Source of the DNA: Prorocentrum cordatum
Lineage: Eukaryota
Direction: 5' to 3'
DNA length: 64,000 nucleotides
Assembly (NCBI GenBank): GCA_963575745.1
Contig: CAUYUJ010000001.1
Coordinates: forward strand, 2,790,001-2,854,000
A program made the translations under genes and the position numbers. Below are positions 1-64,000 of this stretch, in pieces (position 1 is the stretch's first letter; each line of letters starts with the position of its first letter). Under the pieces are notes generated by a model. That model saw only the letters and a list, made by a program, of their open reading frames with translations. It did no database searches and was not told the origin of the DNA.

Positions 1-938
1 ACACGGCTGTGCCCCGCCTCGGGGTCAGCGCCTGCCAGGCCGGAGGCGCGGTAGATGCCCATCACGATCGTGTAGTGGACCACGTCGGGCTTCACGGGCC
101 CGTCCGCCATGTCGTGCAGGAGCTTCTCGGCGCGATCGGCATCGCCCGCGCAGCGGCATGCCTTGAGCATGCACCCCAGGTGACTCCGAGAGGGCTGTAG
201 CTCATAGCTGGCCATTGCGTCGAGGTGCCTCTGAACCTCGGCCAGGTCTCCAACACTCGCCGCGGCACTCATTATTGCTGTGAAAGCTGCTCCAGTGGGC
301 CGGAGTCCTCTAGCTATCATATCTTCCCAGATATCATTGGCCTGCTGGTGACGAGATAATTTTCCACACAATTGAATGGCAGTCGTATATGGGGGAACAT
401 TGTTTGCAATGCCCAGTTTTCGCATTTCATTAAACAGCTCAAGGCCTTCCACGCAGCGGGAGCATCCTCCATACAAGGCCATCGCCGAAACGTACACAGG
501 CTCAGTCAAAGCCAAACTGGTCGTCCTTAAACTCTCGAACAGCTCAACTCCCTGCGAGTAACGGCCACAACGGACTGCTCCTGCTAGCATCGCGCTGTAC
601 ACGATTGTGTTTTTCTGTTCGATGCTATCGAATACCTTCCATGCCTCTGCATAATTCCCTTGCTTCGTGAGCTGCTCAATCGCTTTAGTGAAGCGCCTGT
701 TCGATGGCGTATCATGCTCCATATTCAAGGTGTCAGCTGTGCGCGCGCTCCGTGGCAGTTTGCTGCTCGGCAGCGTCAATCCCAATGCAGCCCGGTTGCG
801 CTGACAAGCAAAACTGCTCAGACATCTGCAGGCAATGCTGACAACATGCAGTGCTTCACGTCTCGGCGTGAGAGCGTTTGTGCACAAACCAACCCTCGTA
901 ACGAATGCGCGTAATTCGGGTCCAAACCTCACGGTCAT
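1..938 (-). CDS. Pentatricopeptide-repeat (PPR) protein, 5' part, runs off the left edge of the window; probable organellar targeting peptide
   Basis: Hand translation from ATG at 938 (in-frame TGA upstream) is open to position 1: MTVRFGPELRAFVTRVGLC...RCLSSFACQRNRAALG...FTKAIEQLTKQGNYAEAWKVFDSIEQKNTIVYSAMLAGAVRCGRYSQGVELFESL...VYVSAMALYGGCSRCVEGLELFNEMRKLGIANNVPPYTTAIQLCGKLSRHQQANDIWEDMIARGLRPTGAAFTAIMSAAASVGD...KPDVVHYTIVMGIY. This gives tandem ~35-aa PPR motifs after an R/S/L/A-rich N-terminus. It is missing from the ORF track because no stop lies in the window. Confidence 0.9.
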   Translation of the reverse strand, partial: MTVRFGPELRAFVTRVGLCTNALTPRREALHVVSIACRCLSSFACQRNRAALGLTLPSSKLPRSARTADTLNMEHDTPSNRRFTKAIEQLTKQGNYAEAWKVFDSIEQKNTIVYSAMLAGAVRCGRYSQGVELFESLRTTSLALTEPVYVSAMALYGGCSRCVEGLELFNEMRKLGIANNVPPYTTAIQLCGKLSRHQQANDIWEDMIARGLRPTGAAFTAIMSAAASVGDLAEVQRHLDAMASYELQPSRSHLGCMLKACRCAGDADRAEKLLHDMADGPVKPDVVHYTIVMGIYRASGLAGADPEAGHSR

Positions 939-1496
939 GCGAGCCCGCGTGACCGCCCAGGTGGCACAATAACTTGCTCAACATCTATGAGGAACACCAC
1001 AGGGCTTCGACCAAAGTAACTACGGCGTCGGCATGCCATCATGGAGCTTCTTGAACTTCTCTTGGGGCTAGCCTGGGGTCTTCCTGGGACCGTCTTGGAT
1101 GTCTTCTCTGAGGGCCTCTGGGACCTCCCAAGCCTGACCCCATGACGATCCCATTGAACAGCCTGAGCGGAAAGGAATAGAGCATCCACACACCGACGCA
1201 AATGCAGAGGCATTCGTGAAACACACACACACACACATTCAAAGGGTGTTACACTTGCGTGAAGTTGGCGCATACTTCGTCGTCACCCTCCTCTTTATCA
1301 TCGTCTTCACGAGGAAGAGGGCCACCTGGGTCACTGGACTTCGCGCCTCACGCGATGCGAAGCGCGATTATCTTCGCGCGGTCGCCCCGCTCCAGTGAGA
1401 CGGAACAGCTCCTGGCTCAGGCCACGAAACACGCGGGCACGTTTAGCTTCGCGCTCCCGAGGTTGCCCAACAATGTACGGGTGTCTACTGATGTGA

Positions 1497-1891
1497 GGGG
1501 CAACATTGGGGGGACGACCAGCTCAGCGGGTGGGGGACACTGAGCCGGAAGCGGAGATACAAATCCCAACCGATCGACGCTGGGCCCCCCGATAGCGAAC
1601 CGCGGTCAGGGGCATGGTGGGCTATCCGGCCCCTGTCGGCGATCGATGGGCGATCTAGGGCTCCCAACTTCGCGCTTCGCGCTCCGCGAAGCGCGAAGCG
1701 CGAATAACTTCGCGCCCTCGCGCCGCCCCCCCAAAGGGAGAAAAGGAGGACGAGGAGGAGGGGGAGAAGGAACGAGGACCGCGAAGCGCGAAGCGCGAAT
1801 AACTTCGCGCCCTCGGGGGAGCCCTTGGCGATTGGGGGGTCGATGCACCACCCCCCCCTGAGCCCATCCCCCCCCCCCTGACGTTTCCCCT
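1497..1891. mobile_element. MITE-like element with imperfect G/C-rich terminal inverted repeats; related copy at about 19250-19461
   Basis: Left end AGGGGCAACATTGGGGGG and right end CCCCCCTGACGTTTCCCCT are imperfectly complementary. CGCGAAGCGCGAAGCGCGAATAACTTCGCGCCCTCG is duplicated internally. Similar ends occur at 19250 and 19461. Confidence 0.5.
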
Positions 1892-2399
1892 GTAGACGCA
1901 ACTCCACCAGAATCGCTCAAGAATCGGGTCTGAAGCGCAGGCTGCGCCATCACATCCTCGCACCATGATTTCCCGAGTGCCATGTCTGTTGTACCATACG
2001 CGCCCTGTCTGTCCACACACCGCCCAGCGTACGACTCGGAAACAACAAGAACGTTGCCCCTGACGATGGTGACCAGGAGGTGTCCTGGGAACTCCGTCGG
2101 CGCAGGGCAGCGCAGATACGGGCCGCAGCCTCCTGCAGCTCCTTCTCCAGCTCGGCGGACCTCCTCGTGCGCGCCGCGGACTGAGCTCTGCCCCGCCCCC
2201 CCGCGAATCCTGCTTCACATACCTGTCCGCCCGCTCCCTCCAGCCAGGTATGCCTGCCCCTCCCCCCATCGAACCCTTCTTGGCCCTCCTCCCCCACCTG
2301 CTGCGCTCCGCTGGCGGTCGAATTCGCTGGTCCCTAGCTAGCTGGGAAGACCACGCACACCCTCGCTGCCGCCTCTCGGGCCTGCATCTCGCTCAACGG

Positions 2400-2710
2400 C
2401 CGCTCGCTCGCGCAACTGCCTGCCCGCGCGCGCCCGCCCGCGCGTCCGCCGGCCCGCCCGCCTGTCCGCGCGACCGCCCGCCCTGCCGTCCGCCCGCCCG
2501 CCCGCGCGCGCGCGCGCTCGCTCGCCCGCTCGCGCCCTCGCCCGTTCACCCGCCCCCGCCCGCCCGCCAACCCCCGCGCGCGCGCCCGCGCGCCCGCCCG
2601 ACCGCCCGCTGGCCCGTTGGCCCGCCCGAGCGCCCGCGCGCCTGCGCGCCCGCCCGCTCGCTCGCCCGCGCGACCGGTCGCTCGCGCGATCGCTTGCCGG
2701 CCCGCGGGGC
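2400..2710. repeat. Degenerate (GCCC/GCGC/GCTC)n GC-rich simple repeat
   Basis: Directly visible low-complexity run. Confidence 0.85.
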
Positions 2711-2879
2711 CGCCCTCCTGGTACATGGTCTCTGTGCCCTCTCGTCTTTATTTGTTGTAATCGTTGTCCGGCGCTGATGAATGTAGCGCAACACGCCACT
2801 TGTCCCAGGAGTCCCGTGGGGAGAGCGATGCGGCCGACCCGACGACTGTGCCCAGAATGGCCGTGGTAACTAGGACCGA

Positions 2880-3240
2880 TGTCGTGGTGTGCGTGTATGT
2901 GGTAACTATACTTCGGTCATTACCTGCACACAGACCCCGAAAGCTCTGCCCGTTCAAGTTCTCCAGTTTGGCCGCCTTGGAGCCCACCGTGGGTCCCTTA
3001 CAGCACACGGCTCCTCCGTCGAGGTCCCCCTGGCATCCAAAGTCACTGTTTATGTCGCCCCCTGTCACGATAGTGGTGCGACAACCCAGTCGGTAACATC
3101 TGGCCTCTTGCCACGTGCTCATTGCGTCAGCCAGCAGCGCTGGAAAGTACTTGACGCGTGTGGGGGCGTAGTAGCATAGAGATAGTGCGTAGTCGAATTG
3201 CTTGGTGGCGAGTCGGACGCCTGCGACCCGCCCTTGTAGA
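2880..3240 (-). pseudogene. Relic of an APE-type endonuclease from a non-LTR retrotransposon
   Basis: ORF 2748..3290 contains GRVAGVRL...CYYAP...IVTGGDINSDFG...ENLNGQSFRGLCAGNDRSIVTTY. These match the order of the YAP, GDxN and NxNG..L...N motifs of LINE APE endonucleases. Confidence 0.65.
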
Positions 3241-3399
3241 TGAGTAGGAGAAGCCTGAAGGGGACAGAAAGGGAGCGCGAAGGGGTGCACTGGGGCGCTC
3301 TGGGGGGGCTGGAGCAGGGTGAAAAATCTTCGCTTCCGATGCGCTTCTGATACCTCCCCCGTCTGGAGAGCTCTCGCATATCGGACCCCCGCGTCAGAA

Positions 3400-4010
3400 G
3401 CTTCTCAAGGATTGCTGGAATGTTCCTGGGGCCGCACTTGGGGCTCCCTTGGAGCTCTCGTCTGCCTCTTTTGATTCTCTCTTGGGCCCTACTTGGGTGA
3501 TTGTGGAACTCTCGTGGGGCCGCCTCGGTGCCAGGGCGGCGCTCAGGGCAGGCTCTGGGGAACTCTGGACAACGGGCCCCCGCGTCTGGAGCTCAGAGAG
3601 GGCCCTCAGAGGAACCCACGAGGGCCCCCAGACGGCTCCAGTAATTAGAGCTCCAAGGCAATCCCCAAAGGCTCCCAAGAGGACCCCAAACGAGCCCCAA
3701 GGAACTCCAGACGCGGAGGCCGGTTGTCTAGAGCTCTCAGAGGGTCTTCAGATGGGCACAAGAGGGCCCCCAGGCGGCCCCAAGAGGGCCTCAAGACAGT
3801 TACAAGAGGCCCGAAAAAGGGCCCCAAGAGGGCCCCAAGACGGCCCGAACGAGCTCCAGACGCGGGGACCGATTGTCTAGAGCTCTCAGAAAGCCCCCGA
3901 ACGGGCCCAAGAGGGCCCCCAGACGGCCCCAAGAGGACCTCAAGAGGTCCCCCAAAGGGGCCCCCAAGAGGGCCCCAAGACGGCCCCAAGGAGCTCCAGA
4001 CGGAAGCCTG
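3400..4010. repeat. Dispersed repeat family built from ~11-bp GGCCCCAAGAG-like units
   Basis: Tandem degenerate GGCCC(C)AAGA(G/C) units with a ~153-bp internal duplication. The same family occurs at 7350-8100, 21600-22250, 37110-37660, 53120-53800 and 63161-63710. Confidence 0.8.
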
Positions 4011-4259
4011 GGAAGCCTTGAGGGAAACACGTACGACCTGCGAACCCGTCGTGGCCCCTCTGACAGCACGGGAGGCACAGCGGCCGGGCCCGGCGATCCC
4101 GAGACGACATCGCAGGAAGGCCCCAGCGGAGGCCGACCGAGCGCAACGGATTGTGCTCCTCGCGCGCCCGCCCTGCACGCGCGGGCGGCCGTCCCCAAGT
4201 CCTGCCTGAGGCGCGGTTCGCTGTTCTGACCACCTGCTCGAAAACAATACAAGCAACTT

Positions 4260-5120
4260 TTCGTTGCACGATTCGTTTGCACTACTCGTTGCACGATTCA
4301 TTGCGCGATTCGTTGCGCAATCCGTTGCAGCTTTGGTTGCAGATTCGTTGCGCAATACGTTGCGCGATTCGTTGCGCAATTCGTTGCACGATTCGTTGCA
4401 CGATTCGTTGCGCCATCTGTTGAAGATTTCGTCGCAGATGTCGCGGCAGACTTCGTGGCAGAATTCGTGGCGCACGTCGTCGTGGATGTCGCCGTGAAAG
4501 TCGTATTCCTCACGTCGCAGTCGTCGGCGGCGGCGGTTTCGGCGTCGTCAGAGTCGGAATCGTCGCCGATTTCGTCGTCGTCGGAGTCCTGAACGCCGGA
4601 GTCGGCGGCATCGCCGCAGTCGTCCTCGTCGCCGCCGTAGGCGTCGTCGAAATCGTCCTCGCCATCGTCGTCGTCCCCGAGCTCCTCGTTGGAGTCGTCA
4701 TCAGAATATTCGTCGTCGGAAACGTCGGCGTCATCGGAGTCTCCGTCAGAGTCGTCGTCGCTGGAGTCGTCAAAGTCGTAGCCATCGTCGGTTTCGTCGT
4801 CGTCATCGTCGAAGTCGCCGTCGTCATTGAATTCCTCCTCGTGGTCGCCGTCGTCGTCGTCGGAGTCGTCGTCGTCGTCGTCGTCGTGGAAGTCTTCGTC
4901 TGAGGCGTCGTGGGGGTCGTCGGAGTCGTCGGCGTCGGAGTCGCCGTCGGGGTCGTTGCCGGAGTCGTCGCGGTCGACGGGGTCGTCGTCGGAGTCGTCG
5001 GAACCAGAATCGTCTCCATCATCGTCGTCGTGTGTCACCATGGTCGTCGCTAGAGTCGTCGCCGTCAAGGTCGTCGAAATCTTCGTCGAAGTCGCTGGCG
5101 GAAATGTGGGAATCGCCGTC
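4260..5120. repeat. 12-bp minisatellite (TTCGTTGCACGA) grading into a degenerate (GTC)n tract
   Basis: 12-mer units are visible at about 4260-4415, with 12-periodic GTC-rich derivatives after that. Confidence 0.85.
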
Positions 5121-5709
5121 GGAGCAGGGCAAGGAGAGCGACGAGAGCGATGAGAGATGACAAAAGAAGGGCGCTAGAAAAAACAAGCACGAGTGAGGAC
5201 GAAGGAAGAGGGGTAGGCAAGAGGGGAAGGCGAGGAGGGGAGGAGATGACAGAAAATAGTGAGAGACGAAGCAGGGGAGAGGATGAGAGGGAGAGGGGAC
5301 GGTGGAGACGAACAGGACGAAGGATAGATAATCAGGCGGGCGAGCGGGAGCGGGAGGAGGAGAGCAGCAGTAGCAGAGGACGAGGAAATTGACGACGAGT
5401 GCAAAGAGAAACGACGATGACGCGGAAAGCGAGGAGGATGATCAGGATCAGGAGGACAAACACAACGGCGATGAAGAACAAAAGACGAGGAGACGAGCGC
5501 GACAACGACGAAGAGCATGAGGCGGACAGCGAAGAGGAGTACGACGACGACGAAGGGGACGAGGCTGATCGGGGGAACGGAGGCGAGGACGAGGAGAAGG
5601 AGTAATATCGGAGGCGGGAGGGGGACAAGGCTACAGCCCGAACGAGGCTACAAAACACCCGAATAGCCTCACTGCTCGACCCTCCTCGCCCTCATCCAGT
5701 CAGACTGCC

Positions 5710-5800
5710 CCTCCTCCTCCTCCTCCTCCTCCTCCTCCTCCTCCTCCTCCTCCTCCTCCTCCTCCTCCTCCTCCTCCTCCTCCTTCTCTTCCTCCTCCAC
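5710..5800. repeat. (CCT)n microsatellite
   Basis: Directly visible. Confidence 0.95.
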
Positions 5801-7196
5801 CTCGCCCTCCATCCCCCCCCCCTCCCCGAGCCGTTCATCCTCACCAGATTCCGCCCGTTCTGCTGCCTCAGCCACTCTCCCTCATAGACGACTGCTCGTC
5901 GCACCGCCAGAAGCGCCACTGGGCAAGGCCAGACTTTTTGCTTCAGATTCCCTCGCACCTTCCAACTTCAAGGGGCCAAAGTCCCAACGGCGGCACGGAT
6001 GCAGGGCCGATCGTCAGCAACGTGGAGCTCTCTCCTTGGTGCCGCGCGCATCTGCCTTACAAGTTGGCGGCCGCTGCGCGCATGCATGGTGGCCCCTCTC
6101 TCAATGTCTGGCGTTGGCTCGCGATTTCCTCGGGCTGCATCGCCCGAGACTCAACGACGTTCAGCAGGCGCGCAGACGGTGGGCGGCCGTTCGTTCGTCA
6201 AAATGAAGCCCTCGCCTGAGAACCCACCTGGCTCTTTGGCCAGGGCGACAAAGACGTGCAGCAGCTGCAGGGGTGGAAGCGCATCGCCCCACTCAGCCGA
6301 ACCCCACCGGCGCGATGTGTCAGCGAAGCAGCGGCCCGTGCGGCGACGAGACCATCGACTCCCCCGCGGGGGGGCGGTGAAACTCGCCCGTCGTTTCGGG
6401 CCCAAGTGACGTCGCCGCATGGGTCAACCACGCGTGCGCGCCAGAAAAAACAATGTTTCATGACAGACCTCTTCTGGTGAACATCACTTGGGCTCAGAAG
6501 CCGCAAAACGACCTCCTCAAAAAGACGACCCGTGCGAGGCATGTTCCGCAATGGGCTGGGGGACGCCATGCGAAGCTGCCCATTGGTGCAATAGGATGAG
6601 CTCCTTCTGGGGCATGATTCGCGTGACGGGTGTGCCGACATGGGCGGGGGGGCGCCGTAAGGGCCTTCTCTCTAGGCCTTAGGTGGTACTCAGTGTGGGC
6701 ACGATCCGCGCGATGAAGTGGGCCGCAATGGTCGGGGGGAGGGGGGGCGCAATGCGAAATCTGCCTCTGGGGCTGTAGGTGGACACCCCTGTGTGCCACG
6801 TTCCGTGTGAGAGATGTGCCGTAACAGGCGGAGGGGCTGAAAAAAAACAATATCTGTGGGGACGTCCGTGGAACTTTTTGCGGGCCACAATCCGTGTGCG
6901 AGGTGTGCCGGCATGAATCGGGCGACGCTATGAGGTTTCCCTCTGGTGCCACAAACGCAGCTACTCGCGGGGCACGCTCCGCCCGAGGGGCGGACCATTG
7001 TGCGAACCTTGCCTCTGGGGACGCAGGTGGAGCTCCCTGTCGGGCGAGATCCCTGTGGGGAGTGTTCCGACATGGGCGGGGGGGCGCTACGCCAAGCCTG
7101 TCTCTGGGGCCGCAGGTGAAGCCCCACGAGTGGCGCGATCCGTGCGACAATATCTTATCTCCGATGCCAAACGCTTTAGACTACAACTAGAAACTG

Positions 7197-7251
7197 CTAG
7201 AACCTAAGCGCGCGCGAAGCGCGAGCGTTGTCCTAGTGGGTGTACATATAT

Positions 7252-7294
<43 letters not shown>

Positions 7295-7348
7295 TCTATA
7301 TATATATACTAGAACCACGCGCGCGCTTCGCGCGCGCTTAGGTTCTAG
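7197..7348. mobile_element. Two Helitron-like 3' termini (GC hairpin + CTAG|T) facing each other across a (TA)n tract
   Basis: 7197-7237 CTAGAACCTAAGCGCGCGCGAAGCGCGAGCGTTGTCCTAGT matches the reverse complement of 7308-7348 at 38 of 41 positions. Each arm has a CGCGCGC-GAA-GCGCG hairpin a few bases before CTAG-T. Confidence 0.6.
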
Positions 7349-8145
7349 CTAGGAGGCGAGCTTGAGTCAACGAAAGTCGCAGGGAAGGGGGCAGGGGGAA
7401 GAAGGCCAGAGAGCGCTGAAGGATACAAATACTGGAACCCTCTTGTGATTTTGTGGGGGGCCTCGTCCGGCCGCTCGCTGGGAGTTTGACGTAGCTTCTC
7501 GGGAGCCTCTGAACCTGTCGGGGGCCTCCTGGAAGCAGGTTCGAAGCATTTTGGGGGCCGATTTGGGGCTTCTCGGGGCCTCCTTTGGGCCTCTTGGGGG
7601 TCTCCTGGGGCCTCTTGAGGGGCCTCCTTGGGGCCTCCTGGCGGCCTCTTGGGGCGGAAGGCTCGAGCTTGCGGTTCGTGGTCCCCCTCTGGGCCCCCTC
7701 TTGGGCCCGTCTTGGGGCCCTCTTGGGCCATCTTGGGCGCCTCTTGGGCCGTCTTGGGGCCCTCTTGGGCTGTCCTGGGGCCCTCTTGGAAGCTTCTTGG
7801 GCCGTCTTGGGGCGGTCTTGGGCGCCTCTTGGGCCGTCTTGGACGCGGTGAAAGCCCAAGAGGCGAACATGCGAAAAATATACGTTTTCCCATAGGAATG
7901 GCACGATTTTTGCTTCTTGGGCCTCTCTTGGGCTGCCTCTCGGAGCGTCTTGGAGGCTTCTGGGAACCTTCTTGGTGTCATGACAGGCGTCTTGGCAAGG
8001 CATCTGGAGCCATCGGAGCGCGTTCCGAAGCCGCCTGCGAACGATCTTGGACGGCGTCCGGCGGTCCGACGAGCCTCCGGGCCCCCCCGGGCCCACATTT
8101 GTGGTCGGGGTCCCGGCCCCGGGCCCCCGGACCCGGTGCGCCGTT
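7309..8145 (-). mobile_element. Non-autonomous element carrying the GGCCCCAAGAG repeat family, bounded on both sides by (TA)n
   Basis: Hairpin-CTAG end at 7309 and (TA)n at both 7246-7308 and 8153-8174. The interior shares the family's AT-rich core (GCATGTTCGCCTCTTGGGCTTTCAC). Confidence 0.55.
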
Positions 8146-8146
8146 A

Positions 8147-8152
8147 TGTGTG

Positions 8153-8196
<44 letters not shown>

Positions 8197-8298
8197 AAGA
8201 GAAAACAAAAGAGAGAGAGAGAGAGAGAGGGAGAGAGCGAGAGAGGGACCGAGCGAGACGGAGAGAGAGAGAGAGAGAGGGAGAGAGAGAGAGAGAGA
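8147..8298. repeat. Compound (TG)(TA)n(GA)n microsatellite
   Basis: Directly visible. Confidence 0.95.
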
Positions 8299-9975
8299 CA
8301 GCACCATCATCAATATTTTGAGGGCGACGACGACGGCGGCGACGGCAGGGGCCCGCTCCTGCTCAGCCCGCGCGCCAGGGCCGCCGACGCCAGGGCCGAG
8401 CAGAGCAGGAGGCCGAGGGCCCACTTGGTGCCCGAGGGCCAGTGCTGCTCCCAGTGGCGCTCCTGCGCGCCGCCGCCGCCGCCGCCGCTGCCCGGGCATG
8501 CGGGGGAGGAGGATATGGACCTGCGGCGCCTCGAGCAGACCAGGACCAACAAAGAAGTCCAGGGCGGCCAGCTGTCTTTGCGGGGGGCGGGGGCGGCCCT
8601 GGAGGGGGTCAGCGGGGCTGGGCGTCCAGGAACGAGGACAAGCGGCACCAACACCACCAGGGACCCCCAGCGCGAGAAGCCAGGGGTGGTCCCCTTGGTG
8701 GTGTGGTCCACCCCTCTCGCTCGAGACGTCCCCGAGGCCCAGCACGGGGAGGCATCGTGGACCTCCTCGCTGGAGATGGCCCCCCGGTGTTCGTGTCGCT
8801 TCTCCTTCCCCCCAGGTGTCGGGCTCGGTGCCGCGGCCAGATTCGCCTCAAAGTCTTGCCCTGGCTTCAGGACGGGCACGGATTACGGCTTGCAGGGGGC
8901 AGGAGGGACCCGATACGAAGGGGAGAGGGAGAAGCTGGAGACGGACGGAAGGACGTGAGCTGCAGCCCGCGCTGGAGTGCAGGAGCAGGAGCAGATGATG
9001 GAGCAAAAGCAGGGGCAGATGGAGGATCCGCAGGTGCAGGAGGGCAGAGTAGGAGCGGGAGCAGGAGGAAAGCAGGACCAGGATGCATCAGACGAGGAGG
9101 GGAAGGAAGCAGGCAAATCCGACAGAGCAACGAGGATGTGACCGTGGTTGTCTGGTGGCGCCGGCGACGCCCCTTGGCCGTGCAGCCTCAACCAGGGCTC
9201 CCGCAGAACCAGGTGGGGAGGATGGAGACAGAGAGAGAGAGAGAGGAAGAGAGAGAGCGAGAGAGAGAGAGAGAGACACACAGAGAGGGAGAGAGAGATA
9301 ATATGGATGCATGTATGCGTGTATATGTATGTATGTGCATGATATATGTATGAACCGAGATATAGAGGAAAAGCTCGGGATAGGGATAGAGAGAGAGAGA
9401 GAAAGAAGGAGGGAGGAAGGGACGAGGAGGGAGGAAGCGGAGGAAGAGGCGGAGGTAAGCGGACATTGAGAGGAGGCGGACGAGGATGATACATAGGAGG
9501 AAGACAAGGAAAGATCTGATATCGTCCGATGGCGAACCGATGATGCAATGATGATGTCGTCTGGCTTGGAAGGAGGGAGGATGAGGATAAGCAGGAGAAG
9601 AAGGACATGAGCGAGGATGGAGAAGGGAGAGAAGGAGGAGGAGGAGAAAAACAAGAAGGACGAGTACGAGGAGGAGGGAGGGTGAGGAGGAAAGGAGCAC
9701 GAGGAGGACGATTATGATGATGAGTGACCTAGTAACGAGTGTGCAAAGAACAACGGAGAATTGCCGAGGACGAGGCGGAAGGGCCCGGTAATGCACTGAG
9801 AATGCGATGATGGTGCCATGACGGCGGGGCTGGCTTTCCGTGCAGCCTCATCCAGGCTCTTTGCAGGACTGGGCAAGGGGGGATAGATGAGGGAAGACGG
9901 AGAAGGAGACGGCTGAATTATTTGGTCAGGGAGGACGAGGAAGGAGGACGTCGAGGGGGGGAGGAGGAATAAGGG

Positions 9976-10050
9976 ATGATGAGAGGCGAGGAGGGACAAA
10001 GGAGGAAAATGATTATGATACTGCTGATGGTGATGATGATGATGATGATA

Positions 10051-10081
<31 letters not shown>

Positions 10082-10129
10082 GGATGGTCATGGTGATGGT
10101 GATGGCGGTGATGATGATGGTGATGATAA

Positions 10130-10214
<85 letters not shown>

Positions 10215-10265
10215 AGTGGAGGTAGTGGTGGTGGTGACGATGATGAAGATGAAGATGAAGATGAA

Positions 10266-10353
<88 letters not shown>

Positions 10354-10400
10354 CTGCTGCTGCTGCTGCTGCTGCTGCTGATGATGACAGCGATGAAGAT
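9976..10400. repeat. (GAT)n microsatellite with GAC and CTG sub-blocks
   Basis: Directly visible. Confidence 0.95.
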
Positions 10401-10931
10401 GGAGGAGCCAGAGTGATGCGGGTGAGGGAGGAGGAAGAACGAGGAGAACGGAGGAGAGCGACGAACGCCGCGGTAGGACCAGATCGCACAACCGGCGGCG
10501 CGCACCCCTTTCTCATGGCGGCAGCGCACCCCTGCAGAGCGGCTTCGTCCAAGGTCCCTACGGAACCATGCGGAGCGCGCCGCCGCGGGCACAGTCCAGG
10601 CCAGCGCTCCCAAGGTACGGAGGAGCGCCGTCAGCGGAGGCAGGGCGGCGAGGAGGGCGAGGAGGAGGAGGCGGAGGAGGGAGCGGGGGGCGGGGAGCAA
10701 GGCGGAGAGAGGGGGAGGGAGGCACGCAGGGGCGGGGGTGCGAAAACTGCGCCCCCGGGCGAGCTGCTCACTGTCGAGGCTCGGTCAGCGTCCGGATGAG
10801 CTCCTTCCGGCGACGCGCAAGAAGGACCCTGGGCAAACGAGGCCTCTGGCGCGCGGCTTTCCAAGGCCGCGGGGGGTACCGGAAGGGGGGGGGGGGGGCG
10901 AGGGGGGGAGGCCCTAACGTGCAGGCACCGC

Positions 10932-13900
10932 CTCTGTTGAAGGCATCCCTGTGGGCTCGCACCAGTGGCCACTCCCGGGGGAGGTCATTCTTGCGCGTTG
11001 CCCGATCCTTCTCGTCCACGAACCCGGAGTGCGACTGGCCGGCGGGCCTGACCTGCATGGCCGCCCGGTCGGTGGCGCCAGACCCGTAGATGTCGTTCGA
11101 CCTGGAGGGGCGAAAATGGTAGCGACCTGGCGACTCCACGAACATCTCCAGGGGTGCGCTCTGACCAGGAAGCCCGAGGCGAAGCCAGCCGCCGCGACGA
11201 GGGAGGGGCAGCGGTGGCGGTCGCTTCCTGCCCCGAGGGACCTGCTTGGGCGCCCGAGTTATCCGGGGTAACTCGGGTCCGGGGTAACTCGGGTTTGGGT
11301 TCCCCAAAAACGAACCCGAGTTATCCCTGACCCGAGTTACCCCTGATGATTCGGGGCTCTGGACGCCCGAGTTATCCGGGGTAACTCGGGTCCGGGGTAA
11401 CTCGGGTTTGGGTTCCCGAAAAACGAACCCGAGTTATCCCTGACCCGAGTTACCCCTGATGACTCGGGGCTCTGGACGCCCGAGTTATCCGGGGTAACTC
11501 GGGTCCGGGGTAACTCGGGTTTGGGTTCCCGAGAAAGGAACCCGAGTTATCCCTGACCCGAGTTACCCCTGATGATTCGGGGCTCTGACCCGAGGGACCT
11601 GCGGTACATCGGCAGCGGGTGGAAGTCCCAGGGCTGCTGCCTCTGCAGCTCGGCCGTGCGCTTGGCCCACGACGGCACGGAGCTCGCCGCCGACCGCTGG
11701 CTCGCGGCCTCGCTCCGGCGGCTCCGCCCGCTGGCGCCGCTGGCGTTGGAGCGCCGGCTTGCGGCGCCGGGGCTCCCCAGCCGGCTCCCGGCCTCGGATC
11801 CCAGCACCTGACCAGCCTCGAGCTGATCTCACTATCCCGGAGACTGGCAAGCCCAGAGGCGATGACAATCTCAGGGACGCGCCCTCCGGGACTGGGGGAG
11901 TCCTCGAGATCCGCACCGGGGTTCAGGTGGCGCCAGTCATGGGAATGCGCCACCGTGTCGCTGGGCATGGAGTGGGCGTGTCCTCAGGTCCTGGGCCCAA
12001 TCCTCCTAGGCTCAGTCCTCACTCCTGAGGAGTCTTTGAGGGGCCTGGACCCCTCGCTCTCAAATCTTCTTGGGCTCGGCGCGTCTTCTCGCCTGACTCT
12101 TTCGGGCCCAAGAGGGCCCCAAGACGAGCCCAGAGGCCCCCAACCCACGCACGGTGGCGGGATGGGCCGAAGTTCACTAGACAGGAATAGGGATCGGCTT
12201 CGGGCTGGTAAGCACCGCGGAGCCAGCAGTAGGCAGCCTGGTGGACCTGCGCAGGGTGCCATACTCATGGCTCGGCAGCTCCGTGTACGTGGCCTGGCCC
12301 CTGGTGTCCCGGAAGCCGGGCTCGAGCCTGTTTGGCGGTACGCGCAAGGGGGTGGCGGCCCCTCCAAGGAGGCAGGGGCCTCCTGAAAAGCCCTCCCGGC
12401 TTTTAGAGACCTGAAAGGCCACCGGGCACTGTGGACCAAGAAGGCGCCTGCATTCGGGGAGGAGGAGGAGGAGGAGGAGGAGGAGGAGGAGGAGGAGGAG
12501 GAGGAGGAGAAGGAAGCATTCTCAGAAGGTCACCCCCCCTCTCCCGCCACCCCCATTGTGCACACCGCCGACCTGTGCTGGCGGACCCCCGTCTTCTCGT
12601 AGAACGCACCCTGGCGGATCGACGAGCCGGCGAGGACCTCCGGCGCCCGGTACACGCAGTCCGCGTTGCAGGGTACGCGCGCGCCGTAATTGGTGCCGCT
12701 GGTGGTCGAGAAGTCCCGCACAGACCTGGGGCCAGGGGCCTGGTGGGGGGCCAGAGACCCAGTCTCACTGCACCGACCTTGCAGACGTGCTGCAGCGGAT
12801 TTCTGCCAATGCAAAGCCCCGAAAGAGCGAGTGAAAAACGAAGTGAATTTCGCGTGGATTTGCTTAGTTTTCATTCCTGCCCCCCAAAAAACCGTACGAA
12901 ATTTACCTCGGAATCCAGAACGAAATTTTCCAGGACAAGCCGGGCCCATCCTATCGTTTTTCGAACGAAATCCGCTCTGAGATGTTGGCGCCATGACCAG
13001 CCAGAGTGGCACAAAGAGCACGACGGGATTGTTGTTGATCTTTTTCGGCCTCCGGGGGTCCTCGCCGTGCCCTGGGACCGTCAAGAAGCGACGCGCGATG
13101 AAGAACTAGCCCTATGGGGAAGGAGTCGGGGACTTCCGGAGACACCGTATTGAGAAATTCAAACCAATCGCATGTCTGGGGAGAGACATCTGCGCAACGT
13201 GTGCCTGCCTCCAGAAGCCAATCGGCTTGGGTTTTGAGCCATGGCTTGGTTCTCGGAACCGTTCGGTACGATCCCAGGCCCCTCAGGAGGCTCTCGACGA
13301 GGCGCAGCCGCAGGAAGGCACCCAGGGGCCATCGAGAGCCCTCAAGAGGTTCAGAAACCCTCACGAAGTTGTGAGGGAGAGTGGACTCCTGGACCTCCGA
13401 CGCCGCGTTTTCTTCACGAGCTGGTATCCCCGACGCTTCAACCACATCCACAGGGCCGATTTTTCGCCGCGGGGCAGTGCTCTGCGGGCGCGGCCCGAGA
13501 ACAGGCCCTATGCGTCGATCTTGTCATGGGAAAGATGCCCGTCGTCATTTTTGTCGGTATGCCCCGCGGCCTAACGTCCTCGTTACCGACCGCTCAGAGT
13601 CAGCCGCCAGACCCTCCTCGACGTCGTCCTGCCCAGCTTTTCTGGCTGCGCCCAGCCATGGCCGCGAGGGGCATGCCAGCATGCCCCCGATGCTCCACAG
13701 CGTTGAACAACTTCTGACCCCTTCCTCCTCGGATCTCCTCCGCCCGACCAGTAGGCCGCCAACCAGATACCGGCACAAGACCTGGGCCCAGACTGGACCT
13801 GGCCAGTGTCGGCGTTGCTTCTAGTTTGCGCGCCCTGATTCGAGGGCCCAGGTTGACCCCCTTAAGACCACCCCCACCCTCCACCCCGAGCTTCCCCTGC

Positions 13901-14485
13901 TGGAGTGTGCCCTGGCCTCGATCTCGGAGACGAACCTGGCCGTGGCCACGGAAAACGCCAGAGAAAACGCCCAACACAGTGGAGACCGACGCCCAAATCC
14001 ATTCCTCGAGGAGGAGGAGGCGGAGGAGGAGGCGGAGGAGGAGGAGAAGGGGGCGGAGGAGGCGGAGGAGGAGGAGGAGAAGGAGGAGGAGGAGGAGGAG
14101 GAGGAGGAGGAGGAAGATGAGGATGTGCATGTGAATGAGGTAGCACCTTTCTGCGGTAAAGCTAGCGAAGAAGATGAGGATGAGGAGGAGGCCCACTGAC
14201 CGTGGGCGGAACGGGGCTGGGCCCCTGGGCCGCGACCACGGGGGAACGGGGCGATGTTTGGGTTCCCCGCGCAGTAGAGCGTATCCATGTGACCGCGTAT
14301 CCACAAACTCGCGCCCCGAAGCCCAGACCGCGAGGGCGTGGATACGGACAAGCTCGCCCCTCGTGAACTGAGGGCTGGAGGGAAGGCTCTTTGGGGGGCC
14401 CCGCCGCCTTGGGGAACTGCCCGTGGACCAGCTCCCGCGTTTCGAAGCCCGACAGGTCGTACGGCGCCGCCACGCCGGCGGCCAT
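10932..14485 (-). CDS. Multi-exon gene of unknown function. Linked exons: 12725-12573, 12293-12247, 11982-11903, 11807-11599, 11101-10932. Probable first exon 14485-14408.
   Basis: Five exons of 153, 47, 80, 209 and 170 nt all have AG|G acceptors and AG|GT, AG|GA or AG|GC donors, and they join in phase: SVRDFSTTSGTNYGARVPCNADCVYRAPEVLAGSSIRQGAFYEKTGVRQHRPRTRSCRAMSMAPCAGHAHSMPSDTVAHSHDWRHLNPGADLEVLGSEAGSRLGSPGAASRRSNASG...VPSWAKRTAELQRQQPWDFHPLPMYRRSNDIYGSGATDRAAMQV...HRDAFNR. Codons are GC3-rich. The putative first exon MAAGVAAPYDLSGFETRELVHGQFPK has a gcgATGG context. Exons between 14408 and 12725 and the last exon are unresolved. Confidence 0.7.
11251..11592. repeat. Tandem array of three 113-bp internally palindromic units (intronic)
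   Basis: Units start at 11251, 11364 and 11477 and are near-identical. They are built from CCCGAGTTA(T/C)CC and its reverse complement GGTAACTCGGG. Confidence 0.95.
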
Positions 14486-14952
14486 CGCCGAGCCGCCCGC
14501 CTGCTGGCCAGATGGCCGAGTTCGGAGCGCCCCTCGAGCCTGGACGCCTATAGAGCCCGCTGCCGCGCCAGGCCACGTCGGGCCCCACATCGCTCGCTCT
14601 CTCTCTCTCTCTCTCGCGCTGGCACGTCCTGCGAAGCGGGGGTGATAACATCCGCCGCTCTGCGGTTGATCGGGAGTTTCTGTATGTATAGAAGAAGGGG
14701 CGCGCGCTTCTGGGCGAGAGGGAAACGACCGAGAGAAGAAGGGGCGGCCGCCCCACAGGACCTCTCCATGGTGCCGGAAGCCCATCAGGGCTCCCTCAGG
14801 GAGCCTCTCCCCCAGGGCCGGGGTTCCCTCGCCTGCCCCCTCCCCCTCCTCCTCCTCCTCCTCCTCCTCCTCCTCCTCCTCCTCCTCCTCCTCCTCCTCC
14901 TCCTCCTCCTTCGCCCCCGTCGGCATATCCAGGCGTGTTATGCAGTCAGGTC

Positions 14953-16339
14953 GTCCGTCCGGAAACGGTGCCGGAGGCCGCTCTGGGCTCCTCTGGGCAT
15001 CCCCCCCGGGGCCCGTTTTGTGAGGATGTCTCAGGCGAGGGCGCCGGTTTGGGATTCGTCACCGGATCCAGCGGATCCAGCGGATCCAGCGGATCCGTCC
15101 GGAAACGGTGCCGGAGGCCGCTCTGGGCTCCTCTGGGCATCCCCCCCGGGGCCCGTTTTGTGAGGATGTCTCAGGCGAGGGCGCCGGTTTGGGATTCGTC
15201 ACCGGATCCAGCGGATCCAGCGGATCCGTCCGGAAACGGTGCCGGAGGCCGCTCTGGGCTCCTCTGGGCATCCCCCCCGGGGCCCGTTTTGTGAGGATGT
15301 CTCAGGCGAGGGCGCCGGTTTGGGATTCGTCACCGGATCCAGCGGATCCAGCGGATCCGTCCGGAAACGGTGCCGGAGGCCGCTCTGGGCTCCTCTGGGC
15401 ATCCCCCCCGGGGCCCGTTTTGTGAGGATGTCTCAGGCGAGGGCGCCGGTTTGGGATTCGTCACCGGATCCAGCGGATCCAGCGGATCCGTCCGGAAACG
15501 GTGCCGGAGGCCGCTCTGGGCTCCTCTGGGCATCCCCCCCGGGGCCCGTTTTGTGAGGATGTCTCAGGCGAGGGCGCCGGTTTGGGATTCGTCACCGGAT
15601 CCAGCGGATCCAGCGGATCCGTCCGGAAACGGTGCCGGAGGCCGCTCTGGGCTCCTCTGGGCATCCCCCCCGGGGCCCGTTTTGTGAGGATGTCTCAGGC
15701 GAGGGCGCCGGTTTGGGATTCGTCACCGGATCCAGCGGATCCAGCGGATCCAGCGGATCCGTCCGGAAACGGTGCCGGAGGCCGCTCTGGGCTCCTCTGG
15801 GCATCCCCCCCGGGGCCCGTTTTGTGAGGATGTCTCAGGCGAGGGCGCCGGTTTGGGATTCGTCACCGGATCCAGCGGATCCAGCGGATCCAGCGGATCC
15901 GTCCGGAAACGGTGCCGGAGGCCGCTCTGGGCTCCTCTGGGCATCCCCCCCGGGGCCCGTTTTGTGAGGATGTCTCAGGCGAGGGCGCCGGTTTGGGATT
16001 CGTCACCGGATCCAGCGGATCCAGCGGATCCAGCGGATCCGTCCGGAAACGGTGCCGGAGGCCGCTCTGGGCTCCTCTGGGCATCCCCCCCGGGGCCCGT
16101 TTTGTGAGGATGTCTCAGGCGAGGGCGCCGGTTTGGGATTCGTCACCGGATCCAGCGGATCCAGCGTCCGGAAACGGTGCCGGAGGCCGCTCTGGGCTCC
16201 TCTGGGCATCCCCCCCGGGGCCCGTTTTGTGAGGATGTCTCAGGCGAGGGCGCCGGTTTGGGATTCGTCACCGGATCCAGCGGATCCAGCGGATCCAGCG
16301 GATCCGTCCGGAAACGGTGCCGGAGGCCGCTCTGGGCTC
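14953..16339. repeat. Minisatellite of 10 full units plus a partial unit, 125/131/140 bp
   Basis: CCGGAAACGG anchors at 14959, 15099, 15230, 15361, 15492, 15623, 15763, 15903, 16043, 16168 and 16308. Units differ almost only within the nested 9-mer GCGGATCCA block. Confidence 0.97.
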
Positions 16340-17389
16340 GTGCTCTTCGCGCCGGGGGTGAGGATGACGTGAGTTCCACAGAAACTCCCTCAAATGAGGC
16401 GTGAGCCCGGACAAGAAGCCCACGGCGTCGCGTCGTAGGGGGACGGTCGGGTACTCGGGGTCCCAAGGCGTCCGGGTCGCACCGTGGCGCGCGCACCAGG
16501 CGGGGGTCGGCGCGGATACCCCGGTTTCGTGTCGCGTCGACCCCAGAGGGGGGGGAGCGAACAAAAAATCCGACTCGGGTGAGCCGGCCCGAAGGCGCTT
16601 CACGGTGCATCGGCAGCTGAAGCCGAAGCCAGAAGCTGAAATGCACAGAGACATGGAGAGGGCCCACCCTGCAAAATTGGTTGACAGCACATCGTTGAGC
16701 GGTGCTGCAGCCTCCCCTGAGCACAGACCCGCCCGAGCATCAGCCAAGCTAGTCGGGTTTGCACCCTCATGCCTTGCTGGACTCTGGGCGCGTTTCGACA
16801 CTGCCACTGCCGCCGTCATCCCCTCGTCAGGGCCACCGACTCGGGTGACAGCGACGGCGACAGTGGCGGTGGTCGACGCGTCCAAGCCTGGCGTTGGTTC
16901 CTCACACCGCGGGGATCGTTCAGCCTTGAACGATCGGCCGTTTCCGAAACGTCAGCTCGTTCACCATCGACCGATTCTGGGTAACCAACGGCGTTCAACG
17001 ATGAGCGCCCGCGACGGGGTCGCCGCCGCTCGACACGACGCGAACCTACCGAACGTGATTGGTGGCGCGGGACAGATGGCGCCCACGGATCGCCTCTGCC
17101 TTGAGCTGGCGTGCTCGAGCACTGAGCACGAGGCAAGCCCCTCGATCCCACCCGTGGCTGTGCGGGGCGCGGGGTGGGCGGGTGCGCGTGCGCCTAGTTT
17201 TGGAATAGGACGGGGCGTGGCCTTACAACATCGGGGAAACTGAAGCCCTAAACAGAACACCAAAACACCCATACAAACTGGAACCGAACCGAAAACTGCA
17301 CAAGCGAGAACTCCAAACGAAACAAAACAATTTCTCCGGGCGAAAGACACGACCAGATGCAGGTGTGAGTACAGTCATTGCGGATATCG

Positions 17390-18290
17390 CCTTCGGGGGA
17401 TCACCTCATGGGGCCATGAAACATGCGAAGGGTGTGCCGATGGGGCCACCATGTGGGCGCTGCCACTGGTGCTTTAGGCGGAACCCGCTACGGGGCCGCG
17501 AAACGTGCGAGGGGTGCGCAGCAATGAAGCGGGGCCGCCACTCGGGTCCTTCGGAGGAGCGCCCTATGGAACCACGAAGCGCTGTACTAGGTGGGGGAAG
17601 CGTGTGCGAACACCGCAACCGGTGCCTTCGGTGGAGCTGCCTATGGGGCCACGAAGCGCTGGACTGGGTGGGGGACCTGCATGCGAACGCCGCCGCTTGG
17701 GCTTTCGGTGGAGCTCCCTATGGGGCCATGGAGCGATGCACTGGCTGGGGGAAACGTATGCGAACACCTCCACTGGGGCCTGGGGTGGCGCTCCCTCTGG
17801 GACCACGAAACGCTGTACTGGGCGGGGAACTTGCATGCGAGCTCAGCCACTGGGGCCTTCTGTGAAGCTCTCTACAGGGCCACGAAACGCTGTACTGGGT
17901 GGGTGAACCGCATGCGAGCTCAGCCACTGGGGCCTTCGGTGGAGCTCCCTATGCGGCAACGAAGCGCTGTACTGGGTGGGGGAACTGCATGCGAACGCCG
18001 CCGCTTGGGCGTTCGGTGGAGCTCCTTATCGGACCATGGAGCGATGCACTGGCTGGGGGAAACGTATGCGAACACCGCCACTGGGGCCTGGGGTGGAGCT
18101 TCCTATGGGGCCACGAAGCGCAGTACTGGGTGGGGGAACCACATGCGAGCTCAGCCACTGGGGCCTTCGGTGGTGCTCCCTATGGTGCCAGGAGGCGCTG
18201 TACTGGGTGGGGGAACCGCATGCGAGCTCAGCCACTGGGGCCTTCGTGGAGCTCCCTATTGTGCCAGGAGGCGCTGTATTGGATGGGGGA
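17390..18290. repeat. Diverged 77-bp tandem repeat (about 12 monomers) with a 308-bp higher-order duplication
   Basis: Consensus is approximately GGGCCTTCGGTGGAGCTCCCTATGGGGCCACGAAGCGCTGTACTGGGTGGGGGAACCGCATGCGAGCTCAGCCACTG. Near-identical ORFs at 17641 and 17949 are offset by 308 bp (4 x 77). Confidence 0.9.
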
Positions 18291-18804
18291 GACACATACT
18301 GATGAGGGGAGGAGGGAAGAGGAGGAGAAGGAGAGGTTGGAGACGCGGGGCGCTGGCTTCTCAAAACGAGGATCCAATTCTACATAATGGTTGGAACAAG
18401 AACACGAGCCCCAAACTAATCACAAGCATCGATCTTGAAAACGGGACGAAGGAACGCTCCTAACGTTCTAAACATTATCCAAAAGTGTGGCCAGCGGACA
18501 AGCCTCGGCTCTGCGCAATGGGGACAACGGCTCGAGCCGGAAAGCACGGCCTGGCAATTCGAGAGCGCCGGGCGGGCCAGCCTGCCGCAAGCGAGCGTCT
18601 GGACGTGGCGTGAGCAGCGTGCGTTACTGCCGCGCGGCTCCTGCGCAGCACCTGCTGGGCCCTCACTGTGAATCACATGGGGGAAAATCCGCAACCGCGC
18701 TTGCAGCGATAGGTGCGCGTCGGGCCCTCTCGCTCCTTGCGACGCAGTAATTGAATGGCCCCCCGCCGACGCATCGAGCCCAAGATGCGCTTGTTGTTAT
18801 GATG

Positions 18805-18954
18805 GGGGGCCTCACGCGAACCCTGACCCTACCCCCCACTATTTCTGAGGGGGAGGGTGGGGTTCACTTCGCTCGGGAGCTCCGGAACGAAGTGAACCCC
18901 ACCCTGCCCCTCATAAACCGTGGGGGGTAGGGGTAGGGTTCGCGTGAGGCACCC
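18805..18954. mobile_element. Foldback/MITE-like ~150-bp imperfect palindrome
   Basis: Left arm GCCTCACGCGAACCCT...GGGTGGGGTTCACTTCG pairs with right arm CGAAGTGAACCCCACCC...AGGGTTCGCGTGAGGC. TATGAT occurs on both flanks. Confidence 0.8.
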
Positions 18955-20029
18955 TATATGATCAGGAGGAGAAGAGGATGAGCCGGATGCGGGGAAGCAC
19001 GGAGGGGGAGGAGGACAAGAAAGAATGCTGAGGACGCGGACAGTTATGCGGGATGCTTTGATATCCACGGCCAATGACTCCAATCAGATGGGGCGAAAGG
19101 TCGACAAACACCGACAGCCAACTCCAGGTCTCTTCGGATGGTGTTGCAAGGGAGGCGTGGGGGATGCGATGAGGGAGGAGCCCGCTGGCCGCAGCGCCCG
19201 TGCCCTGCCGCCACGTCTGTGTACACAGGGCCGGCACCCCGCTCGGCCGAGGGGCAACGCGAGGGGGGGAGGGCACCGGCTCGGGGGGGAAACGTCGACC
19301 TGGAGGCGGCGACAAATCGACGATAGGTCGGCGATGGGCCCCAGGCGGCGAATCCGCATGTGCCTGGGCAGGGAAGGCTATCGGGCCCCTGTGGGCGAGG
19401 AACGGGGGATCGGGACTCGACACTTCCCCCCCTGAGCTTCCCCCCCCTGACGTTGCTCCTGAGAGGCAGGTCACAGCACCACGGCGAGGCCGCAGGCGGC
19501 GCCCAGAACGGCGGGCGCGGCGGGCGCGGCCAGCGCACCTGGCGCCTCTGGCGCAGCTGGCGCCGTCGGCGCGGCGGCTTCGGAGATGGCTCGCACCAGG
19601 CAGGCTGCCCCGTGGATGATGGGTCCCATGGTCTCCATGTCGTCGGCCACGGCTGCCACGTGTCCCGTCCAGGAGCGCAGCCAGGCGAGGTTCCTCAAGT
19701 AGCACCGCCCCATCGGTGTCGTCGCGCGCTCGCCCATGTTCCAGTAGTACGCGCAGGTCGCCCCAGCCAGCACACCCACAGCGGCCCACCGCCGCTTGAG
19801 GCGGCCATCCCGGTGCCTGTACCACTGCCGCAGCCAGCGCCGCCACTCCCGCAGCTAGCCGAAGAACGGACAAACTGCCTACGAAACAGATCCGTTCGGA
19901 ACTCCGCGCCGACATCTTGGATCGGAGCTGGGCCGCCCTGCCTGGCGCGCGGAGCGCGCCAGGGGCGGCGCTGAAGGCGCCGCCGGGGTGGTCCAGCGCA
20001 GATCCAAGAGATCCGCGCGAAGCTCAGAA

Positions 20030-20310
20030 AAACTGATGTCTCCACAATTTGTTCTTCTTCAAACTCGGCCATCTCCTCCTCCAGCCGCTGCTGCAGGGAC
20101 ACGAACTTGCGCATCTCCTCCTCGTGTTCCCGCTCGACCTGCCTCTGCAGCAGCTCCAGGTGGCGGTGCTCCTCCGCGCGCTCCTGCTCCAGCCGCGCCA
20201 CCTGCAGCCGCAGCTGGGCCGCCGTGCGCGTGAGGGGACAATTTCCCTGGCACCTCCTGACGATCTCCTCGATGAGTTGGACGACGCCAACCGTGTGCCA
20301 GACCAGTTTC
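20030..20310 (-). CDS. Possible coiled-coil coding fragment (exon or relic)
   Basis: GC3-rich frame reading QLIEEIVRRCQGNCPLTRTAAQLRLQVARLEQERAEEHRHLELLQRQVEREHEEEMRKFVSLQQRLEEEMAEFEEEQ. A second GC3-rich block at 19471-19779 may belong to it. No family was recognised. Confidence 0.35.
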
Positions 20311-20312
20311 GG

Positions 20313-20489
20313 CTAGACGCAAGAGTGACTCTGGGCAAGAGTGACCTTTGGTGCGCGGCTCCTTGGGGGCCGCGGGGGGGCTCAAACCACGCGCGCAATA
20401 CGCCACTGCCGCCTCGCGTTCGGCGACTGGGGGACCTCAGTGGGCCCGCACCAAAGGTCACTCCGGCGAAAGGTCACTATTACGCCTAG
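20313..20489. mobile_element. 177-bp MITE-like element bounded by CTAG
   Basis: Left end CTAGACGCAAGAGTGACTCTGGGCAAGAGTGACCTTTGGTGCG versus reverse complement of the right end CTAGGCGTAATAGTGACCTTTCGCCGGAGTGACCTTTGGTGCG. Confidence 0.75.
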
Positions 20490-20510
20490 TTGACACTTCG
20501 ATGCACGCTT

Positions 20511-20707
20511 CTCGGGTCGGGCGAAAGGGGGGGATAGCAAAGGGTGGGTTTGAGAATCAGCTCACGTAGCTGATTTTCCTGGCGCCTCCCGTCGCCGGAG
20601 GCGGCTGTGTATCGAGGAATGGGCCCCTCGGTGAGGCCGAAACCAGCTGCATGCCACGAATTTCGTACCCCCCCCTTTCCCAATCCCCCCCTTTCGTACG
20701 GCCCGAG
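20511..20707. mobile_element. 197-bp MITE, copy 1 (3-bp TSD CTT)
   Basis: TIRs CTCGGGTCGGGCGAAAGGGGGGGA and TCCCCCCCTTTCGTACGGCCCGAG, with CTT on both flanks. A highly similar copy lies at 23218-23414. Confidence 0.88.
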
Positions 20708-21143
20708 CTTCCGCGCGTGATGGCACGCTCGGCAGCGTGCAGCGAGCTGCGGCCGGGAGCCTCCGCCCCGCGCGCCGCGGCGGCGGACCCGGCGACACGC
20801 CGGGCCTCGCGAGCGGACCGCGCGTCGCGGCCGCTGCGGGGGCGGGCGGCTGGGAAGGGCGCGTCGCTCCGCCCCGCGGAGCGGACCGCGTGACGCTCCG
20901 CTCCGGGGGCGTGGACGCTCGGAGGGCGAGCTGGGGAGCGTGGGCTCGGGACGCACGCTGGCCGTCGACGAGGAGGAGGAGGAGGAGGAGGAGGAGGAGG
21001 AGGAGGAGGAGGAGGACGAAGAGGAGAGGGTGGACAGCGTGCCGCGGCGAAGCGAGGTGGGCCCGGAAGCGGCGGCACGACACGCGCAGCCAGAGCTCCT
21101 CATCGAAATCTGGCATCGAGGCCTCCCAGATGGGGTCCGAGTA

Positions 21144-21331
21144 CGGCAGGTTCGTGTCGTGCCGACCCCAGCGTTGGTTTTTGACACCGCAGGGATCGTT
21201 CAACCTTGAACGATCGGCCGCTGCCGCAACGTCCAATCGTTCCACATCGAACGATTCTGGGCCGCCGGCGGCGTTCAACCTTGAACGCCCGCGCTGGGGT
21301 CGCCGCTGGTCGACACGACGCAAACCTACCG
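21144..21331. mobile_element. 188-bp MITE with TA target duplication and three internal hairpins
   Basis: Ends read TA|CGGCAGGTT...AACCTACCG|TA. The empty site CCGAGTAGATGGGG is visible in the relative near 41125. A diverged copy lies at about 16870-17050. Confidence 0.8.
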
Positions 21332-21481
21332 TAGGTGGGGTGGTGGGTTCGGAGGATCGCGCCGCATCGCTGGGGCATCTGCGATGCGCTGCCGATGCAT
21401 CAGCGATGCATCGGCGATGCATCGGCGATGCATCGGCGACGCCGGCGGTGCATCGGCGACGCCAGCGCGCGCGGAGCAGAT

Positions 21482-22324
21482 CCGCCGACCCCTTGGGGTC
21501 ACCGACGGCGTGCGAGATGCTCCCCCCTCCCCAGACCCCTCCCCCGGGAGCCCGGTCAGGCCGGTTTGGAGGGAGGGGGGGGCAGGGGGCGGGGGGGGGG
21601 GGGGGCAAAAGTGCCGGCCGCGCCCTTGGAGGCTCAAGGGGCCCCAAAACGGGCCAAGAGGGCCCCAAAAGGCCCCCTGGACAGTCCAAGAGGGCTACGA
21701 GTCGCCGAAAGATCGCTCCAAGACGCCCAAGATTGCCCCCAGACGGCCCAGAGGCCCCCTAGACGCCCCAAGAAGCCACCAAGAGGCGTCCCGAGAAGCC
21801 CTCCAGAAGCAAAAGTCGTCCAGTTCCCGAACGAACAAATAAATTTGTAGCGCATTCGCCTCTTGGGCTTTCACAAGGCCCACAACGGCCCAAGAAGCCT
21901 TCAAGATCGACCCAAGATATCACAAGAGGCCCCCAGGAGGGCCTCAAGACGGCCCCAGAAGCCTCCAAAACGGCCCAGGAGAGCCCCAGGACGGCCCCAA
22001 GAGGAGGCCCAGAGGGGAAACCCGAATGGACATTTTTCGAGCACTCGGCCCCAACAAAAACCTGAGGAGGCGCCAAGAGACACCCAAGAGGCTCCCACGA
22101 GGCCCTCGAGAGGCCCAAAAGAGGCCCCTAGAGGCCTCAACACTGCTCCCAAGAGGCTTCAAAAAGCTGCTAGGAGAGCCCAGGGAAGCCCAAGAACAGA
22201 GCCGCGATCCGCCACCCGCCCCCCACGAAACCTCAAGAAGCTGAATCTCCAAGATTCCCCAGAAATCGCGCGCGTTCCGCAAACTCCGCTTTTCACTCTT
22301 ACTGCCGCCCCAAGGGGTCGGCGG
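21482..22324. mobile_element. 843-bp non-autonomous TIR element carrying GGCCCCAAGAG repeats
   Basis: Perfect 17-bp TIR: CCGCCGACCCCTTGGGG (21482-21498) and CCCCAAGGGGTCGGCGG (22308-22324). Confidence 0.75.
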
Positions 22325-22452
22325 TGCGGCGTCAGCCAATGAATCAGCCTCCGCATGGAGCCGCGTCGGAGATGCATCGGCGATGCATCGCGAGCCTCCG
22401 ACCCCACCTGCTCGGACACCATCTGGGAAGCCTAGACTGTACTTGCGCGGCT

Positions 22453-22641
22453 TGACGAACCAACAACACACACCCATACCCATAGAGGGGTCGGAGAGGG
22501 CTATGGGTGCGTGTTGTCGGATGGAGGTCCCCGCTCGAACGAGAGCGTTCCCCAGGGTCCGACAACCCGCACCCATACCCACAGCCAGTCCTCCTCCCAA
22601 CGACCCCCCTATGGGTATGGGTGTGTGTTGTTCGTTCGTCA
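22453..22641. mobile_element. 189-bp MITE with TG...CA ends and 5-bp TSD CGGCT
   Basis: About 41-bp TIRs TGACGAACCAACAACACACACCCATACCCATAGAGGGGTCG and CGACCCCCCTATGGGTATGGGTGTGTGTTGTTCGTTCGTCA. CGGCT lies at 22448-22452 and 22642-22646. Confidence 0.88.
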
Positions 22642-23217
22642 CGGCTGGCGCCGTCCAGGCTGGAGACGCCCCTGGTGGGCAGGGCGGCCTCGCCGCCCAG
22701 CAGCTCCCCTGCGCGGCTCGAGCAGCTGCCGGGGCACTCCGAGGGGGCCCCGGCAGGCTGCCCCGCGGGGTCGGGGTCTTGCCGGGGGGCGCCGCGTCTG
22801 CCACGTGCACCGATCCTGGACAGGACCACCCCGGGCCAAAGATCCGTATCCGTGCGCGCCCGCTTGACCAGAGCCTTTGCTCGAGGGGGGGAAAGGGAAT
22901 GACAGGAAACTCGCGAAGCGCCAGCACATCGAACAGGGTGCCTCAGCTGAATCGGCAGCAGGAGCACCAACGCTTGTCACGGACACGGTGTCTGGAAGAT
23001 GCGCCTGCTTGACTACAATGCGGACGCGGTCGCGAGAAACCCTCGCAAGAGGCCCGACCCTGAAAATCAGCGCGCGCAGTGCAACAAATTGGGGACACGC
23101 ACGGAACCCCAACTGCTGCAGCTCCTGAATCCCCGCGGGGAAGTCACCGTGCACCGCGCGCAGCGAAGGAACCCGAGGTACCCTCGCGAACAGCAAATGA
23201 TTTTTGGATGCGCGTCC

Positions 23218-23414
23218 CTCGGGTCGGGCGAAAGGGGGGGATAGCAAAGGGGGGGTTTGAGAATCAGCTCACGTAGCTGATTTTCCCGGCGCCTCCCGGC
23301 GCCAGAGGCGGCTATGTATCGAGGAATGGGCCCCTCGGTGGGGGCGAAACCAGCTGCATGCAGCAGATTTCGTAACCCCCCCTTTCCCAATCCCCCCCTT
23401 TCGTCCGGCCCGAG
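23218..23414. mobile_element. 197-bp MITE, copy 2 (3-bp TSD TCC)
   Basis: Same TIRs and interior as 20511-20707, with TCC on both flanks. Confidence 0.88.
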
Positions 23415-24975
23415 TCCCCACTGTGCACCCGGGGGATGGGTGCGTGCTCACCGACCCTGGGCCCTCGAGGTCGGCCAGGTCCACCTCGGCACATGTGGGT
23501 GGCTCCGGGACTCCCGGATGTGCCGACAGTGACGCCCCTTGCAGAGCGTGACCGTGCTTCTGCCAGCCCTCCGTTGTCCTGGGCTGGCAAAAACCCCTCT
23601 CGCTCTACTTCCGTCAGAAGCCGTGGGCCCTCCGCGGGACCTCGCCGAGGCGAACGGTCAATCTTCGGAGCCCCCGGAAGGTGCGCGCACGGGGCTGCAT
23701 GGGCGACATGGGCGCCCACGTCGCGCCGAAGGCACTTTGGAAGTGCCTTCGGGGCGGCGCAGGGGCGACAAAAATGTCGGTGTTTGCGTGTCAGGGCGTT
23801 TTCTTTTGCGGAGGTGGGCGCCCTGGCGCGGACGGCCGAACGACCCCTGCAGCGGGACACCCTGGCCACGCGGTCGCCGCCGCAAAAACTGCCCGTTCAA
23901 CGCTGGCGCCGCGCAAAGGGGAACGAGAGCGGGAAGCACGCGTGTCTCCGGCCCCTCCGAACTGCAGAACAGGCCGCATAACCATCGGGCATCTGCTAAC
24001 CCGGGTGAATGAGACCCGGGTCAGCAGGAATCCAAATAATTGCAATGCAAAAACAAAAAAATGCAACGCAGGGCTTCGCAAACCCGGGTCAGCCAATATG
24101 CGCGGCCGCCTCGCGGCCACGAGCGGCTCGCTAACCCGGGTCAGCCATAAGGGGTCTAAGCAGGATCCTGCAGGATCCGATGCCCTGGCTGACGCCCGTT
24201 TGCATTGACCCCCGTCTCAAGGCTCCCGAAACCAGCGCGTCCCCCCTCAAACGCCGGCCATAACATCGCGAAGGTCTTGCAGCTCAGCTTTGCGGATGCA
24301 GTCGGCCCGTATCAGGATGCGCGATAAGGGTGCAGGGCTTGGACGCCCATCCCGAAGCTTCTCGAGCGGGGCACGGCCAACAGAAGTGGCCGAGGATGGA
24401 CCGAAGAGGCAAGGATGCAAGGGTGGCCTTAGGAAGGTTTCCCATCTTCACCATGCGCCCTCCCTCTAACGCCAGCCCTAACATCGCGAAGTGGATCATA
24501 GCCCTGCGAACTCACACCAAAAGCCCCCACGGTGGCTCTCACGAGGCACCAACAAGAGCTGCCGTGCAGATACGCCACCGTGTCGTCAGCACGTGCTGGA
24601 CTGCTCCATGGCTGATACAGCCCTGAGAAATCCGCCGACCCAGTCGGTGTGTGTGTGTGTGAGACGCTGTCGTCGTCTTCGTTGTCGTCGTCGCCAATCT
24701 CGAGGACATCGAGAGAGAAACACGTAAAAGAACAGTCGTTCCCTCCCCTCCCTCACGGGGGAGGTTGGGGTATGTGGGAGGGGGCGGGTGCCGGGTCAGA
24801 TTGCCGCCCCCCCGGGCGCCTCCCCCTCCTCTCCCCGGGCGGTTCCCCCTGTGGAAAAGGGGAACAGGGTGGTGGTCTCGTTGTCAAGGTCTGAAATCCC
24901 AGCTGGTAAGCTTACGTGAAAACCTTTCGCTTCCCCCCCAAAAAAACACTGGGGAATGGATCGGTCGGTGCGCGT

Positions 24976-25008
24976 TGTAGTGGTAGGAGTGGTAGCAATG
25001 GTAATAGC

Positions 25009-25100
<92 letters not shown>

Positions 25101-25139
25101 GTAGTAGGTAGTAGGTAGTAGTAGTAGTAGTAGTAGTAA

Positions 25140-25186
<47 letters not shown>

Positions 25187-25273
25187 ATAGTAGTAGTAGC
25201 AGTGGTAGTAGTAGTAGCAGTAGTAGTAGTAGTAGTTGTAGTAGTAGTAGTAGTAGTGGTAGTAGTAGTAGTC

Positions 25274-25336
<63 letters not shown>

Positions 25337-25646
25337 ATACTAGTAGTAGTAGTAGTAGTAGTAGTAGGAGGAGTAGGAGGAGGAGGAGTCGTACTAGTAG
25401 TAGTCGTACTAGTAGCAGTACTGGTAGTATTACGGGTAAGGGAAGTAGTCCTGGTAGTATTCGTAGTAGTAGTAGTAGTAGTAGTAGTAGCAGTAGTAGT
25501 AGTAGTAGTAGTAATAGTAGTAGTAGTAGTAGAAGAAGAAGTAGTAGTAGCAGTAGTAGTAGTAGTAGTAGTCGTGCTAGTAGTAGTAGTAGTAGTGGTA
25601 GAAATAGTGTCAGCAGTCGTCGTCGTAGTACTAGTAGCAGTAGTAA

Positions 25647-25707
<61 letters not shown>

Positions 25708-25921
25708 CGTAGTAGTAATAGTAGTAGTAGTACGGAATCGTGGAATTAGTAAGTGTAGTGGTGGTAGTAGTCGTAAGAGCGAACGCAGTAGTGATGGAAG
25801 TAGCCGTAGTCGTAGTAGTAGTAGTAATAATAATAGTAGTAGTAGTAGTCGTCGTAGTTCTAATCGTAGTCGTAGTAGTAGTAGTAGTAGTAGTAGTCGT
25901 CGTAGTAGTGGTAGTTGTAGC

Positions 25922-25956
<35 letters not shown>

Positions 25957-25973
25957 CAGTACTAGTAGTAGTC

Positions 25974-26010
<37 letters not shown>

Positions 26011-26036
26011 TAGTAGTAGTAGTCATGGTAGTAGTG

Positions 26037-26073
<37 letters not shown>

Positions 26074-26107
26074 TACTAGTAGTAGTAGTAGTAATGATAG
26101 CCGAAGG

Positions 26108-26139
<32 letters not shown>

Positions 26140-26195
26140 TAGTAGTAGTAGTAGTCGTAGTAGTAGTAGTCGTAGTAGTAATAGTAGTGGTAGTG

Positions 26196-26241
<46 letters not shown>

Positions 26242-26297
26242 TAGTCGTAGTAGTTGTAATAGTAGTAGTCAGAGTAATACTGATAGTAGTAGTAGTT

Positions 26298-26337
<40 letters not shown>

Positions 26338-26394
26338 TAGTAATCGTCGTCGTAATAATACAAGTAGTAGCAGTAGTGTTATTATTATTTGGAC

Positions 26395-26433
<39 letters not shown>

Positions 26434-26573
26434 AAGTGGTCGTAGTACTAGTCGTAGTAGTAGTCATTGTAGTAGTGGTAGTCCTAGTCGCAGTAGTAGT
26501 AACAATAGTAGCAGAAGTAGCAGTAGTAGTAATAGGAATACGGCTGATAGTAGTAGTGCTAGTAGTAGTAGTA

Positions 26574-26614
<41 letters not shown>

Positions 26615-26824
26615 CGTAATAGTAGTAGCAGTAGTAGTAGTAGTAGTAGTAGCAGTACTAACACAAGAAGTAGTAATAGAAATAGTAGTAGTAGTAGTAG
26701 TGACTTGCCTGATTTTAGTAAGAGGTAAAAAATCGTAATCGTAATAGTAGTAGTAGTCGTACTACTGGTGGCACGAATCGTAATATGAATAATACTACTA
26801 GTAGTCGCACTCGTAGTCGTAGTG

Positions 26825-26855
<31 letters not shown>

Positions 26856-26933
26856 TGGTAGTAGTAGTAGAAGTAGTAGTAGTAGCAGTAGTAGTAGTAT
26901 TATTATTATTATTAGTAGTCGTAGTAGTAGTAT

Positions 26934-26990
<57 letters not shown>

Positions 26991-27004
26991 AAGTAGTAGA
27001 AGTA

Positions 27005-27055
<51 letters not shown>

Positions 27056-27195
27056 CTCGTAATCGTAAAAATTATATGGGCACTTCTATTAATAGCAGTA
27101 GTAGTAGTATTAGTGGTAATAGTAGTAGTAGTGGTAGTAGTAGTAATAGTAGTAGTAGTAGTAGTCGTTGTTGTTGAAGTCGTTTTAGTAGAAGT

Positions 27196-27260
<65 letters not shown>

Positions 27261-27978
27261 CAGTAGCATTAGTAATCGTAAATTAAAAGCAATAGTAATA
27301 GTAATAGTAATAGCAATAATGATAGCAGTAGTTGAAGTAGTCGTGGTCGTAGTAGTAGTCGCAGTAGTAGTAACAATAATGGTTGTAGTCGTAGTAGTAG
27401 TAATCGTAGTCAGCATAGTGGAAATACATCCAGTAGTTCTGATAGTAGTAATAAGGCTGGTGACATCAAAAAATGAGTTGTAGTTGCAGCAATTAAAAGA
27501 GAAGAAATAGTGGTAGTAATAGTCGTAGTAGTTGTTGTAGTCGTAGTGGTGGTGGTAGTTGTAGTCGTAGTAGTAGTAGGTCGCATTAGTCATCGTAGTC
27601 ATGGTAGAAGTCGTAGTAGTGGTAGTAATTGTACAGATAATACGAATAGTAATAGTAGTCGTAGTCGTAGAAGTAACAGTGGCACTAGCAATACTTGTAG
27701 TAGTGCTATCCGTAAAGGAAGAAGTAGTGATAGCAGTGGTAGTAGTAGTAACCGAAGTCGTATTAATAGTATGAATATTGATAGCCAGCGCCGTAGTATA
27801 TCATAAAAATCGCAGTCGTCGTGGTCGTAGTAATAGTACTAGTTGTGTAGTAGCAATAATAGTTATAGTCGTCGCAGTAGCCGTAGTAATAATTAAAAAA
27901 GTTGGCATAGTAGTAGCAACGCAAGTCGTCATCGTCATCGTCGCGATAGTAGTCGTAGATGTAGAAATAGTAGGAGTA

Positions 27979-28016
<38 letters not shown>

Positions 28017-28450
28017 CGTAGAAGTAGTAGTATTAGCAATATTAATAGTAGTATTCGTAATGGGGTTAGTAGTACTCGTAGGAATAATAATAATAGTCGT
28101 AGTAATAGTAATAGTAAGTGGTGGCGGTAGTCGTAATTTGTAGTAGCCGCATTCGTAGTAATACTAATGGTAATACTATAGTTCTAGTAACAGTAATCGT
28201 AATAGTCATCATGGTAGTAGTAGTAGTAGTAGTCGTCGTCATCGTGGTAGTAGTCGTAGTAATACACTGGTAGTACTTGTAGTAGTAGTAGTAGTAGTAG
28301 TAGTAGTTGTTGTTGTAGTAGTAGTGGTAGTCGTAGTAGGAGTAGAAGTAGTAGTAGTAGTAGTAGTAAGGTAATAGTAGTAGTAGCCGCAGGAGTAGTA
28401 GTAGTAGTTTTAACAGTGATGGTAGCAATCATGGCAATCGAAATAGTAGT
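24976..28450. repeat. About 3.5-kb (TAG)n microsatellite, progressively degenerate
   Basis: Directly visible. It is the source of the poly-V/S/T/Y/L pseudo-ORFs. Confidence 0.97.
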
Positions 28451-29619
28451 GCCACGCATTCGCTATGGCCAGCGAGTTCCCGCCCATCTATGGCCGATAC
28501 CTGTGTTTGGCCGTCAATGCAGGTATATGAGAATCGAATGCAAACTAAGATTGGTTCGCACTTGAATCCTATCTCCCCCCTTCTAGGAGTCCGTGGGACT
28601 GCTATGGCATTCCGTCGCGAGCTAAGAGCTCGCCCGCCCCCCCCAACACGATTCCGCCTGACTCCTTCTAGCATCCCAGTAGCCCTCCTACGCCACTCCC
28701 ATACTATTCCGAATGACTGTTAGAACATCCCGCAGGTATCCGATCGCACTCCCATGCTCTTCGCGTGAGCTTTCCTGGGGCTGCCGTCGCATTCCGTAGA
28801 GAACCTATAGCAGTCCAATCCCGCAGGTTTGCTATCGCATCCTGTTGGGGTCCTGGAGCAGTCGTGCACGCCTCCTATGGGGTTCAATCGGGCTGCTATG
28901 GCATCACGTAGGGACCCTATATCAGTCATGTACCTCTCCTATAATGTTTCGCATGGCTGTTAGAGCATCCCCAGGGGGTCCTGCAGACCTCCCATGCCCT
29001 CCTGTTGGAGCTCGTAGGACTGCCATGCATTCCGTAGGGATATCAGACTCCCGTGCCCTTCCATGGGATTCCGTGAGACTGCTGCAGCATTCCTTAGGGG
29101 TGCTGCACCCTTCCCATGCCACGAACTCGGAGCTTTCAGTCCGCGAAAAGCAGGCATGTAATCTCCAGGCTCTCCGGGGGTGCGCCGGGGAATTCACGCG
29201 CTTCCCCGCCCCCGCCCGCCCCCGCCCCCCGCCCGTCCTTCAGCGATATGTTGGACCTTCGGGGAGGCCCAAGATCGGGCGGCCGCCAATGCTTGGATTT
29301 TGATGGGAGCCCTGTTGGGCTTCAATGGGGCTCAATTTGGGCCCCGCAAAAGCTTCTCATCGAATTCATATGGGATGGCCTGTGAATGGATACAACTAAG
29401 CCTTGTATTGGATGCCATATGGAAGGCCTCCTGTTGGAACCCAATGGCCTTATTTGGTTGCACTGGGGGGGCTCCCTATCAAAGTTCTTCTCAGAGTCCA
29501 AAGGGCACCCATCAAAATCCCAACATGCACCACGGCTTAGCTGGACTTGCAGGGGCATGGCGCGGCTTACAAGGGGTCAGCGAGTTCTGGGAAAGCTCGG
29601 CAGGGGTACGAGGAGGTTT

Positions 29620-30417
29620 TGAAGGGCGTACCAAGCATTACCAGTGCTTAACAGAGCTTAGCAGGGCAGGACTTAGCAGGGCTATCAGGGCTCACAAAAG
29701 CTCAGCAGGGAAATGCGACGCTCACCAGGGCGTGCCAGGGCTCCGCGTGGCAGACCAGGGTTGAGCAGGGCTGCGCATGTCTTACCCAAAGCTTACCAGA
29801 GCTTAGCTGGGCTGTGCAAAGCTCAGCAAGACTACAACACTTAGCAAGGTTTGCTCACGCTGACCAGGGCGTGGCAGGGCACCGCAAAGCGTACCCGCGA
29901 TCATAGCAGGTTTGAGCTTAGCAGGGCTGACCAGGGCTCAGCAAGGCGATTCAGAAAGGCTTACCAAATATAGCCAGGGTTCACCAAGACTTACCAGGAC
30001 GTACCAGGGCTTGCCAGAATTTACTAGGGCTGAGCAGGGTTTCGCCATGAGTACCAAGGGCCAGCAGGAGGTAGCCCTGCTTAGCAGAGCTCTGCGGAGC
30101 CTTGCAGGGCTTGCCAGAATTTAGCAAGGCTTCGAAAGGGTTGCAGGGCGAACAAAGGCTCTGCAAGGCCCACCAAGGCTTAGACGGGCTGGGCAAAGCT
30201 CAGCGGGGCTTCGCATGGCCTAGCAGAGCTTAGCAGGGCTCTGCAAGGCTGAGCAGGGCTTAGCCAGGCTTACCAATGCTTATATCAGGGCTTACCAGAG
30301 TTCAGCAGGGCCCAGCTGGGCTCAGCAGGACTTGGCGGGGCTGAGCAGCGCTTAGCAAAACGTAGCAGGGCTTAGCAAGGCTTAGCGTGGCTTAGCCAGG
30401 CTTAGCATGGCTTAGCA
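29620..30417. repeat. Degenerate 10-bp satellite (CTTAGCAGGG)n
   Basis: 10-bp periodicity is clearest at 30350-30417 (CTTAGCAAGG CTTAGCGTGG CTTAGCCAGG CTTAGCATGG). Confidence 0.85.
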
Positions 30418-30779
30418 CTCTACTCCCCGGCTTATGGTCGGTACTTTGGCTGGGCCTTCAGTGTGGTCGCATGGGAGCATTATTTGGATTCTGTGCATAT
30501 GACACTTCCCATATAGCAGGAGTCTGCGTAACATACATTTATAATATAGTCGGTTTCCATTAACATGTGTTTCCAATACTTTGGGCTTCCACTACATTGA
30601 GTTTCGGATCTATGGGGTTTCCAACACATTTGGCTTCATTATGCTTGTACGTATCTTTGTCATCAGTTGGTCCCCCCTATATCGGATTGCCAACGCAGGT
30701 GCGAACCCAAACCCAAACCTGAATCGCACAATACATCGATCAAGTGCGACCCTATAAGATATAATGATACTATGAATAC

Positions 30780-31266
30780 AAATAGTTGTAGTCGCAGTAC
30801 TGCTAGTAGTAGTAGTAGTAGTCGTAGTCGTAGTCGTATTAGACATAATAGTAGTAGTGGTTGTAGCAGTAAACATATAGCCGTAGTTCCAGTAGGTAGG
30901 TAGATGGTAGTCGTAGTATCAGTAGAAGTAATGATTATGGTAGCAATAGTAATACATATATCAGTAGTAGCACTCGTAAAGGTACGTGTAATAATGACAG
31001 TCGCGATCGCAGTAGTAGTCGTAATAGTTGTAGTAGTAGCAATGAAAATAGTAGTAGTTATACTAATAATAGCGGTAATACTAGTAGTAGTAATCGTGGT
31101 GTTGGTAGTCGTTGTAAAAGTAAAACTAGTAGTCGTAGTAGTAGTCGCCGTCGTCGTAGTAGTAGTAGTAGTAGTAGTAATAGTAGTAGTAGAGGTAGTA
31201 GTCGTCGTAGTCGTAGTCGGAGTCGGAGTCGTAGTCGTAGTCGTCGTCGTAGTAGTAGTCGTAGTG

Positions 31267-31317
<51 letters not shown>

Positions 31318-31475
31318 ATAGTAGTAGTAGTAGTGGTAGTAGTAGTAGTAGTAGCAGTAGTAGTAGGAGTAGGAGTGTTTGTGGCAGTAGTAGTAGAAGT
31401 AGTAGAAGTAGTAGAAGTAGTAGTAATAATAATAGTAGTAGTAGTAGTAGTAAGGACAATAATACTACTAGCAGA
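30780..31475. repeat. (TAG)n microsatellite, second block
   Basis: Directly visible. Confidence 0.95.
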
Positions 31476-33779
31476 CATACTAAACATGCGGATGAAATAG
31501 TTCCCCCCCTGGGCTCAGCGGCGGCAGCGGCCAGGGGAGGAAGTGCCGGTAGCGCCGATGGCGGAGCCGCGCCCTCCCGGGCAGCCAGGGCCACCGCGCG
31601 CGCAGGCGGCGACCGCTGCGCCAGCTGCGCAGGACCCGCGAGGGGAAGCGGCGCAGCACGAGTCTGGCGAGTTACGCCGCTGAGTCTAACCAGACTTCCA
31701 GCCAGCCGAAGTTCGACGTGCGGGCAATACTTTGCCTCGGTCCGCTCGCTTGGGACGTCGCGCCCCCTGCGCCATTTCGACTGCCTTGCGCTTGCCGAGA
31801 GTCGCATGGCCAGTGAGAGACGGGCTCATTGGGCTGTCCAGGCGAAGAACGCTCATCTTTCAGATCAGGTCATAATCCAGCTCGGCCTCGAGCAGACTGC
31901 GCGAGCGCAAGGGCTAACGAGGGGGGGGCGTTGTTCCAGATGGCGGCTGCGTCCGCTCGCGGGGGCCTCCAGGCGCCTGAGGTGGAGGGTCCAGCGACTG
32001 CCAACCGCTCTGCGCCACTGCCTACCAAGCTTTTGACGGTGTACTCCCAGACGCTCCACATCAAGGGGCCATCGACTGTTCTCATCGTATTATGCTGCAT
32101 TGCGTTTTTAGGCTTCAAGGCTGAGCATGCTCAGAGACTGATTCGTCCTGGCATATGTTGATCTCTGTTGCAACCCCCCATTATGCCATGAGAGGTAACT
32201 GCAACATGCCCCCCCCTCGGAGGTCCCGCAAAAAGTGTTTATCGAACGGGCGCAAGGCTTGCGTTCCAATCGCAAATGGAGCACGCTTGCGTCGCAGGGT
32301 CTGGCCAATCCCACGCAGAATGCATCTTGGTTCTCAAGTCGGCAGCACCTTCCGCGTGTCTTGTTGCGGCGGTGCTGGAGGCCCCCTGGGCGCGCATTGC
32401 GGCGTCAACGTTTCGCTGCTCAGCGATGGGGCGTTAGCTCATCACCAGAGCCCAAAGTCCCCCCCCCCCCAGGCCCCCAGGCCCAGCGCGCAGCCTAATC
32501 CCTCTAGCAAATCCCGAGTTGCGAAGCGCCAGAGGCGAGGGGCCCGACATGCGTTTCCCAACAAATTTCGGGATGCGCGCGCGACGCTTTTAAGGTGGAC
32601 CTCGTGGGGGCCTCCGAGGACAGCCCCAGCCGGGGCTCTGGATTCCCGACTTGCACCGGGAAGCGATGTGCGGGATCCCTTTGATTATGGGCGTCCCGAC
32701 GGCCCCCCAGAAGTGGAGGGCCCGGGGGCCAGCCAGTCCGAAGTTGCTCTCAAGGCTTCTGGGCATGCCCAGGTGCGTGTCTCTTCGGAAAATGCCCGCC
32801 GAGATTCCGCATAAGAGCTCTGTAGAGCCTGGGGATCTGGGCAACTCTGTGCGCGCAAGCCCCCCCGCCCCTCGCCGCCGCCAACATCCCCGAGCACGCT
32901 TGGTTGGGCCGAGAGTCGGAAGCAAGTCGGGCGCATCGAGCATGCGTCGGAGAATGTCTGGCCAGCGGTTGCGAAGTCCATCGCAGCCTGGATTTGGGGG
33001 GCGAACACATCTCGGCAATGAGTGGCACGCGCGCGGCGCGGGACAAAGCAGCAGGGCGCGCCGCTCTCACGCATCGCGGTGATATTAGTGCACGCAGGTC
33101 TCGAGGTGAAGGTCCTGGGATTGTCGCGAGGATGTCCAGCGTTCTGAGGGCATTGGATCAGAGACTCTCGCTGATGTTATAGCCGACTGGGGCCGAGAAT
33201 TAACGCCATTATTTCGCGGCTGAATCGGCTCAGAGCTCGAGGCAACGGTCGCATGCCGGTGCAGCATTTGTGCCCAGTTGCAATTGCTCTTGTCAGTCAT
33301 ATTCCCGATGGGGCCCACTGCGTTGCCCCCACCGCTCGTGGGACATCCGATTTGGGCTCTTTGGATTCATCGCACGGGGTTTCTGGAGGGCGTGGAAATT
33401 GTCACTCTGGGGTGTATTCGAGATTTCGCTGAGAATAGCAGCTGAACGTTCGCACGGTCGAGCTGTTCGCGGCTCCCTCAAGCGCCTGCAAGACTGGATG
33501 GTCGGGGAAAGCTCCCTGGGGGCCCATCTTCAAATCGTTGCGGGAGGTGTCCCGGGCTGCCGATGAGCGCGTTCGCCAATGGGTTCAGCGCTTTCACCAG
33601 ACGGGCATCTTTGACGCCAAAGTGGGGAATTGGCAGCATCCGTGGTCGTCGCAGACCCTCGACTCTCACGTCGCTGAGTCGCACCTAGGCACGATCTGGG
33701 CAGCAGCTGAATCTGATAGGCCCCCCCCCCCGCGCAAGTTCCTGACACCTGGGCAGACTCAAACAGACAAACGTGGCAA

Positions 33780-34760
33780 GCAAAACCGGGCATCGATCGG
33801 CCGTCGCCGCGCGATTTCGACACATTGCCAAATGGCGCGCTCCCCGAGCTCATCGATGCTTTCGCTGCTAGATTGCATGGCGTGGCCCTGAAAAGCCCCC
33901 CTGATGCGGGGGATGCTTGCAGCGCAAACAATCTGGCGGTGATCGTGTCATTGGTTGAATTTTGACGCTTTGTCGGGCTTGGAATCTTGCCAGGGGCCCA
34001 TGCGCTCGCGAGTAGCCCGCCCCGCTCTTCTCCGAATGGGGCGCAGCGGTCGCCGCCGACAGCGCGTTGCGCGAAGCCTATATTCGCGAGCTGAACCAAG
34101 CTAAGAGATCTGGGCACAGTTGGGGGCCGCGGTTGGGCAATCCATCGTCGATGCAAAAAATGCAACGATCACCCGAAACTTGTCGCGTCCGCTTCTCGTC
34201 TCGGCTTCCGACCGTCCTTCTCTAGATTCAGCTTCAGCTCCGCGCGGCGCCTGCCCCCCCCCCCCCCCCCCCCCTCAACACGGCGCTCTTTCGCTCGCTG
34301 TCCAGCCGACCAAGAGCGTGGCCCAAAGTCGCGGCAATGGTGCGAGATTCGCTCGGCGCGCGACGTTTTCCGTTCTTGCGAAGCCCCCTATCGCGCGCCC
34401 TCGAACGGCAGAGAAGTTGTTGACAGATGACTTGGAGCGCTCTATCGCAGGCTCGGCGCCGGCAGCGCAACGGGAGCTCATCTCTTCCATCGGCGACGTC
34501 GCCATTGAGTTTAAAGGGCAGGAGCTTGACATTGCGAGCACATGCGCTACCGCGCGTTTTAAGCGCAGCTTCGCCATGGCAGTCCCGAAGCAACTCCAAA
34601 GGCAGGGCGTGGGGATCACCTGGCACGGCAGTCTGGGCATCTGGATGCTGATCGGGCAAGAGACTCGAGCGCTCTGTTCGTCGTCGACGCGCTATCAAGT
34701 CTGCCTCTCAACGCGGCAAGCTGCGGGCCTTTGCGAATGCCTCGCGGATGTGCGAGGTCA
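33780..34760 (+). pseudogene. Decayed non-LTR retrotransposon reverse transcriptase
   Basis: Motifs occur in RT order across frameshifts: GIDRPSPRDFDTLPNGALPELID (~33789); RKQSGGDRVIG*ILTLCRAWNLAR (~33923, compare K..GG.RPI.L....R.W); IVDAKK (domain 3); KLLTDDL (YxDD-like); SLGI (domain 7). Confidence 0.6.
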
Positions 34761-35199
34761 CTGAGGGCGGAGGGCTTGAAGGTCACCGACCTGGTTCTAC
34801 CTGTGGCTGTCGACTGTTTGAAGCTAACTGTTGGACAACAATTCCTTTTCTTTCGGGGGCGTTTGGGGGCGGTCTCGGGCGCGGCCACTACGGGGCGGTG
34901 CTTAGCCATTTTGTTGGACCTTAAATCCCCTGGCCATCACCCTGGGGTTCGACTCCCCGCCGCTTGTCTCCGGGAATGGATCAGAATTTGGATGGGGGGG
35001 GCCTCAGGTCAGACCCAATCTCCTGCGTGCTCGGGGACAGGTCCTCAGGAAGTCTCATCTCCTGGATTCTGCCGCTCGCGCAAGTGACGTTCGCGGCCGC
35101 CTTTCGGCCACCTTGGCGCGCTTGCTGGAAGCGGGGGGGGGGGGGGGGGCAGGGCTGCCAGCGCGCGCGAGGCCACTCGCGCGAGGGATGGCGCACGCA

Positions 35200-35560
35200 G
35201 TGACTTGCCGTCTTTCAGAACAATATTTCGGCATCGATCAGGCCGACAATCTGCGTTTCGAGCTGTCGGGCCACCTGGCTGCTAAGCGTTGAAAGCGCGC
35301 CCCTGAACAGTTCTGCGGGGAAGGCACGGCCAGTGGGATGGGCAAATCCTCTCCCGGGTTTCTCCTCAAACCGCTGCAACAAGTTTCGGATTGTGGGCAA
35401 CCCTTTGCATGTTTTCTCAACGTCAACGTCGGGCTGTCCTGGCCGCAGTCGCGCCGTGAGGACCCTGGCCTCGTCGACAGTGGCATCTGTCCGAAGCGTC
35501 GCGAAGCGCGCCCTGCGCCCCCCCCCCCGCCCCCCTTCCCTCTCGCAGGCGTTGGCCATG
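35200..35560 (-). pseudogene. Possible second non-LTR RT N-terminal (domain 0) relic
   Basis: LQRFEEKPGRGFAHPTGRAFPAELFRGALSTLSSQVARQL resembles the K.GKA.G.DG.PAEL motif. The match is weak. Confidence 0.3.
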
Positions 35561-37109
35561 CAACTTCAACGCTGAGCACTGCGTCTGCGAAGCCTCCGCG
35601 CATCTTGCTGACCAGGCTCTGGCGCAAGGGTGTGCGGAGGCCTGCTCTTGGTTTCGGGGGCTAATCCCCGCGACGTTTGGCCGGTCATTGGCATGGAGCG
35701 CGATGTGCTTGAGGAGGGCTGCCCGGGGGAAGCGGCGCGGGGCGCCTCCGTTCTTCTCGTCGGGGGGCGCGCCTGGGGGGCCCGACTCCAGGAGCGCCCT
35801 CTTCGGGCGCGTCGGCCTCGCCGATGTTTCCATGTTGAACCTCCCTCATCTTGCTATCGGCCATAGCATGTCTGGGCCCCCGTGTGGGCAGGGCGCAGAC
35901 TGTGCTACGTGGGTAATTGGAATCTCTGGAACTGGCCACTGGATTCACTCCGGGGCTTGTCGCTTTCGTCTCCGACAATGTTGGCGTCGTCGACGGCTGG
36001 TGGTCTCAGCGATGCAAGTTTGAGTCGGGGGGGTTCTACGGGATGGAAGGACATTGTGAAGATCATGGATGAACCGGATCGCGTTCCTCATCATACTCTC
36101 TTTCTCCAAGTGTCGTCTCATCTCGAACCTTCAGAATATCTGCGCAGGCGCATCCTCACGGTACTTATCTTGGGCAACCAAGTTGCAGGCGAAGTAGCAT
36201 GTGTAGCAACAGGGCAAGCACGTTTACCGCACGAGGAACGCATTCGGGTTCTGGAGCAGGAAAGCAGGGCCACTCTGGTGAGGAAAACGCTCATGATATC
36301 GATGTTGAGCATGATTGGTCGGTACGCATGAACCTCGGAGGCAATCTTCTTCTCCTCGTGCTGTTCCAACTCCTACTGCAGTTTCCGTCTCTAGCTCTGC
36401 CCACGCCCCAGACGCCGAGGGGCAGAAGTGGCAGAGGTGTTCCTCGTCGGTCAGCAAGGCCGCCAGGACACGGTGGCCCACCTCTTGCTGTATACCCCCT
36501 CATCATATCAATGCGGAGTTGTGCAGGCCCGCCCCAGTGGGAGAAGTCCATGTTGGTGGAGGATGGGTTCATGCCTCTCACAACTTGGCCTTCCAATATG
36601 ATGTTCAGTGTGGTTCTGTCGTGGCTGTGGACGTTTGCTGAGCACGAGCAGAGAGGATTGGTTTCAGGGCGCCTCCCCGCTCAGCTCACCAAAAAAGTAT
36701 GTGAATATTTGAACAGGCTGGCCAGGGGGTTGAGACCCAAGGACCTTGAATGCCAGCCTCTGTGATGAGGCTTCGCTTCTGTTCCGATTCCGATTTTTCC
36801 TCCTCCTCCTCCTCCTCCTCCTCCTCCTCTTCCTCCTCCTCGTCCCTCCAACGCTCGCCCCATGTCCCGAGCTTGTGGCAGGGTCATCAGCTCGTCGTTG
36901 TAACTGTCGTCGTGGTCGTCGTCGTCCTCCTTCTGGGTCGGCAGCACCGGCCGTCAAGCTTTCACAATAAAGAACTGCAAGGTGAATGGACCCCGGCCAC
37001 CGGTTTCACAAAGATTCGTGGGGATTCCTGGGAATTGTCGTGGATATCCGGGGATGGCCCGGGATTCCCCCGGGACTCCCCCAGGGACTCCCCCGGGTAG
37101 CGCAGCTGG

Positions 37110-37665
37110 CCTGAGAGGGCCCCAAGACGGTCCAAGATGGCCCCCGGATCGCCGCACGATCGGTCCAAGACGCCCAACATGGTCTCCGATCGGCCGAAGA
37201 AGCGCCCGAGACGTCGTCCCAAGAGGCCTCCAAGAGCCGTCCCAAGAGGGCTCCGTGAGTCGCGAAACCAAAATCAGCATTTTGCTTGTTTAGGTTGTGC
37301 AATGTTTTTGGGGCCCTCGACTTTTCGAGCTTCCGACGCTCCATGACGGCCCAAGAGGCGCCACGAACCGTCCCAAGAGGCTCCTTAAGAGGGCCCTGGG
37401 ACGGCGCGAGAGAGCTCCAAGACGGCCCCAAAGGCGACCAGGACGGCCCAAGAGGGCCCAAAGACTGCCCCAAAAAGGGCCCAAAAGAGAACACAAACTG
37501 ACAATCCGGGTCTTCCGCTCCAAGAGGCCCCCAGGAGGCCCCAAGGAGGCGCCGAGCCCTCAAGACGCCGCGAGAGCCCCCAAAACGGCTCCCAAGAGGC
37601 CTCCAAACGGCCTCCCAAAGGCCCCCGAGAGGCCCCCCGCGACATTCAAACGAACATCCTAAAGG
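37110..37665 (+). repeat. GGCCCCAAGAG-family dispersed repeat
   Basis: Same 11-mer units and AT-rich core as the other copies. Confidence 0.8.
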
Positions 37666-37719
37666 CCTAGTATAACCCACAACCCAAGCACGCTGGCGGG
37701 ATGGGCCGAAGGACACTCG

Positions 37720-38240
37720 ATATCAGAGGAATCATCAGATAGTCGGACCACAAAAATGAGCCCAACCCTCCACCAAATATCATCCAGGAGTCCTGCAGCT
37801 TGATGGTACAGCATGAGAAACAAAGAGCCCTGCTGGAAAGAGGTCCTCGACCCCCGTGCTGTCCCAAGGATACTGATCTCATCCCGAGGCGATGTCTGAC
37901 GGCCCCGGGGCCTGTGAAGGACACAGGCCAGGGAGCCCACATATGGCAAAACACATACAGGACTCACTCCAAGACCCCTGACTTCCGCTGATGTGAGATT
38001 TTCAATCCGGGGCCCCAAGAGGTCCCGGCCGCTTCCCCAGAGGTAGTTGCCCGCCCCGGATCCATGCCTGATGGTCCCAGAGTCCAGAAGAAGCCCCCGG
38101 GCCAAAATCGAGGAAAAGCGCCCGGAGTGGAAAAAACCATTTCGGTGGAGATCTGGGTCTCTCTTCTTCGTCGCGAGCACACACAGCCCAGCGCACCTGG
38201 GGCCGACAATTCCGCTGCCGCCCACGTGGATGGCCGCCGC
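37720..38240 (-). pseudogene. Possible RNase H relic of a non-LTR retrotransposon
   Basis: HVGGSGIVGPRCAG (compare YTDGSG), RGRQTSPRDEISIL (compare QT..RAEL..L) and RLSD occur in RNase H order. Confidence 0.4.
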
Positions 38241-39579
38241 CCCCCGTTCTTGGGCGCAGCCTTCGGCGGCCTCCTCGCGAGGCGGGGATCAATCCATATC
38301 CACCGCCTGGGAACCGACGTCCTAGAGCCCCAGCGGGCGGCGGATATGGATATAGTTTGGCCCCCAGGGGCCCGAATACATCCATATCCACCGCCTGCCA
38401 AGCTCTCCGAAAATTGATCCTCCAGGCGGTGGTCGTGTATACATTCCTGCCTCGGACTCCTCGCACGCCATCCTCCCGGGCGGAGGGCGGGGCGCGCCGC
38501 GGCCCCCCAGCCGCAGGCCAAAGGGGGGCCCGCGGCCCGGGCCAGGCCCATCTGGCTCGAGCCGAGTGGCTTTGCGGGCTGGTCGGAGCAGGTGGCTCGA
38601 GAGGCGCCCCAGCGCGGCGGTTGACAGTACGGTGGGGGCATTGGTGAAGGAAACCTTCGATAAGGAATCCAGGACAATCGTCGATTGGCCATGGATACCA
38701 CCGCCGCCCTCATCAGAGAAGGAACCCTCCAGGGTCTGCAGCCTCCTGGGCACGTTCCTTAGCGAACGCCCCCACCGTAACGGGCGGCTAAAGAGAATGG
38801 CCGTGGATGGGCCTGCAATCAAGATGCTGGACTACAGACCACGTTGGGCTCTGGAGGGGCTGAGGAATTCGGGTCGTTCCTCGAGTGTGCTTCGACGAAC
38901 ATATTCGACGCCGAGGCTCGCCATGGCCAGAAAAGCCCAGTCGTTCCTCGTTTAAGCGTTCCTCATGACAGCATGGTGACTGTACAAGCTGGTCGAAACA
39001 AGCTGCTCGACTCTTGCCGCAGGGCTGCGGTTCGGGCCGCCCAGATGATGGGCGGCCAGAGCAAGAGGCCGTGGACAATTGAAGCAGGAAGGCTTCATTG
39101 GGCTCAGGGAGTCTTCCAAACTATTCGTATCGTGCTAGTATTAGGTCGGGCATGTCCCCCTTCAGGGGGATTTTGGACGAAAAACAAAAGTATACAAACA
39201 TACCCAAAATTGACAAACATTGTAAAAAAAGATTGCCCCCAGACATTTTTTACTATTGTTGAAGATTCCCACTGTAGAGGGACAGGCCCGACTTAATGCT
39301 AGTACGCTCGACGGGCGGCGTGCATTCCTCCTCCTGCTTCCCCCCCCAGGGGCAGCAGGACCCGCTCAGACCTGCAGACCCCGCTGACACTCTGATCCTC
39401 CTGGTGCTCCTCTTCCGTCCCGTCCCCGGGACTCCCCTGGGCCCCATCCGACCTCCCCAGACTACTGGAAGCTCCCCATCTCCTCTGCACCCCCCGGCTC
39501 ATCGTACCAGGGAGGAGAGTTGGCCAACTCCGCTCAAGGGGGCCGAGGGCGACTTGGGGCAGGAGGAGAGGGACCAGAG

Positions 39580-39641
39580 GGGAAGGACTCGAGTGGGTGG
39601 GGAAGGACTCGAGTGGGTGGGGAAGGACTCGAGTGGGTGGG
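39580..39641. repeat. Three 20-bp tandem repeats, GGGAAGGACTCGAGTGGGTG
   Basis: Directly visible. Confidence 0.9.
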
Positions 39642-41107
39642 AGACGACACGGCATGCGGGGCACAGCAGCTCCCTCCCTCCCTCACTCCCCCCCTCCTCG
39701 CGCTCCTTCTCTCTCTCTCCCCCTTCCTCCCCCTTCCCTCTCTGTGCATCTCCTGCGTTTTCTCGGTTGGGCGCTTGCACGCACCCTCGTTGAGGGCGTC
39801 AAATGCCTGATGCTTGACTTTCTCTTACCTCGTCCACCCAGTCAGGGGCTGGCATCAATGTTATCTTCCTCGTCACCAGCTCCTCCTCCATCTCATCTCT
39901 GGGAATCTGGCCCTGGGGAGTCTCCTGGGGCGCGAGGTCGCAAATGATTCGGACTTTCCGTTGTGCGTTTTGGTCAACGCGCTGGAGGTATGGCCCCTTC
40001 CAATCAAGAATACCCCAATACCTGACTTTGTGCGTGTGCGTGTGTGCGTTTCGTTGGCCACGCTTTCGCGGGAAATCCAGCCGCGGACACGAGAAGCCTT
40101 CCGGAGGCCTAGGCGGGCAAGCGCCGAAGAACCTGCATCATCGATCCTCGACGCTGGACGTTGGAAGCCTGGGCCTCCCCCCTGAAAAAGTCGATCCCCT
40201 GACTCGTCCAAGGTATGCGTCATGGCCTCAGTTTCGGGGCGGATGCGGCCGCGGCGACGACGAGCGCCCCAGGAGGCCCCCGCAAGGCACGAGCGCGCCC
40301 AGAAACCTCGACGTCGTCGTCGTCGTCCTGTTTCACTTAGGCTAGAAGCAACCACAATGTAGCTTACAGTGGAGGCCAGTCCACAGGAAACCTTTCACAA
40401 GAAGCCCAACCCTGAGACCCCAAGACGTCCATGGATCTTTAGTGGGAACGTCACGCGTCCCATGGAAAAAAACATCGAAACCCAAGAACTCCAGGGCACC
40501 CTGGGGCAAGCAAGGTGTTTCTTGGCATGGGCCCCCACTGTATCCGAGAGAAGCGGGCGGCAGCAGCCGACAGGGGAAGAAAAGAGCGGCAGGGGCCGAT
40601 GAGAGCGAGCAACCCAGCGAGGTGTCAGGAGGGCGGGTCCCAAAGAGCGGGGAGCACAGGTGAGCTCCTCCCGTGCTCAGGCCCCGTGGACAGCTGCCAT
40701 CTTCCCTCCTCTTCCCCCCCCCCCTCCCTCCCCGCTCCTCCATCCCCAGACATGCGCATCTTGATTATTTGAATACGGTGCCCTCGGATGTCCCGACCCT
40801 GTCCCGAGACCTGGTTTCCCATCGCGAGCCGTGGAAGAAGTTCCGGTGCTAGGCGAGGTCCCGTGAAGGCCGAATACTACCAAAAACCTCCCGTCGCATT
40901 GTTCCCAAGACGCGAGCATGCATGTCTGACTCATCCTCGCTCCCTCCCTCCAGCTCCCGGCTCTCAGGGCCCGTAAATAAGGACAGTGCTATACGGAGCT
41001 TTGAACATTCCACCTCTGGAGAAAGAGCCACGGATAATGCTTCGACCCGCGGCTGCAGTCTTCCCGGGTGCGCCCAAGTTCTGGTTCACCGAAGTCCCCG
41101 TTCACAG

Positions 41108-41333
41108 AGGCTCCTGGATAGGGTCCGAGTAGATGGGGTCGGAGGATCTCGCCGCATCGCAAATCCACTGGCGACGTCGGTGGTGCATCGGCGACGTCGG
41201 CGTGGAAACAAAATTGGCCCCACATCAAGCCGCATCGCCGATGCATCGCCGATGCATCGCCGATGCATCGCCGATGCATCGGCGATGAGGCGCGATCCGC
41301 CGACCCCATCTACTCCGACCCCATCTGGGAAGC
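41108..41333. mobile_element. MITE with (CGCCGATGCAT)n core, an uninterrupted relative of 21119-22433
   Basis: Ends GGGTCCGAGTAGATGGGGTCGG and CCGACCCCATCTACTCCGACCCC are inverted. An 11-bp tandem core lies at 41236-41286. Confidence 0.75.
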
Positions 41334-41489
41334 CCGGATTTGCCAAAGTCCCCGTTCAGGGAGCCCGGATATCTCGGCAGCGCGCCAGAACTGCGGCGCT
41401 CCTGCAGCGCGCTGGCCTGCGTGGACCTGCCCCCGCAGAACCACTTGAGCATCGTGCTTCCCTCGGCCTGCTGCCACGGGGCCGCCCCT

Positions 41490-43396
41490 TCCCCTCCTTC
41501 CTTCCCTCCATTCACCCCTCCTCCTCCTCCTCATCCTCCTCCTCCTCCTCCTCCGCCTCCTCCTCCTCCTCCTCCTCCTCCTTCTGCTCCTCTTCCTCCT
41601 GCTCCTGCTCCTCCTAATCCCCCTCCTCCTCCTCCTCCTCGTCCTCCTCACCTACTTATTTCCCTCCATCCATCTCTCCTCCTCCTCCTCCTCCTTCTCC
41701 TCCTCATTATCCTCCTCCTCATCCTCCTCCACCTCCTCCTGGTCCTCTTATGATTCGTCTTCTTCTTCCTCCTCCTCCTCCTCGTCCTCCTCTTCTCCCT
41801 CCTGCTCCTCCTCCTCGTCCTGCTCCTGCTTTGACTCCTCTCTCCTGCCTCCTCCTCCTCCTCCTCCTCCTCCTCCTCCTCCTCCTCTTCCTCTTCCCCC
41901 TCCTCCTCCACTCCCTCCACTCCCTCCACTCCTCCTCCTCCTTCCTCCTTTTCCGTCCTCCTCCTCCTCCTTCTCCCCTCCTCCTCCTCCTCCTCCTCCT
42001 CCTCCTCCTCCTCCTCCTCTCCTCCTCTCCTCCTCCTCCTCCTCCCCTCCTTCCTTCCCTCCATCCACCCTTCCTCCTCCACCTCCTCCTCCTCCTGCTC
42101 CTCCTTCGCCTCCTTCCTCCTTTTCCTTATCCTCCTCCTCCTCCTCCTCCTGCTCCTCCCCCTCGTGCTCATGGCCCTCTTCTTCTTAGTATTCGTATTA
42201 TGATGATTCCTCTTCCTCCTCTTCCTCCTCCTCCTCCTCATCCTCCTCCTCTGTTTCTTCCTCCTCCTCCTCCCTTCCCTCGGCCTCCTCCTCCTCCTGC
42301 TGCTCCTCCCCCCCTCTGGTCCTCTTCGTCTTCTTCTTCTTCGGTATCCCATTCTTATTCGTCTTCCTGCTCCCTACTCCTCCTCTCCTCCTCCGCCTCT
42401 TCTCCCTCCCCTCCTCCTCCTCCTCCTCCTCCTCCCCCTCCTCCTCCTCCTCCTCTCCTCCTCCTCCTCAGCCTCCGCTTGCTCTGCTCCTTGCTCTTTC
42501 TCCTCTCATCATCTTCCTCCCCTCCTCCTCATCCTTCCTCCTCCTCCTGCTCTCCTGTTCAGCTGTTTCCTTCCTCTCCTCCTTCCTCCTTTTCCGATCT
42601 CCTCCTCCTCCTCCCCTCCCGCCGTTTCTCCTCCTCATCCTGCTTCCTGCTCCTGTCCTGCTCTTCTCCTCCTCCTCCTCCCTCCTGTTTCCTCTATCCG
42701 CACTTCTCTCCTCCTCCTCCTCCCCTCCTCCTCCTCCTCCTCCGCGTCCTCCTCGTCCTCATCGTCCTCCTCGTCTCCTCGTCTTCCTCATCCTCACTTC
42801 CTCCTCCTCCTATCCTCCTCCTCCTCCTCCTCCTCTCCTACTCCTCCCCTCCTACTACTCCTCCTCCTCTCTCCTCGTCCTCGTCATCCTCCTCCTCCCC
42901 TCCTCCTCATCCTCCTCCTCCTCCTCTCCTTCCTCCTCCTCCTCCTCCTCTCGTCCTCGTCCCGCGTCCTCGTTCCTCGTTCTCCTCCTCCTCCTCTCCT
43001 CCTCCTCCTCCTCCTACTCCTCCTCCTCCTCCTCTCCTCCTCCTCCTCCTCCTCCTCCTCCTCCTCCTCCTCCTCCTCCCCTCCTCCCCTCCTTTTCCCC
43101 CCTATCCACCCTTCCTCCTCCACCTCTCCTCCTCCTCCTCCTCCTCCTCCTCCTCCTCCTGCTCATCTCCTTTCCTCCTCCTTCTCCTTCCTCCTGCCTT
43201 CTCCTCCTCATCCTCCTGCTCCTGCCCTCTTGTCTTAGTATTCGTCTTATTATGTTTCCTCCTCCGCTTCTCTCGTCCTCCTCTCCTCCTCCTCCTGCTC
43301 CTCCTCCTCCTCCACATCCTCCTCCTTCTCCCCCTGTTCCTGCTCCTATGATTCCTTCTCCTGCTCCACCTCCTCCTCCTCCTCCTCATCATCATT

Positions 43397-43430
<34 letters not shown>

Positions 43431-43950
43431 GCAGCAGCATCATCATCATCAGCAGCATCATCATCATCCTCGTTTTCCTCATCAGCTCCTTCCTTCCACC
43501 CACCCTTTCTCCTCCTTTTCCTGTTCCTCCTCTTCCTCCTCCTCCTCCCCTCCTCCTCCTCTTGTTCCTCCTCCTCCTTCTCCTTCCTCCTTTCCTCCTC
43601 CTGCTCAGACCCCCTCCGTTCTTCCCTCCATCCACCCTTCCTCCTGCTCCTCCTCCTCCTCCTCCTCCTCCTCCTCCTCCTCCTCCTCCTCCTCATGCTA
43701 TTCTTCCCCTCTCTCCACCGTTCTTCCTCCTCCTCCTCCTCCTCCTCCTCCGCCTGCCCCTCGTCCTCGGTCCTTCGTCCTCTCCTCCTCCTCCTCCTCC
43801 TCCCTCCGCCTCCCCCGGCTTCCTCCTCCTCCTCCTCCCCCTCCCCCTCCCTCCTCCTCCTACCTCCCTCCTGCTCTCTCCCCCCCCCCCCCCAACCCCC
43901 CCCCCCCCCCCCCCCCCCAACCCTCCATTCTCCTTCCTTCCCTCCCTCCA
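41490..43950. repeat. About 2.4-kb polypyrimidine (CCT)n-derived tract with a (CAT)n island
   Basis: Directly visible. Confidence 0.97.
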
Positions 43951-44549
43951 TCCCAAAAACGCCCCGGGGCAACCGAGTAGGTCCCCACCCCCGTCACCAA
44001 GGCGGAACCCCAGGCGTTGGGGTTATGGCTCCAGGTCCCTAACCACAAAAAACGCCACCTACCAGACACAGCCTTTAATAGGATTTGCCGCGTGGCTTCC
44101 CGCCTCTGGGTGTAAGTTCTATTTATTCGCCAAAAAATATGTAAGGAGGAAAACCAGCAGAAGGAGGGACGGCCCAGCAGGGACGGCCAGGGAGGGAAAG
44201 GAAGATGAAGCTGGGGCGTCGGGCAGGGGGCGGTCGTGGTGGTCGTCCTGGTGGTCGTTGAAATCGGCGTGGTGGTAGTAATCGTAATCGTCGGAATGGT
44301 GGTGGTTGCCGGTGCTGTGGTAGTTGTGGTGGTTGCCGTGGTGCGATCGGGCTGGTGATGGTCGTGGTCGTCGCACTGTCGGTGGTTGTGGTGGTTGTCG
44401 TGCCAGTGCTGGTCGTGGACGTGGTACTCGTGGTCGCGGTGGCCGTCGTGCTGGTGATGGTCGTCGTCGGGGCGCGAATGGAGGCGGCAGTGGTTGTCGT
44501 GTTGGTGGCTGCTGTAATAGGACCCTTACCGTCCCAAGGCGCTGTGAAT

Positions 44550-46345
44550 CATCTTGTTGAAGGGTGCGCGAGATGCCCTGCTAGTTCCGGCCGAGGAGCT
44601 AGGACCGATCGGCGTCCTCCAGGGAGGCGGCGTAGTTCCGCACGAAGCTCACTGCCTCGTCGAGTGGCCGCCCCTCTGGTCTCAAAGACCATCGAGACCA
44701 GGTCGACGCCCTGTACGGGGGGTAGCGGTCGCGAGTCTCGTCGACCATTTGGGCGGCTGCCAGACCGTTTCGTCCGGATCGGGCGTTTGCGTGGGCCGCA
44801 GGTGGTGTGTACGTAGGTCACCGCCCTCTCGATGAGAATAGGTCGGCCGATGCTCGGGTCGTGTGTCTGAATATCCAGCCGTGCCCATTGGAGTACCCCT
44901 TGCGCGTGGATGCCACAAGTCCCAACCAAACAATCGTTGTTCCGTTGGAGCCGCGTGACCCGTGAATCATTGCGCTTAGCCGCGTGGCGGTCACGGAGGC
45001 GGTCGCGCAGAGCGGTGCGAGAGCAGCCTCGCTCTCATCACTTGGGGTCGAAGGGTTCTCCGCGCAACAACCCGTCTTGTCGTCGGCGTTGGAAAATTGA
45101 GTCAACAGGGCAGACCGGCACTCGAAGACGGCATAGGAGGTTCACCTCGAAGAGGTCATCTGGTTGCGAGGGACAATGGGTATCCTGGCTGCCGCGGATA
45201 TAGAAACGCCCACGCACCGACTCCGCCGCACTCCCCGAACGCTACCTCGTCGGCTTATGGGAGCTGCCGCAGCAGTCGTTCTCTGTTTTTCCCAGAGGCT
45301 GTCTTGTTCCACGCGCCCGAGAGCATAGCTTGGGGTTCCAAAAGGTTGCTGGCCCACTCTGTGGGCTGTCCCGTTCTTGGGGTTTGCAACGACTGCTCGG
45401 CTTGTGCGAGCGCCTGGAGGGTCCGCGGGCAAAACGATCGGAATCCCTCCAGCGCGCTCACGTCCCGACACTTCGCCACGTCGCGCAGACAGAGCGCCCA
45501 GCTCGCGGCGTAGGCTGCCAGCGCCGTCTGGGCGGCGGATGGGTTGGCGCACCCTCCGCCCGTGAGGCGCATGGTGGCTTGCAGCCCTGGAGGTCGTCAA
45601 AGTGGTCCCCGCGGAGCAGGTGTTCTAGCGCCGAAAACACCACCGCGTCGAGCGGCTCCACCCAATTGCCTTTCAGGTTGGCTCGAAAGCGGAGGGTAAC
45701 GCGCCCTTGGGCGTAGGTCCGCAACAAGGTAAGGTAGGCCTCGGCGGAGAGTCCAGCTCCTCGGAGGTCTCGTAGACGGCGGGTGGAATCCTGTGCCCGC
45801 TGCGCGGCCTCTGCGCCGTCTGCCCTTGCGCGTGCTCTGACCCGGTCGGCCTGTCGGTCTAACCACGGCGCTGCATTGCCCAAACGCTCCAGGTGGTCGG
45901 CTCTGATACCCCGAATTGCCTTTGGGAGGTCGGCTTCTCGATCGGCTGAACACGCCTGGGTTTTGCTCCGGTTGACCACTAGGCCATGGTTGGAGAGGGC
46001 GGCCACAACCAGCCGTTGTGCCTCTGACGCGTGCCCCCGGGGCGCGAACACCATTTCACTCAGGTAGGAGAACGCCCTGCAGGCCAGCGAGAGCTGCTGG
46101 AATCCGTGGGAGATCTCGCCCAGGCAGTTGGCTATTGCGATCGCGACGAAGGCGGGGGAGAGCGCGCATCCTTGGTCCACGCCGGTGGTGGCTGTGATCG
46201 GCTGGGTCTCGCTGGTGTCGTCCCAGTAGAGGCGCGCAATTGCAGTCCCTAGCCAGCTGTGAGCGGCGCGGAGGAGGCCGGGCGCCCGTGTCCGGAGCCC
46301 ATGAACAATTCGAATGCGAGGGAAGCTGTTGCATGTCGATTCCCT
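44550..46345 (-). mobile_element. 5'-truncated, decayed RLE-type (CRE/R2-like) non-LTR retrotransposon: RT plus restriction-like endonuclease
   Basis: ORF 45458..46369 contains TTGVDQGCALSP (RT domain 4), FSYLSE (mutated YLDD), HGLVVNRSKT (domain 6) and LLRTYAQGRVT. Downstream RH, RLDI and LVSMVFETRG match the RH/R.D/P...ET.G endonuclease motifs. Confidence 0.8.
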
Positions 46346-46749
46346 CCCTCCCTCCCTCTTTCCCTCCATCGCTCCCTCTCAGGGTCTCCAGAATGGCGCG
46401 GGAAGCTGGGGGGGCACCCTGGGCCAGGATCACCTGCATGGAGGAAGCGCGTCCTCAAGGGAAAGGCTCCTGGACCCCAGGGCCCTCCCGAAGGTCCTCA
46501 TCCTCCCCCGCCTCCTCGATGTTTCTATGCCCCTAAGGGGGGGAGCGCCGCCCAGAAGGGCAACACACCCCTCGTCCAATTGAGTCCTCCTCTTCCCCCT
46601 CACTCCATCCCCCATTTCCTCCCCGAACATACCACTCCTCCGCCTCCTCACTCCACCCTCCACCCTCCCCCTCCCCCTGCTGCTCCCCAAGCTCTCGGGC
46701 AGGCCCTCGCGAATTCCTGCCAATGGGTTGCCTCCTCCTTGGGCCTCTC

Positions 46750-47130
46750 CTGCAGTGGCTCCTGTGGAGCTCGAGCAGAACATGTGGCATTCGATGCCAC
46801 CGGCAGGGACGCTGCCCTCAAATCGTAATCAGAGATCTTGCTATAAGAAATCTTGGTGCACCTGATTCGTCGATATCTGAGGGTCCCAGGGAGCTCCAGA
46901 ATTTACATGGCTCCCTGGGATAAGGAATTTCCCATGCACCTGCTGGCAGGTCGATGTCTTCTTGGATGCGCCTGCTGTATGACACACCAAAAACCCCTTG
47001 GAGCCGACCCGAACCACTGGGAGCCAAACGCCAACACACCCTCCATAGCCGTATTCAAGAACGCGCACGCCAATGAGATCGACATCACAACGTGCATGCC
47101 AACCGTGCCGCTGCAACAGGCCTGTCATAC
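46750..47130 (-). pseudogene. Possible APE endonuclease N-terminal relic
   Basis: VDLIGV (compare D.IGVQE), YGGCVGVWL and ARAP (compare AHAP) occur in APE order. Heavily decayed. Confidence 0.3.
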
Positions 47131-49755
47131 AAGAGAACCGAAAACTCTGGAGCGAGCTCTACACTGATGCCCCCCCCGACGAGCGCGAAACAAACACAAT
47201 GCATCGAACAGACGCTACAAGATATCTCGGCCACGTCTTTGTGCGGGGCTCTTCGAGCTGGAACTATCCGTAAGGGTGCTGGCGGCACTTGAGACTTGTG
47301 GCGACGAGGCCCGTCGCATGTTTTCACGACGCCCAGACGCCATGATCGCCCCTGATGGTTTTCTCGGGACATGGCTCGGGCCTCGAGGCGGCCGCTTGGG
47401 ACGACGCAGGCGTCTCCGAAGGCAGTCGACGAGGAGCGCCTCCAGAGCCCCCCCCCCCCCGAGATGTCTCCAGGCAGGGCGCGCGGCCCATTCCGTTCCG
47501 CGGAAGCCGCGGCGGTCGAGGAGGGGACCAGCCTTCTCGTCCCGCACGGCGGGCGAGGCGATCGAGCTCTCTGCGCAGAACCTCCACCGCAGGGGGGAAG
47601 GGGAGGGGGGGCTTGGGGCAGACAGGGCGCGCGCGCAGCACGGGGATGTACACGGGGAGTGTCAACCAGTTTCGTCTTTTGGCAGGCGCGCACGCACGCG
47701 TGCGAGCAGTGTTGCATTTGTTCATGATTGTGTGCAGGAGCCGTGGCCAGGCTCAGGCCCAGCGGTGCTGAAGGCCCGATGTAGGGCCGCATGTCGACAG
47801 GTCTGGCCCGACTCCGCAAGAAAGGCGTCCTTCGATTATCGCCGGTTCTACCGAAAGGGAGGGGGGGCAAGCTCCGGCAGCAGAGTCAGCTGCCAGCCGC
47901 AAGGCCGTGGCGAACGTGCGTCCTGGGACGGCCCGTGCCGGCCTCCTCCCGGCCGAAAAACCTGCTCCCCGCCCGGGGAGCCTGCGTCATGATCCCCCTT
48001 CCCCGCCTCTACCCGTTTCCCCGCCTCCTCCTCTTCCTTCTCCTTCCGTGCCGCCTCCTTCCCGCTTGTCGTCGTCGCCGTCGCTGTCCTCCTCCAATCC
48101 ACGAAGTCAACGTGGTCTGACCAAGAGCGGCAAACCAAATGAGGCCTCTGAGAAGGAGGGCGGGCACGAGGGACTGCGACGCGAGGAGAGAATCTTGCAG
48201 AAGCTCGAGGAGAGGCCTCACAAAGCAAAGTAGGAGATGTGCTGAGGGAAAGGACCACATGTACCACAGGGTGCAGTCTGCCGGGGGAGGCATTTGAAGT
48301 TGGTTGGCACGCAGGCAGGCAATCTGATCAACAGCTGCAACAACAGCAGCAGTAGCAACGCAATAAGCAAGCGTACCAACAATTTTAGAGAGCTTAGCAC
48401 CATCTGTCATTGCAGTCAGGAAGTTAGCAGTAGAAGCAGTGCTTCGAACAGCAATGGCAGCAACATCACCAATCGCAATAACCTTAGCAATATTAATGGC
48501 AACCTGTATCGGCAACAATCGCATCAATATCCGCAGCCGTGCCGTCGGGGCTACGGGGGCTGTCCGCAGGCCACCCAGGGTCCTCAACATTGAATATGGT
48601 GAACTCTCTTATTTTCTGATGCCGCATTCCCTCCCTCTGGCGGGATTTCTGGGCGGAACCGGAATGTCTGGGGGTCATAATGGCGCTTCCGGGCGCTCCT
48701 GGGGATTGTTGCAAGGCTTTTTCAAAAGCAGGGCGTCGTCGGCGGCGCGCCGGAGGGGGCAGTGAGACGGGGGCAGGCCTTCTCGGAAGGCGGCGGGGCT
48801 TCGGAGAACTCCCAGGTAGCTTCTCCTAAGGCAGGAGGCCTTCTGAGCCTTCTAAGAAGGCCCGCCCCCTCTGCCTTCCCCCGTATGGGCGCGCCGCCGA
48901 ACTTCCCACGGGCTCGAAGATTGTCACCCAGAGCCCGTCTTGGAGCTGTCTTGGTAGCCTCTTGGGCCGTCTTGAAGGGCCTGGCGGCCTGCGCAAAAGA
49001 CCAAACAGTCGAACACCTGTAAGTTCTGAAACGGATCTCGTATGTTCGTTTCTTGAAGCGTGAAAGTCGGCTTCGGAGGCTCCCAACTCCGCCCTGCAGC
49101 ATCGCCAGAAGGCAAGATCACAGCAACGAACAGAGCAGCGTAGCATCGCGCCAACTCGAAGCCATTTGCAAGCCAAGGGAATTCTAAGCGTGAGCTCCAA
49201 GAAGTCCCGACGCAAACTCAACGCCAAGCCGAGATCTGCCAGCATGCCGCGAGGCACCGACTGTAGTGCCCTCAGGCCCCTTGGAATCCAGTGCTGAGTG
49301 GTCCAAAGCGGTGTGAATGCTCTCGAAGGACCCATGCGTCCAACTCAGGGGTCTCCTGGGCGTGGGCGCTATCGCGGCGCGGCACGCGACTTCCCCCCGA
49401 GGCCCTGTGAGCGCTGCGCGGGCTCCAAGCCTCCAGTTCGATGCGGGACAGCCCCGCGGGCCGCCTTCGGGCTCTATCCTGGGGGCCCACTGGGCCGTCT
49501 GGGAGGCTGTGGGGATTGCCCCAAGATGCCCGAGCCGCCCCTGGTGCTCGCATTCCGGTCGGGAGCCTTGGCTTACCGTGGTGCGGCGGCGGCGGCCCCG
49601 GCGCCACGCTGAGCCTTGGCGAGCGGGCAGCGCGGCGCTGCGCTCCGCAGGGGAGCGGGAGGCTGGGAAGAGCTCGGGACGTTGGCGCTCGCGGACCGCG
49701 GCGTGGACGGCGTGACGCGCCGAGGCGTGGTGGGCCACAACGGGCGGGCGGCGCT

Positions 49756-49935
49756 TTATTTTTGTTTTAGTTGTATTTGCTTGTTTTATGTTACTTGTTG
49801 TTTGCTTTCGTTTTGTATTATTTGTATATGTTTGTGTTATGTTTCTTTTCTTTATTGCTTGTATATGCTTGTTTGTTTATTGTTGGTTTCTTTGTGTTTT
49901 ATGTGTATATGCTTGTTTTCTTTTACTTGTTGCTT
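49756..49935. repeat. T-rich (TTTG/TTG) low-complexity tract
   Basis: Directly visible. Confidence 0.9.
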
Positions 49936-50397
49936 GGGGGCCACCACGGGCGGCGCGACACGCTGAACACGAGGTCCCGACCGTGCCGTCCCCGGGCTTC
50001 AGAGCGCCCCAGGCGGCTCGAGGGGCGGCCTCCGCGGCCCCGAGGGGGACAGCGTGCCCCCAGGAAGACACCCGAGACGCGCGGGCTCCCCGGGGAGGGG
50101 AATCCCAACCCGTGGGCCCAGGAGCTCCCGGAGATAAGGTGTTACTGCGGCCCGTTGGTTGTTACTGCGGCCCGGTGGGTGTTAGTATGGCCAGGGGTCC
50201 TCCGGAGCTTATTAATTATCGAGTACGGTGAAGGGGGGGGAGGGGGTCCAAAAAGGCTCCGCCCCCCCCTTTCTCCTAAGAGCCTCTCGGAAGAGCCTCT
50301 GGTGCTCTTCGAAGAGCTTCATGGAGCCGCCGAAGACCTTCTTGCAGCCGCCTAAGAGCCTCTTGGGCTCTCCGAAAAGCCTCTTGGACTCTCAGAG

Positions 50398-52142
<1,745 letters not shown>

Positions 52143-52162
52143 TCTTCTTCTTTTTCTCGTCG

Positions 52163-52852
52163 TCCCTAGCGCCCTAGGGCTAGCACTCCCTAGCGCCAGT
52201 ACTTCCTAGGGCTAGCACTCCCTAGCGCCAGTACTTCCTTGCACCCCCTCGGACTAACACTCCCTAGGACTAGTATTCGCTAGGGTTGGTACTCCGTCGT
52301 GCGAGTACTCCCTAGGACGAATACTCCCTTGGACGAGTACGCCCTAGGGGTAATAATTCCTGGGGCTGGTACTCCCTGGGGATAGCACTCCCTGCGGCTA
52401 GTACTCCGTAGGACTAGTACTCCGTATGAATGATATTACCTAACACCAACACTACAGCACCATAGTACTACCACACTACAGCACCACTACCACAATACCA
52501 GTACCACAACACCACAACACTGCTACCACAGCACCACAACACCGCTACCACAATACCACAACCACAACACCACAACACCGCTACCAAAAAGACCACTACC
52601 ACAGCGCCACTGCCACTACGACAACACTACTACCGACTAACAACTCAGCAACACTACCAACACCACACCACTAACACAACACTACCAACACCACACCACT
52701 AACACAGCACACCACTACCAACACCACACCATTAACACAGCATACAGCACAACCCGCCACTACCAACACCGCACCACTAACGCAACACTACCAACACCAC
52801 ACCACTAACACAGCACAGCGACCACCACACCACTAACACAGCACTACTACCA
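52163..52852. repeat. About 19-bp CCTAGGGCTAGCACTCC-type repeats followed by C/A-only repeats (CACCACACTAACACAG-like)
   Basis: Periodic units are directly visible. Confidence 0.8.
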
Positions 52853-53801
52853 CGTTGGTTCCAGATGGGAGTTACTGTGGCCACTTTTGCCTGCGCGGGA
52901 GTGCATTCCCTTGAGGGTTGCGAATCTTTCCAGATCTAACATGAGATAGCTTTACATATTAATTTTCATTGAGCGGCCTGCGCGGGCCACAGTAACTCCC
53001 ATCCCGCCGCGCGACGGGCCACGCTAACACCCAACGGGCCGCACTAACACCCAACGGGCCACAGTAACAACCGGTCGCGGAGCCCCCGCCCCCCCCCCCC
53101 CCTCCCGATAGCCCCAGAGAACACCATGAGGCCCCCAGGACCCCCGAGGGATCTCCAGAGGCTGCCAAGAGGCCCCTCAAGAGAGCCCAAAAGGCCGCTG
53201 GCAAGACCCGTGCATGGTGGCAAAGAGTGGCCAGATGCCTTTATCCGCCGCCCCCTGCTGATTCATAACAGGGGTGCCCGGCGTGCTGAATCCGTTCGCT
53301 TTTGGTGTTGGTTCGTTTTCCAAAAGAACCCTCCCTGGGGCTCCGGCCCAGCCCGCCGGGGTCCCGGAATGGCCCGGAAAGGCCGGTTCCAAAAGGTTTT
53401 CCTGCCCCAGATGGCTCCCAGATGGCTTCCAAGATGGCCAAGATGGCCTCCAAGCTCGCCCAAGATGGTCCAAGATGGCCTCCAAGACGGCCCAATAAGA
53501 TGCCTCCAACTCCGCCCAAGAAACTTCCGAGACGGCCCAAGAGGTGCCCAAGAGGCCTCCAAGACGGCCCAAGAGGCCTCCGAGAGGTCCTCCAGGAGGG
53601 CCCGAAGAGGCTAACATCACTGATCTTCCTTTTATTTTCAAAAGTTTTCCGCATTTGCTTCTGTTCGGCCTTCCGGCGACCCAACACGGCCCAAGAGGCC
53701 CCCAAGATCGCCCCCAGAGCGCTCAAGAGGCCTCCAATATGGCCTCAGGACTGCCCAAGAGAGAGGCCCCAAGACGGCCCCAAGAAGGCACAAAGATGAC
53801 C

Positions 53802-53988
53802 TGTCACAGGGTCGGGGGCCTATCGCGACACGAGGGATGTGAGAGGGGCGGGAGGAGCTCTCTTTCAGTACGCCGCATGAGTCTCCGGGGACTCGCACCC
53901 TAAGCCTAAGCGGCTATAAGACAGTGAGGACATAGAGGGAGAGCGAGAGGGAGCGAAGAGAGACCCCCCCAGGGGCCAAACGGGGACA
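53802..53988 (-). repeat. 3' LTR (187 bp)
   Basis: TGTCACAGGG...CGGGGACA on the plus strand. It differs from the other LTR by 5 substitutions and one C-run indel. Confidence 0.95.
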
Positions 53989-54339
53989 GCGGACCCAACT
54001 TTCGCGGCTGAAACTGTCTCTTCAAAACGAGGACCCCCCACCACAGCAATGAAGGCCCCCGCCTCCTCCACGATGAAGGCGGGCGGCCGCCTTGACGCCG
54101 CCAACGGCGAACCTGCGGCGGCGGGGCCTGACGGCCTTCCCTGCGGCGGGGGCGTCTCCTCCTCCTCCTCCTCCTCCGCCTCCTCTTCCTCCTCCTTCTC
54201 CTCCTCACCTCTTCTCCTCGTCTTAGATCTCCTCTCCTTCTCACCGTCTCTCCTCTCCACCTCTGAGCCTCTTCCTTTACCTTCCTCCGCGCTTCGCTTC
54301 TCCTGAGCAACGGGCCGGGCCTTCTCTTCCTCCTCCTCT

Positions 54340-56200
54340 TCCTCCTCTCTTCTCTGGGCCTGCTCGGAAAAGGCCTTTCGGGGGGCGCCGCGAGAGCGGC
54401 TCTTGAGGGGCAAATTGAGCGACCGCTCATCCAAGCGCCCCCCTTCGTCGATCAGGCAGAGGGTCCCGCGGCGCAACAGATCGCGAAGGGCGAGATTCCC
54501 ACGAGCCGGATCCGCATGGGTGAGCGGGTCCGCCAGCATCCCCAGATGGGGAAGCCAGCGAACTTGAGAGCCCACGCTCGCGAGGGCATCTCTCACCAAC
54601 GCCAGCTCAATGGCATTCCTACGGTCCGCCCGGGACCCCGCGGGCCCCCGGGCCAACGTGTCGAACGCTGACTTGGCGTCCGCGATAGAGAGCGAGGACG
54701 CCTTTTCTCCCAGCTCGCACGACTTCGCCAACATCACCGAAAAGGGGGAAGGAAGCACCGAGGTCCCAGTCGGGGCGGGGAACGTCGGCAAAGACCGCGT
54801 CCCTCCACACTACCTGGAGCCATTGGGCTTCCGCCACCGCACTGGACAGGGCGAGCGCCCAGCTGCCACAGTGGAGCTGATGGCGCGCTTCAACCTTTGG
54901 GAACGCAACGAAACCCTTGAGCGCTGGTTGGATCGTATTGCGGCATCTGCTGCCATCACCAGCCAGGCCCCCTGGGCGCCCCCTCTGCTGGCGGACCCTG
55001 GACCGCCGGCGTCCGAAGCCGCGACGTACGTCAGGGACAGGGGGTCGAGAGCCCAAATAGTAAGCTTCTGGCCGGCCGTGGCTTTCAGAAACTTGCACAC
55101 CTTCACCAGGGTGATCGCGTGAGCAACCGTGGGGTTGGGCATCGCGCTCGCCAGAATCGAGGCTCCTCCGGCGACGTCGGGACGAGACTCACGAGCTACC
55201 CACTGCACTTGAGCGATGACCGCTCGATAGGAGGCCATCTCTGACGGGGACAGCAAAGACTCTGGGCACGCCCGACGCGAGCGCTCGAGGGGAAAAACCG
55301 TCAGCTGCTCACGAATGTACTTTTCTTGGTCGACGGTAATTCTGTCCTTGTACTGACGCAGATGGCGCCCGGCGTAATCGGCCTCGCCGGTCTGCCATTT
55401 GCCAAACTTGAAACGGGCGGTGGCATGCTGCTTAAACGAGTCCTGGAAAGACGGAGTCCCCGGCACGATGAGATCATCCACCTCGATGACGACAATACCC
55501 TCCGGGGCACCAGTGCGGCTCCTTTTCAGCCACAGGCACGGCTCCAGAAGCGAGCGAACGAAACCCTCGGACGCGAGCCAGTCAGTCAGCGTCCGATGCC
55601 ACAGCAACGGGACATCATTGAGCCCATATACGGGCGCAACCAGCTCGATCAGTCGGTCCGGGCCGACTGGCAGCCCTGCGCACGGCTCCACGAAAATGGA
55701 CCCCCGGGGACGCTCCAACTTTCGGCTTTGACAGAACGCGTTCTTGGCGTCCGCCACCGACAGGGACCATCCCATGGAACGCACGATTTGGAGGGCCAGA
55801 AGGACGCTCTCAGACTGGGGGGTCGGACTGTAAACCTCGAGCGTTTCACTGTCCGGGTCCTGATGTCCGTGCACACACCGCCTTGACTTGGGGGTGGGAA
55901 GGGGCCCCACCACCTCGACGGGCTTCAGCCTGCGCACCATTCTGGAAGAAAGGATGCGGTCCGGGTGGCGACGGCGGGCCAAACGAAACTCTTCTGCTGA
56001 TAGTACTCTCACGGCCCCTGTGGCCAACATCGCTTCCCATTCCTTAGCGTCAGCGGCCGCGAAGCGGATCCGATCTTCTGGCGATAGCTCCTTCAGGCGG
56101 ACCTCCGCCCCTCCGGGATTCACCTTCTTCCCTTGGCCCGCCGAAGCCGAAAAAGCAAAACTGCCCTCGGCATCGAGGTCGTCTATGAAGAACGAAGCAA
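54340..56200 (-). pseudogene. Copia reverse transcriptase and RNase H, frameshifted near 54860
   Basis: RT motifs: KSRRCVHGHQDPD, YSPT, ADAKNAFCQS, VYGLND.PLLW, IEVDDLIV, YAGRHL. RNase H motifs: ASDAG, LKRAISSTVAA, DAKSAFD, RRNAIELA, LADPLT. Confidence 0.92.
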
Positions 56201-57049
56201 AATCGGGAGCCTCCGATCGGGCGGGCCACTCACGCAGCTCTTCGGCCAAAATCTTATCCTGATCCGAGTCCCAGGATGACCAGAGGTCCTCACTTCCGCT
56301 GGCTCCCACGCCTTCGCCGGCCTCGGTGCTTTCACCGTCATCCCTGGACTTGGCCTCGGCCAACCAGACCGGGGTGTTCACCTCCGGGGATCTGCTTCGG
56401 GCTCGGGGTTCCTCTCGATCGGAAACGGGGGCTGAGGCGGACCGACTGGGCGCTCTCGCCCGGGGCGCGGAAATATCGCGGCCGGAGCCGAGGCGACGAG
56501 CCGCAGCGGCCATGGGCACATCAGCTGCGACGTATCTTCCCAGATCCGGAGGCGGGCGAACGGGCGCCGCTCTGTCCAGGGCCTGACGTAGGCTCTCCGG
56601 AAGTTCGCCGAACGGGGGCGCCGAGGCTGACTCGGCGGGGGCGGCTGAACCAGCCGCGGGCGAGGCCTGCTCGAACTGGTGGGCCTCTCGCTCCTGAATC
56701 CTCTTTCGGACCGAAGGCGCGGGGCCGAGCTCCTCAATCGGAGTCAGCTTCAGCTGCTTCGATCGGGAAGACCTGGGCCCCAGGGCCCCGCTGGCGGGCC
56801 TGGACTCAGGCCTCGACTCGCCCTCCGAGGGCGCCGGGGAAAGGACCGGGGGACCCGCCGAAACGGACTCGTCTGGAGCGAGGGGGCCCGCCTGAGCAGA
56901 CGGGACCCTGGTGTCCTCGGACGCCTGCCGCGAGGGGCGGGCCAGGGCGGTAGAGGTCTGCGGGACCTCGGGAAGTAGCGGCGTCCGGGACATCGAAAGC
57001 CTCAGGGGGAGAGGGCCCCTCGGCCGCCACGTCGACGGCGCCGCTTCTC

Positions 57050-58200
57050 TTCCCGGGGTTCCGCACTTCCTCGCGCAGTTTGTCAAAGGCCGTGCTCTCT
57101 AGCAGCTCGGCACCGAGTGATTCCGATCGGGTCGCGGGGCGAACCTGTTCCGCCGTGCATTTGAGAAGCCTGGATCGCATGGCCACCCACACTGTCCCGC
57201 CCCTGCTGCCTCCTGAGCCGCCCGCCTGGTATATCACCACGCCTGGGCCAGTCCAGCGATCGCGCTGCAAAGAGTGCGACCGGTTCGCGGTCGTGATGCG
57301 TCTATATACATACACCCAGTCGCCCGGGCGGAACTCGCGGTCAGAATGGAGGCGGGCCTCGGCGGCCTCCGACAGCCTGGACTTGACATCCAGTGACGCG
57401 AGAGCTCGCCGGGCCTCCTCGCGGATACGATGCTGCCTCGCAAAAGCCCCCGCGGCTGAATCAAGATCGATAGACATCTGGGCCACGTCTTCAGATCCGA
57501 TAAGGTCAAGGGGATCGTCGGACAGGAGCGAGCGGGGCGTGCGAGGATTCTGTCCGAAGACCAGCTGGGACGGAGAATACCCCCCGCGATGGAAGCCACG
57601 GTTCTTCGCGGCTACAACCTCGCACAACAGCAGGTCGGTCTCTTCGGCCGACGTCGGGCTCACGGCGAGGGCAGCTTTGGACAGCGCATCCTCGACGATT
57701 CCGCCGTGACGCTCGCACTTGCCATTCTGATGAGGGGGGTTGGCCGGGATAACGTGGTGCAGAATGCCGATGTGCTCGCATCCCCGAGCAAGCGCCCCCT
57801 CGAACTCCCCACCACCGTCGCTCATCAACATCTCAGGGGCCCCGAAAGGCCTCGACCACCAGCGAGAGAACGCAGCCCAGACCGTCTTGGCGGCATCGTC
57901 TGAGAGTAGACAGCACTGTTGGAAGGAGGTCCCGTGATCAATCACGTTGAGAACGGGCGTGGCTTTGCCTAAGACGTCCACATAAAATCCACGGCGATCA
58001 TCTTATTGAAGGCATACGTGTGGGGAAGGTGGGCTTTCCTCCTCCAACTGGCCCTCGAGTGGGAAGAGCATTGATCACACTTGAAACAATCCCGCGCCCA
58101 AGTCAAAACTTCGGGGCGCGCGCCTGCCACACGAAGGGCTCGCAAGAAGTCCTCATCGCGAGGATGGCCGAGGTTCACGCGAAGTCTAGCGACTTCCCTC
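57050..58200 (-). pseudogene. Copia integrase (zinc finger + DDE), frameshifted near 57980
   Basis: RLRVNLGHP...CDQC (first His replaced by Arg), IAVD, VLNVIDHGTSFQ, MSDGGGEF, HQNGKCERHGG, GGYSPSQLVFG and RWTGPGVV. Confidence 0.92.
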
Positions 58201-58379
58201 TGGAGCTCCCCGGAGAGCCCCCCGCTTTTGGTCCCCGGGGCCGGGAACTGGGGACTGGGATGTTCCCCCTGAGACTCAGCCCCGGAGGGCTCGGGATCCC
58301 GCTCTTCGACGGGAAAATGCCAATCGGCCCCCTCTGAGTCGGGCTCCTCGGAGCCTTGCTCTCGCCGGTGGAAGACCCA

Positions 58380-59015
58380 CGCGGAGTCTTCAACTCCGGT
58401 CGCCAGGCTCATCACTAGCTCCCTCGGGAACTTCTCCGCTGCGCTGGTCCTGGCGCGGCCGACGAGGTGAACGCGTGAGTGATCACCGGAGCAGCGGCGT
58501 CGGCAGTGAGCAAGCAGGGGAGGAGAGTTAGACATGATCGACATCGGCTTCTTGGAGAGCCCCTCTCCGTCGACCGACAGTCCGTGCATGCACTGATCCA
58601 GGGTCTCGCGGCTCACTCCCGGAAGTCCAAGGATGTGACGAGTGGACTCGAGCTTCCACGAGCTCGCCGACGCCGGGTGCTCCAGAGCAAAGAAGCGCCC
58701 CCTCGAAATCTGAAACTAGGCTATCTTCATGCACAGCTGGAAGGCCGCCAGACCCCTCTCCTCCTCCCGAATCTCAAGGACAGGGTCCATCCGCCCCCAG
58801 TTGGAGGCACGCGGGGCGGAAAAGGCCTTACACATGGGCGTCATTAGCACGTGGGGGGGGGCATCCTCCTCGAGCCGTTGCCAAAGGCGGGCCTCGCCTT
58901 CCGGGGTGAGGAGGTCGGTTCCAGTCAAGATATCGAGCGCGGGGGAAACCTTAAAGCCGCGACGCTCAAGCTCGGCCGAGACCTTGGCCGGACTGAACAG
59001 CTCCAGGACGACCGT
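58380..59015 (-). pseudogene. C5 cytosine-DNA-methyltransferase-like domain in the polyprotein, with a premature TAG at 58716-58718
   Basis: VLELFS (motif I-like), LDILTGTDL (II/III), LMTPMCKAFS (IV, PPC-like), FALEHP (VI), LDQCMHG...KKP (VIII) and FPRELV (X-like). All lie in the polyprotein frame on both sides of the stop. Confidence 0.7.
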
Positions 59016-62000
59016 ACCCCCACGAGCCTGCTCCTTTTCCTTAGCGATCTTACGACGGGCCCGGCGGCCCCTCCTGAGGCCGAGACCGTCTAGGGCGCGC
59101 GCGGTAGCGTCGCGTGCCTTCCGGGGGGCGGACGGGGGCGCGGGAGCGATCTCGATTAGGCCGTCTAGGGCCGCCGCAGCGAAGCGGTCCTCCTCCACCA
59201 CCTGCACCTCTTTACCTTCCCTCCTGCCTTCCCTCTTTTCGCACCAGAAGGTGACTAGCAGCTCGTCGGGCGAAGAGGCACTTACTGCATCCGAAATCTC
59301 ACGCGAGCCTGAGGCGGCCCAGAGTCCTGAGAAGATAGGGACCCCGCGAGGGCCCTTAATGTCAATCCATCGGGGGTTCGAGGGGAGTAAACAAGAGGGG
59401 GGCTGGCCACCGCTCGCCCCGATCGCGAGCGCAGTGAAAATTTCTCGGCGCTCCTTATAGGGAAGAGCCCTCAGGGCCCACCCCTCGCGCTGGCAAAGCT
59501 CCGGGCCCGAAAGGAGCCTGTCGTTTTCTTCATCCCAGAGCCCGAGGATTCTCCAGGAAGTTTTTCGAAAATATTCCTCCCCCCTGGATCGGTTCAGAAC
59601 TACCCCGAGATCCTTGACGAACAGGCCCCTCGGAGACGTCGAGCTGGCTCCTAGCTTCCTTAACTGGATCCGCTTCGGATCCTCCTCGATTCCTAGATCG
59701 CATACTCGACGAAACGATCCTAGTCCTGGCTGCCGCCCGCTCCGAGCGCCGCCGTCAACATCTGGACTACCCTCTGCATGTCCTGCTCCGACATCACCGG
59801 GCGCGACGCCATCTGGACGAGGGCCGTCTCCATGCGGTCGCCCTGCTCCTGGACCATGGTGTGGATGCTGGTGAACGTCCTCTCGTTCTGCATGCGCTGG
59901 GATTCGATCGCGGTGTTCATGTCCGCCAGCGCTTGCTGCATCTCGAGCGCCGTCATCGGGCGCGTCGGCGCCGCCGTCTTGCCTGCCTCGGGCCTCGGCT
60001 CTGGAACCCTCCCGGTGCGAGGGTCTGCCTTGGCCGGCGGCGGTGGCCTCACGGGGACATACCCTTCTTCCGCTTTGACCATCAGCATCGGGCGATCGAA
60101 GCTCGCCTTCGGGAGGGACTGAGAGGCCGCCGCCGCGCGAGCAGCCGGGGCTGGCGGCTGCGGCTTCGGATGCAGCCACGGGTCGCCTTGGTCGAAGAGG
60201 GCCACCTCCTGCTTTGACTGAGCTTTCATCTCCTTGATGGCCTCCCTGGTCTTCTTCCTCTCGAGCTTGGCCCTCTCGTTCTCGTGCCGGCGCTGGGCCC
60301 TGAGAAGCTTCTCCTCCTCCGAGAAAGGCTGATGCCACACGCGATCGCCGCGCGTCATGCACTTGCCGAAGGTCCCGTGCTGGTTCTCGGAGTCCCAGCG
60401 GGCGTGGAGCGGGCGGGGGCAGTCGTCCGGGTCGACCTTCTCGGACGGGTTGAGGAGGTTCGGCATCTTGAAGGCCACCAGCATCGCGTGCGCGAACGTC
60501 GTCATGTGCCAGAAGATGCGGATGACCAGCCTGCGCCAGTGATGCACCTTCGCCGGGAGCAACTGACGGCCCGCGTAGAAGTTCTGCTCCTCCTGCTCCG
60601 TTATCGCCTCGAGCTCGAGCGTCGCCTCCAGCGCCGGGTCCAGCATGGGCAGCTCCTCCCAGCCCTCCGACGCGCCCATCAGCGTGTCGTACTCCGGCGG
60701 GGCGCCCGACCAGAGCACCTCCTTCGAAGCCTCGCGCATCCCTCCGAGGTCGAGCGCGACCCTCTTGAGGGCCGGCTCCTTCTTCACGCGCCTCGGCGCT
60801 GGCGACTTCGCCGCCAGCGTGCGTCCGCCGCGGCTCGAGGCTGCCTTCATCTCGGCTGGCGGCAGCTCCGACCTCGCTCTCTCTGAGGCTCGTTCGCGCT
60901 GGCTGAACCGAATCACTACGGTTGGGCCCGCTGTCTGATCCCCCTTGGCCCCCGAGAGAGACCCCCAAGGACTCGACAGGAGGCGAGGAGGAGGGGGAAC
61001 TGCAGGCGCAAGCGCAGCGCAGGCAGGCAGCAAAAGCGGCGGCCGAGCGGCGGTCCTTCAGGAAGCGGGCCCCAGGCATCTGCTCCTGGATCTCGGGCGA
61101 TACCTTGAGCGAGGCGGCCGGGCGCTGCGCCAGGTCGACCGAGCGGTGGCCGGACGGGTGCGTCGCCAGGGGCACCCTCACGCGACGGCGCAGCACGCCG
61201 TCGCTCACCACCAGCACATTGCCCGCGAGATCGATCGCGCTCTCGAGGCAGGCGAGCAGCTTGACCGGCAAAAGAGGGGGGCAGTTCTGCTCCAGGATGA
61301 GAAACTCCACGACCCCGTTCCCGCCGAGCGTCACCGGGACCCACGCCCGGCCGACGGGCGCCGTCTTCCCCCCGATCCCGGAGGCGCTGATGCCCGTCAC
61401 CGGCGTCCAGTCGTAGTGGATGCAGTAGCCGACCTCCTGCAGCGCCTGGGCGAGGATCTTGACCTCCCTCTTCCCGATCAGCGCCTGGGCCGCCGCCGTG
61501 TCCACCAGGGCGTGGGTGCCAAGGCTCTTGATCGACGCGAAGCTCGAGGCGTCGGTCTCGCATGCCTTCAGCAGCTCGTTCACCTTGCTGCCCCAGTCCA
61601 TGTACGAGTAGGCGTCGCTGTCGGAGTTGGTGAAGAGCGTGGACGCCGAGAACTTGCCGTCCTTCTCCTTCGCCAGGCGGTCGGCCTTCGAAACGTAGGG
61701 ATTCTTGCAGTCACTAGCCCAGTGCCCTCGCTGTCCACAATTCGCACACCTCGCCCGTCGACGGATGTCACGTTCGCCTACGCGCTTGAATCCAGGACGG
61801 GCCGCCTTGCGCTTCGAGAAGAACTCTCGATCGGTCTTCTTGGCGGCCTTCAGCTTCCTGAACTCGGTCCACGAGCGTCGCTTTTCCTTGCCAAACTTCT
61901 CTTCGATCACTGCGGCGAAAACTTGTATGGCCTCCTCCTCATCAAGCTGCTGCTCCTCGATCGCCGTGAGAAACGCCTCAGCCTCCTCCTCCGGCAGCTC

Positions 62001-62855
62001 GATCTCGTCGTCGTCGTCATCCTCATACGGCTCGGGCGGGTCGGGCACGTACTCCTGCACGAAGGCCTTCACCGCCGGCAGCGACTGCGATGCGGGTTGC
62101 ACTCTCTGCTCGGCCACGTCCATCTGCAGCAGCGCCGCACGGATCGAGGCCGCGTCCTTCTTGCCCTGGGCCAACGTGCGCAGGTTCACCTTTTTCTGCG
62201 CACTGAGGTTGGCTCCTTCCTCAAGGTATCTAGCTTTCACTTTATCTGGTAAAGGAAGTCCGTGAACTTCAGCATCTGACAGCTGCTGGTCACGGCGCAG
62301 CACGTAGTCGGTGAGAGATTCCCCTCGCTTGATCATGTAGTCAAAGGGCGCGTGCGAGTGGGGCAGGCGTTCCCTGTCGCCAGGGCGTTCGCCGTTCAGG
62401 ATCGCCAAGTGCTCGAGCGCCTTCTGGACTCCGTCGGGCTGCATCAGCGAGGAGGCCAGCGGCTTGAACTTCCATTGCAGCTCTACCGGTAGCGATTCCA
62501 CCAGCCGAGGAGCCTGTGACTCCGGAAGGTGCCAGGTGCGTCTTGACCAGGCCGTCACGTTCAGGCGATAGAACTCGAGCTGCTCCATGCCCAGCCAGGT
62601 TGGCGGGGGGCCGAAGTCGCGCGAGCGGGGAGCTACTACCTCCCAACTCTCTGCAGAGTGCCAGTCAGAGTCTCGCCGCGCGCCGTCGTCTCGACCTCGC
62701 CACCACTCGTCACGAGCACCACGGCCGCCAGAGCCCCAGCCCCGGCGCCAGCCCTGCTCGCTCCAGCCGGTCTCCGACCAGTTGTCGTCCGCGTCGGGCC
62801 AGGCTGCTGGCTCTGCGTCGTCCTGGTCGTCTGTCTGGATCTCCGCGTCCGGCAT
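58716..62855 (-). CDS. Gag-protease N-terminal part of the Copia polyprotein (1379 aa up to the premature stop)
   Basis: PPPTW.G gag start, CANCGQRGHWASDC zinc knuckle (61707-61748) and ALVDTAA aspartic protease motif (~61500). Confidence 0.9.
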   Translation of the reverse strand: MPDAEIQTDDQDDAEPAAWPDADDNWSETGWSEQGWRRGWGSGGRGARDEWWRGRDDGARRDSDWHSAESWEVVAPRSRDFGPPPTWLGMEQLEFYRLNVTAWSRRTWHLPESQAPRLVESLPVELQWKFKPLASSLMQPDGVQKALEHLAILNGERPGDRERLPHSHAPFDYMIKRGESLTDYVLRRDQQLSDAEVHGLPLPDKVKARYLEEGANLSAQKKVNLRTLAQGKKDAASIRAALLQMDVAEQRVQPASQSLPAVKAFVQEYVPDPPEPYEDDDDDEIELPEEEAEAFLTAIEEQQLDEEEAIQVFAAVIEEKFGKEKRRSWTEFRKLKAAKKTDREFFSKRKAARPGFKRVGERDIRRRARCANCGQRGHWASDCKNPYVSKADRLAKEKDGKFSASTLFTNSDSDAYSYMDWGSKVNELLKACETDASSFASIKSLGTHALVDTAAAQALIGKREVKILAQALQEVGYCIHYDWTPVTGISASGIGGKTAPVGRAWVPVTLGGNGVVEFLILEQNCPPLLPVKLLACLESAIDLAGNVLVVSDGVLRRRVRVPLATHPSGHRSVDLAQRPAASLKVSPEIQEQMPGARFLKDRRSAAAFAACLRCACACSSPSSSPPVESLGVSLGGQGGSDSGPNRSDSVQPARTSLRESEVGAAASRDEGSLEPRRTHAGGEVASAEAREEGAGPQEGRARPRRDARGFEGGALVGRPAGVRHADGRVGGLGGAAHAGPGAGGDARARGDNGAGGAELLRGPSVAPGEGASLAQAGHPHLLAHDDVRARDAGGLQDAEPPQPVREGRPGRLPPPAPRPLGLREPARDLRQVHDARRSRVASAFLGGGEASQGPAPAREREGQAREEEDQGGHQGDESSVKAGGGPLRPRRPVAASEAAAASPGCSRGGGLSVPPEGELRSPDADGQSGRRVCPREATAAGQGRPSHREGSRAEARGRQDGGADAPDDGARDAASAGGHEHRDRIPAHAEREDVHQHPHHGPGAGRPHGDGPRPDGVAPGDVGAGHAEGSPDVDGGARSGRQPGLGSFRRVCDLGIEEDPKRIQLRKLGASSTSPRGLFVKDLGVVLNRSRGEEYFRKTSWRILGLWDEENDRLLSGPELCQREGWALRALPYKERREIFTALAIGASGGQPPSCLLPSNPRWIDIKGPRGVPIFSGLWAASGSREISDAVSASSPDELLVTFWCEKREGRREGKEVQVVEEDRFAAAALDGLIEIAPAPPSAPRKARDATARALDGLGLRRGRRARRKIAKEKEQARGGTVVLELFSPAKVSAELERRGFKVSPALDILTGTDLLTPEGEARLWQRLEEDAPPHVLMTPMCKAFSAPRASNWGRMDPVLEIREEERGLAAFQLCMKIA
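59720..60850 (-). CDS. 376-aa overlapping ORF in the +1 frame inside the Copia polyprotein, unknown function
   Basis: MKAASSRGG...SQD*. Codons are strongly G/C-ending and the protein has a normal composition, whereas the polyprotein frame over the same bases is R/G/A/P low-complexity. Confidence 0.8.
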   Translation of the reverse strand: MKAASSRGGRTLAAKSPAPRRVKKEPALKRVALDLGGMREASKEVLWSGAPPEYDTLMGASEGWEELPMLDPALEATLELEAITEQEEQNFYAGRQLLPAKVHHWRRLVIRIFWHMTTFAHAMLVAFKMPNLLNPSEKVDPDDCPRPLHARWDSENQHGTFGKCMTRGDRVWHQPFSEEEKLLRAQRRHENERAKLERKKTREAIKEMKAQSKQEVALFDQGDPWLHPKPQPPAPAARAAAASQSLPKASFDRPMLMVKAEEGYVPVRPPPPAKADPRTGRVPEPRPEAGKTAAPTRPMTALEMQQALADMNTAIESQRMQNERTFTSIHTMVQEQGDRMETALVQMASRPVMSEQDMQRVVQMLTAALGAGGSQD

Positions 62856-62957
62856 GGGCCGGTGCAGTGTCGGTCTGTGGGCGGTGGAGCCTCCTTCTCC
62901 TCAGTCGGTCGCCTGGCGGCTCCTCCCGTCCTCGTCGAACGCCACGCGGTCCACGAA

Positions 62958-62973
62958 CCAGCTCCCCTTACCA
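62958..62973 (-). promoter_or_regulatory. Primer-binding site TGGTAAGGGGAGCTGG
   Basis: Starts 1 nt after the CA end of the 5' LTR and begins with TGG, complementary to the tRNA CCA end. Confidence 0.8.
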
Positions 62974-62974
62974 C

Positions 62975-63160
62975 TGTCACAGGGTCGGGGGCCTATCGGG
63001 ACACGAGGGCTGTGAGAGGGACGGGAGGAGCTCTCTTTCAGTACGCCGTATGAGTCTCCGGGGACTCGCACCCTAAGCCTAAGCGGCTATAAGACAGTGA
63101 GGACATAGAGGGAGAGCGAGAGGGAGCGAAGAGAGACCCCCCAGGGGACAAACGGGGACA
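62975..63160 (-). repeat. 5' LTR (186 bp)
   Basis: Direct repeat of 53802-53988, followed on the plus strand by GACC. Confidence 0.95.
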
Positions 63161-63710
63161 GACCCAAGAGACCTCCAAGATGCCCAAGATGGCCTCTAAG
63201 ACGGCCCTGGAGCACCCCAGGAGGGCCCCAAGTCGGCCCAGGCAGGCCCCCAAGACGGCTTCCGACGGCGTCAGACGGGCCGGGAGCCCACCAAGATGGC
63301 AGGAAGGCCAGAGAAGGCTAAAATCATTGATTTCCCACGAGTTTTTGAAGGATTGTGGCATTTGTTTTTTGTTCAGCCTTCCGACGGCCCGAGAGGGCCC
63401 AAGAGCCCAAAAGATCGCCCAAGAGGTCTCCATTATGGCCCCAGCCCAAGACGGCCCCAAGAGGCCCCCAAGACGGCCAAGAGGCCTCCAAGACGGCCAA
63501 AATGGCCTCCAAGACGGCCATGGAGCACCCCGAGAGGGCCGCAAGACGGGCCAGAGAGGCCTCCAGACGGCTTCCGACTACGTCAAACGGGCCAGAAGCC
63601 CACCAAAACAACCAAAGATGACCCCCGCGAAGCCCACAAAGGTCCAAGAAGCTCCCAGGAAGCTCCCAAGAGGCCCCAAGAGTGTCCCCAGAGGCTCCCG
63701 AGATGCCCCT
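63161..63710 (+). repeat. GGCCCCAAGAG-family dispersed repeat; host of the LTR insertion, continuing 53120-53801
   Basis: The reconstructed empty site CAAAGATGACCCAAGAG fits the repeat unit pattern. Confidence 0.8.
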
Positions 63711-64000
63711 CACCTCCTCCTCCGCCTCCTCTTGATTTTCCCCGCCATCCTCCCCCAAGTGTTCCCCGAAGGGTTTCCACAACGGTTGGGGGAACAGATG
63801 GCCCGATACTTTGGCAGAGCTTTTGCCACACCGCTCGGCCACATGGGCGATTCTAGAAGGCGGGGGGCGGCGGTGATTCGCCGTGGGCGTCTTCGGTGAA
63901 GCCAAAAACAAAGCCACGAACAGCGAAGCACAATCGAAACCATGTCCACAAGGCAGGCGGCATGGCAGAGCGGACAGCTACGAACTGCCAAGCGGCATGC

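What the first reader, a model, noticed from the sequence alone, without database searches (positions are those of the whole stretch)
59720..61033. A gene overprinted inside a Copia polyprotein (dual-coding +1 frame, 376 aa)
Seen: between the protease and the methyltransferase-like domain, both the polyprotein frame and the +1 frame are open for more than 1.1 kb. The +1 frame looks like a real protein. It has almost all G/C-ending codons, a hydrophobic or amphipathic helix (WRRLVIRIFWHMTTFAHAMLVAF), a degenerate Cys/His motif (DCPRP...ENQHGTFGKCMTRGDR), a charged coiled coil and an M/Q-rich C-terminal helix. The Pol frame over the same bases is R/G/A/P filler, yet it must be read through because the protease upstream and the DNMT-like domain downstream share that frame. 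Known: Copia elements normally encode only Gag-Pol, with extra ORFs placed outside pol. Inference: the protein is made either from ATG 60850 on a subgenomic, possibly SL trans-spliced RNA (a pyrimidine tract lies at about 60975-61000), or by a +1 frameshift giving Gag-PR-X, since the frame is open from at least 61033. Caveat: high GC3 in the +1 frame itself suppresses stops in the Pol frame.
Basis: partly seen in the sequence, partly recalled or inferred. Interest (0 to 1): 0.8.

Follow-up and report, generated by a model that had tools for sequence, protein, structure and literature searches.

The report
Conserved gene nested inside Copia polyprotein
A decayed Copia-type retrotransposon carries a real, conserved 376-codon gene in the +1 frame of a stop-free spacer of its polyprotein, much like the envelope gene nested in the hepatitis B polymerase, but no DNA of distant relatives could be obtained to prove that both frames are kept.

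Summary
On the minus strand a complete LTR element (53801-63161) has one open frame from Gag to a downstream Pol domain (58716-62900, 1394 codons). A second frame, +1 to it, is open over 59720-61057.

The +1 ORF ("X") is a real gene. The GC3 codon signature sits in the X frame only, and starts and ends at ATG 60850 and TAG 59720. HMMER finds 13 relatives at 29-97% identity, all short free-standing proteins.

The Pol frame across X is Gly/Ala/Arg/Pro filler, yet it is open more often than X's own codon usage predicts:
- 0 stops against 3.3 expected, P about 0.02.
- T-ending X codons are almost never followed by a purine, Fisher P = 0.009.

The downstream Pol part has no ATG of its own. My best reading (about 0.5) is a nested accessory gene in a polyprotein spacer, like hepadnavirus P-spacer/PreS. 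X carries the normal codon signature, so the spacer was probably laid over X rather than the reverse.

The copy itself is decayed. The dinoflagellate/DinoSL idea has no support: the only organism label any tool returned is "Pyramimonas_sp." No relatives' DNA and no RNA data could be obtained.

The parts
62974..63161 (-). 5' LTR of the element (TG...CA ends)
   Evidence: 96.8% identical over 189 bases to 53801-53989. Sequence read. Flanked by GGTC on both sides.
53801..53989 (-). 3' LTR
   Evidence: Contigs of runs X1 and X2 join about 53758-53801 to about 63163-63176, skipping the element (table 5).
61041..62855 (-). Gag (zf-CCHC at 61748-61707) and protease (LVDTAAA at 61508) in the Pol frame, from the first ATG at 62855
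   Evidence: Pfam zf-CCHC E = 1.9e-5. Pol-frame GC3 is 0.71-0.98 with no stops. Motif coordinates. The protease is read from its motif only.
60851..61040 (-). Spacer with no codon periodicity in any frame. It is pyrimidine-rich, with CAG at 61000 and GAG at 60972, and has no ATG. It is open in both the Pol and X frames.
   Evidence: P(no Pol-frame stop) = 0.18 by shuffle of the slightly longer stretch 61102-60851, 252 bases.
59720..60850 (-). X coding sequence: ATG 60850 to TAG 59722-59720, 376 aa, in the +1 frame relative to Pol
   Evidence: GC3 of 0.9 in this frame only, bounded by the ATG and TAG. 13 HMMER relatives, and all 13 match only this frame of the window.
60341..60424 (-). Cys/His motif of X (C-P-H-P ... 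K-C-x-x-C in relatives). In this copy the His and the last Cys are both Arg.
   Evidence: alignment A1; coordinates.
59720..60850 (-). Pol-frame reading across X: 377 codons, 59% R+G+A+P, 4 aromatic or Cys residues, no stop
57969..59719 (-). Downstream Pol-frame coding (the so-called DNMT-like domain and the integrase N-terminus). It has no ATG for about 290 codons and an in-frame TAG at 58716-58718.
   Evidence: Position 58718 reads C rather than A in 2 of 2 covering contigs of run X1.
56806..58002 (-). Integrase core and C-terminus, in another phase. The frameshift lies inside the integrase near 57990.
   Evidence: The domain is read from its sequence; there is no Pfam hit above threshold.
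54810..57098 (-). Reverse transcriptase / RNase H ORF, back in the Pol phase
   Evidence: Pfam RVT_2 E = 4e-15.
62964..62977 (-). Candidate 5' splice donor GTG|GTAAGG, with the G of GT at 62971, three bases after the 5' LTR (untested)
   Evidence: It is the only GTAAG donor, and one of three GTRAG sites, between 62973 and 60990.

Best explanation
A Ty1/Copia-type LTR retrotransposon (minus strand, 53801-63161) carries an accessory gene X (ATG 60850 to TAG 59720, 376 aa). X lies wholly inside the polyprotein ORF, one base out of frame, between the protease and the next Pol domain.

Shown:
- X is a conserved protein family. It has a basic N-terminus, an acidic stretch, an amphipathic helix, a small Cys/His motif and long helices.
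- The Pol frame across X is compositionally forced filler.
- That filler is nevertheless free of stops beyond expectation.

Inferred:
- Ribosomes making Gag-PR-Pol read straight through this stretch as a flexible Gly/Ala/Arg/Pro spacer.
- X is started at its own AUG on a separate, probably spliced, subgenomic RNA. Candidate sites are a donor just after the 5' LTR and an acceptor in the pyrimidine tract near 61000-60972, which would make 60850 the first AUG.
- The pair arose as proposed for the hepadnavirus P-spacer/PreS pair. Extra DNA carrying X came to lie between two Pol domains, and its second frame was kept open as a linker.
- X itself most likely acts as a zinc-binding, oligomerising helper of the element. 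Its function is not established.

The copy in the window is dead.
For: X is a real gene:
- Codon-position GC switches from the Pol frame to the X frame at about 60850 and back at about 59720, with no periodicity in 61040-60851.
- 13 relatives at E = 1e-36 to 1e-4 and 29-97% identity, aligned. All 13 hit only the X frame of the window.
- P0005, P0009 and P0012 start with Met at X's Met (3 of the 5 that reach it).
- P0009 residue 352 of 354 and P0008 residue 295 of 306 align to X's last codons.
- No relative exceeds 398 aa, so no in-frame fusion to Gag-PR or Pol was seen among 1.84 billion representatives.

The Pol frame is kept open:
- 0 stops against a mean of 3.28, P(0) = 0.0205 and 0.0189 in synonymous shuffles.
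- A mean of 9.1 stops, and 0 of 20000 draws stop-free, when X is recoded with the codon usage of the rest of the element.
- The 16 T-ending X codons are followed by C 12, T 2, G 2, A 0. Purines follow in 69 of 152 cases in control regions, Fisher P = 0.009.
- Protease and the downstream domain share one phase, and the downstream part has no ATG for about 290 codons.

Junction and precedents:
- A 2.4% divergent contig (59533-60034) crosses the X stop without gaps.
- Precedents: PreS/S nested in hepadnavirus P, with PreS over the spacer (PMC5604429, passages). Spliced subgenomic RNA in the Copia element BARE (PMC3735527, abstract).
Against: - There is one decayed copy only. LTRs are 96.8% identical, there is an in-frame TAG at 58716, a frameshift lies inside the integrase, and both the His and a Cys of X's motif are Arg.
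- The stop-avoidance P of about 0.02 is modest. The analogous frame over the protease is also stop-free, though there P(0) = 0.15.
- The antisense frame with the same GC pattern has only 1 stop.
- Long ORFs abound in this window: 192 of 150 codons or more.
- One contig of run X1 carries indels summing to +2 at 59622-59669, just after X's stop. That would break Pol continuity in that copy (table 4).
- The genomic context of the distant X relatives is unknown, so they may be host genes.
- Whether the protein ends are true starts and stops rather than contig ends cannot be seen.
- There is no expression evidence of any kind.
Confidence: 0.5

Rival explanations
1. Passenger gene plus chance. X is a captured or hitch-hiking gene in a lineage that no longer needs a continuous polyprotein, either non-autonomous or already dead when X arrived. 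The Pol frame across it is open only because X has G/C at 90% of third positions.
For: - High GC3 alone removes most stops. The equivalent frame over the protease is open for 220-264 codons with P(0) = 0.15.
- The antisense frame over X has 1 stop.
- The copy is decayed.
- Copy number looks low, with summed contig depth of 4-15.
- One related contig has a net +2 indel just after X.
Against: - P(0) = 0.02 even after conditioning on X's own codon usage.
- Purine avoidance after T-ending codons, P = 0.009.
- Protease and the downstream domain are in the same phase, and the downstream domain lacks an ATG.
- The stretch upstream of the ATG is also open, P = 0.18.
Confidence: 0.2
2. Ogre-like intron. 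The segment holding X is spliced out of part of the transcripts to join Gag-PR to the rest of Pol. Unspliced RNA gives Gag-PR and carries X. The open Pol frame would then not be needed.
For: [quoted passage not shown]
- Phase-0 GT sites at 61208, 61181 and 61103, and a phase-0 AAG| acceptor at 59613, would keep the frame.
Against: - The candidate acceptor has a weak pyrimidine tract (0.6), and the donors are not outstanding.
- An intron needs no open frame, yet the frame is open beyond expectation.
- No RNA data exist to test it.
Confidence: 0.15
3. Two compensating frameshifts or assembly errors. In intact copies X is simply an in-frame domain of the polyprotein.
For: This copy does have a compensating pair of frame changes around the integrase core, near 57990 and near 57000.
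Against: - X ends at a TAG where relatives also end.
- Composition changes sharply exactly there.
- Relatives start with Met at X's Met.
- No relative longer than 398 aa was found.
- Contigs 59533-60034 and 60494-60885 match without gaps.
Confidence: 0.05
4. Programmed +1 ribosomal frameshift in the spacer, giving a Gag-PR-X fusion as a second polyprotein product.
For: The X frame is open from 61057, 69 codons before its ATG. +1 frameshifting is known in Ty1 (recalled, not checked).
Against: - There is no X-frame periodicity upstream of 60850.
- Met starts are conserved in relatives.
- No fused relatives were found.
- There is no Rfam match.
Confidence: 0.05

Closest known systems
Hepadnavirus polymerase spacer / PreS-S overlap
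   Same: An ORF of about 1.1 kb lies wholly inside the replicase ORF of a reverse-transcribing element, shifted by one base. Part of it lies over a flexible spacer between two enzyme domains. The authors propose that inserted DNA gave the spacer and PreS in the two frames (PMC5604429, passages).
   Different: - That is a virus with protein-primed replication; this is an LTR retrotransposon.
- X shows no similarity to envelope proteins and no clear membrane anchor.
- The S part of the viral gene also overlaps the RT domain, whereas X overlaps filler only.
- This is an analogy of layout, not a claim of membership.
[quoted passage not shown]
   Same: Extra sequence sits at the same place, directly after the protease, and affects how the polyprotein is made (PMC6317226, passage).
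   Different: Ogre's segment separates two ORFs and is not reported there as a conserved protein gene. Here the frame is continuous and the segment encodes a conserved protein in another frame.
Copia-superfamily elements with spliced subgenomic RNA (BARE; Drosophila copia, the latter recalled)
   Same: A single gag-pol ORF with a spliced subgenomic RNA for a subset of products (PMC3735527, abstract).
   Different: Those RNAs encode Gag in the same frame. No second-frame gene is involved.
Overlapping accessory genes of retroviruses (for example deltaretroviruses)
   Same: Small accessory genes in alternative frames that arose by overprinting (mentioned in PMC5604429).
   Different: Those genes lie near the 3' end or env, not inside a protease-integrase linker. 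Here the accessory frame looks like the older one.
Retrotransposons carrying cytosine methyltransferases (SymbioLINE-Dnmt, SymbioDIRS-Dnmt3, KnitGypsy-Dnmt3)
   Same: An extra domain inside Pol.
   Different: That paper states that the Copia superfamily of Symbiodinium lacks any DNMT domain (PMC5890265, passages). The domain here gave no Pfam or PDB match.

Membership tests
Ty1/Copia LTR retrotransposon | Two direct LTRs with TG...CA ends and a target-site duplication | tested here: met
   LTRs are 189 bases and 96.8% identical. TG..CA ends and a flanking GGTC (4 bases) were read.
Ty1/Copia LTR retrotransposon | Copia-type reverse transcriptase (RVT_2), with integrase placed before RT | tested here: met
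   RVT_2 E = 4e-15 in 54810-57098. The integrase-like ORFs lie upstream of it. The integrase itself is read from motifs only, with no Pfam hit above threshold.
Ty1/Copia LTR retrotransposon | Gag with a CCHC zinc knuckle, followed by an aspartic protease | tested here: inconclusive
   zf-CCHC E = 1.9e-5. The protease is seen only as the D-T-A motif at 61508, with no family hit.
Dual-coding (overlapping) gene pair | Both frames open over the whole overlap | tested here: met
   There are 0 stops in either frame over 59723-60850.
Dual-coding (overlapping) gene pair | Evidence of selection on each frame | tested here: inconclusive
   X frame: 13 relatives and a codon signature. Pol frame: only stop avoidance, P about 0.02, and purine avoidance after T3, P = 0.009. 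There is no amino-acid conservation test.
Dual-coding (overlapping) gene pair | Both frames conserved and open in related copies | not testable with these tools
   No DNA of relatives was found. No genome is held. Contigs of close copies are short and only partly listed.
C5 cytosine DNA methyltransferase (the neighbouring domain) | Match to the DNA_methylase family or fold | tested here: not met
   No Pfam family at E up to 0.1 for 57969-58715 or for the 1394-aa frame. No PDB sequence match at E up to 1. The fold is unusable at pLDDT 35. Any likeness of 'TPMCKAFS' and 'ALEHP' to the PCQ and ENV motifs is recalled, not tested.
Programmed ribosomal frameshift site | Known frameshift RNA element, or coding signal of the new frame upstream of its ATG | tested here: not met
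   No Rfam match in 53700-63300. No X-frame periodicity in 61040-60851. Slippery sites were not scanned.

The most novel reading that the evidence does not exclude
X defines an old family of accessory genes in algal Copia-type elements. It is kept nested in the +1 frame of a polyprotein spacer and expressed, retrovirus-like, from a spliced subgenomic RNA. This would be an independent, retrotransposon-level parallel to the hepadnavirus spacer/PreS invention, in which the polyprotein linker was laid over a pre-existing gene rather than the gene over the polyprotein.
Probability: 0.3. Interest if true: 0.75.

Novelty: new variant of a known kind. Interest (0 to 1): 0.6.

Why it matters
Same-strand genes fully nested in a replicase frame are a hallmark of compact viruses such as hepadnaviruses and retroviruses. 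LTR retrotransposons are usually described as gag-pol only, with any extra ORFs outside pol.

I found no printed report of a conserved gene nested in a Copia polyprotein spacer. This rests on two full-text searches and is no proof of absence.

If relatives keep both frames, this element would do three things:
- It would give a tractable case of how a spacer/gene pair arises.
- It would add an accessory protein family of unknown function to Copia biology.
- It would show that polyprotein 'filler' can be a by-product of a gene in another frame.

It also warns annotators of GC-rich genomes. The long Gly/Ala/Arg/Pro stretch in the predicted polyprotein is not a domain, and the real gene there is in the other frame.

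Tried and rejected
Genome and cluster look-ups:
- Whole-genome search: no genome is held for this window.
- A second copy in the window: none by blastn or tblastn.
- The cluster look-up for sources and contigs of the relatives was switched off. The origin and contig ends of P0006-P0012, P0014 and P0015 therefore stay unknown.

Protein searches:
- Word-indexed search with X, near lengths: none.
- With alignment A1: only 4 already-known proteins.
- With the downstream Pol domain among proteins of 766-2440 aa: none.

DNA of relatives:
- Viral contigs with X, P0009 and P0011: none.
- Metagenome contigs with X: none.
- Metagenome contigs with P0013: one locus, L001. By its ORFs it is a bacterial contig, and the match lies out of frame, so it is a false hit.
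- Genome contigs with X and P0009: none.

Sequencing runs:
- 4 runs were listed, 2 of them holding part of the stretch. No RNA holder was listed.
- The runs are short DNA contigs, so expression, RNA ends and splicing could not be examined.
- Many rows of the output were not shown.

Function of X:
- Pfam gave nothing above threshold.
- The PDB profile search gave E of 0.4 or worse.
- The ESM Atlas gave no usable hit.
- The AlphaFold model has mean pLDDT 58 and is mostly long helices.
- Foldseek against PDB gave no match at E of 0.001 or better.

Other:
- Rfam found nothing over the element.
- Earlier scan notes held nothing.
- The RT row was computed in the wrong phase and is dropped.
- A likeness of GCTCAAG at about 61103 to the end of the dinoflagellate spliced leader was considered and dropped. 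It is a 7-mer inside good protease-frame coding, and nothing points to a dinoflagellate host.
Full report
**The element.** The finding lies on the minus strand inside a complete LTR retrotransposon.
- Two 189-base direct repeats are 96.8% identical: 62974-63161 and 53801-53989. They have TG...CA ends and are flanked by GGTC on both sides.
- Contigs of two public DNA runs join the flanks and skip the element (table 5).
- Stop-to-stop ORFs and Pfam give the order Gag, protease, a long filler, a further domain, integrase, then reverse transcriptase. Gag has zf-CCHC at E = 1.9e-5. The protease is read from its D-T-A motif only. The integrase is read from motifs. The reverse transcriptase matches RVT_2 at E = 4e-15. 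This is the Copia order.
- No second copy lies in the window, and no whole genome is held.

**The copy is decayed.**
- The LTRs differ by 3.2%.
- An in-frame TAG sits at 58716-58718. Both covering contigs of run X1 read a sense codon there (58718 A>C, 2 of 2).
- The integrase core is split by a frame change near 57990, and the phase returns near 57000.

- The polyprotein frame is open over 58716..62900 (1394 codons). The +1 frame is open over 59720..61057 (445 codons), with its first ATG at 60850.
- Openness by itself is cheap here. The window is 59-68% G+C over most of its length and holds 192 stop-to-stop ORFs of 150 codons or more. Several other frames over the same stretch are also long.

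**X is a real gene.**
- Composition. In Gag-protease, G+C by codon position follows the usual pattern in the Pol frame, with position 3 at 0.71-0.98. Between about 60850 and 59720 the pattern moves by one base into the X frame, with X position 3 at about 0.9-0.96. It then moves back.
- With 150-base windows the switch points coincide with ATG 60850 and TAG 59720. The stretch 61040-60851 shows no periodicity in any frame.
- Relatives. A full HMMER scan of 1.84 billion representative proteins gave 13 relatives. E-values run from 1.2e-36 to 1.1e-4, identity from 29 to 97%, and length from 65 to 398 aa. All 13 match only the X frame of the window, and none resembles the Pol frame.
- The alignment shows these conserved blocks:
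  - an acidic stretch;
  - W-R-R followed by a hydrophobic helix;
  - C-P-H-P ... N-x-H ... K-C-x-x-C;
  - a basic helix;
  - G-Y-V-P-x-K-P-P-P;
  - R-P-M-T-x-x-E-M ... I-E-x-Q-R.
- Starts. Three of the five relatives that reach X's Met start with Met there: P0005, P0009 and P0012. P0008 is open at its 5' end, and P0011 runs further upstream.
- Ends. P0009 and P0008 end within 2 and 11 residues of X's last codon.
- No relative is longer than 398 aa, so no fusion with Gag-protease or Pol was seen.
- In the window's copy the His of C-P-H-P and the last Cys are both Arg. This fits a dead copy.

**Is the Pol frame over X open only because of X's GC3?** Largely, but not entirely.
- I shuffled synonymous codons within X, keeping the protein and its codon usage. 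The Pol frame then has a mean of 3.28 stops and is stop-free in 2.05% of 20000 shuffles and 1.89% of 10000 shuffles.
- Recoding X with the codon usage of the element's other coding parts gives a mean of 9.1 stops, and none of 20000 draws is stop-free.
- The cause is visible. X has only 16 T-ending codons. The next base is C 12, T 2, G 2 and A 0 times, although 224 of 375 X codons start with a purine.
- In Gag, protease and the two downstream stretches, a purine follows a T-ending codon in 69 of 152 cases. Fisher one-sided P = 0.009.
- Controls. The equivalent frame over the protease is also stop-free, but with P(0) = 0.15. Gag-protease and the downstream domain show no stop depletion in their alternative frames: 16 observed against 14.2 expected, and 12 against 12.8. 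The antisense frame with the same G+C pattern has 1 stop. The 252-base stretch upstream of the ATG (61102-60851) is open with P = 0.18.
- Protease and the downstream domain share one phase. The downstream part has coding periodicity and no stops for about 335 codons, yet has no ATG for about 290 codons. It must therefore be reached from upstream.
- The Pol-frame product over X is 59% Gly, Ala, Arg and Pro, with 4 aromatic or Cys residues in 377.

**Evidence on the other side.**
- The statistics rest on one decayed copy.
- One contig of run X1 carries small indels summing to +2 at 59622-59669, just downstream of X's stop. That would break Pol continuity in that copy.
- Another contig (59533-60034, 12 differences) crosses the junction without gaps.
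- Only 12 of 28 indel rows and a small part of the contig list were shown.
- No RNA run was listed.
- Every attempt to get DNA of divergent relatives failed. The central test, both frames kept in relatives, remains undone.

**Mechanism.** I favour, at about 0.5, a nested accessory gene.
- The polyprotein is read through the stretch as a flexible spacer, and X is started at its own AUG.
- An internal AUG 2 kb into a eukaryotic RNA needs its own transcript. The sequence offers a strong donor (GTG|GTAAGG at 62971, three bases after the 5' LTR). It also offers pyrimidine-rich acceptors at 61000 and 60972, after which 60850 is the first ATG. This is inference only.
- X carries the ordinary codon signature and the Pol frame the derived one. 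The linker was therefore probably laid over X rather than X overprinted on Pol. This matches the proposal that inserted DNA gave hepadnaviruses their P spacer and PreS in two frames (PMC5604429, passages).
- Rivals are listed with odds:
  - a passenger gene with a frame open by chance;
  - an Ogre-like intron at the same position (PMC6317226, passage);
  - two compensating frameshifts;
  - a +1 frameshift fusion.

**What X does is unknown.**
- No family, solved structure or fold matched.
- The model shows a disordered N-terminal half and confident long helices at 247-288, 370-417 and 424-439.
- A zinc-binding, oligomerising helper protein is my guess.

**Host.**
- The near-identical fragments P0003-P0005 carry the source name 'Pyramimonas_sp.'.
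- Nothing supports a dinoflagellate host or a spliced leader.
- The 'methyltransferase-like' label of the neighbouring domain is unverified. The paper on DNMT-bearing retrotransposons states that Symbiodinium Copia elements lack a DNMT (PMC5890265, passages). Supplements of these papers were not opened.

Noticed in passing
window 58716-58718 (minus strand): There is an in-frame TAG in the downstream Pol domain. Both contigs of run X1 that cover it read C for A at 58718, which gives a sense codon. The stop is therefore private to this copy or lineage.
   Followed up: partly
window about 57990 and about 57000 (minus strand): The integrase is split. The zinc-finger and first-Asp part is in the Pol phase (57969-58715), and the core and C-terminus are in another phase (56806-58002). 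The phase returns before the RT. This looks like two indels in a decayed copy, or assembly errors.
   Followed up: partly
Stretches such as TPMCKAFS and FFALEHP recall C5-methyltransferase motifs IV and VI, from memory only. If real, a methyltransferase in a Copia element would itself be unusual.
   Followed up: partly
window 53700-53800 and 63163-63300: The element sits in a very high-copy short repeat of the type CCCAAGACGGCCCAAGAGG. Contig word depth there runs to thousands or tens of thousands in runs X1 and X2, against 4-15 over the element. Similar sequence lies at 7716-7823.
   Followed up: no
window 61041-61700 (minus strand): The protease region has G+C of 0.9-0.98 at third positions, like X. 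This is far above Gag and the downstream Pol domains (0.65-0.8). Protease and X may share a history or a local bias.
   Followed up: no
window 24800-27300, 30600-32000 and 50200-52200: These are low-GC stretches with strong skew. Their ORFs have extreme three-base periodic composition, for example G+C by position of 0.12, 0.93 and 0.09. They are probably arrays of trinucleotide-type repeats. 42000-44000 has a GC skew of -0.83.
   Followed up: no
window 60341-60424 (minus strand): In this copy two putative zinc ligands of X are both Arg: the His of C-P-H-P and the last Cys of C-x-x-C. The 95% identical fragment P0004 has His and Cys at those positions.
   Followed up: yes
L001 949-1101: The only metagenome locus returned for an X relative is a bacterial contig. 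Read from its ORFs, it carries riboflavin-synthesis-like and NusB-like genes. The match is an out-of-frame chance hit.
   Followed up: yes
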